UHGV virus genome: UHGV-0279810
DNA: 19,836 nucleotides
Source: a virus
Reading direction: 5' to 3' (one strand)
Translations under genes and position numbers: made by a program
Part shown: one piece after another, positions 1 to 19,836 of the stretch
How positions within the stretch are numbered: the first letter of the stretch is position 1
How the letters are laid out: each line of letters opens with the position of its first letter
The notes under the pieces: generated by a model
Database searches by the model: none
What the model saw: the letters and a program-made list of their open reading frames with translations, nothing else
Told to the model about the DNA's origin: nothing

Positions 1-150
1 CGAGGCAATTTGCGTAGTTCACGGTAAGCCCCCATTGTCGGCAGGCCAACCGTTTTACATTGCGGAATGCGCCACGTTGACGCCCATGCGGTAACAGCCG
101 CGGCAGTGTCTTTCAGCGGTCTGCCGGTACCGTTATCGAGCTGACCATCC
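1..150 (-). pseudogene. Inverted, diverged partial copy of a P2-type gene A segment (homologous to + strand 413-562); runs off the left window edge
   Basis: Reverse complement of 1-150 aligns base-for-base with 413-562 with about 9 mismatches, mostly at third codon positions. In the gene A reading frame on the + strand there is a TGA at 78-80, so this stretch is not a continuation of the downstream A ORF. Confidence 0.6.
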
Positions 151-179
151 TCAAGGATAATGATTTACAGGTCTACGGT

Positions 180-1310
180 TTGCGAGTCGTCGAGCCACAC
201 CACGACGGAACGCCGCACTGGCATATGATGCTTTTTTGTAATCCACGCCAGCGTAACCAGATTATCGAAATCATGCGTCGCTATGCGCTCAAAGAGGATG
301 GCGACGAAAGAGGAGCCGCGCGAAACCGTTTTCAGGCAAAACATCTTAACCGGGGCGGTGCTGCGGGATATATCGCGAAATACATTTCAAAAAACATCGA
401 CGGCTATGCACTGGATGGTCAGCTCGATAACGACACCGGCAGGCCGCTGAAAGACACTGCAGCGGCTGTTAGCGCATGGGCGTCAACGTGGCGCATCCCG
501 CAATTTAAAACGGTTGGCCTGCCGACAATGGGGGCTTACCGTGAACTACGCAAATTGCCGCGCGGCGTCAGCATTGCTGATGAGTTTGACGAGCGCGTCG
601 AGGCTGCACGCGCCGCCGCAGACAGTGGTGATTTTGCGTTGTATATCAGCGCGCAGGGTGGGGCAAATGTCCCGCGCGATTGTCAGACTGTCAGAGTCGC
701 CCGTATCCCGTCGGATGACGTTAACGAGTACGAGGAAGAAGTCGAGAGAGTGGTCGGCATTTACGCGCCGCATCTCGGCGCGCGTCATATTCATATCACC
801 AGAACGACGGACTGGCGCATTGTGCCGAAAGTTCCGGTCGTTGAGCCTTTGACTTTAAAAAGCGGCATCGCCGCGCCTCGGAGTCCTGTCAATAACTGTG
901 GAAAACTCACCGGTGGTGATACTTCGTTACCGGTTCCCACACCTTCTGAGCACGCCGCAGCAGTGCTTAATCTGGTTGATGACGGTGTTATCGAATGGAG
1001 TGACCCGGAGGTCGTGAGGGCGCTCAGAGGTGCATTAAAACACGGTCGGAGAACGCCAAATCGTCAGCAAAGAAACGGAAGCCCGTTAAAACCACATGAA
1101 ATTGCACCATCGGCCAGACTGGCCCGGTCGGAACGAATGCAAATTACCCGTATCCGCGTTGACCTTGCTCAGAACGGTATCAGGCCGCAGCGATGGGAGC
1201 TTGAGGCGCTGGCGCGTGGCGCGACCGTAAATTATGACGGGAAAAAATTCACGTATCCGGTCGCTGATGAGTGGTTCGGATTTCAAGATGAAGTGTCATT
1301 TTTTATATAA
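180..1310 (+). CDS. A: Replication initiation endonuclease gpA (rolling-circle Rep), 3' portion only; 5' part not contiguous in this window
   Basis: ORF translation has a His-hydrophobic-His motif (PHWHMMLF) followed about 50 residues later by paired tyrosines (GYIAKYISKN), as in HUH rolling-circle initiators. Position immediately upstream of the P2 tin/old slot. Frame is open back to 81 but no ATG/GTG start; the ORF track begins at a TTG. Confidence 0.8.
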   Translation: MRVVEPHHDGTPHWHMMLFCNPRQRNQIIEIMRRYALKEDGDERGAARNRFQAKHLNRGGAAGYIAKYISKNIDGYALDGQLDNDTGRPLKDTAAAVSAWASTWRIPQFKTVGLPTMGAYRELRKLPRGVSIADEFDERVEAARAAADSGDFALYISAQGGANVPRDCQTVRVARIPSDDVNEYEEEVERVVGIYAPHLGARHIHITRTTDWRIVPKVPVVEPLTLKSGIAAPRSPVNNCGKLTGGDTSLPVPTPSEHAAAVLNLVDDGVIEWSDPEVVRALRGALKHGRRTPNRQQRNGSPLKPHEIAPSARLARSERMQITRIRVDLAQNGIRPQRWELEALARGATVNYDGKKFTYPVADEWFGFQDEVSFFI

Positions 1311-1384
1311 AAAACGTTAAAATTCAATGCAATGAAGGCATAGAGGAGGTCGCTTTAATATGTTTTATGTTTAATATTTATTAA

Positions 1385-1413
1385 TTGTTTATTTAATATA
1401 AAAAAATATTATA
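1385..1413 (+). promoter_or_regulatory. Candidate sigma70 promoter for the cargo operon (TTGTTT -N16- TATTAT)
   Basis: TTGTTT at 1385-1390 and TATTAT at 1407-1412 in the AT-rich stretch after the A stop. Many alternative AT-rich hexamers exist nearby, so this is weak. Confidence 0.2.
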
Positions 1414-1449
1414 TATAGGGAGATCAAATACAACGGTTTACTTGTTATG

Positions 1450-1726
1450 ATGCAAACATTGGTTAGTTAGTGAGATACATCGCCATCAATTGGGTAACTT
1501 TACCCGTGGAAAGTTAACGCTTTCTAACATTTACCCCGCGCAACGCCCCTGCCAGCGACAAGAGTCACAGGATCAGGCGGTATGGCGTATGGGTATTCGA
1601 ACCCTTTGGGCGACCAAGGGTTCGTGGAGCAGGGGGCTAGTGCTGTTCAATCTCATCCTTATGAGGGCGAACCATAGTGTTGGAGCAGACATATCGTTTG
1701 CACACTATGGGCATAAGGAGCAAATC
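1450..1726 (+). ncRNA. Candidate structured non-coding RNA / regulatory leader upstream of the HTH-RT module (possible retron msr-msd); boundaries not resolved
   Basis: No ribosome-binding site for the ORF-track reading frame. Hairpins read by eye: CGAACCCTT-N9-AAGGGTTCG (1598-1624) and CCATAGTGT-N21-ACACTATGG (1672-1710). Near-palindrome GGGTAA-CT-TTACCC (1492-1505) and a second TTTACCC at 1530-1536. A retron RT gene normally has its ncRNA directly upstream. Confidence 0.25.
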
Positions 1727-1882
1727 ATGAAGAATGATAAATTAACCAACGAACAGCAGGCGCAGAACAAGTCAAACCTGAAAAAGTGGGCTGGTTATGT
1801 TTGGAAATTAATCAAATGGGGTATTAGACTGTTTGATTTAGCCACTCGAGCACTGGACTACTTTGAAGGGGGTGATGAGTAA
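1727..1882 (+). CDS. Small hypothetical protein (51 aa), first gene of the cargo operon
   Basis: ATG at 1727 preceded by AAGGAG (1715-1720) at good spacing. It is the only part of ORF 1490-1882 with a ribosome-binding site. Product MKNDKLTNEQQAQNKSNLKKWAGYVWKLIKWGIRLFDLATRALDYFEGGDE has a Trp-rich amphipathic segment. Confidence 0.45.
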   Translation: MKNDKLTNEQQAQNKSNLKKWAGYVWKLIKWGIRLFDLATRALDYFEGGDE

Positions 1883-1906
1883 TGCGTCCTCCCTAGTTTC
1901 AATAGC

Positions 1907-2239
1907 ATGGAGTTGCCTATGTTACACAGAGCCCTTCGTTTAATAAGGCAATACCATAAAGAGTCATTGGTTGATTTATCAACATCTTTAGGTATTCCAA
2001 AAGAAAAAATAGTAGAACTCGAAAGTGGGGTTTGGTCGCCTACAATTGATGTTTTACAGCGTTACGCCTCCCATTTCGATATGCCGGTATCTTCTTTAGT
2101 ATTTTTTTCAGAATCGTTAGGTACGCAGGGGCGTTTATCTAAGCGTTTCCGTTTAAATTTAGCTGGTAAAGTATTAGATGTTATTGAGTGGGCGAATAAG
2201 AAAAATGAAAAGACGAATAAAACTCAAAATTTCCACTAA
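1907..2239 (+). CDS. XRE-family helix-turn-helix DNA-binding protein (about 106-110 aa)
   Basis: Translation contains a classic XRE HTH (SLVDLSTSLGIPKEKIVELESG...SPTIDVLQRYASHF). Alternative start ATG at 1919 has a better GGAG upstream. Its 3' end abuts or overlaps the RT gene. Confidence 0.7.
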   Translation: MELPMLHRALRLIRQYHKESLVDLSTSLGIPKEKIVELESGVWSPTIDVLQRYASHFDMPVSSLVFFSESLGTQGRLSKRFRLNLAGKVLDVIEWANKKNEKTNKTQNFH

Positions 2240-3155
2240 AAATAAATCTTACGATATAATTGATTCGCCGTTTTATAAAATGAGAAGTAAAAGGAAATTG
2301 GCTTCTTTATTGGGGGTTGATGTAGGGGATTTATCAACCTTAAAAAAAGATGAAGGCAATTATTCTATTTTTGAACAGTTATCTAAAAACGGAAAGCCAC
2401 GTAAGATACAAAAACCATTAGAAAAATTAGATGTGGTGCATACTCGTATTGCAAGTCTGCTATCGCGAATTACCTTGCCAGATTATCTACATTCTGGAAA
2501 GAAGGGATGTTCTAATGTTACTAATGCTAAAATCCACCTTAATAATGAAAGGTTGATGACAACCGACATCAGGGCTTTTTTTCCATCAACTACTAGAGAA
2601 ATGATATTTTCATTCTTTTTTTCTGTTATGAAGATGTCATCTGATGTTGCGGATGTATTATCGTATATATGTACTTGCTATGGGCGTTTGCCTACAGGTA
2701 GCAGGATTAGTATGCCTCTTGCATATTTTGCAAATTCAAGAATGTTCGGAGAAATACACCAACTTTGTAATAAACTACACGTAAATATGTCTGTTTATGT
2801 TGATGATCTAACTTTTTCAGGACAAAACGTTAATAGACTATTTTGTTCAGTGATTCGCAAAATAATAAATAAGCATGGTCATGTGATGCATGCGGATAAA
2901 ACAAAAATTTATAGTAGAGAAAAGCCTAAGTTGGTAACAGGTGTTATTGTTTTGGGCGGTTCTTTAAAAGTCAGGAATAAGCAGCATCTTTTAATGTCTC
3001 AAGAAATTGAATATTGGAAAATGATAAAGGATGCAGCGTGTGCAAGAGAAACTCATACTGCCAAAAAGTTATTTGGACGATTGCATTCTATGGGGGTAAT
3101 TGAACAACGTTATAGATCAAAGGTGCTTACATTAAAAGCAAGTACTGCACTTTAA
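2178..3155 (+). CDS. Retron-type reverse transcriptase (about 291-325 aa depending on start)
   Basis: RT motifs in the translation: DIRAFFPS (motif 4-like), SVYVDDLTFSG (catalytic YxDD), NAKIH (retron NAxxH motif) and KLVTGVIVLGG (retron VTG motif). Size matches retron RTs of about 300-320 aa. Possible starts at 2178, 2205 or 2280. Confidence 0.85.
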   Translation: MLLSGRIRKMKRRIKLKISTKNKSYDIIDSPFYKMRSKRKLASLLGVDVGDLSTLKKDEGNYSIFEQLSKNGKPRKIQKPLEKLDVVHTRIASLLSRITLPDYLHSGKKGCSNVTNAKIHLNNERLMTTDIRAFFPSTTREMIFSFFFSVMKMSSDVADVLSYICTCYGRLPTGSRISMPLAYFANSRMFGEIHQLCNKLHVNMSVYVDDLTFSGQNVNRLFCSVIRKIINKHGHVMHADKTKIYSREKPKLVTGVIVLGGSLKVRNKQHLLMSQEIEYWKMIKDAACARETHTAKKLFGRLHSMGVIEQRYRSKVLTLKASTAL

Positions 3156-3206
3156 TACAGGTTCCTGTAAGTGATTATATTGTTCTTAAGATACTTACTG
3201 ATGTTA

Positions 3207-3236
3207 TTTCCCCGTAGCCTTAATTTCTGCGGGGAA
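3207..3236. terminator. Hairpin between convergent RT and FRG genes (possible bidirectional terminator)
   Basis: TTTCCCCGTAG (3207-3217) pairs with CTGCGGGGAA (3227-3236) around a 9-nt loop; a T-rich run follows on the + strand only. Confidence 0.3.
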
Positions 3237-3263
3237 GTATGGAGATATTTTGGTTATGGAATG

Positions 3264-4628
3264 CTAATTTTTTAATGTGTATTTTTCTGTGATTAGTTTC
3301 ATTGTTCTTTCCAATCCTAAATATACAGTGGCATCAGTAATATTGAGCACGGCAAGTTCTTTTAAAATTTTCTTTTTGTCTCTGATGTTTATTTTTTCTG
3401 TCTTAAAGTTGTATGGTGAATTATCTGCCTGATCGTTGGATATCTCAGGAAAAACGGCGTTATTACCGAATAATAAAAAGGCACCGGATTGAGATGATAT
3501 TCTTTCATTATTTATCCTGCTTTTTACAAAAATTATCTTTTCCAAATCATCTGGATTTATTATGCTTTGAAAATATGGTTTTTCATGCTTTATGGATTCT
3601 AAGAGTTTAAGGCAAGCATGAGAGTTGTTAAAATCATTATTTCTTTCTTCGAAAGAAAGCTTGTCTTTCATGTCTTTTGATAGCATGCATAAATTAGATA
3701 TGCAACTGACAGTGTCGGAATCGAAAAATTTAATGTTCTCTCTGTGTGTTTTAAATATTATTACTTGACCATCGATATCGTTTTTGTCGGAATTTATACT
3801 ACTGCATGCAAAATAAAGTGCAATTAATGGATTTGATGTGATGTCAAGTAAGCGAGTAGGTATGCCATAATGTTGCATTCTTACAAGTTTATCAAGCATT
3901 GATGTATCATCAATGAATTCTGAGGGTCTTGCGCTCAATGCTTCTTTAACAAGGTTGATTTCATTATGTAGAAATTTATAGTTCCCATTTTCATATTTTC
4001 TGAAAAGAGATGGTGCAAGTTCATAAGATGAATCTGAATGACCCCTGTAAAAAATCTCCTCATCCATATCTGCTGTTATATGGAGAACTTTTTCAATAAA
4101 TTCTTGTAAACTATTTACGGTTAATAATGTGCTATCTTCGTCTGGGAGAGGCGCTGGACTGCTATCCACTTGTGCATTTTGGTTAATACCAAATGTCTTA
4201 AGGATATCATCTATATTTTTGTCTTTTATGGCCCAGTGTGTTCTTTTAAGGCCATAAGTTCCGAGTTCTAAACTGCTTTCAACACTTTTGGCGTCTGATA
4301 TTTTGATTTCATTGTGTGTATGGGTGATTGCAAATTGGAAGTTGATTTCTTTTCCCTTAATGTGAATATTTGAAATTCTTCCAATTCGTATGTCGACATA
4401 ATAAGGTTTTGCTCCCTCTATTTGATAAGCTTCACTCATGAATATTGTTGGGAGTTTTTCAAGATAAGATAGTACATTGCTGCTTAATGGGGATAGTTTT
4501 TTGCGAATACCATCGGAGGTGTTTTCAAACATTCGTGATAAAAGAAATGAGAATTCTCCATTATTTTGGCTGAATGGTTTCCAGTGGTCGTAGTGGTCGG
4601 GAAAACCACCCATAATTAAATTAATCAT
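3264..4628 (-). CDS. FRG-domain protein (454 aa), candidate defence protein; N- and C-terminal regions of unknown function
   Basis: Central region carries the FRG-domain signature: FYRGHSDSSYELAPSLFR ... MQHYGIPTRLLDITSNPLIALYFA. AT-rich, lies in the P2 tin/old slot, convergent to the RT operon. Start ATG at 4628 with a weak AGGT ribosome-binding site. Confidence 0.65.
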   Translation of the reverse strand: MINLIMGGFPDHYDHWKPFSQNNGEFSFLLSRMFENTSDGIRKKLSPLSSNVLSYLEKLPTIFMSEAYQIEGAKPYYVDIRIGRISNIHIKGKEINFQFAITHTHNEIKISDAKSVESSLELGTYGLKRTHWAIKDKNIDDILKTFGINQNAQVDSSPAPLPDEDSTLLTVNSLQEFIEKVLHITADMDEEIFYRGHSDSSYELAPSLFRKYENGNYKFLHNEINLVKEALSARPSEFIDDTSMLDKLVRMQHYGIPTRLLDITSNPLIALYFACSSINSDKNDIDGQVIIFKTHRENIKFFDSDTVSCISNLCMLSKDMKDKLSFEERNNDFNNSHACLKLLESIKHEKPYFQSIINPDDLEKIIFVKSRINNERISSQSGAFLLFGNNAVFPEISNDQADNSPYNFKTEKINIRDKKKILKELAVLNITDATVYLGLERTMKLITEKYTLKN

Positions 4629-4911
4629 AATTACCTGTTCATCTGATGTAGGTGTAGGAATGCTTGTTGTTTGTTATGGTAATGTTAACGCTTGTTGGTG
4701 GCAACTACTATTACTACTTGCTGTTAGAGCTAAGACATTTTTTGATTGCTTGTAATGATAGCGAGCCTTTAACTAACTGGGATTTTGAAAAAATAAATGA
4801 ATTGTCAATTTCCTGAGATTTTTATTACTGCATTCATTAAGTGCATTTTTTTGCGTGTGTTAGTTGCCATGCTTTTCCATGTTTGTTACCAGTGTTGATG
4901 CGGTTACTGTG

Positions 4912-4933
4912 TTTTAATGCAATTGCATTAAAA
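4912..4933. repeat. 22-bp perfect palindrome TTTTAATGCAATTGCATTAAAA about 20 bp left of cos
   Basis: Exact self-complementary sequence read directly; candidate protein-binding site or hairpin. Confidence 0.6.
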
Positions 4934-4952
4934 GCGCCCTATGAAGCGGGCG

Positions 4953-4971
4953 GGCGAGGCGGGGAAAGCAC
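4953..4971. other. cos: P2-type cohesive end site (cos), 19-nt GGCGAGGCGGGGAAAGCAC
   Basis: Matches the 19-nt cohesive-end sequence of phage P2 as I recall it, and sits at the expected place between the tin/old slot and gene Q. Confidence 0.7.
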
Positions 4972-5113
4972 TGCGCGCTGGCGGTGGTGCGGATTTTATT
5001 TTTTCAGCGTCTGAGCGCGTCGTGAAGGCGTTTACTTGGCCTGCTAGGGCGTTGGTGTGTCTGCGGGGTGTTTTGTGCGGTGGTGAGCGTGTGAGGGCGT
5101 GATGACGGGGTGT

Positions 5114-5135
5114 AAAAAAGCCGCCCGCAGGCGGC
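5114..5135 (-). terminator. Rho-independent terminator after Q (minus strand)
   Basis: GCCGCC-CGCA-GGCGGC hairpin (5120-5135) followed on the minus strand by TTTTTT (complement of 5114-5119), just downstream of the Q stop. Confidence 0.55.
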
Positions 5136-5140
5136 GATGT

Positions 5141-6175
5141 TCAGCCGTTGTCAGTGTCCAGTGAGTAGTTTTTAAAGCGGATGACCTCCTGGCCGAGCCA
5201 GCCGTTTATTTCCCGAATCCTGTCCTGTAACGGGATTAGCTCATTGCGGACAAAGACCTTTGCCACTTTCTCAATATCACCCAGTGACCCGACGTTCTCC
5301 GGCTTGCCACCCATCAACTGAAAGGGGATGCGGTGTGCGTCCAGCAGGTCAGCGGCGCTGGCTTTTTTGATATTAAAAAAATCGTCCTTCGTCGCCACTT
5401 CACTGAGCGGGATAATTTTAATGCCGTCGGCTTTCCCCTGCGGGGCATAGAGAAACAGGTTTTTAAAGTTGTTGCGGCCTTTCGACTTCACCATGTTTTC
5501 GCGAAGCATTTCGATATCGTTGCGATCCTGCACGGCATCGGTGACGTACATGATGTATCCGGCATGTGCGCCATTTTCGTAATACTTGCGGCGGAACAGC
5601 GTGGCCGACTCATTCAGCCAGGCAGAGTTAAGGGCGCTGAGATATTCCGGCAGGCCGTACAGCTCCTGATTAATATCCGGCTCCAGCAGGTGAAACACGG
5701 AGCCGGGCGCGAAGGCTGTCGGCTCGTTGAAGGACGGCACCCACCAGTAAACATCCTCCTCCACGCCACGGCGGGTATATTTTGCCGGTGAGGTTTCCAG
5801 TCTGATGACCTTACCGGTGGTGCTGTAACGCTTTTCCAGAAACGCATTACCGAACACCAGAAAATCCAGCACAAAGCGGCTGAAATCCTGCTGGGAAAGC
5901 CACGGGTGCGGGATAAACGTTGAAGCCAGAATATTACGTTTGACGTAAATCGGTGAGCTGTGATGCACGGCAGCACGCAGGCTTTTTGCCAGACCGGTAA
6001 AGCTGACCGGCGGCTCATACCATCTGCCGTTACTGATACATTCGACGTAATCCAGAATGTCACGGCGGTCGAGCACCGGCACCGGCTCACCAAAGGTGAA
6101 TGCCTCCATTTTCGGGGCGCTGGCGGTCATTTTTTTTGCCGCAGGTTGCGGTGTTTTCCCTTTTTTCTTGCTCAT
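5141..6175 (-). CDS. Q: Portal protein gpQ
   Basis: 344-aa product with Lys-rich N-terminus MSKKKGKTPQPAAKK; P2 order cos-Q-P on the minus strand; ATGA start/stop overlap with P. Confidence 0.9.
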   Translation of the reverse strand: MSKKKGKTPQPAAKKMTASAPKMEAFTFGEPVPVLDRRDILDYVECISNGRWYEPPVSFTGLAKSLRAAVHHSSPIYVKRNILASTFIPHPWLSQQDFSRFVLDFLVFGNAFLEKRYSTTGKVIRLETSPAKYTRRGVEEDVYWWVPSFNEPTAFAPGSVFHLLEPDINQELYGLPEYLSALNSAWLNESATLFRRKYYENGAHAGYIMYVTDAVQDRNDIEMLRENMVKSKGRNNFKNLFLYAPQGKADGIKIIPLSEVATKDDFFNIKKASAADLLDAHRIPFQLMGGKPENVGSLGDIEKVAKVFVRNELIPLQDRIREINGWLGQEVIRFKNYSLDTDNG

Positions 6176-7947
6176 CAGTAAAACTCCAGAATGGTGGATG
6201 TCAGCGGGGTGCTGATACCGGCGGTGAGTGGCTCATTTAACAGGGCGTGCATGGTCGCCCAGGCGAGGTCGGCGTGGCTGGCTTCCTCGCTGCGGCTGGC
6301 CTCATAAGTGGCGCTGCGTCCGCTGCTGGTCATGGTCTTGCGGATAGCCATAAACGAGCTGGTGATGTCGGTGGCGCTGACGTCATATTCCAGACAGCCA
6401 CGGCGGATAACGTCTTTTGCCTTGAGCACCATTGCGGTTTTCATTTCCGGTGTGTAGCGGATATCGCGCGCGGCGGGATAGAACGAGCGCACGAGCTGGA
6501 ACACGCCGACACCGAGGCCGGTGGCATCAATACCGATGTATTCGACGTTGTATTTTTCGGTGAGTTTGCGGATGGATTCAGCCTGAGTGGCAAAGTCCAT
6601 GCCTTTCCACTGGTGACGCTCAAGTATTCTGAATTTGCCACCGGCCACCACCGGCGGTGCCAGCACCACGCATCCGGCACTGTCGCCACGGTGTGACGGG
6701 TCGTAACCAATCCATACCGGGCGGGAGCCGAACGGATTGGCGGCAAAGGGTGCATAGTCTTCCCATTCTTCCAGCGTGTCGACCATGCAGCGTTGCAGCT
6801 CCTCGAACGGGAACACCGACGCCTTGTCGTCAACAAATTCACACATGAACAGGTTTTTAAAATCGTCGGCGCTGTTTTCACGTTTGAGCTGCTCAATGTC
6901 GAACAGTGTGCAGCCGCCTTTCAGGGCGTCCTCAATGGTGACAATCTGCCGCCACTGGCCGTCCGCACAGAGAAGCCCGCTGGCAAGGGCGTTATGACTG
7001 ACGTCGATTTCCACACGTTCGGCGGCGCTGGCACGTCCCCGGTTGAACAGTTCACCTGACCAGAACGGGTAGGCGTCGTGCGCCAGCGTGGACGGGGTGG
7101 AGAAATAGGTCGAGCGCAGGTGACTCTGTGAGGCCATACCTGATGCCACCTTACGCAGTACCTGAAAATTCGGGATCCAGAAAATCTCATCGACGTACAG
7201 GTCGCCGTTATGGCTCTGCGCGGTGTTGGAGTTGGTGCCGAGAAAAATCAGTTTTGCGCCGTTATTGCCCAGGACAATCGGGTCACCGGTAAGGTCAACG
7301 TCCACCAGACGGGCAAAGGCGATGATGTATTCGCGGAACACATACGCCTGCGTTTTACTGGCCGACAGAAAAATCTGGTTATGACCGGTTTTCAGGGCGC
7401 GCAGCAGTGCCTCGCGGGAAAAATAAAACGTCGCGCCAATCTGGCGGGATTTCAGGATATCGCGGATGCGGTGCTCAAGCCCGGCGCGATACCAGTGCAA
7501 CTGATAGTCGAAAGACTGCTCAAAGAAAATCTGCTCCAGCTTTTCGATGGCTTCGTCACTGAAAAAATTCTTTTTCGGTTTGCGACGCCCGCCTTTGTTG
7601 CGGTTAGCGACGTTCGGATTAAGGTCTGCCTCGTTGCCGGTCTGGCTGTAGCGGTTTACCCGTGCCAGTCGTTCAATCTGGCGTCCCAGCAGGTCAATTT
7701 CCTTGAAGTCACCGCCGGTTTTCTGCGGTTTGATGATGAGCTGGGTCAGCCGCGCTTCCAGGCTCATTTCGACACGGCTGATGGGGGCAACGCTGTCCCA
7801 GCCGTCGCGCTGTTTCCAGCTCTGCACCGTCGGGCGTTTCATCTGCAACATGGCGGCAATCTGCGGCACGGAAAACCCCTGCCAGTACAGCAGCGCCGCC
7901 TGACGACGCGGGTCGTGTAAAAGAGTGGTGTCTGTGGTGATGGTCAT
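6175..7947 (-). CDS. P: Terminase large (ATPase) subunit gpP
   Basis: 590-aa product from MTITTDTTLLHDPRRQAALLYWQGF; start moved 10 codons inside the ORF-track start (7977) to the ATG at 7947, which has GAGGT upstream. Confidence 0.9.
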   Translation of the reverse strand: MTITTDTTLLHDPRRQAALLYWQGFSVPQIAAMLQMKRPTVQSWKQRDGWDSVAPISRVEMSLEARLTQLIIKPQKTGGDFKEIDLLGRQIERLARVNRYSQTGNEADLNPNVANRNKGGRRKPKKNFFSDEAIEKLEQIFFEQSFDYQLHWYRAGLEHRIRDILKSRQIGATFYFSREALLRALKTGHNQIFLSASKTQAYVFREYIIAFARLVDVDLTGDPIVLGNNGAKLIFLGTNSNTAQSHNGDLYVDEIFWIPNFQVLRKVASGMASQSHLRSTYFSTPSTLAHDAYPFWSGELFNRGRASAAERVEIDVSHNALASGLLCADGQWRQIVTIEDALKGGCTLFDIEQLKRENSADDFKNLFMCEFVDDKASVFPFEELQRCMVDTLEEWEDYAPFAANPFGSRPVWIGYDPSHRGDSAGCVVLAPPVVAGGKFRILERHQWKGMDFATQAESIRKLTEKYNVEYIGIDATGLGVGVFQLVRSFYPAARDIRYTPEMKTAMVLKAKDVIRRGCLEYDVSATDITSSFMAIRKTMTSSGRSATYEASRSEEASHADLAWATMHALLNEPLTAGISTPLTSTILEFY

Positions 7948-7977
7948 GAATACCTCGCCGTGATGAATACACGGCAA

Positions 7978-8120
7978 GGCTACTGAGTCGCGCCCCGCGA
8001 TTCGCTAAGGTGCTGTTGTGTCAGTGATAAGCCATCCGGGACTGATGGCGGAGGATGCGTATCGTCGGGAAACTGATGCCGACATGTGACTCCTCTAATC
8101 ACTATTCAGGACTCCTGACA
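7978..8120. promoter_or_regulatory. Divergent late-promoter region between P and O (expected Ogr-activated promoters)
   Basis: Intergenic region between divergently transcribed P and O, as in P2. I could not place an exact TGT-N12-ACA element by eye. Confidence 0.4.
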
Positions 8121-8975
8121 ATGGCAAAAAAAGTCTCAAAATTCTTTCGTATCGGCGTTGAGGGTGACACCTGTGACGGGCGTGTCATCAGTGCGCAGGA
8201 TATTCAGGAAATGGCCGAAACCTTTGACCCGCGAGTCTATGGTTGCCGCATTAACCTGGAACATCTGCGCGGCGTCCTGCCTGACGGTATTTTTAAGCGT
8301 TATGGCGATGTGGTCGAACTGAAGGCCGAAAAGATTGACGATGATTCGGCGCTGAAAGGCAAATGGGCGCTGTTTGCGAAAATCACCCCGACCGATGACC
8401 TTATCGCGATGAACAAGGCCGCGCAGAAGGTCTATACCTCAATGGAAATTCAGCCGAACTTTGCCAATACCGGCAAATGTTATCTGGTGGGTCTGGCCGT
8501 CACCGATGACCCGGCAAGCCTCGGCACGGAATACCTGGAATTCTGCCGCACGGCAAAACACAACCCCCTGAACCGCTTCAAATTAAGCCCTGAAAACCTG
8601 ATTTCAGTGGCAACGCCCGTTGAGCTGGAATTTGAAGACCTGCCTGAAACCGTGTTCACCGCCCTGACCGAAAAGGTGAAGTCCATTTTTGGCCGCAAAC
8701 AGGCCAGCGATGACGCCCGTCTGAATGACGTGCATGAAGCGGTGACCGCTGTTGCTGAACATGTGCAGGAAAAACTGAGCGCCACTGAGCAGCGCCTCGC
8801 TGAGATGGAAACCGCTTTTTCCGCACTTAAGCAGGATGTGACTGACAGGGCGGATGAAACCAGCCAGGCATTCACCCGCCTGAAAAACAGTCTCGACCAC
8901 ACCGAAAGTCTGACCCAGCAGCGCCGCAGCAAGGCCACCGGTGGTGGCGGTGACGCCCTGATGACGAACTGCTGA
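8121..8975 (+). CDS. O: Capsid scaffolding protein gpO
   Basis: 284 aa from MAKKVSKFFRIGVEGDTCDG; internal start chosen over ORF-track start 8055; position after P. Confidence 0.9.
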   Translation: MAKKVSKFFRIGVEGDTCDGRVISAQDIQEMAETFDPRVYGCRINLEHLRGVLPDGIFKRYGDVVELKAEKIDDDSALKGKWALFAKITPTDDLIAMNKAAQKVYTSMEIQPNFANTGKCYLVGLAVTDDPASLGTEYLEFCRTAKHNPLNRFKLSPENLISVATPVELEFEDLPETVFTALTEKVKSIFGRKQASDDARLNDVHEAVTAVAEHVQEKLSATEQRLAEMETAFSALKQDVTDRADETSQAFTRLKNSLDHTESLTQQRRSKATGGGGDALMTNC

Positions 8976-9033
8976 CCGGCGTCAGTCAGTCCGGGAAAAC
9001 CTTCACGATTAACCCTTAATTTCAGGAAAAACT

Positions 9034-10107
9034 ATGCGCCAGGAAACCCGCTTTAAATTTAATGCCTACCTGTCCCGTGTTGCCGAACTGAACGGCATCG
9101 ACGCCGGTGATGTGTCGAAAAAATTCACCGTTGAACCGTCGGTCACCCAGACCCTGATGAACACCATGCAGGAGTCCTCTGACTTTCTGACCCGCATCAA
9201 CATTGTGCCGGTCAGCGAAATGAAAGGGGAAAAAATTGGCATCGGTGTCACCGGCTCCATCGCCAGCACCACCGACACCGCCGGTGGCACCGAGCGTCAG
9301 CCGAAGGACTTCTCGAAGCTGGCGTCAAACAAGTACGAATGCGACCAGATTAACTTCGATTTTTATATCCGCTACAAAACGCTGGACCTGTGGGCGCGTT
9401 ATCAGGATTTCCAGCTCCGTGTCCGTAACGCCATTATCAAACGCCAGTCCCTTGATTTAATCATGGCCGGTTTTAACGGCGTGAGGCGTGCCGGAACCTC
9501 TGACCGCAGCAGCAATCCGATGCTGCAGGATGTGGCGGTCGGCTGGCTGCAGAAATACCGCAATGAAGCCCCGGCGCGCGTGATGAGCAAGGTCGCTGAC
9601 GAGGAAGGTCGCACCACCTCTGAGGTCATCCGCGTGGGTAAGGGCGGTGATTATGCCAGCCTTGACGCACTGGTGATGGATGCGACCAACAACCTGATTG
9701 AGCCGTGGTATCAGGAAGACCCTGACCTTGTGGTGATTGTGGGACGTCAGCTACTGGCGGACAAGTATTTTCCCATCGTCAACAAGGAGCAGGACAACAG
9801 CGAAATGCTGGCCGCTGACGTCATCATCAGCCAGAAACGCATCGGTAACCTGCCGGCGGTACGCGTCCCGTACTTCCCGGCGGATGCGATGCTCATCACA
9901 AAGCTGGAAAACCTGTCCATCTACTACATGGATGACAGCCATCGCCGCGTGATTGAGGAAAACCCGAAACTCGACCGCGTGGAGAACTACGAGTCAATGA
10001 ACATTGATTACGTGGTGGAAGACTACGCCGCCGGTTGTCTGGTGGAAAAAATTAAGGTCGGTGATTTCTCCACACTGGCTAAAGCGACCGCAGAGCCGGG
10101 AGCGTAA
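9034..10107 (+). CDS. N: Major capsid protein gpN
   Basis: 357 aa; AGGA ribosome-binding site; P2 order O-N-M. Confidence 0.92.
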   Translation: MRQETRFKFNAYLSRVAELNGIDAGDVSKKFTVEPSVTQTLMNTMQESSDFLTRINIVPVSEMKGEKIGIGVTGSIASTTDTAGGTERQPKDFSKLASNKYECDQINFDFYIRYKTLDLWARYQDFQLRVRNAIIKRQSLDLIMAGFNGVRRAGTSDRSSNPMLQDVAVGWLQKYRNEAPARVMSKVADEEGRTTSEVIRVGKGGDYASLDALVMDATNNLIEPWYQEDPDLVVIVGRQLLADKYFPIVNKEQDNSEMLAADVIISQKRIGNLPAVRVPYFPADAMLITKLENLSIYYMDDSHRRVIEENPKLDRVENYESMNIDYVVEDYAAGCLVEKIKVGDFSTLAKATAEPGA

Positions 10108-10110
10108 CCG

Positions 10111-10854
10111 ATGACGAGTCCCGCACAGCGCCACATGATGCGGGTCTCGGCAGCGATGACCGCGCAGCGGGAAGCCGCCCCGCTGCGACATGCAACTGTC
10201 TATGAGCAGATGCTGGTTAAGCTCGCCGCAGACCAGCGCACACTGAAAGCGATTTATTCAAAAGAGCTGAAGGCCGCGAAAAAACGCGAACTGCTGCCGT
10301 TCTGGTTGCCGTGGGTGAACGGCGTGCTGGAGCAGGGCAAAGGTGCACAGGATGACATTCTGATGACGGTCATGCTGTGGCGTCTGGATACCGGCGATAT
10401 TGCCGGTGCGCTGGAGATTGCCCGTTATGCCCTGAAGTACGGTCTGACCATGCCGGGTAAACACCGCCGTACCCCGCCGTACATGTTCACCGAGGAGGTA
10501 GCGCTTGCGGCCATGCGCGCTCACGCTGCCGGTGAGTCTGTGGATACCCGCCTGCTGACGGAGACCCTTGAACTGACCGCCACGGCTGACATGCCTGATG
10601 AAGTGCGCGCAAAGCTGCACAAAATCACCGGTCTGTTTCTGCGTGACGGTGGTGATGCCGCCGGTGCGCTGGCTCACCTGCAACGTGCGACACAGCTCGA
10701 CTGTCAGGCAGGCGTCAAAAAAGAGATTGAACGACTGGAGCGGGAGCTGAAACCGAAGCCGGAGCCGCAGCCCAAAGCGGCCACCCGCGCCCCGCGTAAG
10801 ATCCGGAGCGTGACACCGGCAAAACGTGGACGCCCGAAAAAGAAAGCCAGTTAA
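10111..10854 (+). CDS. M: Terminase small (endonuclease) subunit gpM
   Basis: 247 aa with basic C-terminal tail (RGRPKKKAS); starts 4 nt after N stop. Confidence 0.9.
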   Translation: MTSPAQRHMMRVSAAMTAQREAAPLRHATVYEQMLVKLAADQRTLKAIYSKELKAAKKRELLPFWLPWVNGVLEQGKGAQDDILMTVMLWRLDTGDIAGALEIARYALKYGLTMPGKHRRTPPYMFTEEVALAAMRAHAAGESVDTRLLTETLELTATADMPDEVRAKLHKITGLFLRDGGDAAGALAHLQRATQLDCQAGVKKEIERLERELKPKPEPQPKAATRAPRKIRSVTPAKRGRPKKKAS

Positions 10855-10953
10855 CAACCGAATGCGCCCCGCGCCAGGGCGGCACGCCGGTCAGTGAGGG
10901 TGAATCACCTGACACTGCACCGGCGTCCACCGCCCGACTTTTCAGAGGTAGTC

Positions 10954-11463
10954 ATGATGACGCTGATTATTCCGCGAAAGGAGGCTCCCGTGTCCGGTGA
11001 GGGTACGGTGGTCATCCCGCAACCGGCAGGCGACGAGCCGGTGATTAAAAACACGTTCTTTTTTCCCGATATCGACCCGAAGCGCGTCCGGGAACGTATG
11101 CGCCTTGAGCAGACCGTCGCCCCCGCCCGTCTGCGTGAGGCCATCAAGTCAGGCATGGCGGAGACGAATGCGGAGCTGTACGAGTACCGCGAACAGAAAA
11201 TTGCCGCCGGTTTTACGTGTCTGGCGGACGTCCCGGCGGACGACATCGACGGTGAAAGCATCAAAGTTTTTTACTACGAGCGCGCCGTGTGTGCGATGGC
11301 GACCGCGTCGCTTTATGAACGTTATCGCGGTGTGGATGCCAGTGCGAAAGGCGACAAGAAGGCCGACAGCATTGACAGCACCATTGATGAGCTGTGGCGG
11401 GATATGCGCTGGGCAGTGGCGCGCATCCAGGGCAAGCCGCGCTGCATCGTGAGTCAAATCTGA
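10954..11463 (+). CDS. L: Head completion/stabilisation protein gpL
   Basis: 169 aa from MMTLIIPRKEAP; GAGG ribosome-binding site; internal start chosen over ORF-track 10894. Confidence 0.88.
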   Translation: MMTLIIPRKEAPVSGEGTVVIPQPAGDEPVIKNTFFFPDIDPKRVRERMRLEQTVAPARLREAIKSGMAETNAELYEYREQKIAAGFTCLADVPADDIDGESIKVFYYERAVCAMATASLYERYRGVDASAKGDKKADSIDSTIDELWRDMRWAVARIQGKPRCIVSQI

Positions 11464-11666
11464 TGAAGACCTTTGCGCTACAGGGCGACACGCTCGACGC
11501 CATTTGTGTCCGGTATTACGGGCGCACTGAGGGCGTGGTTGAGACCGTGCTCGCCGCAAATCCGGGACTGGCTGAACTGGGTGCGGTGCTGCCACACGGC
11601 ACCGCCGTCGAACTGCCCGACGTTCAGACCGCGCCCGTGGCTGAAACTGTCAATCTGTGGGAGTAA
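11463..11666 (+). CDS. X: Tail protein gpX (67 aa)
   Basis: MKTFALQGDTLDAICVRYYGR...; ATGA overlap with L stop; ORF-track N-terminal extension (11394) rejected. Confidence 0.85.
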   Translation: MKTFALQGDTLDAICVRYYGRTEGVVETVLAANPGLAELGAVLPHGTAVELPDVQTAPVAETVNLWE

Positions 11667-11669
11667 CGC

Positions 11670-11951
11670 ATGACAGCAGAAGAAAAAAGCGTCCTGTCGC
11701 TTTTCATGATTGGGGTGCTGATTGTTGTCGGCAAGGTGCTTGCCGGTGGTGAACCCATCACCCCGCGTCTGTTTATCGGGCGCATGTTGCTCGGTGGTTT
11801 TGTCTCGATGGTTGCCGGTGTTGTTCTGGTGCAGTTTCCTGACCTGTCACTGCCTGCGGTGTGCGGCATCGGCTCCATGCTGGGTATCGCCGGTTATCAG
11901 GTGATTGAGATTGCCATTCAGCGCCGCTTTAAGGGCAGGGGGAAACCGTAA
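11670..11951 (+). CDS. Y: Holin gpY
   Basis: 93 aa with hydrophobic transmembrane stretches, immediately before the lysozyme gene. Confidence 0.88.
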   Translation: MTAEEKSVLSLFMIGVLIVVGKVLAGGEPITPRLFIGRMLLGGFVSMVAGVVLVQFPDLSLPAVCGIGSMLGIAGYQVIEIAIQRRFKGRGKP

Positions 11952-12448
11952 TGCCGGTTATTAACACGCATCAGAATATCGCCGCCTTTCTCGACATGCT
12001 GGCCGTGTCCGAAGGGACGGCAAACCATCCGCTGACGAAAAACCGGGGCTATGACGTGATAGTCACCGGACTGGACGGGAAGCCGGAAATTTTCACCGAC
12101 TACAGTGACCACCCGTTCGCGCATGGCCGACCGGCGAAGGTGTTTAACCGTCGCGGTGAAAAGTCCACGGCATCCGGTCGCTATCAGCAGCTTTACCTGT
12201 TCTGGCCGCACTACCGCAAACAGCTTGCCCTGCCGGATTTCAGTCCGTTGTCACAGGACAGGCTCGCCATTCAGTTGATCCGCGAACGCGGTGCACTGGA
12301 TGACATCCGGGCGGGACGCATTGAGCGCGCTATTTCACGCTGTCGCAATATCTGGGCGTCCCTGCCGGGAGCCGGTTACGGTCAGCGTGAGCATTCACTG
12401 GAAAAACTGGTCACCGTCTGGCGTACCGCTGGCGGCGTACCGGCTTAA
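11951..12448 (+). CDS. K: Endolysin (lysozyme) gpK
   Basis: 165 aa; start overlaps Y stop; P2 lysis cassette order. Confidence 0.9.
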   Translation: MPVINTHQNIAAFLDMLAVSEGTANHPLTKNRGYDVIVTGLDGKPEIFTDYSDHPFAHGRPAKVFNRRGEKSTASGRYQQLYLFWPHYRKQLALPDFSPLSQDRLAIQLIRERGALDDIRAGRIERAISRCRNIWASLPGAGYGQREHSLEKLVTVWRTAGGVPA

Positions 12449-12462
12449 ACGGAGTAAACACC

Positions 12463-12888
12463 ATGAAGAAATTATCCCTTTCACTGATGCTGAACGTGTC
12501 GCTGGCGCTGATGCTGGCACTGTCCCTGATTTACCCGCAGAGCGTGGCCGTCAGTTTTGTCGCCGCCGGGGCGATTCTGGCGACGGTTATCTGTGTGGTT
12601 GCCGGTGGTGTCGGCGTGTATGCCACAGAGTATGTACTGGAGCGCTACGGGCGGGAGCTGTCGCCGGAATCGCTGGCCGTGAAGATTGTCGCGTCGCTGT
12701 TTTTGCAGCCGGTGCCGTGGCGCAGACGGGCGGCGGCTCTGGTGGTGATGGTGGCGACGTTTATCTCGCTGGTCGCTGCCGGGTGGATTTTTACTGCGCT
12801 GATTTACCTCGTGGCGTCGGTGTTTTTCCGGCTGATACGTAAAGCCTGTCGTCAGCGTCTTGAGGGGCGGGAATTATGTCAAAGCTGA
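12463..12888 (+). CDS. lysA: LysA lysis-timing membrane protein
   Basis: 141 aa, strongly hydrophobic with multiple transmembrane segments; GGAG ribosome-binding site. Confidence 0.85.
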   Translation: MKKLSLSLMLNVSLALMLALSLIYPQSVAVSFVAAGAILATVICVVAGGVGVYATEYVLERYGRELSPESLAVKIVASLFLQPVPWRRRAAALVVMVATFISLVAAGWIFTALIYLVASVFFRLIRKACRQRLEGRELCQS

Positions 12889-13301
12889 TGATTGTGCTGG
12901 TCGTGTTGTTATCGCTGGCGGTGGCGGGGCTGTTTCTGGCGAAGCATGAAAACGCCAGCCTGCGCACCTCACTGGACAGGGCGAACAGCGTCGCCAGCGG
13001 GCAGCAGACGACCATCACCATGCTGAAAAATCAGCTTCATGTTGCACTCACCAGGGCAGACAAAAACGAGCTGGCGCAGGTGGCACTGCGTCAGGAACTG
13101 GAGAACGCCGCGAAGCGTGAAGCACTGCGCGAGAAAACCATCACGAGGTTACTTAATGAAAACGAGGATTTTCGCCGCTGGTATGGCGCTGACCTGCCTG
13201 ATGCTGTGCGCCGGTTGCACCAGCGCCCCGCCTGCACCGACGCCAGTGATTGTCCACAACGCCTGCCCGAAAGTGAGTCTTTGCCCGATGCCGGGCAGTG
13301 A
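12876..13301 (+). CDS. lysB: LysB, Rz-like inner-membrane spanin
   Basis: 141 aa with N-terminal transmembrane helix then a charged coiled-coil-like region. Confidence 0.85.
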   Translation: MSKLMIVLVVLLSLAVAGLFLAKHENASLRTSLDRANSVASGQQTTITMLKNQLHVALTRADKNELAQVALRQELENAAKREALREKTITRLLNENEDFRRWYGADLPDAVRRLHQRPACTDASDCPQRLPESESLPDAGQ

Positions 13302-13446
13302 CCCGGAGACGAACGGCGATTTAAGTGCCGATATCCGGCAGCTTGAGAACGCGCTGGCACGCTGTGCCAGCCAGGTAAAAATGATTAAACACTGTCAGGA
13401 CGAAAACGATGCTCAAACCCGACAGCCTGCGCAGGGCGCTGACTGA
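13156..13446 (+). CDS. lysC: LysC, Rz1-like outer-membrane lipoprotein spanin, begins in the +1 frame inside lysB and extends past it into R
   Basis: ATG at 13156 inside ORF 13039-13446; product MKTRIFAAGMALTCLMLCAGC... has a lipobox (LCAGC) and a Pro-rich region. Confidence 0.75.
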   Translation: MKTRIFAAGMALTCLMLCAGCTSAPPAPTPVIVHNACPKVSLCPMPGSDPETNGDLSADIRQLENALARCASQVKMIKHCQDENDAQTRQPAQGAD

Positions 13447-13876
13447 TGCCGTCACGGTGCTGAAAACTAACCCCGATATGCTGCGGATATTCGTGGATAA
13501 CGGGAGTATTGCTTCCACACTGGCGACGTCGCTGTCATTCGAAAAGCGTTACACGCTCAATGTCATTGTGACCGACTTTACCGGTGATTTTGACCTGCTC
13601 ATCGTGCCGGTGCTGGCGTGGCTGCGGGAAAATCAGCCCGACATCATGACCACCGACGCAGGTCAGAAAAAGGGCTTCACGTTTTATGCAGACATCAACA
13701 ATGACAGCAGCTTTGATATCAGCATCAGCCTGATGCTGACCGAGCGAACGCTGGTCAGTGAGGTGGACGGCGCACTGCATGTGAAGAATATCCCGGAACC
13801 TCCGCCGCCGGAGCCGGTCACCCGCCCGGTGGAGCTTTATATCAATGGCGAACTGGTGAGCAAGTGGGATGAATGA
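13409..13876 (+). CDS. R: Tail completion protein gpR
   Basis: 155 aa; AGGA ribosome-binding site; P2 order. Confidence 0.88.
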   Translation: MLKPDSLRRALTDAVTVLKTNPDMLRIFVDNGSIASTLATSLSFEKRYTLNVIVTDFTGDFDLLIVPVLAWLRENQPDIMTTDAGQKKGFTFYADINNDSSFDISISLMLTERTLVSEVDGALHVKNIPEPPPPEPVTRPVELYINGELVSKWDE

Positions 13877-14321
13877 GTTTAAGCGTTTTGAAGACCGGCT
13901 GACCGGACTTATTGAATCGCTGTCACCGTCAGGGCGTCGACGACTGAGTGCCGAACTGGCGAAACGTCTGCGTCAGAGTCAGCAGCGTCGGGTGATGGCA
14001 CAGAAAGCCCCGGACGGCACACCCTACGCGCCACGCCAGCAGCAGAGCGCCAGAAAAAAGACCGGTCGCGTTAAGCGAAAAATGTTTGCGAAACTTATCA
14101 CCAGTCGTTTTTTGCATATCCGCGCCAGCCCGGAACAGGCATCAATGGAGTTTTACGGCGGGAAGTCACCGAAAATCGCCAGCGTGCATCAGTTCGGTCT
14201 GTCGGAAGAAAACCGGAAAGACGGTAAGAAAATTGATTATCCGGCGCGTCCTCTGCTCGGCTTTACCGGTGAGGATGTGCAGATGATTGAAGAGATTATC
14301 CTGGCTCACCTCGACCGTTAG
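13869..14321 (+). CDS. S: Tail completion protein gpS
   Basis: 150 aa; overlaps R end; P2 order. Confidence 0.88.
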   Translation: MNEFKRFEDRLTGLIESLSPSGRRRLSAELAKRLRQSQQRRVMAQKAPDGTPYAPRQQQSARKKTGRVKRKMFAKLITSRFLHIRASPEQASMEFYGGKSPKIASVHQFGLSEENRKDGKKIDYPARPLLGFTGEDVQMIEEIILAHLDR

Positions 14322-14390
14322 TTGTGCCATTCCCGACACCTCATCGTCACATTGCCGCCGGTATGACCCGGCGGCATCCTTCCCGTTATG
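14322..14390 (+). promoter_or_regulatory. Late promoter region of gene V (TGT-N12-ACC activator-site-like element at 14323-14340) plus the V start codon
   Basis: TGTGCCATTCCCGACACC resembles the TGT-N12-ACA dyad I recall for P2 late promoters; ATG at 14388-14390 is followed immediately by inverted sequence. Confidence 0.4.
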
Positions 14391-14730
14391 ATCCGCCGAC
14401 GCAGACGGCGCGGGGTTATCGCCGGAATAAATCCCCGGCAGAACGAACGCCGTGTCGAGTTCACCGCCCACGGCCAGAATCAGCACCTGTTCCCCCACGG
14501 AAGGTGCCCACCATGTGCGCGAACGTCCGGCGCGATGGGTCAGCCACTGCAGCCAGTCGGTACACATGCCGCCGGTCTGCACACGGCAGCGACCGGCGTT
14601 AAGGTCGGTTTCGACGATAACGCCGGTGCGAATCATGTTGCGCAGTGCGCGCGCGAGTTCCTGAATATTTGCGAGAGTGTTCATAACGGGAAGGATGCCG
14701 CCGGGTCATACCGGCGGCAATGTGACGATG
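14342..14730. repeat. 49-bp perfect inverted repeat pair (14342-14390 and 14682-14730): V upstream region plus ATG, and its reverse complement
   Basis: Direct comparison of the two stretches; identical as reverse complements. Confidence 0.85.
14391..14684 (-). pseudogene. V: Baseplate spike gene V, N-terminal fragment (codons 1-98) in inverted orientation
   Basis: Minus-strand translation MNTLANIQELARALRNMIRTGVIV...GIYSGDNPAPSASAD, then reads into unrelated sequence; on the opposite strand to all neighbouring late genes. Confidence 0.75.
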
Positions 14731-14857
14731 CACATGGTGGGCACCTTCCGTGGGGGAACAGGTGCTGATTCTGGCCGTGGGCGGTGAACTCGACACGGCG
14801 TTCGTTCTGCCGGGGATTTATTCCGGCGATAACCCCGCGCCGTCTGCGTCGGCGGAT
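14391..14857. repeat. 127-bp perfect inverted repeat pair (14391-14517 and 14731-14857): V codons about 56-98 in both orientations, flanking a 213-bp spacer
   Basis: Reverse complement of 14391-14517 equals 14731-14857; mirrored ORF-track peptides on opposite strands confirm it (for example MSSSPPTARISTCSPTEGAHHV on + at 14452 and on - at 14796). Confidence 0.85.
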
Positions 14858-15199
14858 GCCCTGCATATCCGTTTCCCTGACGGGGCGGTGATTGAGTATG
14901 AACCCGAAACCAGTGCACTCACGGTAAGCGGAATTAAAACGGCCAGCGTGACGGCTTCTGATTCTGTTACTGCCACGGTGCCGGTGGTCATGGTGAAAGC
15001 ATCAACCCGCGTCACCCTGGACACACCGGAGGTGGTCTGCACTAACAAACTGACTACCGGCACGCTGGAAGTGCAGAAGGGTGGGACGATGCGCGGCAAC
15101 ATTGAACACACCGGTGGTGAACTCTCATCAAACGGTAAGGTGCTGCATACCCATAAACACCCCGGCGACAGCGGCGGCACAACCGGGAGCCCTCTATGA
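14731..15199 (+). pseudogene. V: Baseplate spike gene V, C-terminal fragment (from about codon 56 to stop); a GTG at 14750 could give a 149-aa N-truncated product
   Basis: Plus-strand translation ...WWAPSVGEQVLILAVGG...HTHKHPGDSGGTTGSPL, ending in an ATGA overlap with W; no in-frame ATG at the native N-terminus. Confidence 0.75.
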
Positions 15200-15543
15200 C
15201 AGCGCGTTATCTCGGAATGAATTGCAGTGATGGCCTGACTGTCACTGACCTTGAGCATATCAGCCAGAGTATCGGCGATATCCTGCGCACACCGGTCGGC
15301 TCGCGGGTGATGCGTCGTGATTACGGCTCGTTGCTGGCGTCAATGATTGACCAGCCGCAGACTCCGGCGCTTGAGTTGCAGATTAAGGTCGCCTGTTACA
15401 TGGCGGTGCTGAAATGGGAACCCCGCGTCACCCTGTCATCCGTCACCACGGCGCGCAGCTTTGACGGTCGAATGACAGTTACGTTAACCGGCCAGCATAA
15501 CGACACCGGCCAGCCACTTTCGTTAACCATCCCTGTGAGTTGA
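15196..15543 (+). CDS. W: Baseplate wedge protein gpW
   Basis: 115 aa; overlaps V stop; P2 order V-W-J-I-H. Confidence 0.88.
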   Translation: MTARYLGMNCSDGLTVTDLEHISQSIGDILRTPVGSRVMRRDYGSLLASMIDQPQTPALELQIKVACYMAVLKWEPRVTLSSVTTARSFDGRMTVTLTGQHNDTGQPLSLTIPVS

Positions 15544-15547
15544 AACC

Positions 15548-16456
15548 ATGCCGATTATCGACCTGAACCAGCTACCCGCACCGGATGTGGTTGAGGAGCT
15601 GGACTTTGAAACCATTCTCGCCGAACGCAAGGCGACACTGATTTCCCTTTACCCGGAAGACCAGCAGGAGGCGGTCGCCCGTACCCTGACGCTGGAATCT
15701 GAGCCTCTCGTCAAACTGCTGGAGGAAAATGCTTATCGTGAGCTTATCTGGCGTCAGCGTGTGAATGAGGCTGCACGGGCGGTAATGCTGGCCTGTGCCG
15801 CCGGTAATGACCTTGATGTGATTGGTGCCAATTACAACACCACGCGCCTGACTATCACCCCGGCAGATGATTCGACCATTCCGCCGACACCGGCAGTGAT
15901 GGAATCTGACACCGATTATCGTCTGCGTATTCAGCAGGCCTTTGAAGGTTTAAGCGTCGCCGGGTCGGTGGGTGCCTATCAGTATCATGGTCGCAGTGCT
16001 GACGGGCGTGTCGCGGATATCTCTGTTACCAGTCCGTCTCCGGCCTGCGTCACCATCTCCGTGCTGTCACGTGAAAATAACGGTGTGGCATCCGAAGACC
16101 TGCTGGCTGTGGTGCGTAACGCCCTTAATGGCGAGGACGTCAGGCCGGTGGCTGACCGTGTGACCGTGCAGTCTGCCGCCATTGTTGAATACCAGATAAA
16201 CGCCACGCTGTATCTTTACCCTGGTCCAGAAAGCGAACCCATCCGCGCTGCTGCCGTGAAAAAACTGGAAGCGTACATCACGGCACAGCACCGGCTGGGG
16301 CGCGACATCCGTCTGTCTGCCATTTATGCCGCTTTGCATGTGGAAGGCGTGCAGCGTGTCGAACTGGCTGCACCGCTGGCCGACATCGTGCTTAACAATA
16401 CGCAGGCGTCTTTCTGCACCGAATACCGCGTCGTGACCGGAGGCTCGGATGAGTGA
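15548..16456 (+). CDS. J: Baseplate protein gpJ
   Basis: 302 aa; position and size as in P2. Confidence 0.88.
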   Translation: MPIIDLNQLPAPDVVEELDFETILAERKATLISLYPEDQQEAVARTLTLESEPLVKLLEENAYRELIWRQRVNEAARAVMLACAAGNDLDVIGANYNTTRLTITPADDSTIPPTPAVMESDTDYRLRIQQAFEGLSVAGSVGAYQYHGRSADGRVADISVTSPSPACVTISVLSRENNGVASEDLLAVVRNALNGEDVRPVADRVTVQSAAIVEYQINATLYLYPGPESEPIRAAAVKKLEAYITAQHRLGRDIRLSAIYAALHVEGVQRVELAAPLADIVLNNTQASFCTEYRVVTGGSDE

Positions 16457-16979
16457 TTCGCGCCTGCTGCCAACCGGCTCATCGCCGCTTGAAGTTGCCG
16501 CCGCAAAAGCCTGTGCGGAAATTGAAAAAACGCCGGTCAGTATTCGTGAGCTGTGGAACCCGGACACCTGCCCGGCAAATCTGCTGCCGTGGCTGGCGTG
16601 GTCATTTTCGGTCGACAGGTGGGATGAAAAGTGGCCGGAAGCGACAAAACGCGCCGTTATCCGCGATGCCTATTTCATCCACTGTCATAAAGGCACTGTC
16701 GGCGCAATCCGGCGTGTGGTGGAGCCGCTCGGCTATCTCATTAACGTAAAGGAATGGTGGGAGACAAACGACCCGCCCGGAACCTTCCGCCTTGATATCG
16801 GCGTACTGGAAAGCGGCATCACGGAGGAGATGTATCTGGAAATGGAACGGCTTATTGCCGATGCCAAACCCGCAAGTCGCCACCTTATCGGTCTGAACAT
16901 TATCCAGGACATTCCCGGCTGTCTGTATACAGGCGGTGTGGTCTGTGATGGTGATGTTATTACTGTTTATCCCGGATAA
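16449..16979 (+). CDS. I: Baseplate protein gpI
   Basis: 176 aa; overlaps J end; precedes the tail-fibre gene. Confidence 0.85.
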   Translation: MSDSRLLPTGSSPLEVAAAKACAEIEKTPVSIRELWNPDTCPANLLPWLAWSFSVDRWDEKWPEATKRAVIRDAYFIHCHKGTVGAIRRVVEPLGYLINVKEWWETNDPPGTFRLDIGVLESGITEEMYLEMERLIADAKPASRHLIGLNIIQDIPGCLYTGGVVCDGDVITVYPG

Positions 16980-16989
16980 GTGAGAAACA

Positions 16990-19749
16990 ATGAGCACGAA
17001 ATTTAAAACCGTTATCACTACTGCCGGAGCCGCGAAGCTGGCAGCCGCCACTGTTCCCGGCGGGAAAAAAGTAAACCTGTCTGCAATGGCTGTGGGTGAC
17101 GGTAATGGCCAATTGCCGGTGCCGGATGCCGGTCAGACGAAACTGGTGCATGAAGTCTGGCGTCATGCACTGAATAAAGTCAGTGTGGATAACAAGAATA
17201 AAAACTATATCGTGGCTGAACTGGTTGTTCCGCCAGAAGTGGGCGGCTTCTGGATGCGTGAGCTTGGTCTGTATGACGATGCCGGAACACTGATTGCGGT
17301 ATCCAACATGGCAGAAAGCTATAAGCCAGAACTGGCTGAAGGCTCCGGACGTGCGCAGACCTGCCGCATGGTTATTATTCTCAGCAACGTGGCGTCCGTT
17401 GAGCTGAGTATTGATGCCAGCACAGTGATGGCGACGCAGGATTACGTCGATGACAAAATCGCAGAGCATGAGCAGTCCCGCCGCCATCCTGACGCCACGC
17501 TGACAGAAAAAGGTTTTACTCAGTTAAGCAGTGCAACAAACAGCACCAGTGAAAAGCAGGCTGCAACGCCAAAGGCAGTAAAAGCAGCCTATGACAATGC
17601 TGAGAAACGTCTGCAGAAAGACCAGAACGGTGGCGATATTCCAGATAAGGACGCTTTTCTGGACAATGTTGGCGTTACCAGCCTGACGTTTATGAAAAAC
17701 AATGGCGAAATGCCGCTTGATGCTGATCTGAATACATTTGGTCCCGTTAAGGCTTATCTGGGAATCTGGTCTAAAACTACCTCAACTAACGCAACACTGG
17801 AGAAAAATTTCCCGGAAGATAATGCTGTCGGTGTGCTTGAGGTTTTTGCTGCCGGCAATTTTGCAGGTACGCAACGCTTCACCACGAGAGACGGCAATGT
17901 ATACATACGCAGACTCGCCAATAAGTGGAATGGCTCTGATGGTCCGTGGGGCATATGGCGTCACACTCAATCAGCTACCCGCCCTTTGAGTACGACTATA
18001 GACCTGAATACGCTTGGAGCCGCCGAACATCTTGGTTTATGGCGTAACAGTAGCTCGGCTATAGCTTCATATGAACGCAATTATCCAGAGGAAGGCGGCT
18101 TTGCTCAGGGGATGCTTGAGATCCTCGAAGGCGGAAATTATGGAAGAACGCAACGTTATACCACTCGCCGTGGAAATATGTATGTCCGCTGCCTTGCGGC
18201 AAGCTGGGATGCATCAAATCCGCAGTGGGAACCGTGGTTAAGAGTCGGTCATCAGTCAGAGAGTCGTTATTACGAAGGTGATTTGAATGATGTAACCTCA
18301 CCAGGTATTTACAGCGTTACAGGTAAAGCGACCAACGGTCCAGTACTGGACGGAAACGGCGTGACTGTACTCGGCATTCTGGAAGTGTTGAGGCGGTTTG
18401 ATGGTGTTAATGTATGGCAGCGTTATACAACTGCCGGAACAGGTACAACCCTTAAAGGCCGCACCTTTGAGCGCGTCTTTACCGGCAGCTCATGGAGCGA
18501 ATGGCGGGAAGTCTACACCTCGTATTCACTTCCCCTGAATCTGGGTATCGGCGGTGCTGTGGCAAAGCTCACCAGCCTGGACTGGCAGACCTACGATTTT
18601 GTGCCGGGCAGTCTGATAACCGTTAGGCTGGATAATATGACCAATATTCCCGACGGTATGGACTGGGGCGTCATTGATGGCAACCTGATAAACATCGCAG
18701 TTGGTCCGAGTGATGATTCCGGTACGGGGCGCTCAATGCATGTATGGCGCAGCACTGTAAGTAAAGCGAACTACCGATTTTTTATGGTGCGTATTTCAGG
18801 AAATCCGGGAAGCCGCACGATCACAGCAAGACGAGTACCAATCATTGACGAAGCCCAGACATGGGGCGCGAAACAGACATTCAGTGCTGGCCTTTCTGGT
18901 GAACTGTCCGGCAATGCGGCGACAGCAACAAAGCTGAAAACAGCCCGTAAAATTAATAACGTTTCGTTTGATGGAACATCAGATATTAACCTGACGCCGA
19001 AAAATATTGGTGCATTTGCTTCAGGAAAAACAGGAGACACCGTTGCGAATGATAAAGCCGTTGGGTGGAACTGGAGTAGCGGAGCCTATAACGCAACTAC
19101 TGGTGGGGCATCAACGTTAATTCTTCATTTTAATATCGGTGAAGGAAGTTGTCCCGCCGCCCAGTTCCGCGTTAATTATAAGAACGGCGGTATTTTTTAT
19201 CGTTCTGCTCGTGACGGTTACGGATTCGAGGCTGACTGGTCTGAGTTTTATACCACAACGCGAAAACCTACAGCGGGAGATGTCGGTGCACTGCCGTTAT
19301 CTGGTGGTCAATTGAATGGTGCTCTGGGTATAGGAACATCCAGTGCTCTTGGCGGTAATTCGATTGTTTTGGGTGATAATGACACGGGCTTTAAACAAAA
19401 TGGTGATGGTAATCTGGATGTTTATGCTAATAGCGTCCATGTTATGCGCTTTGTCTCGGGAAGTATTCAAAGTAATAAAACCATAAATATTACGGGGCGT
19501 GTTAATCCCTCGGATTACGGTAACTTTGATTCCCGCTATGTCCGGGATATCCGGCTTGGTGGTGCTGCCACATACAAACCTGCGAACAATGGCATGACAT
19601 GGACACATCAGGCACCGTCCGGGTGTGTATATTCCGGCATTATTGTTCAGGATACCGGCTCAAACTCTGCCGATAACATTGGTGGTGTATATTACAGACC
19701 GGTTCAGAAATACATTAACGGGACATGGTATAACGTGGCGCAGGTATAA
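16990..19749 (+). CDS. H: Tail fibre protein gpH (919 aa), P2-like N-terminal anchor with three tandem ~85-aa repeats and a distinct C-terminal receptor-binding region
   Basis: N-terminus MSTKFKTVITTAGAAKLAAA is typical of P2-family tail fibres; three internal repeats share DLNT...G.W...GTQRYTTR.GN.Y.R...W; followed directly by G. Confidence 0.88.
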   Translation: MSTKFKTVITTAGAAKLAAATVPGGKKVNLSAMAVGDGNGQLPVPDAGQTKLVHEVWRHALNKVSVDNKNKNYIVAELVVPPEVGGFWMRELGLYDDAGTLIAVSNMAESYKPELAEGSGRAQTCRMVIILSNVASVELSIDASTVMATQDYVDDKIAEHEQSRRHPDATLTEKGFTQLSSATNSTSEKQAATPKAVKAAYDNAEKRLQKDQNGGDIPDKDAFLDNVGVTSLTFMKNNGEMPLDADLNTFGPVKAYLGIWSKTTSTNATLEKNFPEDNAVGVLEVFAAGNFAGTQRFTTRDGNVYIRRLANKWNGSDGPWGIWRHTQSATRPLSTTIDLNTLGAAEHLGLWRNSSSAIASYERNYPEEGGFAQGMLEILEGGNYGRTQRYTTRRGNMYVRCLAASWDASNPQWEPWLRVGHQSESRYYEGDLNDVTSPGIYSVTGKATNGPVLDGNGVTVLGILEVLRRFDGVNVWQRYTTAGTGTTLKGRTFERVFTGSSWSEWREVYTSYSLPLNLGIGGAVAKLTSLDWQTYDFVPGSLITVRLDNMTNIPDGMDWGVIDGNLINIAVGPSDDSGTGRSMHVWRSTVSKANYRFFMVRISGNPGSRTITARRVPIIDEAQTWGAKQTFSAGLSGELSGNAATATKLKTARKINNVSFDGTSDINLTPKNIGAFASGKTGDTVANDKAVGWNWSSGAYNATTGGASTLILHFNIGEGSCPAAQFRVNYKNGGIFYRSARDGYGFEADWSEFYTTTRKPTAGDVGALPLSGGQLNGALGIGTSSALGGNSIVLGDNDTGFKQNGDGNLDVYANSVHVMRFVSGSIQSNKTINITGRVNPSDYGNFDSRYVRDIRLGGAATYKPANNGMTWTHQAPSGCVYSGIIVQDTGSNSADNIGGVYYRPVQKYINGTWYNVAQV

Positions 19750-19752
19750 TTT

Positions 19753-19836
19753 ATGCAGCATTTAAAAAATATTACGGCGGGTAATCCAAAAACGGTTGAA
19801 CAATATCAATTGACAAAAGACTTTGATGTTGTCTGG
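19753..19836 (+). CDS. G: Tail fibre assembly chaperone gpG, first 28 codons (cut by window end)
   Basis: ATG 4 nt after H stop; product MQHLKNITAGNPKTVEQYQLTKDFDVVW resembles the start of P2-family tail fibre assembly proteins. Confidence 0.7.
   Translation, partial: MQHLKNITAGNPKTVEQYQLTKDFDVVW

What the first reader, a model, noticed from the sequence alone, without database searches (positions are those of the whole stretch)
1..562. Head-to-head truncated gene A copies: diverged inverted copy of A segment 413-562 at the window edge
Positions 1-150 are the reverse complement of 413-562 at roughly 94% identity, and most of the mismatches are synonymous in the A reading frame. That pattern argues for a second, diverged P2-family A gene kept under purifying selection before the rearrangement, rather than a recent in-situ duplication or a sequencing artefact. 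The + strand A reading frame hits a TGA at 78-80, so the 5' two-thirds of A, and presumably B, cox, C and int, are not contiguous with this copy. The prophage is therefore probably rearranged, defective, or joined to a remnant of a second P2-like element.
Basis: seen in the sequence. Interest (0 to 1): 0.45.

Follow-up and report, generated by a model that had tools for sequence, protein, structure and literature searches.

The report
Inverted replication-gene fragment, probably chimeric
The first 150 bases of this P2-like prophage window really are an inverted, slightly different copy of a nearby piece of the phage replication gene A, but the evidence points to a chimeric join (from amplification, library preparation or assembly) rather than an old second gene copy.

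Summary
Window 1-150 is the reverse complement of 413-562, matching 142/150 with no gaps, and the join at 150/151 is blunt. The + strand A frame stops at 78-80. Only codons 378-762 of the 762-codon gene A follow the join, so about half the gene is missing, not two-thirds.

The arm does come from a different natural A allele. Six of its 8 differences are polymorphisms of another intact P2-like prophage. The other two (D471G, F495C) replace residues conserved in distant homologues and occur in none of about 2,000 other A copies.

- The allele boundary is not at the junction. Window 151-245 also carries the second allele's variants, and the switch to the main allele lies in the identical stretch 246-343.
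- A second strand-switch anomaly, an inverted 340-nt block, breaks baseplate gene V at 14391-14730.
- Apart from these anomalies, the window differs at 3 bases in 19.5 kb from intact prophages in about 12 complete E. coli genomes. None of the junctions occurs in any collection searched.

Most likely this is a technical fold-back or chimeric join in a sample holding two P2-like alleles (about 0.6). A real, private rearrangement of a defective prophage remains possible (about 0.3). Low interest.

The parts
1..150 (-). Inverted fragment of replication gene A (codons 465-513 plus flanking bases). It is a second-allele type, like E. coli O121 GTVSS-020, and carries two private substitutions: window 130 (D471G) and window 58 (F495C).
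150..151 (.). Blunt strand-switch junction J0 with 0 nt of microhomology. It joins the reverse complement of A position 413 to A position 151, so the partners lie 262 nt apart.
151..245 (+). Start of the forward A sequence. It still carries second-allele states at 185 and 245, which are the only two differences from the closest genomes in 151-1400.
246..343 (+). 98-nt stretch identical in both alleles. The sequence changes from the second allele to the main (KE40 / WP7-S17-ESBL-01 type) allele somewhere inside it.
151..1310 (+). 3' half of gene A (codons 378-762). It has the HUH motif at 216-224, active-site tyrosines Y450 and Y454 at 369-371 and 381-383, and the P2 ori nick-site sequence at 873-892. 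There is no start codon context and no N-terminal half.
413..562 (+). Forward partner of the inverted arm, main allele. It is 150/150 identical to intact prophages.
14391..14730 (-). Second anomaly: a 340-nt block of the S-V intergenic region plus the 5' end of gene V, present in inverted orientation. It is 100% identical to the reference. Its junctions J1 (14391) and J2 (14730) each have 1 nt of overlap.
14342..14857 (.). Perfect inverted repeats created by that block: 14342-14391 with 14681-14730 (50 nt), and 14391-14518 with 14730-14857 (128 nt). Gene V is split into a minus-strand N-terminal piece (14166-14684) and a plus-strand C-terminal piece (14750-15199).

Best explanation
The head-to-head A fragment is most likely a technical chimera, not a structure resident in a genome.

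Inferred scenario: the sequenced DNA held two P2-like A alleles, from two prophages in one strain or from two strains or phages in one sample. A fold-back (strand-switch) molecule or path formed within the second allele, joining the reverse complement of A 413-562 to A 151 onward. That piece was then connected to the main prophage through the 98-nt stretch (246-343) where the two alleles are identical. The same kind of strand switch, with partners 212-290 nt apart, also produced the inverted 340-nt block in gene V.

Shown: the sequence anatomy, the allele assignments, the second anomaly, and the uniqueness of the junctions.

Inferred: that the joins arose in vitro or in silico (strand-displacement amplification, library fold-back, gap-closing or contig stitching) rather than in the cell.
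For: 1. Apart from the anomalies, window 151-19836 differs from the intact prophage of E. coli KE40 at 3 bases in 19.5 kb, with no indels. About 12 complete genomes match equally well, and all have a full-length 762-aa A and an intact V.
2. Two of those 3 differences (185, 245) lie within 95 nt of the junction and equal the second allele's states. From 266 onward every discriminating site is the main allele, so the allele switch is in 246-343 and not at 150/151.
3. There are three strand-switch junctions in one 19.8-kb window, with similar partner distances of 262, 290 and 212 nt.
4. The arm's two private substitutions are both nonsynonymous and replace an invariant Phe and a conserved acidic residue. 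They are absent from 1,779 E. coli A copies on this background (best match 148/150) and from 190 IMG/VR copies. This is what base errors in a thinly covered contig end would look like.
5. None of the junctions is present in 5,426 complete E. coli genomes, IMG/VR, GTDB representative genomes or JGI metagenome contigs. The chimeric or truncated ORFs are not in the 153-billion-gene index.
6. The A gene is a common contig-break site: 41 of 192 IMG/VR P2-like loci end inside it, 7 of them at window-equivalent 242-297.
7. Inverted, short-range chimeras are a documented product of strand-displacement amplification. In MDA, 85% of chimeras are inverted and they occur about once per 10-22 kb (PMC1855051). 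They are also documented for library preparation and long-read fold-backs (PMC10908179, PMC12870357).
Against: - No reads, coverage or assembly graph are available, so artefact status is inferred.
- The junctions are blunt (0, 1 and 1 nt of overlap). In contrast, 93.5% of proximal inverted MDA chimeras show at least 2 nt of complementarity, and the library fold-back models also rely on pre-existing inverted repeats.
- A de Bruijn assembler would not normally prefer rare chimeric paths over the true path. The joins must therefore have been at high frequency in the reads, or have been introduced by a stitching or gap-closing step I cannot identify.
- Whether window base 1 is a contig end is unknown.
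Confidence: 0.6

Rival explanations
1. The rearrangements are real but private. The host carries, or carried, two P2-like prophages. Illegitimate blunt joins occurred, for example an inversion with breakpoints in two directly oriented A genes, or replication template switching or end-joining after breakage. Together with homologous exchange in 246-343, they left a defective prophage with a truncated A and a split V.
For: - The sequence as given contains the structures.
- The arm is a bona fide natural allele.
- Blunt junctions fit end-joining better than primed template switching.
- An inversion between two directly oriented prophages broken at A 412/413 and A 150/151 would give exactly this head-to-head join (my inference).
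- P2-like remnants are known at this yegR-yegQ site in E. coli K-12 (own knowledge).
Against: - It needs at least two independent rare rearrangements plus an allele exchange in a 20-kb element that otherwise has essentially no point divergence from intact relatives.
- None of the junctions occurs in any other genome or contig searched.
- The allele boundary does not coincide with the junction.
- The arm has two changes at conserved residues while 19.5 kb next to it has almost none.
Confidence: 0.3
2. This is the first reader's version: an old, separately evolving second A gene, or a remnant of a second P2-like element, sits head-to-head next to this prophage and diverged in place.
For: The arms are 5% diverged with dN/dS 0.19.
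Against: - The divergence is accounted for by a pre-existing allele of intact prophages. Six of the 8 sites are identical to L016, and that allele differs from arm 2 with dN/dS 0.06.
- Window 151-245, on the 'main' side of the join, is also of that allele.
- An old resident remnant should be shared by related strains, yet none of the 5,426 complete genomes has it.
Confidence: 0.06
3. The join was made by the phage's own A protein, an HUH nicking-joining enzyme, through strand transfer at ori-like sites.
For: - A is a nicking-closing enzyme. The HUH motif, Y450/Y454 and the ori sequence are all present.
- The junction sequence CCTC resembles 4 bases of the ori core CCTCGGAG.
Against: - The annotated P2 nick site maps to window ~880. 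That is 730 nt from 150/151 and 467 nt from 412/413.
- The 4-base similarity is offset from the nick position and is at chance level.
- The V junctions show no ori similarity.
Confidence: 0.02

Closest known systems
Fold-back or inverted chimeras from strand-displacement amplification (MDA; Lasken & Stockwell 2007, PMC1855051), library-preparation strand-pairing artefacts (PMC10908179) and long-read fold-back artefacts (PMC12870357)
   Same: - A forward segment is joined to the reverse complement of sequence a few hundred nt away.
- There are several such joins per ~20 kb.
- The join is coupled to a switch between homologous templates.
- The underlying genes are otherwise unaltered.
   Different: - Junctions here are blunt (0-1 nt), whereas most MDA and library chimeras show at least 2 nt of complementarity or sit at natural inverted repeats.
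- No read-level data are available to show low support.
Bacteriophage P2 gene A replication endonuclease (Pfam PF05840 Phage_GPA; HUH rolling-circle initiator that nicks ori inside its own gene)
   Same: - Window 151-1310 is 99.8% identical to full-length A genes.
- It keeps the HUH motif, Y450/Y454 and the ori nick sequence identical to P2.
   Different: - Only codons 378-762 are present.
- No start codon or N-terminal half is contiguous.
- The inverted 50-codon fragment carries D471G and F495C at conserved positions.
Defective or cryptic P2-like prophage remnants in E. coli, such as the ogrK/yegZ remnant at the yegQ-yegR site of K-12 (own knowledge)
   Same: - Same attachment site as the closest intact relatives.
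- As written, the element would be replication- and baseplate-defective.
   Different: - Known remnants are deletion products shared by lineages and carry accumulated point mutations.
- This element has essentially no point divergence, and its junctions are unique to this one sequence.
Inverted duplications from replication template switching (fold-back inversions, DUP-TRP/INV-DUP type)
   Same: The topology is the same: an inverted block flanked by inverted duplications in V, and a fold-back with a 262-nt loop in A.
   Different: Those events usually use microhomology and are single clustered events. Here there are two sites 14 kb apart with blunt joins.

Membership tests
P2 gpA replication endonuclease (functional gene) | Match to Phage_GPA (PF05840) | tested here: met
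   window 153-1310, E = 1.3e-37, but only profile positions 233-321 of 321 (the C-terminal part of the domain).
P2 gpA replication endonuclease (functional gene) | HUH metal-binding motif and the two active-site tyrosines | tested here: met
   the HUH motif (residues H-W-H) at 216-224; Y450 and Y454 at 369-371 and 381-383, in nearly invariant alignment columns. The catalytic role of the residues is from my own knowledge of P2 A.
P2 gpA replication endonuclease (functional gene) | Complete open reading frame of about 761-762 codons | tested here: not met
   the frame is closed by TGA at 78-80, homology to A starts at 151 (codon 378), and the 5' 49.5% is absent from the window.
P2 gpA replication endonuclease (functional gene) | ori nick site inside the gene | tested here: met
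   the P2 rep_origin context gcgcctcggagtcctgtcaa is identical at window 873-892.
Resident second P2-like element (real head-to-head remnant) | The junction is shared by related genomes or independent assemblies | tested here: not met
   absent from 5,426 complete E. coli genomes, IMG/VR, GTDB representatives and JGI metagenomes.: the truncated ORFs are not on record.
Resident second P2-like element (real head-to-head remnant) | The allele boundary coincides with the rearrangement junction | tested here: not met
   second-allele states continue to 245, and the switch lies in 246-343.
Resident second P2-like element (real head-to-head remnant) | The inverted arm continues leftward into the rest of a second prophage | not testable with these tools
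   The arm starts at window base 1, and the source contig could not be located.
Technical fold-back / chimeric join | Strand switch between positions a few hundred nt apart, recurring within the same sequence | tested here: met
   three junctions with partner distances of 262, 290 and 212 nt.
Technical fold-back / chimeric join | Complementarity of at least 2 nt at the junction (the MDA priming model) | tested here: not met
   overlaps of 0, 1 and 1 nt, against 93.5% with at least 2 nt in PMC1855051.
Technical fold-back / chimeric join | Low or anomalous read support, and location at a contig end | not testable with these tools
   No reads or assembly graph are available. The arm touches the window edge, and 41 of 192 IMG/VR P2-like loci end inside A, which is suggestive only.

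The most novel reading that the evidence does not exclude
The joins are genuine in-vivo by-products of two P2-like phages replicating in one cell. Fold-back template switches occurred during rolling-circle or strand-displacement replication, together with a homologous switch between the two genomes, and were captured in a chromosome or a virion. This would be a natural counterpart of amplification chimeras and a route to instant prophage inactivation.
Probability: 0.08. Interest if true: 0.45.

Novelty: not a real feature. Interest (0 to 1): 0.1.

Why it matters
If it is an artefact, the practical value is a warning. This window should not be used to infer a defective prophage, a second resident P2-like element, or selection on a duplicated A gene. 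The same sequence also contains a second misjoin in gene V.

The case also shows that synonymous-biased divergence between two repeat arms does not rule out a technical chimera when two natural alleles coexist in a sample.

If the structure is real, it would be an ordinary though unusually abrupt example of prophage inactivation. It would be of interest only if a replication-linked mechanism could be shown.

Tried and rejected
- Locating the source contig. I scanned IMG/VR, GTDB representative genomes and JGI metagenome contigs for junction patterns, and searched complete E. coli genomes and GenBank phages by BLAST. Nothing was found.
- Exact-protein look-ups. I tried three possible truncated-A gene calls and the chimeric V ORF; none is on record. 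A look-up of the gpL R89C variant returned many unrelated P2-like prophages and not the source.
- A-protein nick-site hypothesis. Rejected: the nick site maps to window ~880, far from either breakpoint.
- Contig ends at allele-homology boundaries (de Bruijn graph logic).
  - The arm begins exactly 20 nt before the first allele difference, and junction J1 lies 4 nt after homology between prophage types restarts at the V start codon.
  - However, the overlaps of 50 and 128 nt are unequal, and position 151 is not at any variant boundary. I could not turn this into a consistent assembler model.
- Window right end as a repeat boundary. The last 150 nt are single-copy in the closest genomes, and homology patterns there are uninformative.
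- Rfam search of the whole window found nothing.
- Terminal direct repeats. None link the two window ends.

Full report
**What the window is.** It is the right-hand two-thirds of a P2-like (Peduovirus) prophage. In order it holds:
- the 3' part of replication gene A;
- a cargo island: a type VI retron (HTH plus reverse transcriptase) and an FRG-domain protein;
- portal and terminase on the minus strand;
- capsid, lysis, tail and baseplate genes;
- tail fibre H and the first 90 nt of the tail-fibre assembly gene.

Window 151-19836 matches about 12 complete E. coli chromosomes at essentially 100%. In those genomes the prophage sits between yegR and yegQ and has a full-length 762-aa A and an intact V. 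The closest named phage is Peduovirus P22H1.

**Checking the observation.**
- Positions 1-150 are the reverse complement of 413-562, with 142/150 identities, no gaps and a 262-nt spacer. BLAST gives E = 3.6e-62.
- The + strand A frame is closed at 15-17 and 78-80.
- Homology to normal A begins exactly at 151. The normal gene reads ...GCACGGCAT|TCAAGG and the window reads ...GACCATCC|TCAAGG. The inverted arm would have continued with A rather than T. The junction is therefore blunt, with no shared base.
- Downstream of the join are codons 378-762, so half of A is missing, not two-thirds. This part includes the HUH motif (216-224), tyrosines 450 and 454 (369-371, 381-383) and the ori sequence (873-892).

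**Where the arm comes from.** Of the 8 differences between the arms, 6 are exactly the states found in the intact A gene of the yegR-site prophage of E. coli O121 GTVSS-020 (loci L012/L016). Five of those are synonymous and one is S484T. That allele against arm 2 gives dN/dS 0.06, and the arm against arm 2 gives 0.19.

The remaining two differences are private to the arm and both change the protein:
- D471G falls in a column that is always Asp or Glu in eight distant homologues.
- F495C falls in a column that is Phe in all eight of those homologues.
- The eight homologues were Yersinia, 186-like, Salmonella SI7, Haemophilus HP2, corticovirus PM2, Mannheimia, Vibrio and Klebsiella phages.
- No better match than 148/150 exists among 1,779 A copies in complete E. 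coli genomes.
- In IMG/VR, 0 contigs carry either private base, while at least 120 and 117 contigs carry the same flanks with any base there. All 190 A copies extracted have A and T at the two sites.

**The allele boundary is not at the junction.** Window 151-1400 differs from the closest genomes at exactly two sites, 185 and 245. Both lie next to the junction and both equal the second allele's state. From 266 onward every discriminating site (344, 368, 386, 395 and so on) is the main allele. So the stretch 1 to at least 245 is one allele, with the fold-back join inside it. The change to the main allele occurs somewhere in the 98-nt stretch 246-343, where both alleles are identical. The arms therefore differ because two alleles were spliced nearby by homology, not because an inverted copy diverged in place.

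**A second anomaly.** Aligning the window to the intact KE40 prophage (locus L015) shows that window 14391-14730 is a 340-nt block in reverse orientation at 100% identity. It covers the S-V intergenic region plus the first 98 codons of baseplate gene V.
- It is flanked by perfect inverted duplications of 50 and 128 nt.
- The reference order a-b-c appears in the window as a | c'b'a' | c.
- Both junctions overlap by a single base.
- Gene V is split into a minus-strand piece with the OB domain and a plus-strand piece with the spike domain.
- The three junctions in the window are all strand switches between positions 212-290 nt apart.
- Everything else is collinear with no indels. The one other mismatch is 11218 (gpL R89C), a state common in other P2-like prophages.

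**Uniqueness.**
- No complete E. coli genome carries the A junction or the V inversion.
- The junction patterns tried in each collection gave no exact match: the A junction in IMG/VR, GTDB representative genomes and JGI metagenome contigs, and one or other V junction in each of them.
- The ORFs these joins would create are not on record in the large gene index.
- None of 192 IMG/VR P2-like loci has A-gene matches on both strands.
- The A gene is a frequent contig-break point: 41 of the 192 loci end inside it, 7 of them at window-equivalent 242-297.

**Interpretation.** The most economical reading is a technical chimera. The sample held two P2-like alleles. A fold-back join formed within one allele, and that piece was linked to the main prophage through an identical stretch. 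The same process also inverted a block in V. Short-range inverted chimeras are well documented:
- for strand-displacement amplification, where 85% of chimeras are inverted and they occur about once per 10-22 kb (PMC1855051);
- for library preparation (PMC10908179);
- for long reads (PMC12870357).

The two private substitutions at conserved residues fit base errors in a thinly supported end.

Against this reading:
- I have no reads.
- The junctions are blunt, whereas those artefact models mostly predict microhomology.
- I cannot name the exact step that made the joins. An unmerged, flipped small contig or a gap-filling product also fits the V structure, but not cleanly the A structure.

I put this reading at about 0.6.

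A real, strain-private rearrangement is the main rival, at about 0.3. One example would be an inversion with breakpoints in two directly oriented A genes, plus a separate event in V. It requires several rare events in an element with almost no point divergence.

An old in-situ second copy is unlikely, at about 0.06. Its divergence is fully explained by a circulating allele, and related genomes lack it.

A-protein-mediated joining is rejected. The nick site (window ~880) is far from both breakpoints.

**Verdict.** The inference that a second allele is involved is correct. The biological story of a resident, selected second A copy and a remnant of a second element is not supported. Interest is low unless read-level data show that the joins are real.

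Noticed in passing
window 14342-14857: A 340-nt block (the S-V intergenic region plus the first 98 codons of baseplate gene V) is inverted relative to all close relatives. This creates perfect inverted repeats of 50 and 128 nt and splits gene V. It is the same kind of strand-switch join as the finding.
   Followed up: yes
window 1907-3155 (+) and 3264-4628 (-): The cargo island between A and the portal gene holds a type VI retron (PADLOC HTH_VI E = 7e-30, RT_VI E = 1e-105) next to an FRG-domain protein matching candidate defence family PDC-S15 (E = 7e-98). No Rfam family, including retron msr/msd, reaches threshold anywhere in the window.
   Followed up: partly
window 1311-1480: A very AT-rich non-coding stretch lies directly after the A stop codon. 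It contains a 14-nt imperfect inverted repeat (1299-1312 / 1392-1405). It may hold the cargo island's promoter or the retron non-coding RNA.
   Followed up: no
window 11218: This is the single C-to-T difference from the closest genomes outside the A region (gpL R89C). The same protein variant is common in other P2-like prophages (listed in 1,011 index blocks).
   Followed up: partly
L016 22693-23630; L020 13449-14528; L024 13440-14225: In related P2-like prophages the S-V intergenic region carries extra minus-strand cargo genes: a hypothetical protein in L016 and L024, and a RelA_SpoT-domain protein in L020. Homology to this window's type restarts exactly at the V start codon, 4 nt before junction J1.
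   Followed up: partly
RefSeq records (e.g. NZ_CP145636.1, NZ_CP043406.1, NZ_AP041107.1): Many 'complete' E. coli chromosomes start exactly at or next to the start codon of the P2-like A gene (window 151 maps to record position 1130). Genome-rotation tools apparently take this phage replication gene as the chromosome start.
   Followed up: no
IMG/VR loci L035-L226: 41 of 192 P2-like viral contigs end inside gene A. There are small clusters of ends at A nt 848-853 and 1221-1276 (window-equivalent 242-297).
   Followed up: partly
L015 38238-39400 (E. coli KE40): The late control gene D of the otherwise intact closest reference prophage is annotated as frameshifted.
   Followed up: no

What the first reader, a model, noticed from the sequence alone, without database searches (positions are those of the whole stretch)
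1311..4952. AT-rich accessory island in the P2 tin/old slot, between the A stop and cos
The segment between the end of A (1310) and the cohesive end site (4953) is where P2 carries tin and old and is a known hotspot for anti-phage cargo in P2-like prophages. Here neither tin nor old is recognisable. The segment is visibly AT-richer than the flanking phage backbone and holds four reading frames with defence-like domains (small ORF, HTH, retron-type RT, FRG-domain protein). This is the most likely location of a novel system in the window.
Basis: partly seen in the sequence, partly recalled or inferred. Interest (0 to 1): 0.6.

Follow-up and report, generated by a model that had tools for sequence, protein, structure and literature searches.

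The report
Retron plus FRG gene in P2 hotspot
The AT-rich stretch between the replication gene and the packaging site of this P2-like prophage is a known cargo hotspot, and here it carries two separate anti-phage modules: a Type VI retron of an already described kind, and an untested single-gene candidate (an FRG-domain protein).

Summary
Window 1311-4952 has 35% GC against 54-56% in the flanks. It lies between the gene A stop (1310) and the cos 19-mer (4953-4971), and holds the four reading frames described.

The island is not one novel system. It is two separable cargo modules in the known P2 A-to-Q defence hotspot.

Module 1 (about 1465-3155, + strand) is a complete Type VI retron:
- a roughly 450-nt structured hybrid RNA that carries the reverse-transcription template and the 51-aa small-protein (SP) toxin gene with its ribosome-binding site (RBS) sequestered;
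- an HTH protein;
- a retron reverse transcriptase (RT).
It aligns end to end with the locus I identified as the characterised Retron-Vpa2 (RT 54% identical, HTH 50%).

Module 2 (3264-4628, - strand) is an FRG-domain protein, PADLOC candidate PDC-S15. Both modules, with these exact protein accessions, are already listed in Rousset et al. 2022. The retron and the FRG gene each occur without the other.

The most interesting residue is the FRG protein. Its unannotated N-terminal domain models confidently and resembles PUA-like EVE/YTH reader domains. Relatives of that domain are fused to many other defence effectors. No experimental test of this protein was found in the searchable library.

Verdict: new member of a known kind, moderate to low interest.

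The parts
1311..1464 (+). AT-rich spacer (24% GC) after the gene A stop. Its 3' end (about 1425-1475) is conserved among retron variants and probably holds the retron promoter (candidate TTGTTA 1442-1447, 16 nt, TAGTTA 1464-1469).
   Evidence: Sequence; conservation starts at about 1425 in alignment A2; GC. The promoter is read by eye; the consensus scan did not call it.
1465..1918 (+). Hybrid RNA (hyRNA) of the Type VI retron: a structured non-coding part (msr-msd) followed by the embedded SP coding sequence and the 3' inverted-repeat arm.
   Evidence: Iterated nhmmer finds this roughly 468-nt element (window 1465-1932, slightly past the HTH start) upstream of Type VI RTs in 38 sequences, including the Vpa2 locus L096:1752-2228. 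MFE -157.6 kcal/mol, z = -5.6. Covariation across 33 sequences: 65% of cells paired against 41-46% when partners are slid; 0 of 500 shuffles reach the observed value.
1491..1525 (+). Two conserved 5' stem-loops (1491-1506 and 1508-1525).
   Evidence: 93-98% and 88% of cells paired, with many compensatory changes, e.g. A-U to G-C in 16 of 33 sequences at one pair.
1533..1594 (+). Hairpin of variable length and sequence (62 nt here); candidate core of the msd, the template for msDNA.
   Evidence: It is the most variable segment of the alignment, with an 18-nt insertion in the Klebsiella phage. It corresponds to the long stem-loop covered by the 63-nt msDNA in Retron-Vpa2. This assignment is an inference.
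1597..1625 (+). Perfect hairpin CGAACCCUU/AAGGGUUCG whose loop carries direct repeat 1, GGGCGAC (1608-1614).
   Evidence: It matches the '7-nt direct repeat in a loop of the msd' described for Type VI retrons.
1626..1637 (+). [quoted passage not shown]
   Evidence: Helix 14: 77% of cells paired, 7 of 12 pairs with compensatory changes. Its four-pair core (columns 269-272 with 584-587) was also predicted by RNAalifold.
1641..1648 (+). UGCUGUUC, pairing with GAACAGCA (1751-1758) inside SP codons 9-11.
   Evidence: Helix 15: 97.7% of cells paired, 8 of 8 pairs with compensatory changes.
1656..1719 (+). Riboregulator hairpin. UCCUUAUG (1656-1663) pairs with CAUAAGGA (1712-1719) and covers the SP RBS AAGGAG (1715-1720). 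Direct repeat 2, GGGCGAA (1665-1671), lies in its loop.
   Evidence: MFE fold. Helix 16: 72% of cells paired, 7 of 8 pairs with compensatory changes. The two repeats change together across lineages.
1727..1882 (+). SP, the 51-aa small protein and predicted toxic effector (MKNDKLTNEQQ...DYFEGGDE).
   Evidence: RefSeq WP_001754918; phrog_15287, 3e-39. An equivalent 47-56-aa ORF is present in 33 of 33 Type VI loci. Weak similarity to Vpa2 SP, including the C-terminal F-[ED]-G-G-D motif.
1884..1896 (+). 3' arm (GCGUCCUCCCUAG) of the long-range inverted repeat, just after the SP stop codon.
   Evidence: Identical in all five enterobacterial variants although the SP codons vary; covariation.
1919..2239 (+). 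HTH protein (106 aa, Cro/C1-type), predicted repressor of reverse transcription and/or antitoxin. An alternative start lies at 1907.
   Evidence: PADLOC HTH_VI, 7e-30. 50% identical to Vpa2 HTH, including Arg7. RefSeq WP_016239054.
2205..3155 (+). Retron reverse transcriptase (316 aa); overlaps the HTH gene by 35 nt.
   Evidence: PADLOC RT_VI, 1e-105, against 5e-45 for the next retron type. The YVDD, NAxxH and VTG motifs are present; their Y-V-D-D, N-A-H and T-G positions are invariant among 27 homologues. 54% identical to Vpa2 RT. RefSeq WP_023148839.
3264..4628 (-). FRG-domain protein (454 aa), a single-gene candidate defence protein. N-terminal sensor-like domain: residues 1-150 (nt 4179-4628). 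FRG (ART-like) region: residues about 170-454 (nt 3267-4121).
4953..4971 (.). cos cohesive-end sequence; right-hand boundary of the hotspot.
   Evidence: Sequence. The linear genome of phage P2_2H1 ends just here.

Best explanation
The island is the cargo of the P2 gpA-to-gpQ(cos) hotspot and consists of two independent anti-phage modules.

Module 1 is a Vpa2-like Type VI retron. One transcript of about 450 nt (the hyRNA) carries the reverse-transcription template and the gene for a 51-aa toxic small protein (SP), whose ribosome-binding site is locked in a hairpin. The HTH protein and the RT are expected to sit on this RNA, with HTH holding reverse transcription down. Infecting phages that express recombination functions or RecBCD inhibitors (lambda Red-type) would let msDNA accumulate. 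The msDNA would then open the riboregulator, probably by pairing of the copied GGGCGAC repeat with the GGGCGAA loop. SP is translated and the infected cell stops growing (abortive infection).

Module 2 is a one-protein sensor-effector. An N-terminal PUA-like domain (EVE/YTH-like fold) is joined to a C-terminal FRG domain of the ADP-ribosyltransferase superfamily. It most likely senses a phage nucleic-acid feature or other phage cue and then consumes NAD+ or ADP-ribosylates a target.

Shown here: gene content, family membership, RNA structure conservation, and separability of the modules. Inferred by homology: trigger, msDNA production, SP toxicity. Inferred from fold and domain architecture only: everything about how the FRG protein acts.
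For: Retron identity:
- RT_VI 1e-105 and HTH_VI 7e-30.
- Retron RT motifs.
- SP-HTH-RT order with a 35-nt HTH/RT overlap.
- I identified the Vpa2 locus as L096 from its 55-aa SP carrying K15, I39, F43 and F45 and its HTH carrying R7, the residues mutated in the paper. To this locus the window RT is 54% identical, HTH 50%, and SP about 33% over the C-terminal half.
- The 477-nt Vpa2 RNA region aligns end to end with window 1465-1932.

hyRNA structure:
- z = -5.6.
- Across 33 loci, 65% of cells are paired against 41-46% when partners are slid; covariation score 0.288 against 0.11-0.14; 0 of 500 shuffles reach the observed value.
- The RBS-sequestering helix, the long-range inverted repeat and the helix into the SP codons all carry compensatory changes.
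- The two 7-nt repeats change together across lineages.
- An SP ORF is present in 33 of 33 loci.

Mechanism of relatives: Zhang et al. 2025, doi 10.1101/2025.10.22.683967.

Separability of the two modules:
- Retron variants sit in the same slot with other downstream genes in O157:H7, ET350, EF7-18-58 and a Klebsiella phage.
- FRG homologues occur without an RT in P2-like prophages.
- None of 80 Type VI loci has an FRG gene within 3.5 kb.
- Rousset et al. list the two as separate systems.

FRG protein:
- Pfam and PADLOC hits; conserved over its full length.
- Relatives of the N-terminal domain are fused to Abi_C, a PD-T4-6-like kinase, a GmrSD/NsnA-like nuclease, a KAP NTPase, and TIR effectors.
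Against: - No expression, msDNA or phage-challenge data exist for this locus.
- Rfam has no model for this RNA and gave no hit.
- The related Retron-Sen3 works differently, with constitutive ssDNA and SP and HTH acting as antitoxin. Mechanism is therefore not uniform within Type VI.
- The similarity between window SP and Vpa2 SP is weak (E 0.012).
- The co-variation of the two repeats may reflect only one or two evolutionary events.
- No paper showing anti-phage activity or enzymology of an FRG protein was found.
- One relative fuses a CBASS cyclase to this domain plus FRG (P0282). That would fit a second-messenger receptor rather than a nucleic-acid reader.
Confidence: 0.75

Rival explanations
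1. The retron works as Retron-Sen3 does rather than as Retron-Vpa2 does. ssDNA and SP are made constitutively, HTH neutralises SP after translation as an antitoxin, and loss of RecBCD activity releases the toxin without any change in msDNA level.
For: Retron-Sen3 is also an enterobacterial Type VI retron with the same SP-HTH-RT order and an RNA that sequesters the SP RBS. In Vpa2 too, an HTH mutation is toxic. The two models therefore overlap.
Against: Sen3 belongs to the cl2075 lineage and has a 79-aa SP with an N-terminal extension. The window SP is 51 aa. Its RNA, RT and HTH align along their whole length with Vpa2, and it carries the direct repeats invoked for msDNA-dependent derepression. 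Eco12, an E. coli relative of Vpa2, made no detectable msDNA at rest.
Confidence: 0.2
2. All four genes form one integrated system, with the FRG protein as a retron effector or a second layer controlled by msDNA.
For: In all 60 complete E. coli genomes that carry this FRG allele, it sits next to this retron allele. The PUA-like domain could in principle bind ssDNA or RNA.
Against: The genes are convergent, with a separate strand and a separate promoter region. Another 39 E. coli genomes and the Klebsiella phages carry the retron with other neighbours. FRG homologues at 48-58% identity sit in P2-like prophages without any RT. None of 80 Type VI loci has an FRG gene. The 60 co-occurrences are at least 99% identical, so they amount to one inherited arrangement.
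Confidence: 0.05
3. The N-terminal domain of the FRG protein is a receptor for a nucleotide second messenger. The protein would then be an orphan CBASS/Pycsar-type effector that responds to a signal made elsewhere in the cell.
For: P0282 fuses a CD-NTase (PADLOC Cyclase, 1e-112) to this domain and FRG. Other relatives carry CAP12/Pycsar-type TIR or CBASS-type TIR effector domains.
Against: No cyclase lies in the island or beside the homologues whose neighbourhoods I examined. The same domain is also fused to a GmrSD-like nuclease, a kinase, a KAP NTPase and Abi_C, which are typical direct-sensing single-chain defences. The fold matches are to base-reader domains.
Confidence: 0.12
4. The cargo is not defensive or is inactive: decaying moron genes, or genes that serve the prophage in another way.
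For: This locus has never been tested. Gene A next to it is rearranged in this window, so the prophage may be defective.
Against: All four reading frames are intact and at least 99% identical across 60 genomes and in the deposited phage genome P2_2H1. The RNA structure is under selection. Relatives of the retron defend E. coli. The FRG family shows strongly conserved catalytic-looking residues.
Confidence: 0.05

Closest known systems
Retron-Vpa2 (Type VI retron, Vibrio parahaemolyticus; Zhang et al. 2025 bioRxiv 10.1101/2025.10.22.683967)
   Same: Same operon order: hyRNA with embedded SP, then HTH, then RT. The window RNA of about 450-470 nt aligns end to end with it. Shared features are the sequestered SP RBS, the long-range inverted repeat, the paired 7-nt loop repeats, HTH Arg7 and the C-terminal F-[ED]-G-G-D motif of SP. 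RT is 54% identical and HTH 50%.
   Different: Different host and carrier: a P2-like prophage hotspot rather than a Vibrio chromosome. SP is 51 aa rather than 55 and only weakly similar. The msd hairpin sequence is unrelated. No experimental data exist for this locus.
Retron-Eco12 (E. coli Type VI retron shown to block lambda vir; same preprint)
   Same: E. coli origin, Type VI, described as related to Vpa2. The window retron, or one of its 78-84% identical variants, could be this very element.
   Different: Identity cannot be checked. No Eco12 sequence or accession is in the text or supplements held.
Retron-Sen3 (Type VI, cl2075 lineage, Salmonella; Garcia-Rodriguez et al. 2026 bioRxiv 10.64898/2026.04.27.721009)
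   Same: SP-HTH-RT order, an upstream structured RNA that covers the SP RBS, an inverted repeat flanking SP, triggering by lambda Red or RecBCD loss, and abortive infection.
   Different: 79-aa SP of another cluster; constitutive ssDNA and SP; HTH acts as a post-translational antitoxin.
P2 hotspot systems 26 ('Type-VI retron') and 56 ('FRG') of Rousset et al. 2022 (PMC9122126, Table S5)
   Same: Same locus, between gpA and gpQ. The FRG protein sequence and the three accession numbers are the ones in this window.
   Different: That work only catalogued them. The main text does not name either among the systems it reports, and the retron's RNA and SP gene are not among the proteins shown for it in Table S5.
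PADLOC candidate PDC-S15 / Pfam FRG (PF08867), assigned to the ART superfamily by Aravind and co-workers
   Same: Full-length match of residues 168-451 to PDC-S15 models (7e-98). Weak structural matches to ART toxins.
   Different: The PDC-S15 models matched only residues 168-452, not the N-terminal 165 residues. That stretch forms a separate, portable domain.
P2 Old and Tin, the reference cargo of this slot
   Same: Same position in the phage genome. Old, like Type VI retrons, is linked to lambda exclusion and RecBCD status (abstract of 10.64898/2026.07.10.737580).
   Different: No sequence or domain relationship; no ABC ATPase or TOPRIM domain here.

Membership tests
Type VI retron | RT falls in the Type VI (clade 3) retron RT group | tested here: met
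   PADLOC RT_VI 1e-105 over profile positions 1-278 of 279; next best is RT_III-A at 5e-45. 54% identical to Vpa2 RT.
Type VI retron | Retron RT motifs (YxDD catalytic site, NAxxH, VTG) | tested here: met
   YVDD, NAKIH and LVTG are in the translation. N107/A108/H111, Y198-D201 and T245/G246 are invariant in 27 homologues. That these motifs define retron RTs is from established knowledge.
Type VI retron | Cro/C1-type HTH gene directly upstream of, or overlapping, the RT gene | tested here: met
   HTH_VI 7e-30; 35-nt overlap with the RT gene; 50% identical to Vpa2 HTH.
Type VI retron | Small protein (SP) gene upstream of HTH, with a hydrophobic C-terminal helix | tested here: met
   51-aa ORF with RBS at 1727-1882. 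An equivalent ORF is present in 33 of 33 loci. Weak similarity to Vpa2 SP. Toxicity was not tested.
Type VI retron | Structured hyRNA/ncRNA of about 470 nt spanning msr-msd and SP, with inverted repeats and a sequestered SP RBS | tested here: met
   Homology to the Vpa2 RNA region; z = -5.6; covariation.
Type VI retron | Conserved 7-nt direct repeats in an msd loop and in the riboregulator loop | tested here: met
   GGGCGAC at 1608-1614 and GGGCGAA at 1665-1671. The two repeats change together across lineages. The feature is described.
Type VI retron | RT-dependent msDNA and anti-phage abortive infection | not testable with these tools
   Shown only for Vpa2, Eco12 and Sen3 in the literature.
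FRG / PDC-S15 candidate defence protein | FRG domain above the Pfam gathering score, and a PDC-S15 profile match | tested here: met
   76.9 bits against a cut-off of 25; PDC-S15 7e-98.
FRG / PDC-S15 candidate defence protein | ADP-ribosyltransferase-superfamily fold | tested here: inconclusive
FRG / PDC-S15 candidate defence protein | Demonstrated anti-phage activity or NADase/ART activity | not testable with these tools
   No experimental paper found.
PUA-like reader domains (EVE / YTH / ASCH) | Fold similarity of the N-terminal 165 residues | tested here: met
PUA-like reader domains (EVE / YTH / ASCH) | Sequence or profile relationship to the family | tested here: not met
   No Pfam hit. No PDB hit with a single sequence or with a 24-sequence profile. 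I therefore describe it as 'folds like', not as a member.
P2 Old / Tin | Old: ABC ATPase plus TOPRIM. Tin: homology to P2 Tin. | tested here: not met
   No such domains in any frame of the island. Tin itself was not compared directly.
Abi-P2 type RT (the RT previously reported in this P2 slot; Odegrip 2006, cited) | Abi-type RT rather than a retron RT | tested here: not met
   All 25 PADLOC hits shown are models named as retron RT types. The gene has retron partners and a retron RNA.

The most novel reading that the evidence does not exclude
The FRG protein is a working single-chain immune sensor. Its unannotated N-terminal domain (signature motif R-T-H-W-A-x-K, PUA/EVE/YTH-like fold) would be a portable detector of a phage nucleic-acid feature, such as modified bases. 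Evolution would have plugged this detector onto at least seven effector types: FRG/ART-like, Abi_C, Ser/Thr kinase, GmrSD-like nuclease, KAP NTPase, two kinds of TIR, and a CD-NTase-FRG fusion. In that reading, this prophage pairs a recombination-sensing retron with a nucleic-acid-sensing NAD+-targeting effector. The domain may already carry a name in Burroughs and Aravind 2020 (J Bacteriol 202:e00365-20), which I could not read.
Probability: 0.3. Interest if true: 0.6.

Novelty: new member of a known kind. Interest (0 to 1): 0.35.

Why it matters
For the retron, the value is practical. This is a natural E. coli, phage-borne relative of Retron-Vpa2, with several 78-84% identical variants in other prophages. 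That makes a ready series of natural variants for testing how msDNA opens the SP riboregulator. It also shows that the P2 'old' slot can be filled by another abortive system of a kind whose tested relatives respond to lambda Red functions or RecBCD loss.

For the FRG gene, a positive phage assay would turn a database candidate (PDC-S15) into a validated defence. It would also give a first handle on a sensor domain shared by many effector classes.

Neither point changes current concepts; the island itself is already catalogued.

Tried and rejected
- Rfam at E up to 1 gave nothing for 1-6000.
- The consensus promoter/terminator scan was not above shuffled expectation and missed the likely retron promoter.
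- Retron-Eco12: I looked for a sequence in the text and supplements and found none.
- PDC-S15 and 'FRG domain' literature searches gave only passing mentions.
- Burroughs and Aravind 2020 is not held.
- PDB searches by sequence (single protein and N-terminal-domain profile) gave no credible hit. Foldseek against PDB had no hit below E 0.09.
- NCBIfam has no model for SP or FRG.
- RNAalifold on the MAFFT alignment recovered only 28 pairs. I therefore projected the window's MFE structure onto the alignment and counted pairs. That favours the window's own fold, so I rely on the compensatory counts and the slid controls rather than on percentage paired alone.
- No covariance model was built, because the element exceeds the practical size limit.
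- Neighbourhoods of distant N-terminal-domain relatives were mostly short contigs and uninformative.

Readings considered and rejected:
- FRG as the retron's effector.
- An Abi-P2-type RT.
- The 130-aa TTG frame 1490-1882 as a gene: it overlies conserved structured RNA, and only its last 51 codons are conserved as an ORF.

Full report
**Observation.**
- GC is 0.352 across 1311-4952. It is 0.542 in the gene A part and 0.555 in the 14.9 kb to the right.
- No window of the same size outside the island drops below 0.507.
- The gpA frame (Pfam Phage_GPA) stops at 1310.
- The 19-mer GGCGAGGCGGGGAAAGCAC lies at 4953-4971. I recognise it from memory as the P2 cohesive end.
- Portal Q and terminase P follow on the minus strand.
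- The island holds a small ORF, an HTH gene, an RT gene and, convergently, an FRG-domain gene. Nothing in it has Old-like or Tin-like domains.

**It is accessory, not backbone.** The whole island occurs at 99% identity or more in 60 of 5426 complete E. coli genomes. The retron half occurs in 99 genomes. A 150-nt piece of gene A occurs in 1556 genomes. The island is identical in the deposited phage P2_2H1.

**Module 1 is a Type VI retron.**
- PADLOC profiles give RT_VI at 1e-105 (next retron type 5e-45) and HTH_VI at 7e-30.
- The RT has the YVDD, NAxxH and VTG motifs. The Y-V-D-D, N-A-H and T-G positions are invariant among 27 homologues.
- RefSeq annotates a 51-aa hypothetical protein (1727-1882), a 106-aa HTH protein (1919-2239) and a 316-aa RT (2205-3155), which overlaps the HTH gene by 35 nt.

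Two recent preprints define this kind.
- Zhang et al. (10.1101/2025.10.22.683967) describe Retron-Vpa2. A roughly 470-nt hybrid RNA carries the msr-msd and a translationally repressed toxic small protein. HTH represses reverse transcription. Lambda Beta plus Exo trigger the system (the full Red operon, with Gam, does too). The accumulated msDNA derepresses SP translation.
- Garcia-Rodriguez et al. (10.64898/2026.04.27.721009) describe Retron-Sen3. There ssDNA and SP are constitutive, HTH is an antitoxin, and loss of RecBCD triggers the system.

**Link to Retron-Vpa2.** RT homologues include Vibrio parahaemolyticus proteins. One of their loci, L096, encodes a 55-aa SP with K15, I39, F43 and F45 and an HTH with R7. 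These are exactly the residues mutated in the Vpa2 paper, so I take L096 to be Retron-Vpa2. Against it the window RT is 54% identical, HTH 50%, and SP about 33% over the C-terminal half with the same F-[ED]-G-G-D end.

**The RNA.**
- Among five enterobacterial variants, conservation begins near 1425 and runs to the HTH start. The 40 nt after the SP stop codon are identical in all five although the SP codons vary.
- Window 1476-1910 folds at -157.6 kcal/mol, z = -5.6.
- I fetched 80 genomic loci around diverse Type VI RTs. Iterated nhmmer then found a homologous element of about 468 nt (window 1465-1932) in 38 sequences. The Vpa2 locus matches it end to end over 477 nt.
- On a 33-sequence alignment, RNAalifold predicted 28 pairs, 21 of them with compensatory changes.
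- I then projected the window's MFE structure onto the alignment. This gave 65.4% of cells paired against 41-46% with partners slid by 1-3 columns. The covariation score was 0.288 against 0.11-0.14, and 0 of 500 shuffles reached the observed values.

The best-supported elements are:
- two 5' stem-loops (1491-1525);
- a long-range inverted repeat, 1626-1637 with 1884-1896;
- a helix between 1641-1648 and SP codons 9-11 (97.7% paired, 8 of 8 pairs compensatory);
- a hairpin in which 1656-1663 pairs with 1712-1719 and buries the SP RBS (7 of 8 pairs compensatory).

Between the 5' stem-loops and the rest lie two further elements. One is a hairpin of variable length (1533-1594), the likely msd core. 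The other is a perfect hairpin (1597-1625).

Zhang et al. point to two conserved 7-nt direct repeats, one in an msd loop and one in the riboregulator loop. Here they are GGGCGAC (1608-1614) and GGGCGAA (1665-1671). Across lineages the two copies change together:
- GGTGA in both copies in 7 sequences;
- GGTGAT in both in 2 of those;
- GTGCGAA in both in 1 sequence.

This may reflect few evolutionary events. An SP ORF of 47-56 aa is present in all 33 loci. The window retron therefore meets every sequence-level feature of a Vpa2-like Type VI retron. msDNA production, the trigger and SP toxicity are inferred by homology.

**Module 2 is a separate gene.** The 454-aa minus-strand protein matches Pfam FRG (76.9 bits against a cut-off of 25) and PADLOC PDC-S15 (7e-98), both over residues of about 168-452.
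- Retron variants at 78-84% identity occupy the same slot in O157:H7, ET350, EF7-18-58 and Klebsiella phage ST147-VIM1phi7.1, with other downstream genes and no FRG gene.
- FRG homologues at 48% and 58% identity sit in P2-like prophages without an RT. One is in the same A-to-Q slot; the other lies between tail genes.
- None of the 80 Type VI loci has an FRG gene nearby.

**Prior cataloguing.** Rousset et al. 2022 (PMC9122126) defined this gpA-to-gpQ hotspot. They list the arrangement WP_016239054 + WP_016239053 + WP_023148839. In their curated table 'Type-VI retron' is system 26 (132 occurrences) and this exact FRG protein is system 56 (75 occurrences). The main text does not name either among the systems it reports.

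**What the FRG protein may be.**
- The family is large: more than 3500 hits, the 120 best nearly all full-length at 41-66% identity. Invariant motifs include Y-R-G-H, Q-H-x-G-x-P-T-R-L-L-D and S-D-T-V-S-C.
- An AlphaFold model from 42 sequences has pLDDT 81.
- There is no sequence-level link, and Foldseek found nothing significant. I therefore say it folds like these readers, not that it is one.
- A HMMER scan of 1.84 billion representatives found the domain in 162 clusters with many protein lengths.
- Its partners include FRG, Abi_C, a PD-T4-6-like kinase, a GmrSD/NsnA-like nuclease, a QatA/PifA-like KAP NTPase, CAP12/Pycsar-type and CBASS-type TIR domains, and one CD-NTase-domain-FRG fusion.

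This is the pattern of a portable sensor module. What it senses is unknown. A nucleic-acid feature is my preferred guess; a nucleotide second messenger is the main alternative.

**Verdict.** Whether the retron is Retron-Eco12 itself cannot be decided, because no Eco12 sequence is available to me. The only part with real discovery potential is the FRG protein and its N-terminal domain.

Noticed in passing
window 1-150 and 413-562: The first 150 nt of the window are an inverted copy (95% complementary) of 413-562 inside gene A. Upstream of 151 the window no longer matches gene A of P2_2H1 or strain WP7-S17. Bases 1-150 instead match gpA of other P2-like prophages; in the one record where orientation can be read (H88, whose coordinates suggest it starts at gpA) the match is on the opposite strand. 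Gene A is therefore truncated here. The cause could be an inversion or recombination with a second, diverged A allele, or an assembly chimera.
   Followed up: partly
L063:1677-2555 (-), Pseudomonas veronii: A 292-aa protein whose N-terminus is related to the N-terminal domain of the window FRG protein (tblastn E 5e-4). Its C-terminus is weakly Nuc_deoxyrib_tr-like and CBASS-TIR-effector-like. It lies divergently just upstream of a Type VI retron.
   Followed up: partly
P0282 (760 aa, metagenomic representative): A single polypeptide that joins a CBASS-type CD-NTase (PADLOC Cyclase, 1e-112), the RTHW-motif domain and an FRG/PDC-S15 region. It hints that in some lineages this domain works downstream of a cyclase.
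   Followed up: partly
window 1608-1614 and 1665-1671; alignment A4: The two 7-nt loop repeats of the hyRNA change together across 33 Type VI retrons: GGCGA/GGCGA, GGTGA/GGTGA, GGTGAT/GGTGAT and GTGCGAA/GTGCGAA. This fits a direct interaction between the msDNA copy of one repeat and the RNA copy of the other.
   Followed up: yes
L005 6869-9170 (E. coli WP7-S17-ESBL-01): In this otherwise identical prophage, an IS21-family ISEc12 element (with istB frameshifted) is inserted between the FRG gene and the portal gene, in the cos-proximal region. That prophage is probably no longer packageable.
   Followed up: no
L007-L010 (Klebsiella pneumoniae prophages): A 58%-identical FRG homologue sits in a different variable slot of a P2-like prophage, between gpU and a tail-fibre gene. 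Next to it is an unannotated gene of 439-465 aa.
   Followed up: no
window 16990-19749: GC falls to 0.45-0.51 over the 919-aa plus-strand ORF at the right end of the window. By position this is presumably the tail-fibre gene. It is a second region of atypical composition.
   Followed up: no
window 3211-3235: A CCCCG...CGGGG inverted repeat lies between the convergent RT and FRG genes and may act as a shared terminator. The terminator scan did not call it.
   Followed up: no

What the first reader, a model, noticed from the sequence alone, without database searches (positions are those of the whole stretch)
1450..1726. Structured non-coding leader upstream of the HTH-RT operon: candidate retron ncRNA and operator-like repeats
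About 280 bp upstream of the small ORF has no ribosome-binding site and carries two stable hairpins (1598-1624, 1672-1710), a near-palindrome GGGTAA-CT-TTACCC (1492-1505) and a repeated TTTACCC motif about 30 bp away (1530-1536). A retron RT requires a cognate msr-msd RNA, normally directly upstream of the operon. The palindromic sites could instead be operators for the XRE-type HTH protein. I could not identify a convincing a1/a2 inverted-repeat pair by eye, so the RNA boundaries are unresolved.
Basis: inference. Interest (0 to 1): 0.5.

Follow-up and report, generated by a model that had tools for sequence, protein, structure and literature searches.

The report
Type VI retron hybrid RNA leader
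The structured stretch is the non-coding front part of the RNA of a known kind of bacterial anti-phage system (a Type VI retron, here on an E. coli P2-like prophage): it most likely holds the template for a small single-stranded DNA and a fold that hides the ribosome-binding site of a 51-residue toxin gene, so it is a real element but not a new kind.

Summary
The region folds better than shuffles (z -3.8 and -4.4). The downstream genes score as a Type VI retron (PADLOC HTH_VI 7e-30, RT_VI 1e-105), preceded by a conserved 51-aa small ORF (SP, 1727-1882).

In 14 close relatives the predicted fold is 97.7% paired. 25 pairs changed on both sides, against 8.9 in shuffles. A covariance model of 1594-1731 also finds Yersinia-type loci outside its seed (E about 1e-7).

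The architecture matches the "hybrid RNA" of Retron-Vpa2 and the Retron-Sen3 ncRNA (bioRxiv 2025 and 2026):
- a long hairpin with a hypervariable tip, then hairpin 1598-1624 (the probable msDNA template);
- an 8-bp helix hiding the SP ribosome-binding site and enclosing hairpin 1672-1710;
- inverted repeats flanking SP;
- a direct repeat GGGCGA (1608 and 1665) whose two copies change together across lineages.

The retron-ncRNA reading is right. However, the RNA probably runs from about 1457 to about 1910 and includes the toxin ORF. The operator reading is not supported. The priming site stays unresolved. This is a new member of a known kind.

The parts
1443..1451 (+). Candidate extended -10 promoter TGTTATGAT. 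The predicted RNA 5' end is about 1455-1459.
   Evidence: TG-n-TATGAT is kept in 12 of 14 relatives, while the n position varies freely among T, G, A and C. It is the only match in the window. Distant lineages L029, L037 and L038 carry canonical TTGAC(T/C)-17-TA(C/T)AAT promoters at the equivalent place, just upstream of the homologous leader (read from the sequences). This is inference; no transcript data are available.
1457..1490 (+). [quoted passage not shown]
   Evidence: 20 of 34 columns are invariant. The 1459-1465/1743-1749 helix is kept in all 14 relatives, with a compensatory change in L005. The CCAU/AUGG helix has 2 of 4 pairs changed on both sides (helix 3).
1491..1506 (+). SL-A, a short stem-loop (msr-like).
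   Evidence: 100% of cells are paired, and 3 of 6 pairs changed on both sides. The loop length varies from 4 to 6 nt (helix 4). Folded alone, z is -3.2.
1507..1526 (+). SL-B, a short stem-loop UGGAAAGU-UAAC-GCUUUCUA (msr-like).
   Evidence: 8 pairs, 98% of cells paired, one compensatory pair (helix 5). Folded alone, z is -5.8.
1533..1594 (+). SL-C, a long hairpin with a conserved base and a hypervariable, length-variable tip. It is the probable main msd (reverse-transcription template) stem-loop.
   Evidence: The base helices are conserved (helices 6-8). The tip at 1548-1578 has only 48% majority identity and carries indels, giving variants of 57-82 nt. Every variant still folds as a single hairpin. 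It corresponds to the 63-nt msd stem-loop of Retron-Vpa2 and to the variable SL3 of Retron-Sen3 (papers read).
1598..1624 (+). Its loop carries direct-repeat copy 1, GGGCGA at 1608-1613. It is the probable template of the 5'-terminal stem-loop of the msDNA.
   Evidence: 6 of 9 pairs changed on both sides across 18 sequences, with 100% of cells paired (helix 1). The repeat is located.
1625..1636 (+). IR1 (UGGAGCAGGGGG), which pairs with IR2 at 1889-1901. This is the a1/a2-like long-range closure.
   Evidence: 12 pairs, 99.4% of cells paired, with one-sided changes only (helix 10). The equivalent pairing is present in L029, L007 and L037 with z at or below -3, but it is not better than shuffles in the window itself (z -0.7).
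1641..1648 (+). UGCUGUUC, which pairs with GAACAGCA at 1751-1758 inside the SP ORF. This helix closes the arm holding the ribosome-binding site and the start codon.
   Evidence: Perfect 8 bp (I18). Both strands are invariant in 14 relatives, so there is no covariation evidence (helix 11).
1656..1663 (+). Anti-Shine-Dalgarno strand UCCUUAUG.
   Evidence: It pairs perfectly with CAUAAGGA at 1712-1719 (I19). The riboregulator 1654-1721 folds with this closing helix, z -4.6. The pairing is kept with different sequences in L029, L007, L037, L039, L044 and L045. 2 of 8 pairs changed on both sides in A5 (helix 2).
1665..1670 (+). Direct-repeat copy 2 (GGGCGA), lying in the single-stranded internal loop between the anti-SD strand and hairpin 2.
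   Evidence: These are the only two GGGCGA copies in 1400-1950, 57 nt apart. In other lineages both copies change together: GAGGCGA, UGGCGAC, GGCGAAA, GCGGCAC, CCGAGAGGG, CCGAAAGGA.
1672..1710 (+).
   Evidence: 13 of 14 pairs changed on both sides, and 99-100% of cells are paired (helices 3 and 4). See, helices 13 and 14.
1712..1720 (+). Shine-Dalgarno strand of the SP ORF (AAGGAG at 1715-1720), sequestered by 1656-1663.
1727..1882 (+). SP, a 51-aa small ORF with a basic N-terminal half and a hydrophobic C-terminal half. It is the presumed toxic effector and is embedded in the folded RNA.
   Evidence: An intact small ORF lies at the same place in every locus with enough upstream sequence (51 codons in the close relatives, 47-66 in distant lineages). 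It matches phrog_15287 at 3e-39 and is annotated as WP_001754918.1. Toxicity is taken from Vpa2 and Sen3 (papers read) and was not tested here.
1883..1901 (+). Near-invariant spacer between SP and HTH. UGCGUC at 1883-1888 pairs with GGCGCA at 1759-1764. IR2 (CUCCCUAGUUUCA, 1889-1901) pairs with IR1.
   Evidence: 17 of 31 spacer columns are invariant although the spacer is non-coding. Helix 17 has one compensatory pair, GC to AU in 2 sequences.
1919..2239 (+). HTH protein of the Type VI retron. The RefSeq start is the ATG at 1919, with GGAG at 1909-1912 as ribosome-binding site.
   Evidence: PADLOC HTH_VI 7.2e-30. The RefSeq start is shown.
2205..3155 (+). Retron reverse transcriptase, 316 aa, with YVDD at 2796-2807. 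It overlaps the HTH gene by 35 nt.
   Evidence: PADLOC RT_VI 1.1e-105, against 5e-45 for the next retron type. Pfam RVT_1.

Best explanation
Window 1450-1726 is the non-coding 5' domain of the hybrid RNA (hyRNA) of a Type VI retron carried in the variable region next to the replication gene (gpA) of an E. coli P2-like prophage.

Layout, most likely:
1. One transcript starts at about 1457 from an extended -10 promoter at 1443-1451.
2. It runs through two short msr-like stem-loops, SL-A (1491-1506) and SL-B (1507-1526).
3. Next comes the reverse-transcription template: the long variable hairpin SL-C (1533-1594) plus hairpin 1 (1598-1624).
4. A riboregulator follows, in which UCCUUAUG (1656-1663) pairs with the Shine-Dalgarno strand (1712-1719) around hairpin 2 (1672-1710).
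5. Then come the 51-codon toxin ORF SP (1727-1882) and a 3' spacer whose IR2 (1889-1901) folds back on IR1 (1625-1636).

Mechanism, by homology with Retron-Vpa2:
- The RT and the HTH protein bind this RNA.
- In uninfected cells little cDNA accumulates and SP is not translated.
- On infection (phage recombination proteins, or RecBCD inhibition) an msDNA of about 90 nt copied from 1533-1624 accumulates.
- The loop of its 5' hairpin (GTCGCCC) is complementary to the exposed GGGCGA(A) at 1665-1671, next to the anti-SD strand. Hybridisation there would open the helix and allow SP translation, arresting the infected cell.

Status of each step:
- Shown here: the gene identities, the conserved and covarying RNA structure, the RBS sequestration, and the co-varying direct repeat.
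- Inferred from the two preprints: the transcript boundaries, msDNA synthesis and its extent, SP toxicity, and the trigger.
- I put about 0.85 on 'retron hyRNA 5' domain'. Given that, I put about 0.5 on the Vpa2-type msDNA-dependent translational switch.
For: Gene identity:
- PADLOC HTH_VI 7e-30 and RT_VI 1e-105.
- The SP-HTH-RT order is kept in every related locus with enough upstream sequence.

The region is non-coding:
- 11 of 14 relatives have in-frame stops upstream of the SP ATG, and lengths differ by non-multiples of 3.

Structure:
- Folding z -3.8 and -4.4.
- The alifold consensus over 14 relatives has 97.7% of cells paired. 25 pairs changed on both sides, against 8.9 +/- 2.0 in shuffles (0 of 500) and 4-7 in slid controls.
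- The covariance model R1 (1594-1731) finds Yersinia-type loci outside its seed at E about 1e-7, at the correct place. In the resulting 18-sequence alignment 21 of 31 pairs changed on both sides, against 8.4 +/- 1.9.
- The SL-C tip is hypervariable, yet it always folds as one hairpin.
- The stretch 1595-1671 is more conserved (97-98% majority identity) than the SP coding sequence (87%).

Shared architecture:
- The same module order is found in 9 lineages down to about 34% RT identity: hairpin with repeat copy 1, IR1, anti-SD, repeat copy 2, hairpin 2, SD, SP, IR2.
- Both copies of the direct repeat change together across those lineages.
- The predicted 92-nt msDNA folds as two hairpins, z -3.6.

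Cassette boundaries:
- Homology with the Klebsiella phage copy starts exactly at window 1441 and ends at 3136.
- The cassette, including its leader, occurs in three different genomic contexts.

Literature:
- The hyRNA with three arms, a sequestered RBS, a 63+23-nt msDNA and 7-nt direct repeats is described in bioRxiv 10.1101/2025.10.22.683967.
- A conserved ncRNA of about 280 nt upstream of SP, IR1-IR2 flanking SP, and a 5-bp stem-loop are described in bioRxiv 10.64898/2026.04.27.721009.
Against: - There are no transcript, msDNA or toxicity data for this locus.
- No Rfam family matches, even at E up to 10.
- The key helices anti-SD/SD, 1641-1648/1751-1758 and IR1/IR2 are invariant or change on one side only within the close family. 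Their support comes from more distant lineages. The alignment used for that (A5) was fitted to the model structure.
- The IR1/IR2 duplex in the window is no better than shuffles (z -0.7).
- Many alternative pairings among the conserved segments are possible.
- No branching or priming G and no canonical a1/a2 pair could be assigned.
- The two characterised Type VI retrons differ in logic. In Vpa2 translation depends on msDNA. In Sen3 ssDNA and SP are constitutive, with post-translational control. So the regulatory mode of this one cannot be read from sequence.
- A direct repeat could equally mean two binding sites for one protein.
Confidence: 0.8

Rival explanations
1. The RNA element is the same, but the logic is that of Retron-Sen3. 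The ncRNA templates ssDNA constitutively, SP is made constitutively and is neutralised by the HTH protein as an antitoxin, and activation by RecBCD inhibition is post-translational. The folded leader would then serve mainly as RT template and scaffold, not as a translational switch.
For: - Retron-Sen3, a Type VI retron of Enterobacterales, works this way (bioRxiv 10.64898/2026.04.27.721009).
- The window shares Sen3-like features: a short stem-loop upstream of the template (SL-A), IR1-IR2 flanking SP, a variable long stem-loop, and possible pairing with the HTH ribosome-binding-site zone at 1483-1486/1907-1910.
Against: - The window's SP is 51 aa, like the 55-aa Vpa2 SP. It lacks the N-terminal extension of about 25 residues seen in the 79-aa Sen3-type (cl2075) SPs.
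- The conserved RBS-sequestering helix and the co-varying direct repeats are the features tied to the Vpa2 translational model.
- The E. coli Type VI retron tested so far (Retron-Eco12) gave no basal msDNA, like Vpa2.
Confidence: 0.25
2. The palindrome at 1492-1505 and the TTTACCC repeat are DNA operators for the XRE-type HTH protein, and the region is a transcriptional control region.
For: The HTH protein belongs to the Cro/C1-like class (Pfam HTH_3, weak match; PADLOC HTH_VI). A near-perfect palindrome is present.
Against: - The palindrome lies about 40-50 nt downstream of the best promoter candidate, inside the probable transcript.
- Relatives change both arms in a compensatory way, including G-U pairs that break DNA symmetry (GGGUA/UACCC, GGGCA/UGUCC, GAGUU/AACUC). 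They also vary the spacer from 4 to 6 nt.
- The first TTTACCC copy is not conserved as sequence. The two copies belong to two different RNA stems.
- In Vpa2 the HTH protein co-purifies with the RT and the hyRNA.
Confidence: 0.05
3. The region is protein-coding: the 130-aa TTG ORF at 1490-1882, annotated as YP_009877207.1 in Peduovirus P22H1.
For: The ORF is open in the window and is annotated in NC_049386.1. A 97-position PHROG profile (phrog_5826) matches SP only over its C-terminal 51 positions, so it may include longer calls.
Against: - 11 of 14 relatives have in-frame stops 21-219 nt upstream of the SP ATG.
- Lengths differ by non-multiples of 3.
- The variable segment has indels of about 17-20 nt.
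- Substitutions follow base pairing, not codons.
- A strong AAGGAG lies 6 nt before the ATG at 1727.
- RefSeq annotates only the 51-aa ORF.
Confidence: 0.02

Closest known systems
Retron-Vpa2 hybrid RNA (hyRNA) and Retron-Eco12, Type VI retrons (Zhang et al., bioRxiv 10.1101/2025.10.22.683967)
   Same: - The operon order is structured leader, small toxic ORF (SP), HTH, RT.
- The fold has three arms: an msr-msd-like arm, an arm with the RBS and start codon, and an arm with the rest of SP.
- The 3' end folds back through inverted repeats.
- The SD is sequestered.
- A long template stem-loop (63 nt in Vpa2, 62 nt here) is followed on its 3' side by a short hairpin (23 nt in Vpa2, 27 nt here).
- A short direct repeat sits in the loop of that hairpin and in a loop of the riboregulator.
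- The SP is about 50-55 aa with a hydrophobic C-terminal half.
   Different: - The host and sequence differ. RT identity to the loci that look most Vpa2-like is only about 35-45%.
- The exact repeat here is 6 nt (GGGCGA) rather than 7 nt.
- Nothing has been measured for this locus.
- Whether this locus is Retron-Eco12 itself could not be checked, because that sequence is not in the text or supplements held.
Retron-Sen3 and the cl2075-lineage ncRNA (Garcia-Rodriguez et al., bioRxiv 10.64898/2026.04.27.721009)
   Same: - A conserved ncRNA lies within about 280 nt upstream of SP.
- A short conserved stem-loop shows compensatory changes and a variable loop.
- A long internal stem-loop has a non-conserved central segment.
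- The SP RBS is sequestered.
- IR1 and IR2 flank SP, with IR2 just after the stop codon.
[quoted passage not shown]
   Different: - Sen3-type SPs have 79 aa with an N-terminal extension. This SP has 51 aa.
- Sen3 makes ssDNA constitutively and controls SP post-translationally.
- In Sen3 the RBS pairs with the 5' inverted repeat of the ncRNA. Here it pairs with a strand lying 3' of the template (1656-1663).
Canonical retron msr-msd RNAs (for example Retron-Eco1/Ec86; Rfam msr family)
   Same: It lies directly upstream of the retron genes. It has short RT-binding-type stem-loops followed by a long template hairpin whose tip is variable.
   Different: - No terminal a1/a2 pair with a 5' a1 and an adjacent branching G could be assigned.
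- There is no Rfam match.
- The RNA includes an effector coding sequence.
- In the characterised relative Vpa2, msDNA acts as an activator and not as an antitoxin.

Membership tests
Type VI retron (Mestre et al. 2020 classification; PADLOC Retron VI) | The RT belongs to the Type VI retron clade. | tested here: met
   RT_VI profile 1.1e-105 over nearly its full length (profile positions 1-278 of 279). The next best is RT_III-A at 5e-45. YVDD lies at 2796-2807.
Type VI retron (Mestre et al. 2020 classification; PADLOC Retron VI) | A Cro/C1-type HTH gene lies immediately upstream of, or overlapping, the RT gene. | tested here: met
   HTH_VI 7.2e-30. The HTH gene at 1919-2239 overlaps the RT gene at 2205-3155 by 35 nt.
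Type VI retron (Mestre et al. 2020 classification; PADLOC Retron VI) | A small accessory ORF (SP) lies upstream of the HTH gene. | tested here: met
   The 51-aa ORF at 1727-1882 is conserved in all related loci with enough upstream sequence. It matches phrog_15287 at 3e-39. Its SP cluster number could not be assigned.
Type VI retron (Mestre et al. 2020 classification; PADLOC Retron VI) | RT-dependent ssDNA (msDNA) is produced, and the system defends against phage. | not testable with these tools
   This needs PAGE or Spacer-seq and plaque assays.
Type VI hyRNA (Zhang et al. 2025) | A three-arm fold in which inverted repeats link the arms, and the 3' end anneals back onto the first arm. | tested here: met
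   The alifold consensus has IR1/IR2 (1625-1636/1889-1901), 1641-1648/1751-1758 and 1759-1764/1883-1888 meeting at one junction. Whole-structure covariation is 25 pairs against 8.9 in shuffles.
Type VI hyRNA (Zhang et al. 2025) | The SP ribosome-binding site and start codon are sequestered in stems. | tested here: met
   The SD is sequestered by a perfect 8-bp helix, 1656-1663/1712-1719. This is kept with other sequences in 8 further lineages. The start-codon hairpin (1724-1738) is only 5 weak pairs (helices 15-16), so that half is inconclusive.
Type VI hyRNA (Zhang et al. 2025) | A short direct repeat sits in a loop of the msd and in a loop of the riboregulator. | tested here: met
   GGGCGA lies at 1608-1613 in the hairpin 1 loop and at 1665-1670 in the internal loop. 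Both copies co-vary across lineages.
Type VI hyRNA (Zhang et al. 2025) | A single abundant transcript contains both the template and the SP coding sequence. | not testable with these tools
   This needs RNA-seq. Only promoter candidates and conservation boundaries are available.
Canonical retron msr-msd | Terminal a1/a2 inverted repeats with a branching G directly 3' of a1. | tested here: inconclusive
   There are two candidates, and neither has compensatory support within the close family. One is 1457-1464/1635-1642. The other is IR1/IR2, which would be circularly permuted. No conserved G could be singled out.
Canonical retron msr-msd | A match to a curated retron RNA family. | tested here: not met
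   There are no Rfam 15 hits at gathering score. At E up to 10, only two chance-level hits appear, to unrelated families.
cl2075 (Retron-Sen3) lineage of Type VI | An SP of about 79 aa with an N-terminal extension of about 25 residues. | tested here: not met
   The SP here is 51 aa.

The most novel reading that the evidence does not exclude
IR1/IR2 may be a circularly permuted a1/a2 priming duplex. The template (1533-1624) lies directly 5' of IR1, so the priming nucleotide would have to sit just 3' of IR2, at about 1902-1906, which is downstream of the toxin ORF. cDNA synthesis would then be primed from the 3' end of the toxin mRNA and would physically couple msDNA to the message it de-represses. 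A lesser variant of this reading is that the hypervariable tip of SL-C is a diversifying specificity determinant for what the retron senses.
Probability: 0.1. Interest if true: 0.6.

Novelty: new member of a known kind. Interest (0 to 1): 0.3.

Why it matters
**Practical value**
- The leader of this common E. coli prophage cassette is unannotated, or is mis-annotated as a 130-aa protein. The cassette occurs in 100 of 5426 complete genomes.
- No Rfam family covers it.
- A coordinate-level map helps annotation and helps anyone engineering or testing E. coli Type VI retrons. The map covers the promoter candidate, the template, the riboregulator, the toxin ORF and the inverted repeats.

**Scientific value**
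- The one modestly useful result is that the two copies of the short direct repeat change together across at least seven lineages.
- This is natural-variation support for a functional link between the loop of the msDNA 5' hairpin and the riboregulator loop. That link is the hypothesis put forward for Retron-Vpa2.
- It points directly to compensatory-mutation experiments.

It does not reveal a new kind of system.

Tried and rejected
- **Rfam.** The scan at gathering score gave nothing. The scan at E up to 10 over 1380-1960 gave only two chance-level hits, mir-1282 and PinT.
- **Genome-contig scan.** Relatives were taken instead from E. coli genomes, phage records, IMG/VR and a metagenome motif scan.
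- **Sigma-70 consensus scan.** It found no promoter in 1250-1460, because the candidates lack a -35 box. The extended -10 was inferred from conservation instead.
- **Canonical a1/a2 search.** 1457-1464/1635-1642 and 1480-1484/1666-1670 are possible. They carry only wobble-compatible one-sided changes, so neither is accepted.
- **IR1/IR2 significance in the window alone.** It is not better than shuffles. The pairing is kept only as probable, on cross-lineage grounds.
- **TTTACCC as an operator repeat.** Rejected.
- **UGGAGCAG repeat at 1625 and 1681.** It is present in only part of the family, so it is not treated as functional.
- **CGAACC repeat at 1598 and 1668.** It is lost in L004 and L005, so it is not treated as functional.
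- **The 130-aa ORF.** Rejected.
- **3156-3263 as the ncRNA site.** Rejected, because it lies outside the conserved cassette.
- **Identity with Retron-Eco12.** This could not be tested, because no sequence or accession is in the held text or supplements.
Full report
**1. Context**

The window is an E. coli P2-like prophage. The segment 1311-3263 is 100% identical to Peduovirus P22H1 and to many E. coli chromosomes, and 100 of 5426 complete genomes carry a copy.

The finding lies in this gene order:
- the replication endonuclease gene gpA, ending at 1310 (Pfam Phage_GPA);
- an AT-rich stretch;
- the region in question;
- a 51-codon ORF at 1727-1882;
- an HTH gene at 1919-2239 (RefSeq start);
- a 316-aa reverse transcriptase gene at 2205-3155;
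- a convergent FRG-domain gene at 3264-4628.

PADLOC profiles identify the pair as a Type VI retron. HTH_VI scores 7e-30. RT_VI scores 1e-105, against 5e-45 for the next retron type.

**2. The observation**

- Hairpins: 1598-1606/1616-1624 and 1672-1680/1702-1710.
- Palindrome: 1492-1505.
- TTTACCC: 1499-1505 and 1530-1536.

The region folds better than dinucleotide shuffles. For 1441-1730, z is -3.84 with 0 of 200 shuffles as good. For 1441-1925, z is -4.43 with 0 of 100.

The claim that there is no ribosome-binding site needs a correction. AAGGAG at 1715-1720 sits 6 nt before the ATG at 1727, and it is base-paired with 1656-1663.

**3. The region is non-coding**

The window has an open 130-aa TTG ORF at 1490-1882, and the phage record annotates it. 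It is not a gene, for three reasons.
- In 11 of 14 relatives the SP frame has a stop 21-219 nt upstream of the ATG.
- Lengths differ by non-multiples of 3, and one segment carries indels of about 17-20 nt.
- Substitutions follow base pairing, not codons.

**4. Conservation and structure in relatives**

I collected SP-HTH-RT loci from four sources:
- E. coli genomes;
- phage records (Klebsiella, Yersinia);
- IMG/VR;
- a metagenome motif scan.

Homology with the Klebsiella phage copy starts at window 1441 and ends at 3136, so the leader travels with the genes. The cassette occurs in three contexts:
- next to gpA;
- between tail genes of a Yersinia phage;
- in the E. coli C5 chromosome near yeiP.

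Over 14 non-identical close relatives the conservation is patchy in a telling way.

| Segment | Majority identity |
|---|---|
| 1595-1671 (non-coding core) | 97-98% |
| SP coding sequence | 87% |
| 1548-1578 (tip of SL-C) | 48% |

The core is therefore more conserved than the SP coding sequence. The tip of SL-C also varies in length.

The RNAalifold consensus is 97.7% paired. 25 pairs changed on both sides, against 8.9 +/- 2.0 in column shuffles (0 of 500) and 4-7 in slid controls.

A covariance model built on 1594-1731 found the Yersinia-type loci at E about 1e-7, exactly upstream of their SP start codons. These loci have 45% RT identity and were not in the seed. In the resulting 18-sequence alignment, pairs changed on both sides as follows:
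- overall, 21 of 31 (shuffles 8.4 +/- 1.9; slid controls 2-4);
- hairpin 1, 6 of 9;
- hairpin 2, 13 of 14;
- the anti-SD/SD helix, 2 of 8.

That alignment was fitted to the model, which favours the structure. The size of the effect and the slid controls make an artefact unlikely.

**5. Anatomy (window coordinates)**

- **Promoter candidate.** The extended -10 TGTTATGAT lies at 1443-1451. TG and TATGAT are conserved, while the middle base varies among all four nucleotides. Distant lineages have canonical -35/-10 promoters at the same place. This predicts a 5' end near 1457.
- **Leader, 1457-1490.** It has candidate long-range pairings to 1743-1749 (compensatory change in L005) and to 1907-1910.
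- **SL-A, 1491-1506.**
- **SL-B, 1507-1526.**
- **SL-C, 1533-1594.** It has a conserved base and a hypervariable tip of 57-82 nt. Every variant folds as one hairpin.
- **SL-D, or hairpin 1, 1598-1624.**
- **IR1, 1625-1636,** pairing with IR2 at 1889-1901.
- **1641-1648,** pairing with 1751-1758.
- **Anti-SD strand, 1656-1663,** pairing with the SD strand at 1712-1719. This helix encloses an 8-nt single-stranded loop (AGGGCGAA) and hairpin 2 at 1672-1710.
- **SP ORF, 1727-1882.** Its remainder is closed by 1759-1764/1883-1888.

Three helices meet at one junction, which gives a three-arm fold.

**6. The direct repeat**

GGGCGA occurs only twice in 1400-1950. One copy is in the loop of hairpin 1 (1608-1613). 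The other is in the internal loop next to the anti-SD strand (1665-1670).

In other lineages a repeat sits at the same two places, 53-78 nt apart, but with a different sequence that is the same in both copies.

| Locus | Repeat sequence |
|---|---|
| L029 | GAGGCGA |
| L007, L036 | UGGCGAC |
| L037 | GGCGAAA |
| L039, L041 | GCGGCAC |
| L044 | CCGAGAGGG |
| L045 | CCGAAAGGA |

In any single sequence a 7-mer repeat is not rare, occurring in about 20% of shuffles. The same two structural positions in every lineage, changing in step, is not a chance pattern.

**7. Comparison with what is known**

Two preprints describe this kind of RNA.

*Zhang et al. (bioRxiv 10.1101/2025.10.22.683967).* Retron-Vpa2 makes a hybrid RNA of about 470 nt.
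- It holds an msr-msd arm, an arm with the sequestered RBS and start codon of a toxic small protein, and an arm with the rest of that ORF.
- Its 3' end anneals back through inverted repeats.
- The RT, the HTH protein and the hyRNA form a complex.
- msDNA is 63 nt, or 86 nt with an extra 5' stem-loop. It accumulates only on triggering or on loss of HTH, and it is needed for SP translation.
- The authors propose that a conserved 7-nt direct repeat, once reverse-transcribed, pairs with its copy in the riboregulator. [quoted passage not shown]
- They also tested an E. coli Type VI retron, Retron-Eco12, which defended against lambda without detectable basal msDNA.

*Garcia-Rodriguez et al. (bioRxiv 10.64898/2026.04.27.721009).* For Retron-Sen3 and its lineage they describe:
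- a conserved ncRNA within about 280 nt of SP;
- a short conserved stem-loop;
- a long stem-loop with a variable centre;
- RBS sequestration;
- IR1-IR2 flanking SP.

In Sen3, however, ssDNA is constitutive and toxin control is post-translational.

The window matches these architectures feature by feature. With its 51-aa SP and its repeat arrangement it looks closer to the Vpa2 type than to the Sen3 type (79-aa SP).

**8. Mechanism proposed**

By homology, 1533-1624 is the template. The predicted 92-nt cDNA folds into two hairpins, z -3.6. The loop of its 5' hairpin (GTCGCCC) is complementary to the exposed GGGCGA(A) beside the anti-SD strand. Binding there would free the SD and allow translation of the toxic SP during infection.

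- Shown here: the gene family, the conserved and covarying structure, the SD sequestration, and the co-varying repeat.
- Inferred: the transcript ends, cDNA synthesis and its extent, the trigger, and toxicity.

The alternative Sen3-type logic cannot be excluded from sequence. A direct repeat could also be two binding sites for one protein.

**9. What is not resolved**

No canonical a1/a2 pair with a branching G could be assigned. IR1/IR2 would be a permuted version, with the template directly 5' of IR1. In the window its duplex is no better than shuffles (z -0.7), although it reaches z -3 or lower in L029, L007 and L037. Within the close family it shows only one-sided changes. Many alternative pairings exist among the invariant segments.

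Whether this locus is Retron-Eco12 itself could not be checked.

**10. Verdict**

The retron-ncRNA interpretation is right in kind but incomplete in extent. The operator interpretation is not supported.

The element is a new, well-resolved member of a recently described kind, not a new kind. Interest is modest at 0.3. The value lies in the annotation and in natural-variation support for the proposed link between msDNA and the riboregulator.

Noticed in passing
window 1-150 and 413-562: The first 150 bases of the window are a 95% inverted copy of 413-562, which lies inside the gpA replication gene. This looks like a contig-end assembly artefact rather than biology.
   Followed up: partly
window 3264-4628 (-): A 454-aa FRG-domain protein lies convergent to the retron in the same P2 variable region. 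It matches Pfam FRG at 2e-21, the PADLOC candidate defence family PDC-S15 at 7e-98, and phrog_4962. It is probably a second, independent defence gene.
   Followed up: no
window 1490-1882; NC_049386.1 29205-29597: The phage record annotates a 130-aa hypothetical protein (YP_009877207.1) across the ncRNA. Relatives show that this is an over-extended call of the 51-aa SP. The 97-position profile phrog_5826 matches SP only over its last 51 positions, so it may be built on similar over-calls.
   Followed up: yes
L005 2448-4190; L007 1233-2953; window 1441-3159: The leader-SP-HTH-RT cassette moves as a unit. It is found next to gpA in P2-like prophages, between tail genes gpS and gpV in Yersinia phage vB_YenM_56.17, and in the E. 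coli C5 chromosome near yeiP.
   Followed up: partly
window 1548-1578: The tip of the long hairpin SL-C is replaced or resized (57-82 nt) between cassettes whose flanks are 97-98% conserved. Every version still forms a hairpin. The reason for this local diversification is unknown.
   Followed up: partly
window 1407-1415: A second conserved -10-like box (TATTATATA; TGTTATAAG or AGTTATAAT in relatives) lies about 35 nt upstream of the extended -10 candidate. It could be a second promoter or an upstream promoter element.
   Followed up: no
window 1625-1632 and 1681-1688: A second exact direct repeat, TGGAGCAG, links IR1 with the loop of hairpin 2. It is present in only part of the family.
   Followed up: partly
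whole window: TTTACCC occurs 7 times in the window against 2.1 expected, and 0 of 200 shuffles reach 7. Five of the copies lie far from the retron, in phage structural genes. This is unexplained.
   Followed up: no
window 3211-3236: A GC-rich hairpin, CCCCGTAG...CTGCGGGG, lies between the RT gene and the convergent FRG gene. It has no T-run on either strand and lies outside the region conserved with other retron cassettes.
   Followed up: no

What the first reader, a model, noticed from the sequence alone, without database searches (positions are those of the whole stretch)
1727..1882. Small 51-aa ORF with a strong ribosome-binding site as the first gene of the retron-like operon
ATG 1727 follows a canonical AAGGAG, and the peptide has a Trp/Lys-rich amphipathic segment (WAGYVWKLIKWGIRLF) typical of membrane-active small proteins. 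It is co-directional and tightly spaced with the HTH and RT genes. It could be a small effector or toxin, or a leader peptide. The ORF-track version (1490-1882, 130 aa) is likely an artefactual extension over the non-coding leader.
Basis: partly seen in the sequence, partly recalled or inferred. Interest (0 to 1): 0.4.

Follow-up and report, generated by a model that had tools for sequence, protein, structure and literature searches.

The report
Small toxin gene of Type VI retron
The 51-codon ORF is a real gene, the small toxic effector protein ("SP") of a Type VI retron anti-phage system carried by a P2-like phage, and it lies inside the retron's structured RNA with its ribosome-binding site paired to a conserved anti-RBS; this gene family was described in 2025-2026 preprints, so the finding is correct but not new.

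Summary
Observation confirmed. ATG 1727 to TAA 1882 encodes 51 aa. AAGGAG (1715-1720) lies 6 nt upstream. The peptide carries the quoted amphipathic Trp/Lys helix.

The locus is a Type VI retron with the gene order SP, HTH, RT (PADLOC HTH_VI E 7e-30; RT_VI E 1e-105). It sits in the cargo hotspot of a P2-like phage and is 100% identical to Escherichia virus P2_2H1.

The ORF keeps exactly 51 codons in relatives down to 55% amino-acid identity. A similar small ORF with an RBS precedes the HTH gene in most of the 72 loci where an HTH was found. An iterated profile links it to the SP of Retron-Vpa2, which was shown experimentally to be the toxic effector.

The 130-aa version is an artefact, because its upstream part is frameshifted or closed in relatives.

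- The region is both coding and part of the retron RNA (the published "hyRNA").
- The strong RBS pairs with an anti-SD at 1656-1663. This pairing, and two long-range helices that clamp the ORF, co-vary across 22 diverse loci (0 of 20,000 permutations each).

Most likely mechanism: a translationally gated toxin, as in Vpa2. Main rival: HTH neutralises it after translation, as in Sen3.

Novelty is low.

The parts
1488..1925 (+). Structured retron transcript, the 'hyRNA': msr-msd-like leader, SP coding sequence and 3' clamp. Both ends are approximate and were not mapped.
   Evidence: MFE -161.2 kcal/mol, z -5.7 against shuffles. The consensus structure of 11 relatives has 97.4% of cells paired and 19 pairs changed on both sides, against 9.5 +/- 1.9 in shuffles (0/500) and 2-7 in slid controls. 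RNA motifs are shared with the Vpa2 locus. Homology with the non-prophage copy L005 begins at about 1471.
1490..1726 (+). Upstream extension of the 130-aa ORF-track version. It is not coding; it is the retron non-coding RNA.
   Evidence: The frame is not conserved. Indels of 1 nt and about 17-20 nt occur in relatives. The phage record NC_049386.1 nevertheless annotates it as gp41.
1532..1596 (+). Long variable stem, the putative reverse-transcription template (msd). Assigned by analogy with Vpa2 only.
   Evidence: It is paired in the MFE and consensus structures and is the most indel-rich part of the leader. In Vpa2 the msDNA maps to the long stem-loop of the first arm. This assignment is an inference.
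1598..1624 (+). 9-bp hairpin whose loop holds copy 1 of the 7-nt direct repeat (GGGCGAC, 1608-1614).
   Evidence: An upstream copy of the repeat core was found in 21 of 24 loci, in 18 of them in the loop of a 7-10-bp hairpin at the same position.
1625..1636 (+). 5' strand of helix C (UGGAGCAGGGGG), which pairs with 1889-1901 just after the SP stop codon.
   Evidence: helix 7, 99.2% paired. Cognate duplexes average -15.75 kcal/mol against -12.64 for non-cognate, with 0/20000 permutations reaching the observed value.
1641..1648 (+). 5' strand of helix A (UGCUGUUC), which pairs with SP codons 9-11.
   Evidence: Cognate -16.39 against non-cognate -11.64 kcal/mol, 0/20000 permutations. Pair probability 0.81-1.0 in the 1488-1925 ensemble.
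1656..1663 (+). Anti-Shine-Dalgarno strand (UCCUUAUG).
   Evidence: Perfect 8-bp complement of 1712-1719. Invariant in close relatives. Across 22 diverse loci the cognate duplex averages -12.05 against -6.55 kcal/mol for non-cognate, 0/20000 permutations.
1665..1671 (+). Copy 2 of the 7-nt direct repeat (GGGCGAA), immediately 3' of the anti-SD.
   Evidence: The two copies change together in all four loci with a non-consensus core: GGACGAA in Vpa2, TGGTGAC in L017, GTGCGAA in L018, TGGTGAT in L020.
1672..1710 (+). Hairpin between the anti-SD and the SD (the 'riboregulator' hairpin).
   Evidence: 9-bp perfect stem. Compensatory changes occur in helices 10 and 11.
1712..1720 (+). Shine-Dalgarno region (CAUAAGGAG). 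AAGGAG is 1715-1720; 1712-1719 pairs with the anti-SD.
   Evidence: The AUG sits in a small stem (P unpaired 0.01-0.02 for A and U).
1727..1882 (+). SP gene, 51 aa: the small toxic effector protein of the retron. This is the finding.
1751..1758 (+). 3' strand of helix A (GAACAGCA), which is SP codons E9-Q10-Q11.
   Evidence: Compensatory examples: GAUCAGCA in Vpa2, GACCAACA in L007, UUUUGGCAG in L014.
1889..1901 (+). 3' strand of helix C (CUCCCUAGUUUCA), starting 7 nt after the SP stop codon.
1919..2239 (+). HTH gene (Cro/C1-type, HTH_VI), 106 aa. GGAG at 1909-1912 serves as its RBS.
   Evidence: PADLOC HTH_VI E 7.2e-30, with the match starting at residue 5 of the 1907 version. The N-terminus MLHRALR matches Vpa2 MIHRALR, including R7. 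RefSeq uses equivalent starts.
2205..3155 (+). Retron reverse transcriptase (RT_VI), 316 aa. The YVDD catalytic motif is at 2796-2807.
   Evidence: PADLOC RT_VI E 1.1e-105 and Pfam RVT_1. It is 54% identical to the V. parahaemolyticus RT P0088, the RT of the Vpa2-type locus L091.

Best explanation
ORF 1727-1882 encodes the SP, the small toxic effector of a Type VI retron (gene order SP, HTH, RT) carried as cargo by a P2-like phage.

The gene lies inside the retron's own structured RNA. The leader (about 1488-1726) holds the reverse-transcription template. Three helices tie the leader to the ORF:
- The anti-SD (1656-1663) pairs with the SD (1712-1719).
- Helix A (1641-1648) pairs with SP codons 9-11 (1751-1758).
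- Helix C (1625-1636) pairs with 1889-1901, just after the stop codon.

In the resting lysogen the RBS and start codon are therefore masked and little SP is made. On infection by a phage that brings recombination functions of the lambda Red type, RT-made msDNA accumulates. The msDNA carries the complement of repeat copy 1 (1608-1614). It is proposed to anneal to repeat copy 2 (1665-1671) next to the anti-SD and so free the RBS. SP is then translated. Its amphipathic C-terminal helix poisons the cell by an unknown target (oligomerisation and/or membrane action), which aborts the infection.

Shown here:
- The gene is real and conserved.
- It belongs to the Type VI retron SP family.
- The three helices and the repeat pair co-vary across the family.

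Taken from experiments on homologues (Vpa2, Eco12) and inferred for this locus:
- Toxicity of the SP.
- Translational repression.
- msDNA-dependent derepression.
- Triggering by Red-type functions.
For: Family assignment: PADLOC HTH_VI E 7e-30 and RT_VI E 1e-105.

Gene reality:
- The ORF keeps 51 codons in 10 relatives down to 55% amino-acid identity, with dN/dS 0.14-0.64. The other frames carry 3-8 stops.
- Ten database homologues share 65-100% identity; 7 of them are exactly 51 aa.
- RefSeq calls the same CDS.
- PHROGs holds it as the 51-aa family phrog_15287.
- The exact protein occurs on at least 1000 contigs.

Positional and architectural conservation: an RBS-led ORF, mostly 45-65 aa, with a basic middle, a hydrophobic or Trp-rich C-terminal helix and an acidic tail, lies directly upstream of the HTH gene in most of the 72 loci where an HTH was found.

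Link to the tested toxin:
- Locus L091 carries a 55-aa SP with K15, I39, F43 and F45, and an HTH with R7. These are the residues mutated in Retron-Vpa2 (paper read).
- A profile seeded on the window's clade reaches this SP at E 1.8e-3 (Z = 1e6) in the second iteration. Twenty-nine of 43 SP candidates converge into one family.
- The RTs are 54% identical.

RNA embedding:
- z -5.7 for the single-sequence fold.
- 19 pairs with compensatory change against 9.5 in shuffles, 0/500.
- Cognate against non-cognate duplex tests over 22 diverse loci gave SD helix -12.05 vs -6.55, helix A -16.39 vs -11.64 and helix C -15.75 vs -12.64 kcal/mol. Each had 0/20000 permutations reaching the observed value.
- The repeat pair co-varies in all four loci with a non-consensus core.
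- dS in SP is 0.11-0.6, against 0.6-1.07 in HTH and at least 1.5 in RT for the same genome pairs. This is the signature of a sequence that is both coding and structural RNA.

Literature:
- In Vpa2, SP alone is toxic, K15* abolishes the toxicity of the triggered retron, deleting the non-coding hyRNA is toxic, and SP translation needs msDNA and Red Beta+Exo.
- An E. coli Type VI retron, Retron-Eco12, defends against lambda-vir.
Against: - No experiment exists for this locus.
- Direct BLASTP of the window SP against the Vpa2 SP is weak (E 0.012 for a single comparison). The profile link is modest, and the alignment places Vpa2 F43 and F45 in an insertion absent here.
- Single-sequence thermodynamics are ambiguous for the SD helix. 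The anti-SD:SD pair probability is only 0.34-0.48 in the 1488-1925 ensemble, and the long-range helices vanish if the transcript is modelled out to 2100.
- For individual loci the best SD duplex is usually no better than in shuffles. The support is comparative only.
- A second characterised Type VI retron, Sen3, makes SP constitutively and controls it after translation through HTH. The gating step may therefore differ between lineages.
- Co-variation of the two repeat copies would equally fit a protein that binds both copies.
Confidence: 0.7

Rival explanations
1. SP is the toxin but is translated constitutively. HTH neutralises it protein-to-protein, as a post-translational toxin-antitoxin pair like Retron-Sen3. 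Inhibition of RecBCD would be the trigger, and the RNA structure would serve reverse transcription or complex assembly rather than translational control.
For: Sen3 shows this behaviour. Its SP-HTH module works without ncRNA or RT, SP is detectable at rest, and HTH is essential for viability. Here SP and HTH are adjacent and always co-occur. The SD is consensus-strong, and the single-sequence ensemble leaves it about 50% unpaired. In Vpa2 an HTH mutant is also toxic.
Against: This SP is of the short Vpa2 type at 51 aa. It lacks the roughly 25-residue N-terminal extension and the extended C-terminal helix that define the 79-aa cl2075 (Sen3) SPs. The RT groups with Vibrio RTs, including the Vpa2-type one, at 54-57% identity. 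The anti-SD:SD pairing and the repeat pair co-vary across this lineage, which is hard to explain without a role in RBS access.
Confidence: 0.2
2. The ORF is not a functional protein gene. The region would be only the third arm of the retron RNA, or a leader peptide whose act of translation, not its product, tunes HTH and RT expression.
For: The coding sequence is under RNA-structure selection. There are 9 compensatory pairs inside it (helices 14, 16 and 18), and its synonymous rate is depressed. dN/dS reaches 0.64 in one comparison, and no synonymous change separates the window from L002. There is no Pfam, NCBIfam or PADLOC family for it.
Against: An open frame of about 50 codons with ATG and an SD is kept in dozens of loci whose DNA is no longer alignable, with the same charge and hydrophobicity layout. 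The length is fixed at 51 codons down to 55% identity with saturated dS. The homologous protein is toxic on its own, and point mutations in its hydrophobic core reduce toxicity. A frameshift in the Sen3 SP abolishes defence.
Confidence: 0.04
3. SP is a membrane-inserting small toxin of the type I toxin-antitoxin or holin-like kind (Hok, TisB, Ldr style) that kills by depolarising the inner membrane.
For: It is a small, Trp/Lys-rich helix with a strong amphipathic moment (0.71). In Vpa2, hydrophobicity of the C-terminal helix is needed for toxicity. Locking translation by 5'-3' RNA pairing resembles hok mRNA (own knowledge).
Against: There is no stretch hydrophobic enough for a transmembrane helix: the best 19-residue Kyte-Doolittle mean is 0.61, with K27, K30, R34, D37 and R41 inside the helix. 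No antisense RNA partner is evident. The authors of both studies state that the toxic mechanism is unknown and point instead to oligomerisation and to HTH binding.
Confidence: 0.25

Closest known systems
Retron-Vpa2 SP and hyRNA (Vibrio parahaemolyticus; Zhang et al., bioRxiv 10.1101/2025.10.22.683967)
   Same: - Same SP, HTH, RT order.
- RT 54% identical.
- Short SP (51 vs 55 aa) with a QQ motif near the N-terminus, a basic middle, a hydrophobic or Trp-rich C-terminal helix and a (D/E)GGD(E/T) tail.
- Same RNA layout: a hairpin carrying repeat copy 1, then helix C, helix A, anti-SD, repeat copy 2, a hairpin, SD, AUG, and a 3' clamp after the stop codon.

   Different: - SP identity is only about 30% over local segments.
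- The Vpa2 C-terminal helix has a WFNF insertion that holds two of the three mutated core residues.
- The repeat is GGGCGA here and GGACGA in Vpa2.
- The RT motif is YVDD here and YADD in Vpa2.
- The host and carrier differ: a P2-like coliphage here, a chromosomal island next to hipA and rpoD in Vibrio.
- Nothing has been tested for this locus.
Retron-Eco12 (E. coli Type VI retron tested in the same preprint)
   Same: It is an E. coli Type VI retron, described as phylogenetically related to Vpa2. It has an SP that the authors modelled, shows no detectable msDNA at rest, and defends against lambda-vir.
   Different: Its sequence or accession is not in the text or supplements available here. I therefore cannot say whether this window is Eco12 or one of the other E. 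coli variants, which match the window at about 84%, 78% and 75% DNA identity.
Retron-Sen3 SP (cl2075 lineage; Garcia-Rodriguez et al., bioRxiv 10.64898/2026.04.27.721009)
   Same: It is also a Type VI SP, HTH, RT system with a small helical toxin that has a hydrophobic C-terminal core. Its SP gene is also embedded in a conserved RNA, with a long-range inverted repeat whose 3' arm lies just after the SP stop codon, and the SP RBS is predicted to be paired.
   Different: The Sen3 SP is 79 aa with an N-terminal extension of about 25 residues and an extended amphipathic C-terminal helix. It has negligible sequence identity to Vpa2-type SPs. ssDNA and SP are made constitutively, and control is post-translational through HTH.
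hok/sok-type type I toxin mRNAs (own knowledge)
   Same: A small toxic peptide whose mRNA is kept translationally silent by pairing that masks the SD, including a 5'-3' long-range clamp.
   Different: No transmembrane segment and no antisense RNA. According to the Vpa2 work, the activating nucleic acid is a reverse-transcribed DNA.
P2 old / tin cargo genes at the same phage locus (own knowledge)
   Same: They occupy the same variable slot between replication gene A and cos/portal gene Q of P2-like phages, and they exclude other phages. P2 Old, like these retrons, responds to lambda functions that act on RecBCD.
   Different: The proteins and mechanism are unrelated. Relatives at this slot carry different cargo: the FRG/PDC-S15 gene here, and DinI-like and other ORFs elsewhere.

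Membership tests
Type VI retron (Mestre et al. 2020 classification, as summarised) | Reverse transcriptase of the Type VI clade | tested here: met
   PADLOC RT_VI E 1.1e-105, covering 278 of 279 profile positions. The next best match, RT_III-A, scores 3.8e-45. Pfam RVT_1 also matches.
Type VI retron (Mestre et al. 2020 classification, as summarised) | Cro/C1-type HTH gene upstream of, or overlapping, the RT gene | tested here: met
   PADLOC HTH_VI E 7.2e-30. HTH at 1919-2239 overlaps RT at 2205-3155 by 35 nt.
Type VI retron (Mestre et al. 2020 classification, as summarised) | RT-dependent ssDNA (msDNA) made from the upstream ncRNA | not testable with these tools
   Only the RNA homology to the Vpa2 template region is shown. 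Rfam has no model for it.
Type VI retron small protein (SP) toxin, Vpa2-type | Small ORF (about 45-65 aa) with its own RBS directly upstream of the HTH gene, as first gene of the operon | tested here: met
   ORF 1727-1882, with AAGGAG 6 nt upstream and 36 nt before the HTH start. The same arrangement is seen across the family.
Type VI retron small protein (SP) toxin, Vpa2-type | Sequence homology to the experimentally tested Vpa2 SP | tested here: inconclusive
   BLASTP E 0.012 for a single comparison. The iterated HMM reaches the Vpa2 SP at E 1.8e-3 (Z = 1e6) and unites 29 SPs. This supports homology but is not strong for peptides this short.
Type VI retron small protein (SP) toxin, Vpa2-type | Helical protein with a hydrophobic C-terminal helix | tested here: met
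   AlphaFold2 gives a helix over residues 3-47, with pLDDT 87-89 over residues 21-40. The hydrophobic face is formed by W26, I29, I33, F36, L43 and neighbours, with moment 0.71.
Type VI retron small protein (SP) toxin, Vpa2-type | Toxic when expressed alone; required for defence | not testable with these tools
   Known only for Vpa2 and Sen3.
hyRNA (hybrid RNA of Retron-Vpa2-like retrons) | SP RBS and start codon sequestered in stems | tested here: met
   The 8-bp anti-SD:SD helix is invariant in close relatives and co-varies across 22 loci. The AUG is paired in a small stem. Caveat: single-sequence pair probability is only 0.34-0.48.
hyRNA (hybrid RNA of Retron-Vpa2-like retrons) | Sequence 3' of the SP gene folds back onto the first arm (inverted repeats) | tested here: met
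   Helix C, 1625-1636 with 1889-1901: 99.2% paired. Cognate beats non-cognate with 0/20000 permutations.
hyRNA (hybrid RNA of Retron-Vpa2-like retrons) | Conserved 7-nt direct repeats, one in an msd loop and one in the riboregulator | tested here: met
   GGGCGAC at 1608-1614 in a hairpin loop, and GGGCGAA at 1665-1671. The feature is described in the paper.
hyRNA (hybrid RNA of Retron-Vpa2-like retrons) | One abundant contiguous transcript spanning msr-msd and SP | not testable with these tools
   This needs RNA-seq. The promoter scan found no consensus site upstream.
cl2075 (Sen3-type) SP | SP of about 79 aa with a roughly 25-residue N-terminal extension and an extended amphipathic C-terminal helix | tested here: not met
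   The window SP is 51 aa with no such extension. The features are as described. No Sen3 sequence was available for direct comparison.
Type I toxin-antitoxin membrane toxins (Hok/TisB/Ldr-like) | Hydrophobic transmembrane helix | tested here: not met
   The best 19-residue Kyte-Doolittle mean is 0.61, and five charged residues lie within the helix.

The most novel reading that the evidence does not exclude
The two copies of the 7-nt repeat change together from lineage to lineage: GGGCGA, GGACGA, GGTGA, GTGCGA. One reading is that each Type VI retron has a private 'key and lock'. The reverse-transcribed DNA copy of the msd loop would act as a sequence-specific DNA riboregulator. It would anneal next to the anti-SD and switch on translation of the toxin encoded on the same RNA. 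In this P2-like phage that switch would occupy the old/tin cargo slot as the sensor of invading phages' recombination functions. The idea was proposed for Vpa2. The co-variation seen here would be independent comparative support, and it implies that the switch can be reprogrammed.
Probability: 0.35. Interest if true: 0.55.

Novelty: already known. Interest (0 to 1): 0.25.

Why it matters
The result turns a 'hypothetical protein' into a named part of an anti-phage system. That protein occurs on at least 1000 enterobacterial contigs and is mis-annotated as 130 aa in the phage reference record.

It shows that the published hyRNA design holds in an E. coli phage-borne retron and across 22 diverse loci. 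In that design the toxin gene is embedded in the retron RNA with a masked RBS and a repeat pair.

For annotation pipelines it is a warning in two directions. A strong RBS can be deliberately masked, and 'non-coding RNA' and 'coding' are not exclusive.

It adds no new kind of biology beyond the 2025-2026 preprints.

Tried and rejected
- Rfam (E up to 1) found nothing in 1200-3400.
- Pfam, PADLOC and NCBIfam have no family for the 51-aa protein. Only PHROGs does, with unknown function.
- Direct BLASTP to the Vpa2 SP is weak, so I used an iterated profile.
- Testing the SD helix locus by locus against shuffled upstream sequence was uninformative: median z -1.47, and 12 of 37 loci at p<=0.05. An 8-bp duplex is easy to find in 100 nt. 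I replaced this with a position-defined cognate against non-cognate test.
- My first window for helix C missed the G-run and gave no signal (1210/20000). The corrected window gave 0/20000.
- The MAFFT alignment of distant loci put the SD helix out of register, so I did not count pairs on it.
- The consensus promoter scan found no sigma-70 site upstream of the RNA. The transcription start is left open.
- The 8-nt repeat TGGAGCAG (1625-1632 and 1681-1688) is not conserved in relatives. I dismissed it as lineage-specific or chance.
- Identity with Retron-Eco12 could not be established from the paper or its supplements.
- A fold search with the single-helix model was not run, because such a model gives meaningless matches.
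- The priming guanosine and the msr/msd borders were not determined.
Full report
**1. What is in the sequence.**
ATG 1727 to TAA 1882 encodes 51 aa: MKNDKLTNEQQAQNKSNLKKWAGYVWKLIKWGIRLFDLATRALDYFEGGDE. AAGGAG lies at 1715-1720 with a 6-nt spacer. The quoted Trp/Lys-rich stretch is residues 21-36.

The peptide is predicted to be one long helix over residues 3-47, with mean pLDDT 77.6 and 87-89 over residues 21-40. Its helical hydrophobic moment is 0.71 for residues 27-44. The most hydrophobic 19-residue window averages only 0.61 on the Kyte-Doolittle scale and contains five charged residues. It is therefore amphipathic, not a transmembrane segment.

Downstream on the same strand lie two genes:
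- An HTH gene. ATG 1919 is preferred over 1907, because it is preceded by GGAG at 1909-1912, the PADLOC match starts at residue 5 of the longer form, and it gives the N-terminus MLHRALR as in relatives.
- A reverse transcriptase gene at 2205-3155, overlapping HTH by 35 nt.

**2. What the locus is.**
PADLOC models identify HTH_VI (E 7.2e-30) and RT_VI (E 1.1e-105), so this is a Type VI retron.

The surroundings are a P2-like phage. The 3' part of replication gene A lies upstream (Phage_GPA). The portal and terminase genes lie downstream on the other strand. Window 1300-3200 and 4961-12000 are 100% identical to Escherichia virus P2_2H1, NC_049386.1.

The retron and a neighbouring FRG-domain gene (PADLOC PDC-S15) fill the variable slot between gene A and cos/portal. 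From my own knowledge, this is the slot that holds tin and old in P2. In relatives it holds other cargo next to the retron.

One hundred of 5,426 complete E. coli genomes carry the retron. Sixty match at 99% or more, 28 at about 84% and 12 at about 75-79%.

**3. Is the small ORF a gene?**
Evidence for coding:
- The 156-nt frame is open in all ten diverged copies examined, down to 55% amino-acid identity with saturated synonymous divergence. The other two frames carry 3-8 stops. dN/dS is 0.14-0.64.
- Database homologues share 65-100% identity, and seven of the ten are exactly 51 aa.
- RefSeq calls this CDS in every E. coli version.
- PHROGs has a 51-position family for it, phrog_15287.
- The exact protein occurs on at least 1000 contigs.
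- In 72 Type VI loci fetched through the RT and found to have an HTH, a small ORF with an SD-like motif sits directly before the HTH gene in most of them. It is mostly 45-65 aa. It always shows the same layout: a polar N-terminus, a Lys/Arg-rich middle, a hydrophobic and often Trp-rich helix, and an acidic tail. This holds even where the DNA no longer aligns.

Evidence against the 130-aa form (TTG 1490), and the 97-aa form:
- In the Klebsiella, Enterobacter and Serratia copies the upstream part is read in a different frame because of a 1-nt indel. In L005 and L006 it is closed by stops.
- The leader has indels of about 17-20 nt.
- The phage reference record nevertheless annotates the long form as gp41.

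**4. What the protein is.**
Two preprints describe exactly this gene class.

*Zhang et al.* (10.1101/2025.10.22.683967) studied Retron-Vpa2:
- The small protein (SP) is the toxic effector.
- It is transcribed as part of a roughly 470-nt hybrid RNA that also contains the msr-msd.
- Its RBS and start codon are sequestered.
- Its translation needs RT-made msDNA, which accumulates when phage recombination proteins are present.
- K15* abolishes the toxicity of the triggered retron, and I39R/F43R/F45R reduce it.

*Garcia-Rodriguez et al.* (10.64898/2026.04.27.721009) studied Retron-Sen3. Its 79-aa SP is made constitutively and held in check by HTH.

I recovered a V. parahaemolyticus locus, L091. Its 55-aa SP has K15, I39, F43 and F45, and its HTH has R7, so it is Vpa2 or a near-identical relative. 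Its RT is 54% identical to the window's.

Direct BLASTP between the two SPs is weak (E 0.012). A profile seeded on the window's clade picks up Vibrio and Marinomonas SPs in the first round. It reaches the Vpa2 SP at E 1.8e-3 (Z = 1e6) in the second round, and 29 of 43 SPs converge into one family. Shared landmarks are the QQ motif near the N-terminus and the F(D/E)GGD(E/T) tail.

The window SP is not of the Sen3 (cl2075) type. It lacks the N-terminal extension that defines that type.

**5. The ORF is also RNA.**
The segment 1480-1925 folds far better than shuffles (-161.2 kcal/mol, z -5.7). On 11 relatives the consensus structure has 97.4% of cells paired. Nineteen pairs are changed on both sides, against 9.5 +/- 1.9 in shuffles (0/500) and 2-7 when partners are slid. 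Nine of those pairs lie inside the coding sequence.

Three helices tie the ORF to the leader:
- Anti-SD UCCUUAUG (1656-1663) pairs with CAUAAGGA (1712-1719).
- Helix A, UGCUGUUC (1641-1648), pairs with GAACAGCA (1751-1758), which is codons E9-Q10-Q11.
- Helix C, UGGAGCAGGGGG (1625-1636), pairs with CUCCCUAGUUUCA (1889-1901), starting 7 nt after the stop codon.

These helices never vary among close relatives, so I tested them on 22 diverse loci. I defined each strand by position only and compared each locus's own duplex with all mismatched combinations.

| Helix | Cognate (kcal/mol) | Non-cognate (kcal/mol) | Permutations reaching observed |
|---|---|---|---|
| Anti-SD:SD | -12.05 | -6.55 | 0/20000 |
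| Helix A | -16.39 | -11.64 | 0/20000 |
| Helix C | -15.75 | -12.64 | 0/20000 |

Compensatory examples are visible by eye. Helix A is GCUGAUC:GAUCAGC in Vpa2 and CUGCCAAAAAC:GUUUUUGGCAG in L014. The SD helix is CUCCUCUAGU:ACUAGAGGAG in L017.

The 7-nt direct repeat described by Zhang et al. is present:
- Copy 1, GGGCGAC (1608-1614), is in the loop of hairpin 1598-1624.
- Copy 2, GGGCGAA (1665-1671), abuts the anti-SD.
- An upstream copy of the core was found in 21 of 24 loci, and the two copies change together in all four loci with a non-consensus core.

The evolutionary signature fits a dual-use sequence. For the same genome pairs, dS is 0.11-0.6 in SP, 0.6-1.07 in HTH and at least 1.5 in RT. 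dN is higher in SP. The conserved N-terminal 'EQQ' is therefore constrained at least partly as RNA.

**6. Caveats.**
- Thermodynamics on this one sequence do not settle the SD helix. Its pair probability is 0.34-0.48 in the 1488-1925 ensemble. If the transcript is modelled to 2100 the long-range helices are lost.
- The transcript ends are unmapped, and no consensus promoter was found.
- The support for masking of the RBS is comparative.
- Toxicity, msDNA production and triggering are taken from Vpa2, Eco12 and Sen3, not from this locus.
- Whether this window is Retron-Eco12 itself cannot be decided, because no sequence or accession for Eco12 is available to me.

**7. Mechanism, ranked.**
- *Most likely (about 0.7 for the whole picture).* SP is the toxic effector (I put about 0.85 on that part). 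The hyRNA fold keeps it translationally silent, and msDNA releases it after a phage trigger, as in Vpa2 (about 0.55-0.6 for that step).
- *Main rival (0.2).* Sen3-like constitutive synthesis with HTH as a protein antitoxin.
- *An RNA-only element or a mere leader peptide is very unlikely (0.04).*
- *How SP kills is open.* The amphipathic helix allows membrane action (about 0.25 for a type I-toxin-like mode), but there is no transmembrane segment, and the Vpa2 data point to N-terminal self-association.

**8. Verdict.**
Two corrections apply: the ORF is coding and part of the retron RNA at once, and its RBS is masked rather than simply strong. The thing is a member of an already described class, so novelty and interest are low. 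The comparative tests of the three helices and of the repeat pair are a modest independent confirmation of the published model.

Noticed in passing
window 1-150 versus 413-562: The first 150 bases are a 95% inverted copy of 413-562, which lies inside replication gene A. They do not match the contiguous gene A sequence of phage P2_2H1 or of the O157 prophage, so the gene A frame is broken before 180. This looks like a fold-back or assembly artefact at the contig end, or a rearrangement.
   Followed up: partly
window 3264-4628, minus strand: A 454-aa protein with an FRG domain (Pfam E 2.4e-21) matches the PADLOC candidate defence family PDC-S15 (E 7e-98) and phrog_4962. It sits beside the retron in the same P2 cargo slot. 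Related prophages carry different genes at this position.
   Followed up: partly
window 1490-1882 = NC_049386.1 29205-29597: The reference record of Escherichia virus P2_2H1 annotates the 130-aa long form (gp41), which runs over the retron non-coding RNA. RefSeq E. coli genomes annotate the 51-aa form. PHROGs holds both a 51-position family (phrog_15287) and a 97-position family (phrog_5826).
   Followed up: yes
window about 4950-4975: The sequence GGCGAGGCGGGGAAAGCAC lies here. From memory this is the P2 cohesive-end (cos) sequence. The linear P2_2H1 record starts about 30 bases upstream of window 4961, which fits. The retron and the FRG gene are therefore the last genes before cos.
   Followed up: no
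window 1608-1614 and 1665-1671; loci L017, L018, L020, L091: The two copies of the hyRNA 7-nt direct repeat change together between lineages: GGGCGA, GGACGA, GGTGA, GTGCGA. This fits either annealing of the msDNA to copy 2 or one protein reading both copies.
   Followed up: partly
window 1727-1882 versus 1919-3155: The synonymous rate in the SP gene is 3-5 times lower than in the adjacent HTH and RT genes for the same genome pairs, while the non-synonymous rate is higher.
   Followed up: yes
L005 (E. coli C5, NZ_CP010122.1 2219256-2220685): A diverged copy of the same SP, HTH, RT retron sits outside any P2 prophage, near yeiP/yeiQ and next to a DUF4236 gene. The module therefore moves independently of the phage.
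   Followed up: no
window 1625-1632 and 1681-1688: The 8-nt direct repeat TGGAGCAG occurs in the helix C strand and in the loop of the riboregulator hairpin. The second copy is not conserved in relatives, so this is probably chance.
   Followed up: yes

What the first reader, a model, noticed from the sequence alone, without database searches (positions are those of the whole stretch)
1907..3155. HTH protein plus compact retron-type reverse transcriptase in a P2 prophage hotspot
The RT (2178-3155) has the catalytic YVDD box and the two motifs I know as retron-specific (NAxxH as NAKIH, and VTG), and is retron-sized rather than Abi-sized. It is immediately preceded by an XRE-type HTH gene whose end it abuts or overlaps. 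An RT paired with a small HTH protein matches, from memory, the architecture classed as type VI retrons, for which I am not aware of a well-established mechanism. Retrons and Abi-type RTs are both known cargo of P2-like prophage hotspots, which supports a defence role. The longer Abi-P2-type RTs reported from P2-like prophages are the main alternative to exclude.
Basis: partly seen in the sequence, partly recalled or inferred. Interest (0 to 1): 0.8.

Follow-up and report, generated by a model that had tools for sequence, protein, structure and literature searches.

The report
Type VI retron on P2-like phage
The flagged genes are two parts of a known four-part anti-phage system, a type VI retron (structured RNA, small toxin, HTH protein and reverse transcriptase), carried in the cargo hotspot of a P2-like E. 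coli phage; it is a correct identification of something already described, not a new kind of system.

Summary
An HTH gene (true start 1919, end 2239) overlaps a 316-aa reverse transcriptase gene (true start 2205, end 3155) by 35 nt. The RT carries YVDD, NAKIH and VTG.

PADLOC profiles place them in type VI retrons: RT_VI 1e-105 (next family 5e-45) and HTH_VI 7e-30. No Abi, DRT or group II intron signal competes.

Upstream lie a 51-aa small-protein (SP) toxin gene (1727-1882) and a ~430-nt structured RNA (about 1477-1905). This RNA contains the reverse-transcription template and folds over the SP ribosome-binding site and start codon. Compensatory base changes across 12-24 loci support that fold.

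The module is homologous to Retron-Vpa2 (RT 54%, HTH 50% identity) and has the same RNA architecture. Two preprints from 2025-2026 describe mechanisms for this type, so "no established mechanism" is out of date.

The sequence is 100% identical to phage P2_2H1, whose trio a 2021 paper already called type VI retron-like. It occurs in 100 of 5426 complete E. coli genomes.

The most likely mechanism is inferred by homology. Phage recombination proteins or RecBCD inhibition let msDNA accumulate. The msDNA then derepresses SP translation and causes abortive infection.

Novelty: already known. Interest: low.

The parts
1477..1905 (+). Hybrid RNA (hyRNA): a structured non-coding 5' domain plus the embedded SP coding sequence. 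The 5' end is uncertain. The conserved module starts at about 1441, and no promoter was identified.
   Evidence: - MFE of 1477-1905 is -154 kcal/mol, z = -5.55 against 100 shuffles.
- The consensus fold of 12 loci has 56 pairs, 23 of them with compensatory changes. 96.1% of cells are paired, against 86.8% when shuffled and 38-49% when slid.
- A covariance model of 1591-1764 finds one + strand hit at the same place in 24 of 87 sources, 11 of them not used for training. On that alignment 26 of 28 pairs show double changes.
- Retron-Vpa2 RNA folds the same way.
1492..1526 (+). Two short conserved hairpins, msr-like: P1 (1492-1496/1501-1505) and P2 (1507-1514/1519-1526).
   Evidence: In P1, 4 of 6 pairs covary (GC to AU, UA to CG/AU). 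P2 has an invariant GGAAAG/CUUUC core, with 2 covarying pairs at the top.
1532..1624 (+). Predicted reverse-transcription template (msd). It comprises a hairpin of variable sequence and length (1532-1595) and the conserved stem-loop P3 (1598-1609/1614-1624), whose loop carries GGGCGA at 1608-1613.
   Evidence: - The hairpin is closed by invariant CCC/GGG, and its interior varies in length and sequence between loci.
- P3 has 11 bp, 4 of them with double changes.
- In Vpa2 the homologous hairpin plus P3 is about 84-86 nt, matching the published 86-nt msDNA whose 5' stem-loop is essential.
- The assignment in the window is by homology only.
1625..1636 (+). IR1 (UGGAGCAGGGGG), which pairs with IR2 at 1889-1901 and so encloses the whole SP arm.
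   Evidence: The pairing appears in the window MFE. RNAduplex finds this site as the best partner of the post-SP element in all 13 closer loci, and in L010 and L012. The change UGGAGC/GUUUCA to UCGAGAC/GUUUCGA keeps the helix.
1641..1648 (+). 5' arm of a long-range helix (UGCUGUUC). It pairs with 1751-1758 (GAACAGCA), which lies inside the SP codons for N-E-Q-Q-A. The helix spans the SP ribosome-binding site and start codon.
   Evidence: 8 bp, 100% of cells paired in 23 distinct sequences, and all 8 pairs show double changes. The middle pair is UA, AU or GC.
1656..1671 (+). Anti-Shine-Dalgarno strand UCCUUAUG (1656-1663), which pairs with CAUAAGGA (1712-1719). It is followed by the second copy of the loop repeat, GGGCGA (1665-1670).
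   Evidence: - 8 bp, 7 of them with compensatory changes, 93.7% paired.
- The repeats GGGCGA at 1608 and 1665 correspond to the conserved direct repeats reported for Vpa2. In Vpa2 both copies read GGACGAA.
1727..1882 (+). SP gene: a 51-aa small protein and the predicted toxic effector. Its RBS is AAGGAG at 1714-1719, and its AUG sits in a small hairpin (1724-1728/1734-1738).
   Evidence: - An ORF of 47-55 aa is conserved at this position in more than 20 loci.
- All share a polar N-terminus with QQ, a Lys-rich linker, a W/K-rich hydrophobic helix and an acidic tail.
- The Vpa2 SP (K15, I39, F43, F45 verified) is the homologue.
- RefSeq calls it WP_001754918.1.
- dS is only 0.11-0.43, against 0.65-2.7 in HTH and RT, as expected for codons inside an RNA structure.
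1889..1901 (+). IR2 (CUCCCUAGUUUCA), just after the SP stop codon. It can pair with IR1, or alternatively with AGGGGG at 1867-1872 at the end of the SP coding sequence.
   Evidence: CCCU-GUUUC is invariant across 12 loci from E. coli to Shewanella, although it is non-coding. For the pairings.
1919..2239 (+). HTH gene (106 aa), Cro/C1-XRE type. Predicted partner of the RT and brake on the system.
   Evidence: - PADLOC HTH_VI 7.2e-30.
- Pfam HTH_3/HTH_31 hits are weak.
- 50% identical to the Vpa2 HTH, including R7, the residue whose mutation is toxic in Vpa2.
- dN/dS 0.05-0.13.
2205..3155 (+). Retron reverse transcriptase (316 aa).
   Evidence: - PADLOC RT_VI 1.1e-105 and Pfam RVT_1.
- All PDB sequence hits are retron RTs; the best is Ec86 at 2e-12.
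- 54% identical to the Vpa2 RT and 81% to WP_000746343.1, a type VI 'Large' clade leaf.
- Catalytic and retron motifs are invariant.

Best explanation
Window 1441/1477-3155 is a complete type VI retron of the Retron-Vpa2/Retron-Eco12 lineage (the 'Large' clade). It sits in the gene A-portal (tin/old) cargo hotspot of a P2-like temperate phage identical to Escherichia virus P2_2H1.

The system has four parts:
- a ~430-nt hybrid RNA
- the 51-aa SP toxin encoded inside that RNA
- an HTH protein
- a reverse transcriptase

Shown here by sequence analysis:
- The family assignment of RT and HTH.
- Conservation of the SP ORF.
- A covariation-supported RNA fold in which the SP ribosome-binding site and start codon are buried. 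An anti-SD helix and a long-range helix reaching into the SP codons do the burying. A second inverted repeat (IR1/IR2) closes the SP arm.

Inferred by homology with Retron-Vpa2:
- In a lysogen, RT, HTH and the RNA form a complex. The HTH holds reverse transcription down and SP is not translated.
- An infecting phage expresses recombination proteins (lambda Beta + Exo) and/or inhibits RecBCD. A roughly 90-nt single-stranded DNA copied from 1532-1624 then accumulates.
- The 5' part of this DNA carries the complement of the GGGCGA loop repeat. It is proposed to anneal to the second GGGCGA next to the anti-SD strand and open the ribosome-binding site.
- SP is made and arrests or kills the cell before the phage completes (abortive infection). 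This protects the P2 lysogen population.
For: Classification:
- PADLOC RT_VI 1e-105 and HTH_VI 7e-30.
- 81% identity to a type VI tree leaf.
- All PDB hits are retron RTs.
- Retron motifs are invariant.

Architecture:
- SP-HTH-RT is conserved, with HTH/RT overlapping, in E. coli, Klebsiella, Serratia, Acerihabitans, Xenorhabdus, Vibrio, Shewanella, Marinomonas, Acinetobacter and others.

Link to Vpa2:
- L087 carries the published Vpa2 residues: SP K15/I39/F43/F45 and HTH R7.
- It matches the window at 54% (RT) and 50% (HTH) identity.

RNA:
- z = -5.55.
- 23 of 56 and 26 of 28 pairs have compensatory changes, with shuffle and slide controls far below the observed values.
- The covariance model hits only at the expected site.
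- IR1/IR2 are recovered independently in 15 loci.
- The Vpa2 RNA has the same MFE architecture.
- Duplicated loop repeats are present.

Selection:
- dN/dS is 0.01-0.13 for RT and HTH. dS is depressed in SP.

Mechanism in the literature:
- bioRxiv 10.1101/2025.10.22.683967 reports that an E. coli type VI retron, Retron-Eco12, defends against lambda-vir without detectable basal msDNA.

Hotspot:
- Other P2-like phages share about 96%-identical flanks and carry other cargo there.
Against: - Nothing about expression, msDNA, toxicity or defence was or can be measured here.
- The other studied type VI retron, Sen3, uses the same gene order but a different control. There ssDNA and SP are made constitutively, and the HTH acts as a post-translational antitoxin. 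Architecture alone therefore does not fix the regulatory mode.
- The loop repeat is only 6 nt in the window (GGGCGA), against 7 nt in Vpa2.
- No promoter, branching G or canonical a1/a2 priming duplex could be identified.
- SP similarity to the Vpa2 SP is weak pairwise (E = 0.012). It rests on position, length, composition and intermediate sequences.
- Whether this allele is Retron-Eco12 itself could not be checked, because that sequence is not in the held text.
Confidence: 0.8

Rival explanations
1. The locus is the same type VI retron but is regulated as in Retron-Sen3. RT-dependent ssDNA and SP would be made constitutively. The HTH would neutralise SP post-translationally as an antitoxin. 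Loss of RecBCD activity during infection would release the toxin without any change in ssDNA level.
For: The gene order is the same, and Sen3 also has an RNA scaffold with a sequestered ribosome-binding site. HTH loss is toxic in both systems. The window is from an enterobacterium, as Sen3 is.
Against: - The window RT clusters with the 'Large' clade that holds Vpa2, not with cl2075.
- SP is 51 aa with no similarity to the 79-aa Sen3 SP. It also lacks the N-terminal extension and the amphipathic C-terminal helix proposed to bind the HTH.
- The window RNA matches the Vpa2 RNA element for element.
- The E. coli type VI retron tested (Eco12) showed no basal msDNA.
Confidence: 0.17
2. The RT is an Abi-P2/DRT-type or group II intron-type reverse transcriptase that acts without an msDNA-templating RNA. 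The HTH gene would then be an unrelated phage regulator.
For: Abi-P2 RTs are known cargo of P2 prophages (established knowledge). There is a weak Drt3a hit at E = 0.004.
Against: - The RT is 316 aa with no extra domain.
- The best 25 PADLOC hits are all retron RT models, led by RT_VI at 351 bits.
- There is no Rfam group II intron hit and no Pfam hit other than RVT_1.
- HTH and RT overlap and co-occur in more than 20 taxa, both inside and outside P2 phages.
- A conserved structured RNA lies upstream.
Confidence: 0.01
3. The module is a decaying, non-functional remnant carried passively in the prophage.
For: No expression data are available, and no promoter was recognised by the consensus scan.
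Against: - All reading frames are intact and all invariant residues are present.
- RT and HTH are under strong purifying selection.
- All RNA helices are intact in the window.
- The sequence is identical in at least 14 chromosomes and in an isolated phage, and at least 99% identical in 60 genomes.
Confidence: 0.02

Closest known systems
Retron-Vpa2 (Vibrio parahaemolyticus) and Retron-Eco12 (E. coli), type VI retrons, bioRxiv 10.1101/2025.10.22.683967
   Same: - The operon order is the same: ncRNA, SP, HTH, RT.
- The RT is 54% identical, with YVDD in both. The HTH is 50% identical, including R7.
- SP has the same size class and the F-(E/D)-G-G-D tail.
- The RNA has the same elements in the same order: P1, P2, variable hairpin, P3 with loop repeat, IR1/IR2, a long-range helix into the SP codons, an anti-SD/SD helix with the second repeat, and a start-codon hairpin.
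   Different: - The host and vehicle differ. The window copy rides a P2-like phage hotspot. The Vpa2 copy examined lies next to hipA and rpoD.
- SP sequences are barely alignable.
- The loop repeat is GGGCGA rather than GGACGAA.
- The window variable hairpin is about 10 nt longer.
- Identity with Eco12 itself could not be verified.
Retron-Sen3 (Salmonella enterica, cl2075 lineage), bioRxiv 10.64898/2026.04.27.721009
   Same: It is the same retron type and has the same gene order. The SP gene is embedded in a structured transcript, with an inverted repeat flanking SP. The HTH is essential for viability. Triggers come from the lambda Red / RecBCD axis.
   Different: - It belongs to a different RT subclade (cl2075 versus 'Large').
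- Its SP is 79 aa and unrelated in sequence.
- It makes ssDNA and SP constitutively, and control is post-translational.
The P2_2H1 / Klebsiella ST147-VIM1phi7.1 / Shewanella MuM16-1 RT-HTH-small ORF trios noted in PMC8541194 (2021)
   Same: The P2_2H1 trio is this very sequence, 100% identical over 151-4926. It was already described as corresponding to type VI retrons and as lying between the replication and portal genes.
   Different: That paper gave no RNA element and no functional test. It also used the 130-aa mis-called ORF (gp41) rather than the 51-aa SP.
P2 Old (and Tin), the classical cargo of the same hotspot
   Same: The genomic slot is the same, between gene A and cos/portal. The ecological role is also the same: a lysogen-expressed module that excludes lambda. 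P2 Old interference is relieved by lambda red gam mutations and is lethal in recB/recC hosts (established knowledge). This is the same Red/RecBCD axis that triggers type VI retrons.
   Different: The proteins are unrelated and Old has no RNA or reverse transcription. Old and Tin are absent from the window, where the only island genes are SP, HTH, RT and an FRG-domain gene.

Membership tests
Type VI retron (Mestre et al. 2020 classification) | The RT belongs to the retron RT clade 3 / type VI lineage. | tested here: met
   PADLOC RT_VI 1.1e-105 over 278 of 279 profile positions; the next best is RT_III-A at 5e-45. The RT is 81% identical to WP_000746343.1, labelled 'Large_' within type VI in the published tree file.
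Type VI retron (Mestre et al. 2020 classification) | A Cro/C1-type HTH protein (cluster cl2_1) lies immediately upstream of, or overlapping, the RT gene. | tested here: met
   PADLOC HTH_VI 7.2e-30. There is a 35-nt overlap with the RT. The pair is co-conserved in more than 20 loci.
Type VI retron (Mestre et al. 2020 classification) | A small accessory protein (SP) gene lies upstream of the HTH gene. | tested here: met
   The 51-aa ORF at 1727-1882 has an AAGGAG ribosome-binding site. A 47-55-aa ORF is conserved at this position, with shared composition.
Retron (general) | Retron-specific RT motifs (NAxxH, VTG) together with the catalytic YxDD box. | tested here: met
   NAKIH at 107-111, VTG at 244-246 and YVDD at 198-201. 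All are invariant in the 25-sequence alignment.
Retron (general) | A structured ncRNA (msr-msd) adjacent to the RT operon. | tested here: met
   Covariation-supported structure; z = -5.55. No Rfam family covers it.
Retron (general) | An a1/a2 inverted repeat with a conserved branching G that primes reverse transcription. | tested here: inconclusive
   An inverted repeat exists (IR1 1625-1636 / IR2 1889-1901), but it flanks the SP arm rather than the msr-msd. No conserved G follows IR2. Pairing of the 5' end with the HTH ribosome-binding-site region is no better than shuffled controls.
Retron (general) | RT-dependent production of msDNA. | not testable with these tools
   This needs wet-lab work. 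In Vpa2 and Eco12, msDNA is undetectable basally and is induced by triggers.
Retron-Vpa2-like hyRNA riboregulator | The SP ribosome-binding site and start codon are sequestered in stems. Conserved direct repeats sit in the msd loop and in the riboregulator loop. The 3' end pairs back to the first arm. | tested here: met
   - Anti-SD/SD helix: 7 of 8 pairs are compensatory.
- Start-codon hairpin at 1724-1738, and GGGCGA at 1608 and 1665.
- IR1/IR2.
- The Vpa2 RNA gives the same fold.
- The function of these elements in the window is untested.
Retron-Sen3 / cl2075 lineage | A cl2075 SP (about 79 aa, with an N-terminal extension and an amphipathic C-terminal helix) together with a cl2075 RT subclade. 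| tested here: not met
   SP is 51 aa and gives no BLASTP alignment to residues 1-56 of the Sen3 SP. The nearest tree leaf belongs to the 'Large' clade.
Abi-P2 / AbiA / AbiK / DRT (UG) reverse transcriptases | An RT of those clades, usually longer and carrying extra C-terminal domains. | tested here: not met
   None of these families appears among the best 25 PADLOC hits. NCBIfam Drt3a scores only E = 0.0037 and 16.6 bits against a cut-off of 200. The protein is 316 aa.
Group II intron RT | A maturase/X domain and a flanking group II ribozyme. | tested here: not met
   Pfam finds RVT_1 only. There are no Rfam hits in the whole window at E <= 1.

The most novel reading that the evidence does not exclude
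The RNA may be a cDNA-operated switch built from competing G-runs and C-runs:
- C-run at 1533-1537
- G-runs at 1591-1593, 1632-1636 and 1868-1872
- C-run at 1889-1894

Copying and RNase H removal of 1532-1624 in cis would free IR1. That would re-pair the SP arm, in addition to the published trans annealing of the loop repeat.

The two most conserved SP peptide motifs are N-terminal QQ and C-terminal F-E-G-G-D. On this reading they would be imposed mainly by these RNA helices rather than by protein function.

A corollary is that P2-like phages swap functionally equivalent Red/RecBCD-sensing lambda-exclusion modules (Old, the type IV retron Ec48, this type VI retron) at one slot.
Probability: 0.15. 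Interest if true: 0.45.

Novelty: already known. Interest (0 to 1): 0.2.

Why it matters
For a genome scan, this is a clean positive control. Motif reading alone correctly called a type VI retron, and the tools then recovered the two components it missed.

Biologically the locus is useful rather than surprising:
- It is a natural E. coli, phage-borne representative of a retron type whose logic is inverted, because its msDNA switches the toxin on rather than holding it off.
- It is present in about 2% of complete E. coli genomes, including an O157:H7 allele, and it sits on an isolated temperate phage (P2_2H1).
- It could therefore serve as a native-host model for testing the Vpa2 and Sen3 modes of control.
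- It could also be used to ask how a prophage-carried retron treats its own carrier's induction, and to explore why Red/RecBCD sensors recur in the P2 tin/old slot.

The coordinate map of RNA helices given here turns these questions into specific mutagenesis experiments.

Tried and rejected
- **Rfam:** a scan of the whole window at E <= 1 found nothing. No curated family covers this RNA.
- **NCBIfam:** only sub-threshold retron models (St85, TIR, Ec67) matched, so no equivalog name is available.
- **Promoter and terminator scan of 1250-3350:** no promoter-like site lies upstream of the RNA, and counts are no higher than in shuffles. Manual inspection of 1380-1476 gave only weak candidates. The promoter and the RNA 5' end stay unresolved.
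- **First MFE of 1400-1920:** it paired UAGGGAGAUC (1416-1425) with the post-SP element. This was rejected, because that upstream segment is not conserved outside E. coli alleles and IR1 is the consistent partner.
- **Closing helix between the 5' end (CGCCAU) and the HTH ribosome-binding site (AUGGAG):** energies were no better than shuffled controls in 12 loci. Rejected.
- **Full-length covariance model (291 positions):** A 179-position model was used instead.
- **Identity with Retron-Eco12:** the sequence or accession is absent from the main text and supplements held.
- **FRG-domain gene as a fifth component:** rejected, because it accompanies only one of three E. coli alleles and none of the other genera.
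- **Not done:** structure prediction and fold search were judged unnecessary for the verdict. One genome-collection scan and one protein-homology search were used.
Full report

Yes. On the + strand there is an ORF at 1907-2239 and an ORF at 2178-3155.

Homologue alignments and the RefSeq calls on an identical E. coli chromosome move both starts:
- The HTH protein starts at ATG 1919 (MLHRALRLIRQYH...), with GGAG at 1909-1912 as its ribosome-binding site.
- The RT starts at ATG 2205 (MKRRIKLKI...).
- The two genes therefore overlap by 35 nt.

Numbered from 2205, the RT has NAKIH at 107-111, YVDD at 198-201 and VTG at 244-246. These residues are invariant in a 25-sequence alignment that reaches down to 46% identity.

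Pfam gives RVT_1 above its gathering score for the RT. It gives only weak XRE-type HTH hits for the upstream protein.

**2. What family is it?**

The PADLOC profiles are decisive:
- RT_VI scores 1.1e-105 across the whole profile. The next best is RT_III-A at 5e-45.
- HTH_VI scores 7.2e-30.

Other tests agree:
- NCBIfam has only sub-threshold retron models, plus a negligible Drt3a hit.
- All sequence matches to solved structures are retron RTs. Ec86 is the best at 2e-12, so no type VI structure has been solved.
- Rfam finds nothing in the window, including no group II intron.

The RT has 328 relatives at E <= 1e-20. One of them, WP_000746343.1 from E. coli O157:H7, is 81% identical. It appears as 'Large_WP_000746343.1' in the type VI tree file of Garcia-Rodriguez et al..

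**3. The unit is bigger than the finding**

The literature search turned up two preprints showing that type VI retrons have four parts: a structured RNA, a small protein (SP) toxin, the HTH protein and the RT.

The window has the missing two parts just upstream of the flagged span.

*The SP gene.* A 51-aa ORF lies at 1727-1882, with an AAGGAG ribosome-binding site. RefSeq calls it WP_001754918.1.
- A 47-55-aa ORF is present at the same position in every relative examined. These include Klebsiella, Serratia, Acerihabitans, Xenorhabdus, Vibrio, Shewanella, Marinomonas, Acinetobacter, Yersinia and Hafnia.
- These ORFs share a polar QQ-containing N-terminus, a lysine-rich linker, a W/K-rich hydrophobic helix and an acidic tail.

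*Link to Retron-Vpa2.* One V. parahaemolyticus locus (L087) carries exactly the residues mutated in the Retron-Vpa2 paper: SP K15, I39, F43, F45 and HTH R7. I therefore take it to be Retron-Vpa2. Against it, the window RT is 54% identical, the HTH is 50% identical, and SP is weakly similar over its C-terminal half.

**4. The RNA**

Folding 1477-1905 alone gives -154 kcal/mol, z = -5.55.

A MAFFT alignment of 12 loci shows blocks of near-invariant sequence separated by a hairpin of variable length. The loci are three E. coli alleles at 100, 84 and 78% nucleotide identity, plus Klebsiella, Serratia, Acerihabitans, an uncultured enterobacterium, two Vibrio, two Xenorhabdus and Shewanella.

Covariation support:

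| Test | Result |
|---|---|
| RNAalifold consensus, 12 loci | 56 pairs, 23 with compensatory changes |
| Cells paired on that sequence-only alignment | 96.1%, against 86.8% shuffled and 38-49% with partners slid |
| Covariance model of 1591-1764 | 24 + strand hits in 87 sources, one per locus, always just upstream of and running into the SP start; 11 in loci not used to build it |
| Pairs on the model-fitted alignment | 26 of 28 with double changes, 93.6% paired against 70.3% shuffled; this alignment leans towards the model |

In window coordinates:

| Element | Coordinates |
|---|---|
| P1 hairpin | 1492-1496 / 1501-1505 |
| P2 hairpin | 1507-1514 / 1519-1526 |
| Variable hairpin | 1532-1595 |
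| P3 stem-loop | 1598-1609 / 1614-1624, loop GGGCGA at 1608 |
| IR1 / IR2 | 1625-1636 / 1889-1901 |
| Long-range helix | 1641-1648 / 1751-1758 (inside the codons N-E-Q-Q-A; every pair covaries) |
| Anti-SD / SD | 1656-1663 / 1712-1719 (7 of 8 pairs compensatory) |
| Second GGGCGA repeat | 1665 |
| Start-codon hairpin | 1724-1728 / 1734-1738 |

Further points:
- IR1 was recovered as the best partner of the invariant post-SP element (CCCUAGUUUC) in all 13 closer loci and in two more distant ones.
- The Vpa2 RNA folds into the same three-armed shape. This matches the published description of the ~470-nt 'hybrid RNA', including its buried ribosome-binding site and start codon and its conserved direct repeats.
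- Synonymous divergence in SP (dS 0.11-0.43) is several-fold lower than in HTH and RT (0.65-2.7). That fits codons that must also keep an RNA fold. RT and HTH are under strong purifying selection, with dN/dS of 0.01-0.13.

**5. Where it sits**

Window 151-4926 is 100% identical to Escherichia virus P2_2H1 (NC_049386.1), an isolated Peduovirus.

P2 gene A ends at 1310 and the portal gene is at 5141-6175 (-). The interval between them is an AT-rich island of 31-39% GC, against 52-59% in the flanks.

Other P2-like phages share the flanks at about 96% identity but carry different cargo there. Examples are Fic/VbhT, cytolethal distending toxin, ParaMORC3 + Dcm, DUF4238 and retron Ec48. This is the classical tin/old hotspot.

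The module is in 100 of 5426 complete E. coli genomes: 60 at 99% identity or more, 28 at 80-90% and 12 at 60-80%. All copies are chromosomal.

The convergent FRG-domain gene (3264-4628, -) accompanies only the window-type allele, so it is separate cargo.

**6. How it most likely works**

*Shown here:* the parts list, their conservation, and an RNA fold that hides the SP translation signals.

*Inferred from Retron-Vpa2:*
- RT, HTH and the RNA form a complex. The HTH restrains reverse transcription, and SP is translationally silent.
- Phage recombination proteins (lambda Beta + Exo), helped by RecBCD inhibition, let an ssDNA copy of the hairpin plus P3 accumulate. In the window this template is predicted to be 1532-1624, about 90 nt.
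- The 5' part of that ssDNA carries the complement of the loop repeat. It is proposed to anneal to the second repeat next to the anti-SD strand, so that SP is translated and the cell aborts the infection.

I put about 0.6 on this specific mode. I put about 0.17-0.25 on the Sen3 mode (constitutive ssDNA and SP, with the HTH as a post-translational antitoxin and RecBCD surveillance). The reasons are that RT clade, SP type and RNA all match Vpa2 rather than Sen3, and that the tested E. coli type VI retron (Eco12) showed no basal msDNA.

**7. Comparison and novelty**

The closest known systems are Retron-Vpa2 and Retron-Eco12.

This very locus was already described in 2021 as 'corresponding to type VI retron systems', located between the replication and portal genes of P2_2H1 (PMC8541194). 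Standard defence-finder profiles call it outright. It is therefore already known.

What this analysis adds:
- Corrected gene starts.
- Recognition of the 51-aa SP, which the phage record merges into a 130-aa ORF together with the RNA.
- A helix-by-helix map of the RNA for this allele.

One conceptual point rests on established knowledge of P2 Old: lambda exclusion by Old is relieved by red gam mutations, and Old is lethal in recB/recC hosts. The hotspot here carries a retron triggered by the same Red/RecBCD axis, and phage pro147 carries retron Ec48 in the same slot. This suggests interchangeable sensors of the same phage activity.

**8. What could not be settled**

- The promoter and the exact RNA ends.
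- A branching G or canonical a1/a2 duplex.
- Whether this allele is Eco12 itself.
- Anything that requires expression, msDNA detection or phage challenge.

Noticed in passing
window 3264-4628 (-): A 454-aa protein with an FRG domain (Pfam 2.4e-21, residues 191-281) matches the PADLOC candidate defence family PDC-S15 (7e-98). It is convergent with the RT in the same AT-rich island. Its N-terminal ~165 residues have no assignment. It is present only with the window-type retron allele, so it is an independent cargo gene and a candidate defence gene of unknown mechanism.
   Followed up: partly
window 1490-1882 (+): The phage record NC_049386.1 annotates a 130-aa 'hypothetical protein' (gp41) here. 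This ORF runs through the structured RNA into the real 51-aa SP gene. The apparently conserved peptide MGIRTLWATKGSWSRGLVLFNLILMRAN seen in several loci reflects conserved RNA sequence, not a protein.
   Followed up: yes
window 1311-4900, and phage hits: The gene A-portal slot of P2-like phages holds very different cargo in otherwise ~96%-identical phages: Fic/VbhT, cytolethal distending toxin, ParaMORC3 + Dcm, DUF4238, DUF4209, a 3'-5' exoribonuclease, and retron Ec48 in phage pro147. Neither old nor tin is present in this window.
   Followed up: partly
L001 6880-8001 (NZ_AP022173.1): An E. coli chromosome with an identical retron has an IS21-family element (ISEc12) inserted downstream of the FRG gene. 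The window and phage P2_2H1 lack this insertion.
   Followed up: no
window 1866-1895: The end of the SP coding sequence (AAGGGGGU, the codons for E-G-G) can hairpin with the post-stop CCUCCCU that also forms IR2. The same C-run therefore has two mutually exclusive partners. A third G-run (1632-1636) can pair either with IR2 or with the C-run at 1533-1537. Whether these alternatives are used as a switch is unknown.
   Followed up: partly
window 4664-4816 (+): A small ORF (50 aa, TTG start) is annotated as a hypothetical protein in the phage record (gp45). It lies between the FRG gene and the cos/portal region and has no assignment.
   Followed up: no
L084/L085 and L086/L087 (Vibrio parahaemolyticus): V. 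parahaemolyticus carries two different type VI retron alleles in different, non-P2 contexts. RT P0053 has a 47-aa SP. RT P0076, which is Vpa2, has a 55-aa SP and lies next to hipA and rpoD. The module therefore moves independently of P2 phages.
   Followed up: partly

What the first reader, a model, noticed from the sequence alone, without database searches (positions are those of the whole stretch)
3264..4628. Convergent 454-aa FRG-domain protein: candidate stand-alone defence gene or retron partner
The central region carries the FRG-domain signature (FYRGH...QHYGIPTRLLDITSNPLIALYFA), a domain without an established biochemical function to my knowledge. The ~160-aa N-terminal and ~170-aa C-terminal regions match nothing I recognise. 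The gene is AT-rich, sits in the defence hotspot and is transcribed toward the RT operon. That orientation suggests an independent single-gene system, but a functional link to the retron module cannot be excluded.
Basis: partly seen in the sequence, partly recalled or inferred. Interest (0 to 1): 0.75.

Follow-up and report, generated by a model that had tools for sequence, protein, structure and literature searches.

The report
Stand-alone PUA–FRG phage-defence candidate gene
This is a real 454-residue gene in the variable cargo slot of a P2-like prophage: it is already listed as an untested single-gene anti-phage candidate, it does not depend on the retron next to it, and it appears to join a reader-like sensor domain for modified nucleotides to an ADP-ribosyltransferase-like toxin domain.

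Summary
Window 3264-4628 (-) is a 454-aa ORF with a Pfam FRG domain, 33% GC, convergent with a type VI retron. It lies in the gpA-cos-portal hotspot of a P2-like prophage that is identical to Peduovirus P22H1.

The "retron partner" reading is not supported:
- None of 80 homologous loci in other species has a retron RT within 10 kb.
- Forty E. coli genomes carry related retrons in the same slot without FRG.
- Published type VI retrons defend alone.

The "stand-alone defence candidate" reading is supported but not new. The protein matches PADLOC candidate PDC-S15 (7e-98). It is also "system 56: FRG" in Rousset et al. 2022's P2-hotspot catalogue. I found no experimental test.

What I add:
- The "unknown" N-terminal 150 aa has a PUA-like (EVE/YTH/ASCH) fold. 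It is a portable module also fused to TIR, Abi_C, kinase and other effectors.
- The "unknown" C-terminus is the conserved second half of the FRG catalytic module, which weakly resembles ADP-ribosyltransferases.

Best model, inferred and untested: a one-protein sensor-effector that aborts infection through NAD+-directed chemistry. It is functionally analogous to Metis/PUA-Cal-HAD.

The parts
3264..4628 (-). Complete ORF of the 454-aa PUA-like/FRG protein (stop codon at 3264-3266). It is identical to WP_016239053.1 and to Peduovirus P22H1 gp44.
4179..4628 (-). N-terminal domain, aa 1-150, with a PUA-like (EVE/YTH/ASCH-type) fold. Conserved residues: R32, E35, T37, P60, E66, G83 and R129-T-H-W132-A-x-K135. 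Proposed to be the sensor.
4125..4178 (-). Variable linker, aa 151-168, with low conservation and low pLDDT.
   Evidence: Mean identity 0.17; pLDDT 61-69.
3267..4124 (-). FRG catalytic module, aa 169-454, which matches the PDC-S15 profile. Invariant motifs: FYR195GH, VRMQH253, PTR259LLD262ITSN266P, FDS304D305TVSC, E349K350, N374xR376xxS379Q380xG382xF. Proposed ART-fold effector.
3786..4058 (-). The stretch covered by the Pfam FRG model (aa 191-281). This is only the first half of the conserved module.
4676..4704 (-). Sigma-70-like promoter candidate (TTGCCA-17-TACCAT), 48 nt upstream of the ATG. This is a consensus match only.
3205..3239 (.). Hairpin with a 13-bp stem between the convergent RT and FRG stop codons. 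Possibly a terminator that separates the two transcription units.
   Evidence: region z-score -2.0
1440..3155 (+). Context, not part of the system: an adjacent, independent type VI retron (ncRNA region, SP 1727-1882, HTH 1907-2239, RT 2178-3155).
   Evidence: PADLOC RT_VI 1.1e-105 and HTH_VI 7.2e-30; SP phrog_15287 3e-39; literature
4953..4971 (+). Context: an exact match to the 19-nt sequence GGCGAGGCGGGGAAAGCAC, which I recall as the P2 cohesive end. It places the gene in the cos-proximal gpA-Q hotspot.
   Evidence: hotspot definition from PMC9122126

Best explanation
The gene is a self-contained, phage-carried conflict gene. It is most likely an anti-phage (superinfection-exclusion or abortive-infection) system made of one protein, and it sits next to a type VI retron without working with it.

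Shown:
- It occupies the cos-proximal variable hotspot of a P2-like phage.
- It belongs to a ~450-aa family found across Proteobacteria.
- Its homologues have no conserved partner gene and lie in prophage hotspots and integrase-bounded islands.
- It has two modules: an N-terminal PUA-like domain, which elsewhere is fused to TIR, Abi_C, kinase, KAP-NTPase, GmrSD_N, cyclase and CD-NTase domains, and a ~285-aa FRG module.

Inferred:
- The N-domain is the sensor. It would bind a nucleotide or nucleic acid, possibly one carrying a modified base, as EVE/YTH domains and the Metis/PUA-Cal sensors do.
- Ligand binding would release the FRG module. FRG would be an ADP-ribosyltransferase-fold enzyme (candidate motifs R195, T264-S265 and Q380) that either hydrolyses NAD+ or ADP-ribosylates a target, stopping replication of the incoming phage at the cost of the cell.

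Rough step-wise probabilities:
- independent of the retron: 0.9
- conflict/defence role: 0.75
- sensor-effector logic: 0.6
- NAD+-directed chemistry: 0.45
- a modified nucleotide as trigger: 0.3
For: Independence from the retron:
- 0 of 80 homologous loci have RT, HTH, SP or P2 genes within 10 kb.
- The largest neighbour family is present in only 7 of 80 loci.
- Retron variants at 84% and 78% nt identity sit in the same hotspot with other cargo.
- Type VI retrons are sufficient for defence on their own.

Defence context:
- PADLOC PDC-S15, E 7e-98.
- Listed as single-gene P2-hotspot system 56, with 75 occurrences, by Rousset et al..
- Homologues occur in the same P2 hotspot without a retron and in the P2-like tail-fibre hotspot in Klebsiella.
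- Homologues occur in integrase/AlpA islands with DUF87, Fic, radical SAM and Pycsar-TIR genes.
- Homologues occur beside colicin genes at a prophage end and in the temperate phages Tritos and PhiR11_1.

Architecture:
- The full-length model has pLDDT 82.8 and pTM 0.79. The N-domain model has pLDDT 91.
- The N-domain family is fused to CAP12/Pycsar-TIR (21), FRG (15), TIR_2 (10), Abi_C (7), Pkinase (4) and others. The TIR fusions are PADLOC PDC-S35.
- The Aravind group classes Frg in the ART superfamily as a predicted NADase/effector.

Precedent: PUA-like sensor plus NAD+/dNTP-degrading effector in Metis and PUA-Cal-HAD.
Against: - No experiment on any FRG protein was found, and Rousset et al. 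apparently did not clone this one.
- The canonical catalytic Glu of the [QE]-x-E motif is not evident; the sequence there is S-Q380-S-G.
- The N-domain is PUA-like only at fold level (5-15% identity). It has no Pfam EVE/YTH/ASCH hit and no PDB sequence hit.
- Homology of the N-domain to the MisA/PUA-Cal sensor could not be tested.
- The N-domain's conserved polar set (R, E, T, E, R, H, W, K) could equally mark an enzyme, since some ASCH proteins are hydrolases.
- Among immediate neighbours in non-phage loci, only a minority hit known defence models.
- P2 hotspots also carry non-defence cargo.
Confidence: 0.5

Rival explanations
1. Retron partner. The FRG protein would be an additional effector or regulator of the adjacent type VI retron, for instance activated by its msDNA through the nucleic-acid-binding N-domain.
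For: The two are adjacent and have the same low GC (33% each). They co-occur in all 60 E. coli genomes that carry this allele. A PUA-like domain could in principle bind ssDNA (PUA-Cal binds DNA promiscuously).
Against: - The 60 co-occurrences come from one near-identical prophage (>=99% identity).
- 80 of 80 homologous loci elsewhere lack any RT.
- 40 E. coli genomes have related retrons in the same slot with different downstream genes.
- Other FRG homologues sit in P2 hotspots without a retron.
- The genes are convergent with a hairpin between them.
- Retron-Vpa2, Eco12 and Sen3 defend as ncRNA-SP-HTH-RT alone.
- Rousset et al. curated FRG as a separate single-gene system.
Confidence: 0.05
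2. Nucleic-acid-directed ADP-ribosyltransferase giving direct immunity rather than suicide. The PUA-like domain would target the ART-fold domain to phage DNA or RNA, possibly marked by modified bases. The FRG module would ADP-ribosylate that nucleic acid, as DarT does, or act on RNA ends, as Tpt1/KptA does.
Against: The same N-domain is mostly fused to effectors that do not act on nucleic acids (TIR NADases, kinases, Abi_C, cyclase, CD-NTase). That pattern fits a general sensor better than a targeting domain. There is no specific similarity to DarT.
Confidence: 0.2
3. Not a defence gene. It would be a prophage-borne toxin or addiction module, a virulence or fitness factor, or a phage counter-defence enzyme acting on NAD+/ADPr metabolites.
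Against: - No signal peptide, secretion partner or immunity gene is conserved next to it.
- The N-domain's other partners are typical defence effectors: Pycsar-type TIR, Abi_C, and kinase domains that hit the PD-T4-6 profiles.
- PADLOC lists the family as a defence candidate.
- Aravind et al. note that Frg is deployed by prokaryotic immune systems rather than by viruses.
Confidence: 0.15

Closest known systems
PADLOC candidate system PDC-S15 (single-gene 'phage defence candidate'), which is the same as 'system 56: FRG' of the P2 hotspot catalogue (Rousset et al. 2022, Table S5B)
   Same: The FRG module matches PDC-S15 HMMs at E 7e-98. The exact 454-aa sequence is listed as a single-gene P2-hotspot system with 75 occurrences.
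   Different: Both are catalogue entries with no phenotype, mechanism or domain dissection. The best-matching PDC-S15 profiles (286-300 positions) cover only aa 168-452, so the N-terminal PUA-like domain is an addition that those models do not describe.
Metis type I (MisA/MisB), also described as PUA-Cal-HAD
   Same: Both have an N-terminal PUA-like domain followed by an effector predicted or shown to destroy an essential nucleotide cofactor. The logic is one sensor-effector polypeptide acting by abortive infection.
   Different: The effector here is FRG (ART-like), not a calcineurin-like metallophosphatase. There is no HAD (MisB) partner and no other conserved neighbour. Homology between the two PUA-like domains was not tested, and the trigger is unknown.
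PADLOC PDC-S35 and other proteins that carry the same N-domain fused to TIR, Abi_C, Ser/Thr kinase, KAP NTPase, GmrSD_N, cyclase or CD-NTase
   Same: They share the homologous ~135-aa N-terminal domain with the RTHWAxK motif. HMM E-values run from 1e-13 to 1e-59, and the domain is usually at the N-terminus.
   Different: The effector domain differs. These proteins are also uncharacterised candidates.
Modification-dependent (type IV) restriction enzymes with PUA-superfamily readers (VcaM4I/TspA15I EVE-HNH, McrB N-domain, PD-T4-3)
   Different: The protein here has no nuclease domain. The similarity is at fold level only, at 6-10% identity.
ADP-ribosyltransferase superfamily toxins and NADases (RES toxins, DarT, diphtheria/cholera-type toxins, Tpt1/KptA)
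   Same: There is fold-level resemblance of the FRG module. An aromatic-Arg-Gly motif lies on the first strand and a T-S-N turn precedes a helix, in the positions where R-S-E ARTs have Arg and S-T-S (my inference from the secondary structure). The assignment of Frg to the ART superfamily is published.
   Different: There is no detectable sequence similarity. The module is much larger and has extra conserved motifs (FDSDTVSC, EKPYF). No obvious catalytic Glu is present, and no activity has been shown.
Type VI retron (Retron-Vpa2, -Eco12, -Sen3)
   Same: It is the immediate neighbour in the same hotspot and has the same low GC.
   Different: It is a separate system. The FRG gene is not part of the ncRNA-SP-HTH-RT operon and does not co-vary with it.

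Membership tests
Pfam FRG domain (PF08867) | A match to the family HMM above the gathering score, with the (F/Y)RG motif | tested here: met
   76.9 bits against a cut-off of 25, aa 191-281; FYRG at aa 193-196
PADLOC PDC-S15 | A match to the PDC-S15 profile HMMs | tested here: met
   E 7.3e-98 and 7.9e-97 over aa 168-452; 14 PDC-S15 models hit
PADLOC PDC-S15 | Single-gene system with no obligatory partner | tested here: met
   No neighbour family occurs in more than 7 of 80 loci, and the immediate neighbours are heterogeneous
PADLOC PDC-S15 | Confers phage resistance | not testable with these tools
   No experimental report was found. The sequence is absent from the cloned-systems tables of PMC9122126.
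Type VI retron accessory gene | Conserved co-occurrence with the retron RT across homologues | tested here: not met
   0 of 80 loci have RT, HTH or SP. 40 of 100 E. coli retron loci lack FRG.
PUA-like superfamily (EVE/YTH/ASCH branch), N-domain | PUA-like beta-barrel fold | tested here: met
PUA-like superfamily (EVE/YTH/ASCH branch), N-domain | Sequence membership in a described family (Pfam EVE, YTH, ASCH or PUA HMMs) | tested here: not met
   No Pfam or NCBIfam hit at E <= 1 outside FRG. The profile gives no meaningful hit against PDB sequences.
PUA-like superfamily (EVE/YTH/ASCH branch), N-domain | Binds a modified base or nucleotide in an aromatic pocket | not testable with these tools
   Only conserved residues can be listed (W132, H131, R129, K135, R32, E35, T37, E66).
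ADP-ribosyltransferase (ART) superfamily, FRG module | Split beta-sheet ART fold | tested here: inconclusive
ADP-ribosyltransferase (ART) superfamily, FRG module | Catalytic triad (R-S-E or H-Y-E) | tested here: inconclusive
   Invariant R195 lies on strand 190-197, and T264-S265-N266 precedes helix 267-275. Invariant Q380 precedes strand 383-387, but Gly, not Glu, sits two residues on. The mapping is by inference; no structural alignment output was available.
ADP-ribosyltransferase (ART) superfamily, FRG module | Binds and cleaves NAD+ | not testable with these tools
   Only a published prediction exists (PMC9503650).
Metis / PUA-Cal-HAD | Calcineurin-like metallophosphatase effector fused to the PUA-like domain | tested here: not met
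   No Metallophos hit in this protein or among 83 carriers of the N-domain.
Metis / PUA-Cal-HAD | Adjacent HAD phosphatase (MisB) | tested here: not met
   No conserved neighbour. No HAD among the 25 most frequent Pfam families of the immediate neighbours (66 families matched in all).
Metis / PUA-Cal-HAD | N-domain homologous to the MisA PUA-like sensor and triggered by m6dAMP | not tested

The most novel reading that the evidence does not exclude
The N-terminal ~135-aa 'RTHWAxK' domain is a previously undescribed branch of PUA-like sensors that detects a modified (deoxy)nucleotide or nucleic acid produced during infection, as Metis does. It would have been wired by domain shuffling to at least eight effector types: FRG, two TIR families, Abi_C, kinase, KAP NTPase, GmrSD, cyclase and CD-NTase. 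PUA-FRG would then be a one-protein, partner-less Metis-like system and the first demonstration that the FRG domain is an ART-fold NAD+-consuming immune effector.
Probability: 0.25. Interest if true: 0.75.

Novelty: new variant of a known kind. Interest (0 to 1): 0.5.

Why it matters
FRG is a widespread domain with no experimentally shown activity. In this gene it comes in a compact, single-gene form carried by a phage, in E. coli, where it can be tested directly.

The two-module reading (PUA-like reader plus ART-like effector) turns "unknown protein" into specific experiments on which ligand, which chemistry and which residues.

If the N-domain proves to be a nucleotide sensor, it would extend the newly described principle of sensing infection through modified nucleotides (Metis/PUA-Cal-HAD) to a whole set of effector fusions, including PADLOC candidates PDC-S15 and PDC-S35.

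The analysis also settles a practical annotation point. The retron and the FRG gene in this P2 hotspot are two separate systems stacked side by side.

Tried and rejected
1. Retron partnership was rejected on distribution.
2. A search for a conserved operon partner found nothing general. I called ORFs in the 80 loci and clustered six neighbours on each side. There are lineage-specific neighbours only: a TPR protein in 5 loci and a 439-465-aa protein in Klebsiella P2-like prophages.
3. Defence-island enrichment of the immediate neighbours, tested with Pfam and PADLOC, gave heterogeneous results: S24 repressors, S8/IetS-like proteases, C5 methylases, Mrr, AbiJ and integrases, each in 5 or fewer of 141 proteins. 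This is suggestive of mobile or defence contexts but not quantitative.
4. Sequence searches of PDB with the full-length profile and with the N-domain profile gave no real hits.
5. Foldseek against PDB gave nothing significant. It provides only weak YTH support and no ART support.
6. NCBIfam has no model for the protein, and Rfam has no hit anywhere in the window.
7. Literature searches for 'FRG domain', 'FRG domain-containing', PF08867 and PDC-S15 found no functional study.
8. Three sources were not obtainable: Burroughs & Aravind 2020 (PMC7685563), Odegrip 2006 (PMC1367236), and the supplements of the PUA-Cal-HAD preprint. I therefore could not check the original FRG/ART argument, and I had no MisA/PUA-Cal sequence for a homology test.
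9. I could not establish whether the window's retron is Retron-Eco12.
10. The look-up of Rhizobium homologue P0057 returned no record.
Full report
**1. The observation**

Window 3264-4628 (- strand) is a 454-codon ATG-initiated ORF. It contains the quoted FYRGH...QHYGIPTRLLDITSNPLIALYFA signature. Pfam FRG (PF08867) matches aa 191-281 at E 2.4e-21.

The ORF has 33.0% GC, while the neighbouring portal gene has 53%. It converges on the RT gene, which ends at 3155, and a 13-bp hairpin at 3205-3239 lies between the two stop codons.

It is a real, conserved gene:
- It has 3517 relatives, and full-length ~450-aa homologues at 41-67% identity occur in Enterobacterales, Aeromonas, Rhizobiales, sphingomonads and pseudomonads.
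- phrog_4962 covers it end to end at 1.4e-200.
- Two E. coli alleles differ by 5 synonymous and 3 conservative changes.

**2. Where the gene sits**

- The window starts with the C-terminus of the P2 gpA replication endonuclease (180-1310).
- An AT-rich block follows (about 1310-4900).
- The 19-nt sequence GGCGAGGCGGGGAAAGCAC lies at 4953-4971. I recall it as the P2 cohesive end.
- Next come portal Q (5141-6175, -), terminase P and the capsid genes.

This is the gpA-cos-gpQ hotspot that Rousset et al. 2022 defined as a reservoir of anti-phage systems (PMC9122126).

The same DNA occurs in 60 of 5426 complete E. coli genomes at >=99% identity, always in this prophage. The protein is 100% identical to gp44 of the isolated phage Escherichia virus P2_2H1 (Peduovirus P22H1, NC_049386.1).

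The other cargo is a complete type VI retron: a 51-aa small protein at 1727-1882, HTH at 1907-2239 and RT at 2178-3155. PADLOC scores RT_VI at 1.1e-105 and HTH_VI at 7.2e-30.

**3. Is it a retron partner? No.**

- (a) I fetched 80 loci encoding homologues (35-57% identity) from one-genome-per-species contigs. None has anything similar to the RT, HTH, SP or P2 proteins within 10 kb (tblastn, E 1e-5).
- (b) The retron module occurs in 100 E. coli genomes: 60 at >=99%, which are the FRG carriers, 28 at about 84% and 12 at about 78%. The diverged retrons sit in the same hotspot, but downstream they carry other small hypothetical genes and no FRG.
- (c) Other FRG homologues lie in P2 hotspots without any retron.
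- (d) Type VI retrons (Vpa2, Eco12, Sen3) defend as ncRNA-SP-HTH-RT operons alone (bioRxiv 10.1101/2025.10.22.683967 and 10.64898/2026.04.27.721009).

The linkage seen here is therefore the stacking of two cargo modules in one near-clonal prophage.

**4. Is it a stand-alone defence candidate? Yes, but this is already catalogued.**

- PADLOC's candidate PDC-S15 matches aa 168-451 at 7.3e-98.
- Rousset et al.'s Table S5A lists 'hypothetical + RVT_1 + FRG + hypothetical' with WP_016239053 and WP_023148838. Table S5B lists this exact sequence as single-gene 'system 56: FRG', with 75 occurrences.
- Their text describes cloning only eight P2 systems and does not mention FRG. The sequence is absent from the cloned-system files.
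- I found no experimental paper on any FRG protein.

The contexts of homologues are uniformly mobile or conflict-related:

| Homologue | Context |
|---|---|
| E. coli, 48% identity | Same P2 hotspot, with two unknowns and an ASCH/DUF3850 gene |
| Klebsiella, 58% identity | P2-like tail-fibre hotspot, after a 439-465-aa unknown |
| Morganellaceae | Integrase/AlpA island with Fic and a DUF87 ATPase |
| Sinorhizobium | Island with radical SAM, MqsA-like and Pycsar-type TIR genes between two integrases |
| Klebsiella variicola | A prophage end beside colicin genes |
| Temperate phages Tritos and PhiR11_1 | Phage genomes |

No neighbour family is shared by more than 7 of 80 loci. Immediate neighbours are heterogeneous: S24 repressors, S8/IetS-like proteases, C5 methylases, Mrr, AbiJ and integrases.

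**5. The 'unknown' flanks**

*C-terminal region.* It is not a separate domain. The Pfam model covers only aa 191-281, but conservation continues. Mean identity to homologues is 0.69 for aa 191-281, 0.61 for 282-320 and 0.67 for 346-395. Invariant motifs in this stretch are FDS304D305TVSC, E349K350 and N374-x-R376-x-x-S379-Q380-x-G382-x-F. The PDC-S15 profiles span the whole of aa 168-452.

*N-terminal region, aa 1-150.* It is a separate module joined by a poorly conserved linker (identity 0.17).
- A phmmer scan with aa 1-164 of 1.84 billion cluster representatives found 162 proteins.
- In 83 of the longer ones, the domain (usually N-terminal) is fused to CAP12/Pycsar-type TIR (21), FRG (15), TIR_2 (10), Abi_C (7) and protein kinase (4). 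Single cases carry KAP NTPase, GmrSD_N, a nucleotide cyclase and a DncV-like nucleotidyltransferase.
- The TIR fusions are PADLOC PDC-S35.
- An HMM of the domain recognises 141 of these representatives at 1e-8 to 1e-59, all but one at 1e-13 or better.
- The family signature is R32-x2-E35-x-T37, P60, E66, G83 and R129-T-H-W132-A-x-K135.

**6. Structure**

The full-length AF2 model has mean pLDDT 82.8 and pTM 0.79.

I draw two conclusions. The N-domain has a PUA-like fold; this was tested and met at fold level only, at 5-15% identity. The ART resemblance belongs to the FRG module; it is weak but far more frequent than chance.

Foldseek gives only a marginal YTHDF2 hit (E 0.03) and no ART hit. 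Profile searches of PDB sequences find nothing.

The Aravind group independently places Frg in the ART superfamily as a predicted NADase/effector of prokaryotic immunity (PMC9503650). I could not access the primary paper.

From the secondary structure, invariant R195 (FYRG) lies on the first core strand. T264-S265-N266 lies at a strand-to-helix turn, and Q380 lies just before strand 383-387. These are the places where R-S-E ARTs carry Arg, S-T-S and [QE]-x-E. The second position of the last motif is Gly, not Glu. This mapping is my inference, not an alignment output.

**7. Mechanism (inferred)**

The domain-shuffling pattern, one N-domain joined to many unrelated toxic or signalling effectors, is the signature of a sensor or regulatory module in conflict systems.

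PUA-superfamily domains read modified bases. In type IV restriction enzymes they are fused to nucleases (PMC6765204, listed). In Metis/PUA-Cal-HAD, a PUA-like domain binds m6dAMP released when phages degrade the host chromosome. It then switches on an NAD+- or dNTP-degrading metallophosphatase. The PUA-Cal paper reports its PUA-like family fused to TIR, HEPN, DrHyd, HNH and McrB as well.

I therefore propose the following. The N-domain senses a nucleotide or nucleic-acid cue, possibly a modified base. It relieves inhibition of the FRG module. The FRG module then consumes NAD+ or ADP-ribosylates a target and aborts the infection. Carried by a P2-like prophage, this would exclude competing phages.

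*Rivals:*
- A DarT-like enzyme modifying nucleic acids, guided by the PUA domain (0.2).
- A non-defence toxin or counter-defence role (0.15).
- A retron partner (0.05).

*Caveats:*
- No activity is shown for any FRG protein.
- The N-domain's conserved polar residues could mark an enzyme rather than a reader.
- Homology to the Metis sensor is untested.
- There is no MisB-like 'cleaner' partner.

**8. Novelty and verdict**

The gene and its candidate status are known (PDC-S15; Rousset system 56; FRG-as-ART prediction), so the finding is not a discovery of a new system. Three things appear new relative to what I could find:
- the explicit separation of the gene from the retron;
- the recognition that the protein is a PUA-like sensor joined to an FRG effector;
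- the finding that this N-domain is shared with PDC-S35 TIR proteins and several other effector classes.

I rate it a new variant of a known kind (single-protein sensor-effector abortive-infection systems; PUA-sensor immunity). Interest is about 0.5. It is worth a bench test because it is compact, native to E. coli and borne by a phage, but it is not categorically new.

Noticed in passing
window 1440-3155 (+): A complete type VI retron (ncRNA region, 51-aa SP at 1727-1882, HTH at 1907-2239, RT at 2178-3155, with HTH and RT overlapping by 62 nt). Rfam 15 has no model that hits it. The 130-aa TTG ORF at 1490-1882, annotated as gp41 in Peduovirus P22H1, overlaps the ncRNA region and is probably an over-extended call of the SP gene.
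   Followed up: partly
L083-L086 (E. coli ECONIH5, O157:H7 FRIK2455, DSM 101139, 65COLEC), about 6300-7300 in each locus: Type VI retron variants at 84% and 78% nt identity occupy the same P2 hotspot but are followed by different unknown cargo: a convergent 145-aa gene (WP_000042038) plus 64- and 89-aa ORFs, or a co-directional 266-aa gene (WP_023281095). The slot downstream of the retron is itself a mini-hotspot of uncharacterised genes.
   Followed up: no
proteins P0123-P0268; alignments A3 and A6: A ~135-aa N-terminal domain family (motifs SRxLEYT ... LPTLFxYE ... RTHWAxKDxDL) with no Pfam model and a PUA-like fold. It is fused to Pycsar-type TIR (PADLOC PDC-S35), TIR_2, Abi_C, Ser/Thr kinase, KAP NTPase, GmrSD_N, a nucleotide cyclase and a DncV-like NTase. 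Apparently stand-alone ~130-240-aa copies also exist.
   Followed up: partly
L088-L090, 9772-12069: In other P2-like prophages that carry a 48%-identical FRG homologue, the hotspot also holds an ASCH/DUF3850 protein (another PUA-like domain) next to gpA, plus 198-aa and 243-aa proteins with no Pfam hit.
   Followed up: no
L091-L094, 6432-7829: In Klebsiella P2-like prophages the FRG homologue lies in the tail/tail-fibre hotspot. It is preceded, about 170 nt upstream on the same strand, by a 439-465-aa protein with no Pfam hit. This may be a lineage-specific partner.
   Followed up: no
L003, L004, L005, L013, L035 (gene immediately upstream of the FRG gene): An Enterobacterales sub-cluster (56-57% identity) has a 267-aa TPR protein ending 13 nt before the FRG start on the same strand, a 148-aa protein downstream and an IS21-type transposase nearby. 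This may be an operon variant on a transposable unit.
   Followed up: no
window 4953-4971 (+): An exact copy of GGCGAGGCGGGGAAAGCAC, which I recall as the P2 19-nt cohesive-end sequence. The FRG gene is thus the last gene before cos, at the right end of the packaged genome, as in NC_049386.1.
   Followed up: yes
L001 7916-10217 (E. coli WP7-S17-ESBL-01): An ISEc12 (IS21-family) element, with a frameshifted istB, is inserted between the FRG gene's upstream region and the portal gene in one otherwise identical prophage.
   Followed up: no
L100/L101 (Sinorhizobium meliloti contigs): The FRG homologue lies in a ~10-kb island bounded by two integrases. The island also encodes a radical SAM protein, an MqsA-like antitoxin and a CAP12/Pycsar-type TIR protein, so it looks like a compact multi-system defence island.
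   Followed up: no

What the first reader, a model, noticed from the sequence alone, without database searches (positions are those of the whole stretch)
14322..15199. Baseplate spike gene V disrupted by a perfect inverted duplication with interleaved inverted-repeat pairs
Relative to the expected order (upstream region U, V 5' part B, V middle C, V rest D), the window reads U+ATG, then rc(C), rc(B), rc(U+ATG), then C and D. So V codons 1-98 lie on the minus strand (14391-14684) and the rest on the plus strand. Two perfect inverted-repeat pairs result: 49 bp (14342-14390 / 14682-14730) and 127 bp (14391-14517 / 14731-14857). Recombination between the 127-bp arms would flip the 213-bp spacer and rebuild an intact V with its promoter. 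This may be an ON/OFF inversion switch for an essential tail gene, a duplication-inversion scar that inactivates the prophage, or an assembly artefact.
Basis: seen in the sequence. Interest (0 to 1): 0.6.

Follow-up and report, generated by a model that had tools for sequence, protein, structure and literature searches.

The report
Flipped 340-bp piece in gene V
A 340-bp piece covering the start of an essential phage tail-spike gene sits backwards between duplicated copies of its own ends; this is most likely a sequencing or assembly error, less likely a one-off mutation scar, and not a genetic switch.

Summary
The window reads U + rc(U-B-C) + C + D, which gives two perfect inverted-repeat pairs of 49/50 nt and 127/128 nt. 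Undoing the rearrangement restores, base for base, the canonical 636-nt gene V of a P2-like prophage.

That prophage is otherwise about 99.98% identical to prophages in 12 complete E. coli genomes. None of 5,426 complete E. coli genomes or 50,697 phage records contains either junction. The three contig collections were searched for junction J1 only and lack it.

There is no invertase gene, and the arms are fresh copies of V sequence. Both junctions are blunt, with 1 nt of microhomology.

Flipping at the 127-nt arms would rebuild the V reading frame. It would carry only 46 nt of native upstream DNA and would lack the activator site of the late promoter pV.

A third strand-switch junction lies at the window's left edge, at 150|151. 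Its arm is exactly 150 nt long and comes from a different allele of gene A. The next 95-193 nt carry that same foreign allele. The first ~300 nt therefore look like two 150-nt mates of one ~412-bp fragment joined together. All three junctions have fragment-scale offsets (213, 262 and 291 nt).

Verdict:
- Assembly or library artefact: about 0.62.
- Genuine, very recent inactivating scar: about 0.30.
- Programmed ON/OFF switch: about 0.03.

Interest is low.

The parts
14323..14338 (+). Dyad-like element TGT-N10-ACA. It is the positional equivalent of the annotated P2 pV activator (Ogr) binding site. It lies outside the duplicated segment U.
   Evidence: its centre is 57.5 nt upstream of the V ATG, versus 57.0 nt for the dyad inside the annotated P2 site (AF063097 10239-10266). 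The sequence similarity to P2 is weak, so the assignment rests on position.
14342..14390 (+). U, copy 1: the last 46 nt of the S-V spacer plus the V ATG (14388-14390). It contains a 9-bp-stem hairpin at 14353-14376.
14391..14517 (-). rc(C): V nt 168-294 (codons 56-98, the first one partial), inverted copy. This is the left arm of the 127-nt inverted repeat. Junction J1 is at 14390|14391, with 1 nt of microhomology.
14518..14681 (-). rc(B): V nt 4-167. This is the only copy, and it is inverted.
14682..14730 (-). rc(U): inverted second copy of U, including the V ATG (14684-14682). Junction J2 is at 14730|14731, with 1 nt of microhomology.
14731..14857 (+). C: V nt 168-294, forward copy. This is the right arm of the 127-nt inverted repeat.
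14858..15199 (+). D: V codons 99-211 plus the stop codon. It contains the beta-helix and the Apex domain with the HTHKH iron-binding histidines.
   Evidence: Pfam Phage_spike matches the 149-aa ORF 14750-15199. The domain layout of gpV is taken from bioRxiv 10.1101/2023.02.25.529910.
14166..14684 (-). Chimeric 172-aa ORF: gpV residues 1-98 (OB-fold domain) fused to 74 residues of antisense read-through into the S-V spacer and gene S.
   Evidence: Pfam Phage_base_V matches residues 19-86. No such protein is on record in public assemblies.
1..150 (-). Context: an inverted copy of gene A nt 1392-1541 from a different allele (A'). It is joined bluntly at 150|151 to gene A nt 1130. The arm is exactly 150 nt long and ends at the window edge.
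151..300 (+). Context: forward gene A sequence that still carries the A' allele (185 A, 245 A). From 344 onward the window follows the main allele at all 15 remaining diagnostic sites. The end of the A' tract lies somewhere between 246 and 343; 300 is the end predicted by the 2x150 read-pair model.
   Evidence: No complete E. coli genome carries this hybrid allele (best match 99.6%).

Best explanation
The inverted piece in V is most likely not present in the organism's DNA. It is best read as a fragment-scale strand-orientation error made during library construction, read handling or assembly.

Two artefact geometries fit the V locus.
- A 340-bp bridging sequence U-B-C, about the size of one paired-end fragment, truly overlaps the left flank by 49 nt and the right flank by 127 nt. 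It was pasted in reverse orientation without trimming the overlaps.
- Alternatively, two mate-concatenation junctions were threaded into the contig.

What is shown:
- the structure itself;
- its uniqueness among related sequences;
- the blunt junctions;
- a second, independent strand-switch at the window's left edge, whose first ~300 nt behave like the two 150-nt mates of one ~412-bp fragment from a different P2-like element.

What is inferred:
- that the window starts at a contig end;
- that the same process produced the V junctions;
- which software step was responsible.

The biological conclusion under this reading is that the prophage carries an ordinary intact gene V.
For: 1. Undoing the rearrangement gives the canonical sequence exactly. 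The rest of the window differs from 12 complete-genome prophages at 3 of about 19,350 aligned bases. Any real event would therefore be extremely recent.

2. J1 is absent from 5,426 complete E. coli genomes, 50,697 phage records, the GTDB species genomes, IMG/VR and the JGI metagenome contigs; J2 was searched only in the complete E. coli genomes and is absent there. All ten sampled public loci that encode the same gpL have a normal 211-aa V.

3. A third strand-switch junction lies 14 kb away, at 150|151.
- The arm is exactly 150 nt long and ends at the window edge.
- It comes from another allele of gene A. It is 95% identical to its partner at 413-562 and 98.7% identical to the E. coli AH01 allele.
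- Bases 185 and 245 just after the junction also carry that allele. All 15 later diagnostic sites follow the main allele.
- This hybrid allele exists in none of the 1,605 complete genomes with a match.
- The junction itself is absent from all collections searched.
- Together this is the pattern expected from a 2x150 read pair joined mate to mate (fragment 151-562, 412 bp) and attached to the contig through a 98-nt stretch that is identical in both alleles.

4. All three junctions are blunt, with 1, 1 and 0 nt of microhomology. Their offsets are 291, 213 and 262 nt. For 150-nt reads these correspond to fragments of 441, 362 and 412 bp. The inverted piece itself is 340 bp.

5. In the plastid and mitochondrial genomes surveyed in PMC4417113, in-vivo strand-switch (U-turn) rearrangements mostly use microhomology and were defined there by jumps under 50 bp.
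Against: Neither the reads nor the source record could be examined. Five protein look-ups (two chimeric V-region ORFs and three truncated gene A ORFs) found nothing on record.

The V structure lies in the middle of the sequence and needs two coordinated junctions that return to the original strand. A pure unitig de Bruijn assembler cannot output this path, because it crosses the same branching node twice. Coverage-aware assemblers normally discard low-depth chimeric links.

The arms are perfect, and the layout is exactly what a genuine double template switch or a remodelled tandem inversion duplication would leave.

That the window begins at a contig end is an inference from the 150-nt arm and the odd window length. 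It is not a known fact.
Confidence: 0.62

Rival explanations
1. This is a genuine, very recent duplication-inversion scar. During replication a nascent strand switched to the opposite template 291 nt ahead, copied 340 nt backwards, then switched back 213 nt ahead. Equivalently, a tandem inversion duplication of U-B-C formed and its two palindromic joints were then trimmed asymmetrically. The result splits gpV between its OB-fold domain (minus strand) and its beta-helix/Apex part (plus strand). That knocks out an essential tail gene and leaves a defective prophage. RecA-dependent exchange between the arms could occasionally flip the segment, and a flip followed by deletion between the resulting direct repeats would restore the wild type.
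For: - The layout U | rc(U-B-C) | C-D is the classic inversion flanked by inverted duplications, and no canonical sequence is lost.
- The arms are perfect and the junctions clean.
- The OB-fold and spike domains are separated exactly as described.
- V is essential: a P2 V amber mutant does not grow on a non-suppressor host (bioRxiv 10.1101/2023.02.25.529910).
- A flip at either arm followed by deletion between the resulting direct repeats regenerates the canonical sequence exactly.
- Inactivating mutations in prophage lytic genes are expected to be tolerated or favoured in lysogens (general knowledge).
- Tandem inversion duplication and template switching are listed as recognised models in PMC4417113.
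Against: - Only 1 nt of microhomology is present at each junction. E. coli lacks classical end joining, and template switches normally use short inverted homologies (general knowledge; PMC4417113 for organelles).
- There is no quasi-palindrome at either switch point.
- The structure is found in no other genome or phage record.
- A second strand-switch in the same 20 kb, made partly of a foreign allele with a 150-nt arm, is very hard to explain in vivo. It shows that this sequence contains at least one non-biological join.
- Two independent rare rearrangements in a prophage with essentially no point divergence from its relatives is improbable.
Confidence: 0.3
2. This is a functional ON/OFF inversion switch. 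The 127-nt arms serve as recombination substrates, so that a subpopulation of lysogens carries an intact V and can make infective particles while most cannot.
For: Flipping the 213-nt spacer between the 127-nt arms rebuilds the complete 636-nt V ORF. A 127-nt stretch of perfect homology is enough for RecA-dependent exchange (general knowledge).
Against: - There is no invertase or recombinase gene in the window (annotation of the near-identical prophage).
- The arms are duplicated V sequence, not conserved short sites.
- The arrangement is absent from all of roughly 1,600 related E. coli records and 96 phage records, so it is not a conserved trait.
- The rebuilt V keeps only 46 nt of native upstream DNA and lacks the pV activator dyad at 14323-14338. 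In the flipped form the upstream ATG at 14388 opens an out-of-frame ORF, because the insert is 176 nt.
Confidence: 0.03
3. This is an amplification chimera in a whole-genome-amplified (MDA) or mixed-strain sample. Displaced 3' ends re-primed on nearby opposite strands and generated real but in-vitro inverted molecules, which were then assembled.
For: - Inverted chimeras and artificial palindromes are the typical product of whole-genome amplification (PMC6218980 abstract).
- Two gene A alleles in one sequence would fit a mixed sample.
- There are three strand-switch junctions in 20 kb.
Against: From my own recollection of the MDA chimera literature, not read here, MDA junctions usually show several nt of complementarity. 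These junctions show 0-1 nt. The exact 150-nt arm at the edge points to read-pair handling rather than to amplification. Random chimeras rarely reach consensus depth.
Confidence: 0.05

Closest known systems
Canonical gene V (baseplate central spike, gpV) of P2-like phages (Peduovirus, e.g. P22H1 LR595870, P2 AF063097)
   Same: After the 340-bp piece is re-inverted and the two duplicates removed, the sequence is identical to V of Peduovirus P22H1-type prophages. It has the same 211-aa protein with the OB-fold and spike domains and the same neighbouring genes R, S, W, J, I and H.
   Different: The first 98 codons and 46 nt of leader are inverted, and 49 + 127 nt are duplicated. No related record shows this.
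Tandem inversion duplication (TID; Kugelberg et al. 2010, as cited in PMC4417113) and double template-switch 'inversion with flanking inverted duplications'
   Same: A forward-inverted-forward copy order with asymmetric joints. The structure can be reverted or remodelled by homologous exchange.
   Different: Only U and C are duplicated, and B is present as a single copy. There are no short quasi-palindromes and no microhomology of 2 nt or more at the joints. There is no selective amplification context. Its reality in the DNA is unproven.
Site-specific invertible segments of phages (Mu G/Gin, P1 C/Cin, e14 P/Pin; named from general knowledge)
   Same: A DNA segment bounded by inverted repeats whose inversion would change which tail-gene sequence is expressed.
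   Different: Those systems have a dedicated serine invertase and short conserved crossover sites, they switch tail-fibre C-termini, and they are conserved among relatives. None of this holds here.
Paired-end orientation or mate-concatenation and mis-oriented gap-fill errors in short-read assemblies (described here from first principles; no paper documenting them was found)
   Same: Blunt strand-switch joins, offsets equal to fragment length minus read length, an arm equal to one read length at a sequence end, and a foreign allele confined to about 2 x 150 nt.
   Different: The V locus needs two coordinated joins in the middle of the sequence. Neither the assembler nor the reads are known.

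Membership tests
Site-specific DNA inversion switch (Hin/Gin/Cin/Pin or tyrosine-recombinase type) | A dedicated invertase or recombinase gene next to, or acting on, the segment | tested here: not met
   The PGAP annotation of the near-identical prophage across the whole window lists no recombinase. The window's cargo genes are a retron RT, an HTH protein and an FRG-domain protein.
Site-specific DNA inversion switch (Hin/Gin/Cin/Pin or tyrosine-recombinase type) | Short conserved inverted crossover sites that are present in related elements | tested here: not met
   The arms are 49- and 127-nt copies of V leader and coding DNA. Both junctions are absent from 5,426 complete E. coli genomes, and J1 is also absent from 50,697 phage records.
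Site-specific DNA inversion switch (Hin/Gin/Cin/Pin or tyrosine-recombinase type) | Both orientations coexist in a population, and each orientation gives a defined expression state | not testable with these tools
   This needs reads from the source sample. In silico, the flipped form gives an intact ORF but without the pV activator dyad.
Tandem inversion duplication / replication template-switch rearrangement | Forward-inverted-forward copy order with no loss of sequence | tested here: met
   The window reads U | rc(C B U) | C D, and the canonical sequence is fully recoverable.
Tandem inversion duplication / replication template-switch rearrangement | Junctions at short inverted (quasi-palindromic) homologies that prime the switch | tested here: not met
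   Microhomology is 1 nt at each of the two V junctions (and 0 nt at the separate gene A junction), and there are no flanking inverted matches.
Tandem inversion duplication / replication template-switch rearrangement | The structure is physically present in the genomic DNA | not testable with these tools
   No reads are available, and the source contig was not found.
Read-pair / fragment orientation artefact of assembly | Blunt strand-switch joins with offsets in the range of a paired-end library (fragment length minus read length) | tested here: met
   The offsets are 291, 213 and 262 nt and the inverted piece is 340 nt. Microhomology is 0-1 nt.
Read-pair / fragment orientation artefact of assembly | A read-length arm at a sequence end, with both mates from one source molecule | tested here: met
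   Window 1-150 and window 151 to at least 245 both carry the A' allele. The main allele resumes by 344. The arm is exactly 150 nt long.
Read-pair / fragment orientation artefact of assembly | No genuine read support for the junctions, and single-copy depth over the duplicated arms | not testable with these tools
   This requires the raw reads of the source assembly.

The most novel reading that the evidence does not exclude
The structure is real and acts as a RecA-driven, recombinase-free 'safety catch' on an essential tail gene. A duplication-inversion locks V off, and rare exchange between the 127-nt arms restores V in a minority of cells. A further deletion between the resulting 49-nt direct repeats would restore the full wild type. 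The lysogen population would then keep a mostly inert prophage that can still be revived.
Probability: 0.03. Interest if true: 0.55.

Novelty: not a real feature. Interest (0 to 1): 0.1.

Why it matters
If this is an artefact, it matters only as a quality flag.
- This prophage should not be scored as defective on the strength of the V and A disruptions.
- The source assembly may contain more fragment-scale strand flips.
- The case also shows that such a flip keeps every canonical k-mer, so k-mer-based quality checks cannot detect it.

If it is genuine, it would be a clean bacterial example of an inversion with flanking inverted duplications that inactivates a phage tail gene and can be reverted by homologous exchange. 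That would be a modest addition to known prophage decay routes, not a new kind of system.

Tried and rejected
1. Finding the source contig. Exact-protein look-ups were run for the 172-aa and 126-aa chimeric ORFs and for three possible starts of the truncated gene A. None is on record. The 149-aa C-terminal ORF matched only three short metagenome contigs. Two of them are canonical V cut by a contig end or variant (L003, L005), and one is an unrelated chimeric join (L004).

2. Finding the same junctions elsewhere. There were no matches in complete E. coli genomes, phage records, GTDB genomes, IMG/VR or JGI metagenomes.

3. A link between the gene A junction and the P2 replication origin. The annotated nick site is at nt 1859 of gene A (AF063097 29892), far from the joined positions 1130 and 1392. 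This idea was rejected.

4. The idea that the first 150 nt are a low-quality copy of the window's own A gene. Six of the eight differences are natural polymorphisms shared with other A alleles. The piece is therefore a different allele, not sequencing noise.

5. The idea that the hybrid A allele is a natural mosaic. No complete genome carries it.

6. k-mer explanations of the arm lengths. 127 equals the largest default SPAdes k, as far as I recall. However, a k-overlap model predicts equal overlaps on both sides, not 49 and 127, so I treat the match as possible coincidence.

7. Literature on unsplit SRA mates causing such contigs. Nothing usable was found. The Logan methods stream reads with fasterq-dump --fasta-unsorted and do not mention pairing. 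A unitig-type assembler could not output this path in any case.

8. The simple sigma-70 and terminator scans around the locus gave nothing informative.

Full report
**What is in the sequence**

The window is the late-gene half of a P2-like (Peduovirus) prophage. It runs from the middle of replication gene A, through cargo genes, to Q P O N M L X Y K lysA/B/C R S V W J I H and the start of G (annotation of a near-identical prophage).

At 14342-14857 the repeat finder reports two perfect inverted-repeat pairs: 14342-14391 / 14681-14730 (50 nt) and 14391-14518 / 14730-14857 (128 nt).

Exact matching against a canonical prophage (L001, E. coli WP7-S17-ESBL-01) gives the following layout:
- U (14342-14390): forward.
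- 14391-14517: rc(C).
- 14518-14681: rc(B).
- 14682-14730: rc(U).
- C (14731-14857): forward.
- D (14858 onward): forward.

So the window reads U + rc(U-B-C) + C + D. Joining U + B + C + D reproduces the canonical DNA exactly and gives the same 211-aa gpV.

**Consequences for the gene**

V codons 1-98 lie on the minus strand. They continue into 74 codons of antisense read-through, giving a 172-aa ORF at 14166-14684. That ORF retains the OB-fold domain (Pfam Phage_base_V, residues 19-86).

The plus strand keeps codons 57-211. The longest ORF there is 149 aa from a GTG at 14750, and it carries the Phage_spike domain.

[quoted passage not shown] A V amber mutant of P2 cannot grow on a non-suppressor host (bioRxiv 10.1101/2023.02.25.529910). 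If the arrangement is real, the prophage cannot build tails.

**How unusual the arrangement is**

Outside the rearrangement the window is almost identical to prophages in 12 complete E. coli genomes. There are 3 mismatches, all in the 14,241-nt left block; the 5,107-nt right block has none. All of those genomes have a canonical V.

Neither junction occurs in any of the 5,426 complete E. coli genomes; no place covers at least 80% of an 80-nt junction probe. J1 is also absent from 50,697 phage records, the GTDB species genomes, IMG/VR and the JGI metagenome contigs. Ten public loci that encode the same gpL all carry a 211-aa V.

The arrangement is therefore private to this sequence. Because the arms are perfect and the background is essentially undiverged, it is either extremely recent or not real.

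**Is it a switch?**

No recombinase gene lies in the window. The cargo genes are a type VI retron pair and an FRG-domain gene. The arms are duplicated V leader and coding DNA, not short conserved sites.

I built both possible flips in silico.
Only 46 nt of native upstream DNA comes with it.
- Exchange between the 49-nt arms gives a 126-aa truncated product.

In the P2 GenBank record the pV activator-binding site lies 69-42 nt upstream of the V ATG, and the transcription start is placed on the ATG. The P2 site contains a TGT-N11-ACA dyad centred 57 nt upstream of the ATG. The window has TGT-N10-ACA at 14323-14338, centred 57.5 nt upstream. That element lies outside U.

The rebuilt V would therefore not have its own activator site. 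It would sit 176 nt downstream of pV, behind an antisense V fragment and an out-of-frame upstream ATG.

Each flip creates direct repeats, and deletion between those repeats regenerates the wild type exactly. A real structure would thus be revertible in two steps, but nothing suggests this has been selected for. I rate a programmed switch at about 3%.

**The decisive context: a third strand-switch at the window's left edge**

A BLAST of the window against the reference and against itself showed that bases 1-150 are the reverse complement of bases 413-562, joined directly to base 151. This junction lies inside gene A and puts stop codons in the A reading frame. Four properties stand out.

1. The arm is exactly 150 nt long and ends at the first base of the window.

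2. It is only 95% identical to its partner. Six of the eight differences are natural polymorphisms found in other A alleles. The best match is 98.7%, to E. coli AH01. The arm therefore comes from a second P2-like element (A').

3. The forward sequence just after the junction also carries the A' allele, at positions 185 and 245. From 344 onward the window follows the main allele at all 15 remaining diagnostic sites. No complete E. coli genome has this hybrid allele; the best match is 99.6%.

4. The junction has no microhomology. It is absent from all collections searched. It is also not near the P2 origin nick, which is at nt 1859 of gene A.

The simplest reading is that bases 1-150 and 151-300 are the two 150-nt mates of one 412-bp fragment (151-562) from a second P2-like element, joined mate to mate. 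This piece would be attached to the main contig through the 98-nt stretch (246-343) that is identical in both alleles. An in-vivo origin would need three things close together:
- a fold-back between two different prophages at non-homologous positions;
- a homologous crossover within about 100-190 nt of that fold-back;
- a window boundary that happens to fall exactly 150 nt from the junction.

**Linking this to V**

The two V junctions share the signature of the gene A junction. All are blunt strand switches, with 1 and 1 nt of microhomology in V and 0 nt in A. The offsets are fragment-scale: 291 and 213 nt in V, 262 nt in A. For 150-nt reads these correspond to fragments of 441, 362 and 412 bp. 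The inverted piece is 340 bp, itself the size of one fragment.

The V structure is exactly what results if a 340-bp bridging sequence, which overlaps the left flank by 49 nt and the right flank by 127 nt, is inserted in the wrong orientation without trimming. That would be a single error producing both junctions.

By contrast, in the plastid and mitochondrial genomes surveyed in PMC4417113, in-vivo strand-switch rearrangements mostly use microhomologies and were defined there by jumps shorter than 50 bp. E. coli also lacks a classical blunt end-joining pathway (general knowledge).

**Why I am not more certain**

- I could not find the source record or any reads.
- The V structure is internal, balanced and perfect, as a real double template switch or a remodelled tandem inversion duplication would be.
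- A pure unitig assembler cannot emit this path, because it crosses the same branching node twice. Coverage-aware assemblers usually remove weak chimeric links. The exact software route is therefore unknown.
- That the window starts at a contig end is inferred, not known.

Every canonical k-mer is retained in the rearranged form. Only reads that span pre-U/U/B or B/C/D can distinguish the two forms.

**Verdict**

| Explanation | Probability |
|---|---|
| Artefact of read-pair or fragment orientation in assembly or library | about 0.62 |
| Genuine, very recent inactivating duplication-inversion scar | about 0.30 |
| Whole-genome-amplification chimera | about 0.05 |
| Programmed ON/OFF switch | about 0.03 |

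In none of these readings is this a new kind of genetic element. Interest is low (0.1). The practical message is to check the reads before calling this prophage defective.

Noticed in passing
window 1-343: A second inverted duplication lies at the very start of the window. Bases 1-150 are rc(413-562) but come from a different gene A allele. Bases 151-245 carry the same foreign allele, and the main allele resumes by 344. The junction is blunt, disrupts gene A, and looks like a concatenated 2x150 read pair.
   Followed up: yes
window 1907-4628: Defence cargo lies in the P2 hot spot between A and Q. On the plus strand there is a type VI retron pair: HTH_VI (PADLOC 7e-30) at 1907-2239 and RT_VI (1e-105) at 2178-3155. 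On the minus strand at 3264-4628 there is an FRG-domain protein that matches the PADLOC candidate system PDC-S15 (7e-98). I did not look for the retron's msr/msd RNA.
   Followed up: partly
S-V spacer: window 14322-14387; L007 (P2) 1140-1925; L012/L017 13449-14528; L016 13440-14225: The short spacer between S and V is a cargo insertion hot spot in relatives. P2 carries orf30 there, two loci carry a RelA_SpoT-domain gene, and one carries a 261-aa gene, all on the opposite strand. The window has the empty 66-nt form.
   Followed up: partly
window 11218: A single T (C in the 12 near-identical prophages) changes gpL R89 to C. The C89 form is the allele widespread in other P2-like phages (1011 collection blocks). 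No complete E. coli genome matches 10700-11700 at 100%. This may be another trace of allele mixing, or a private SNP.
   Followed up: partly
window 4912-4933: A perfect 22-nt palindrome lies in the spacer between the FRG-domain gene and the portal gene Q.
   Followed up: no
L004 (ENA ERZ28633723 scaffold_105046) 1-64: This metagenome scaffold joins 55 nt matching window 13556-13610 (within the R gene, 13409-13876) directly to mid-V. It is either a deletion variant or a chimeric assembly, and it shows that odd joins in this region occur in public assemblies.
   Followed up: no
L007 (P2 AF063097) 2009: The P2 GenBank record places the V-operon transcription start on the first base of the V ATG. 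That would make V a leaderless message, and the window has no Shine-Dalgarno sequence before the V ATG either.
   Followed up: no
window 14353-14376: A 9-bp-stem hairpin (TGCCGCCGG-TATGAC-CCGGCGGCA) sits almost at the centre of the duplicated 49-nt U segment. It is not followed by a T run. The junctions lie 11 and 14 nt away from it, so it does not explain them.
   Followed up: partly
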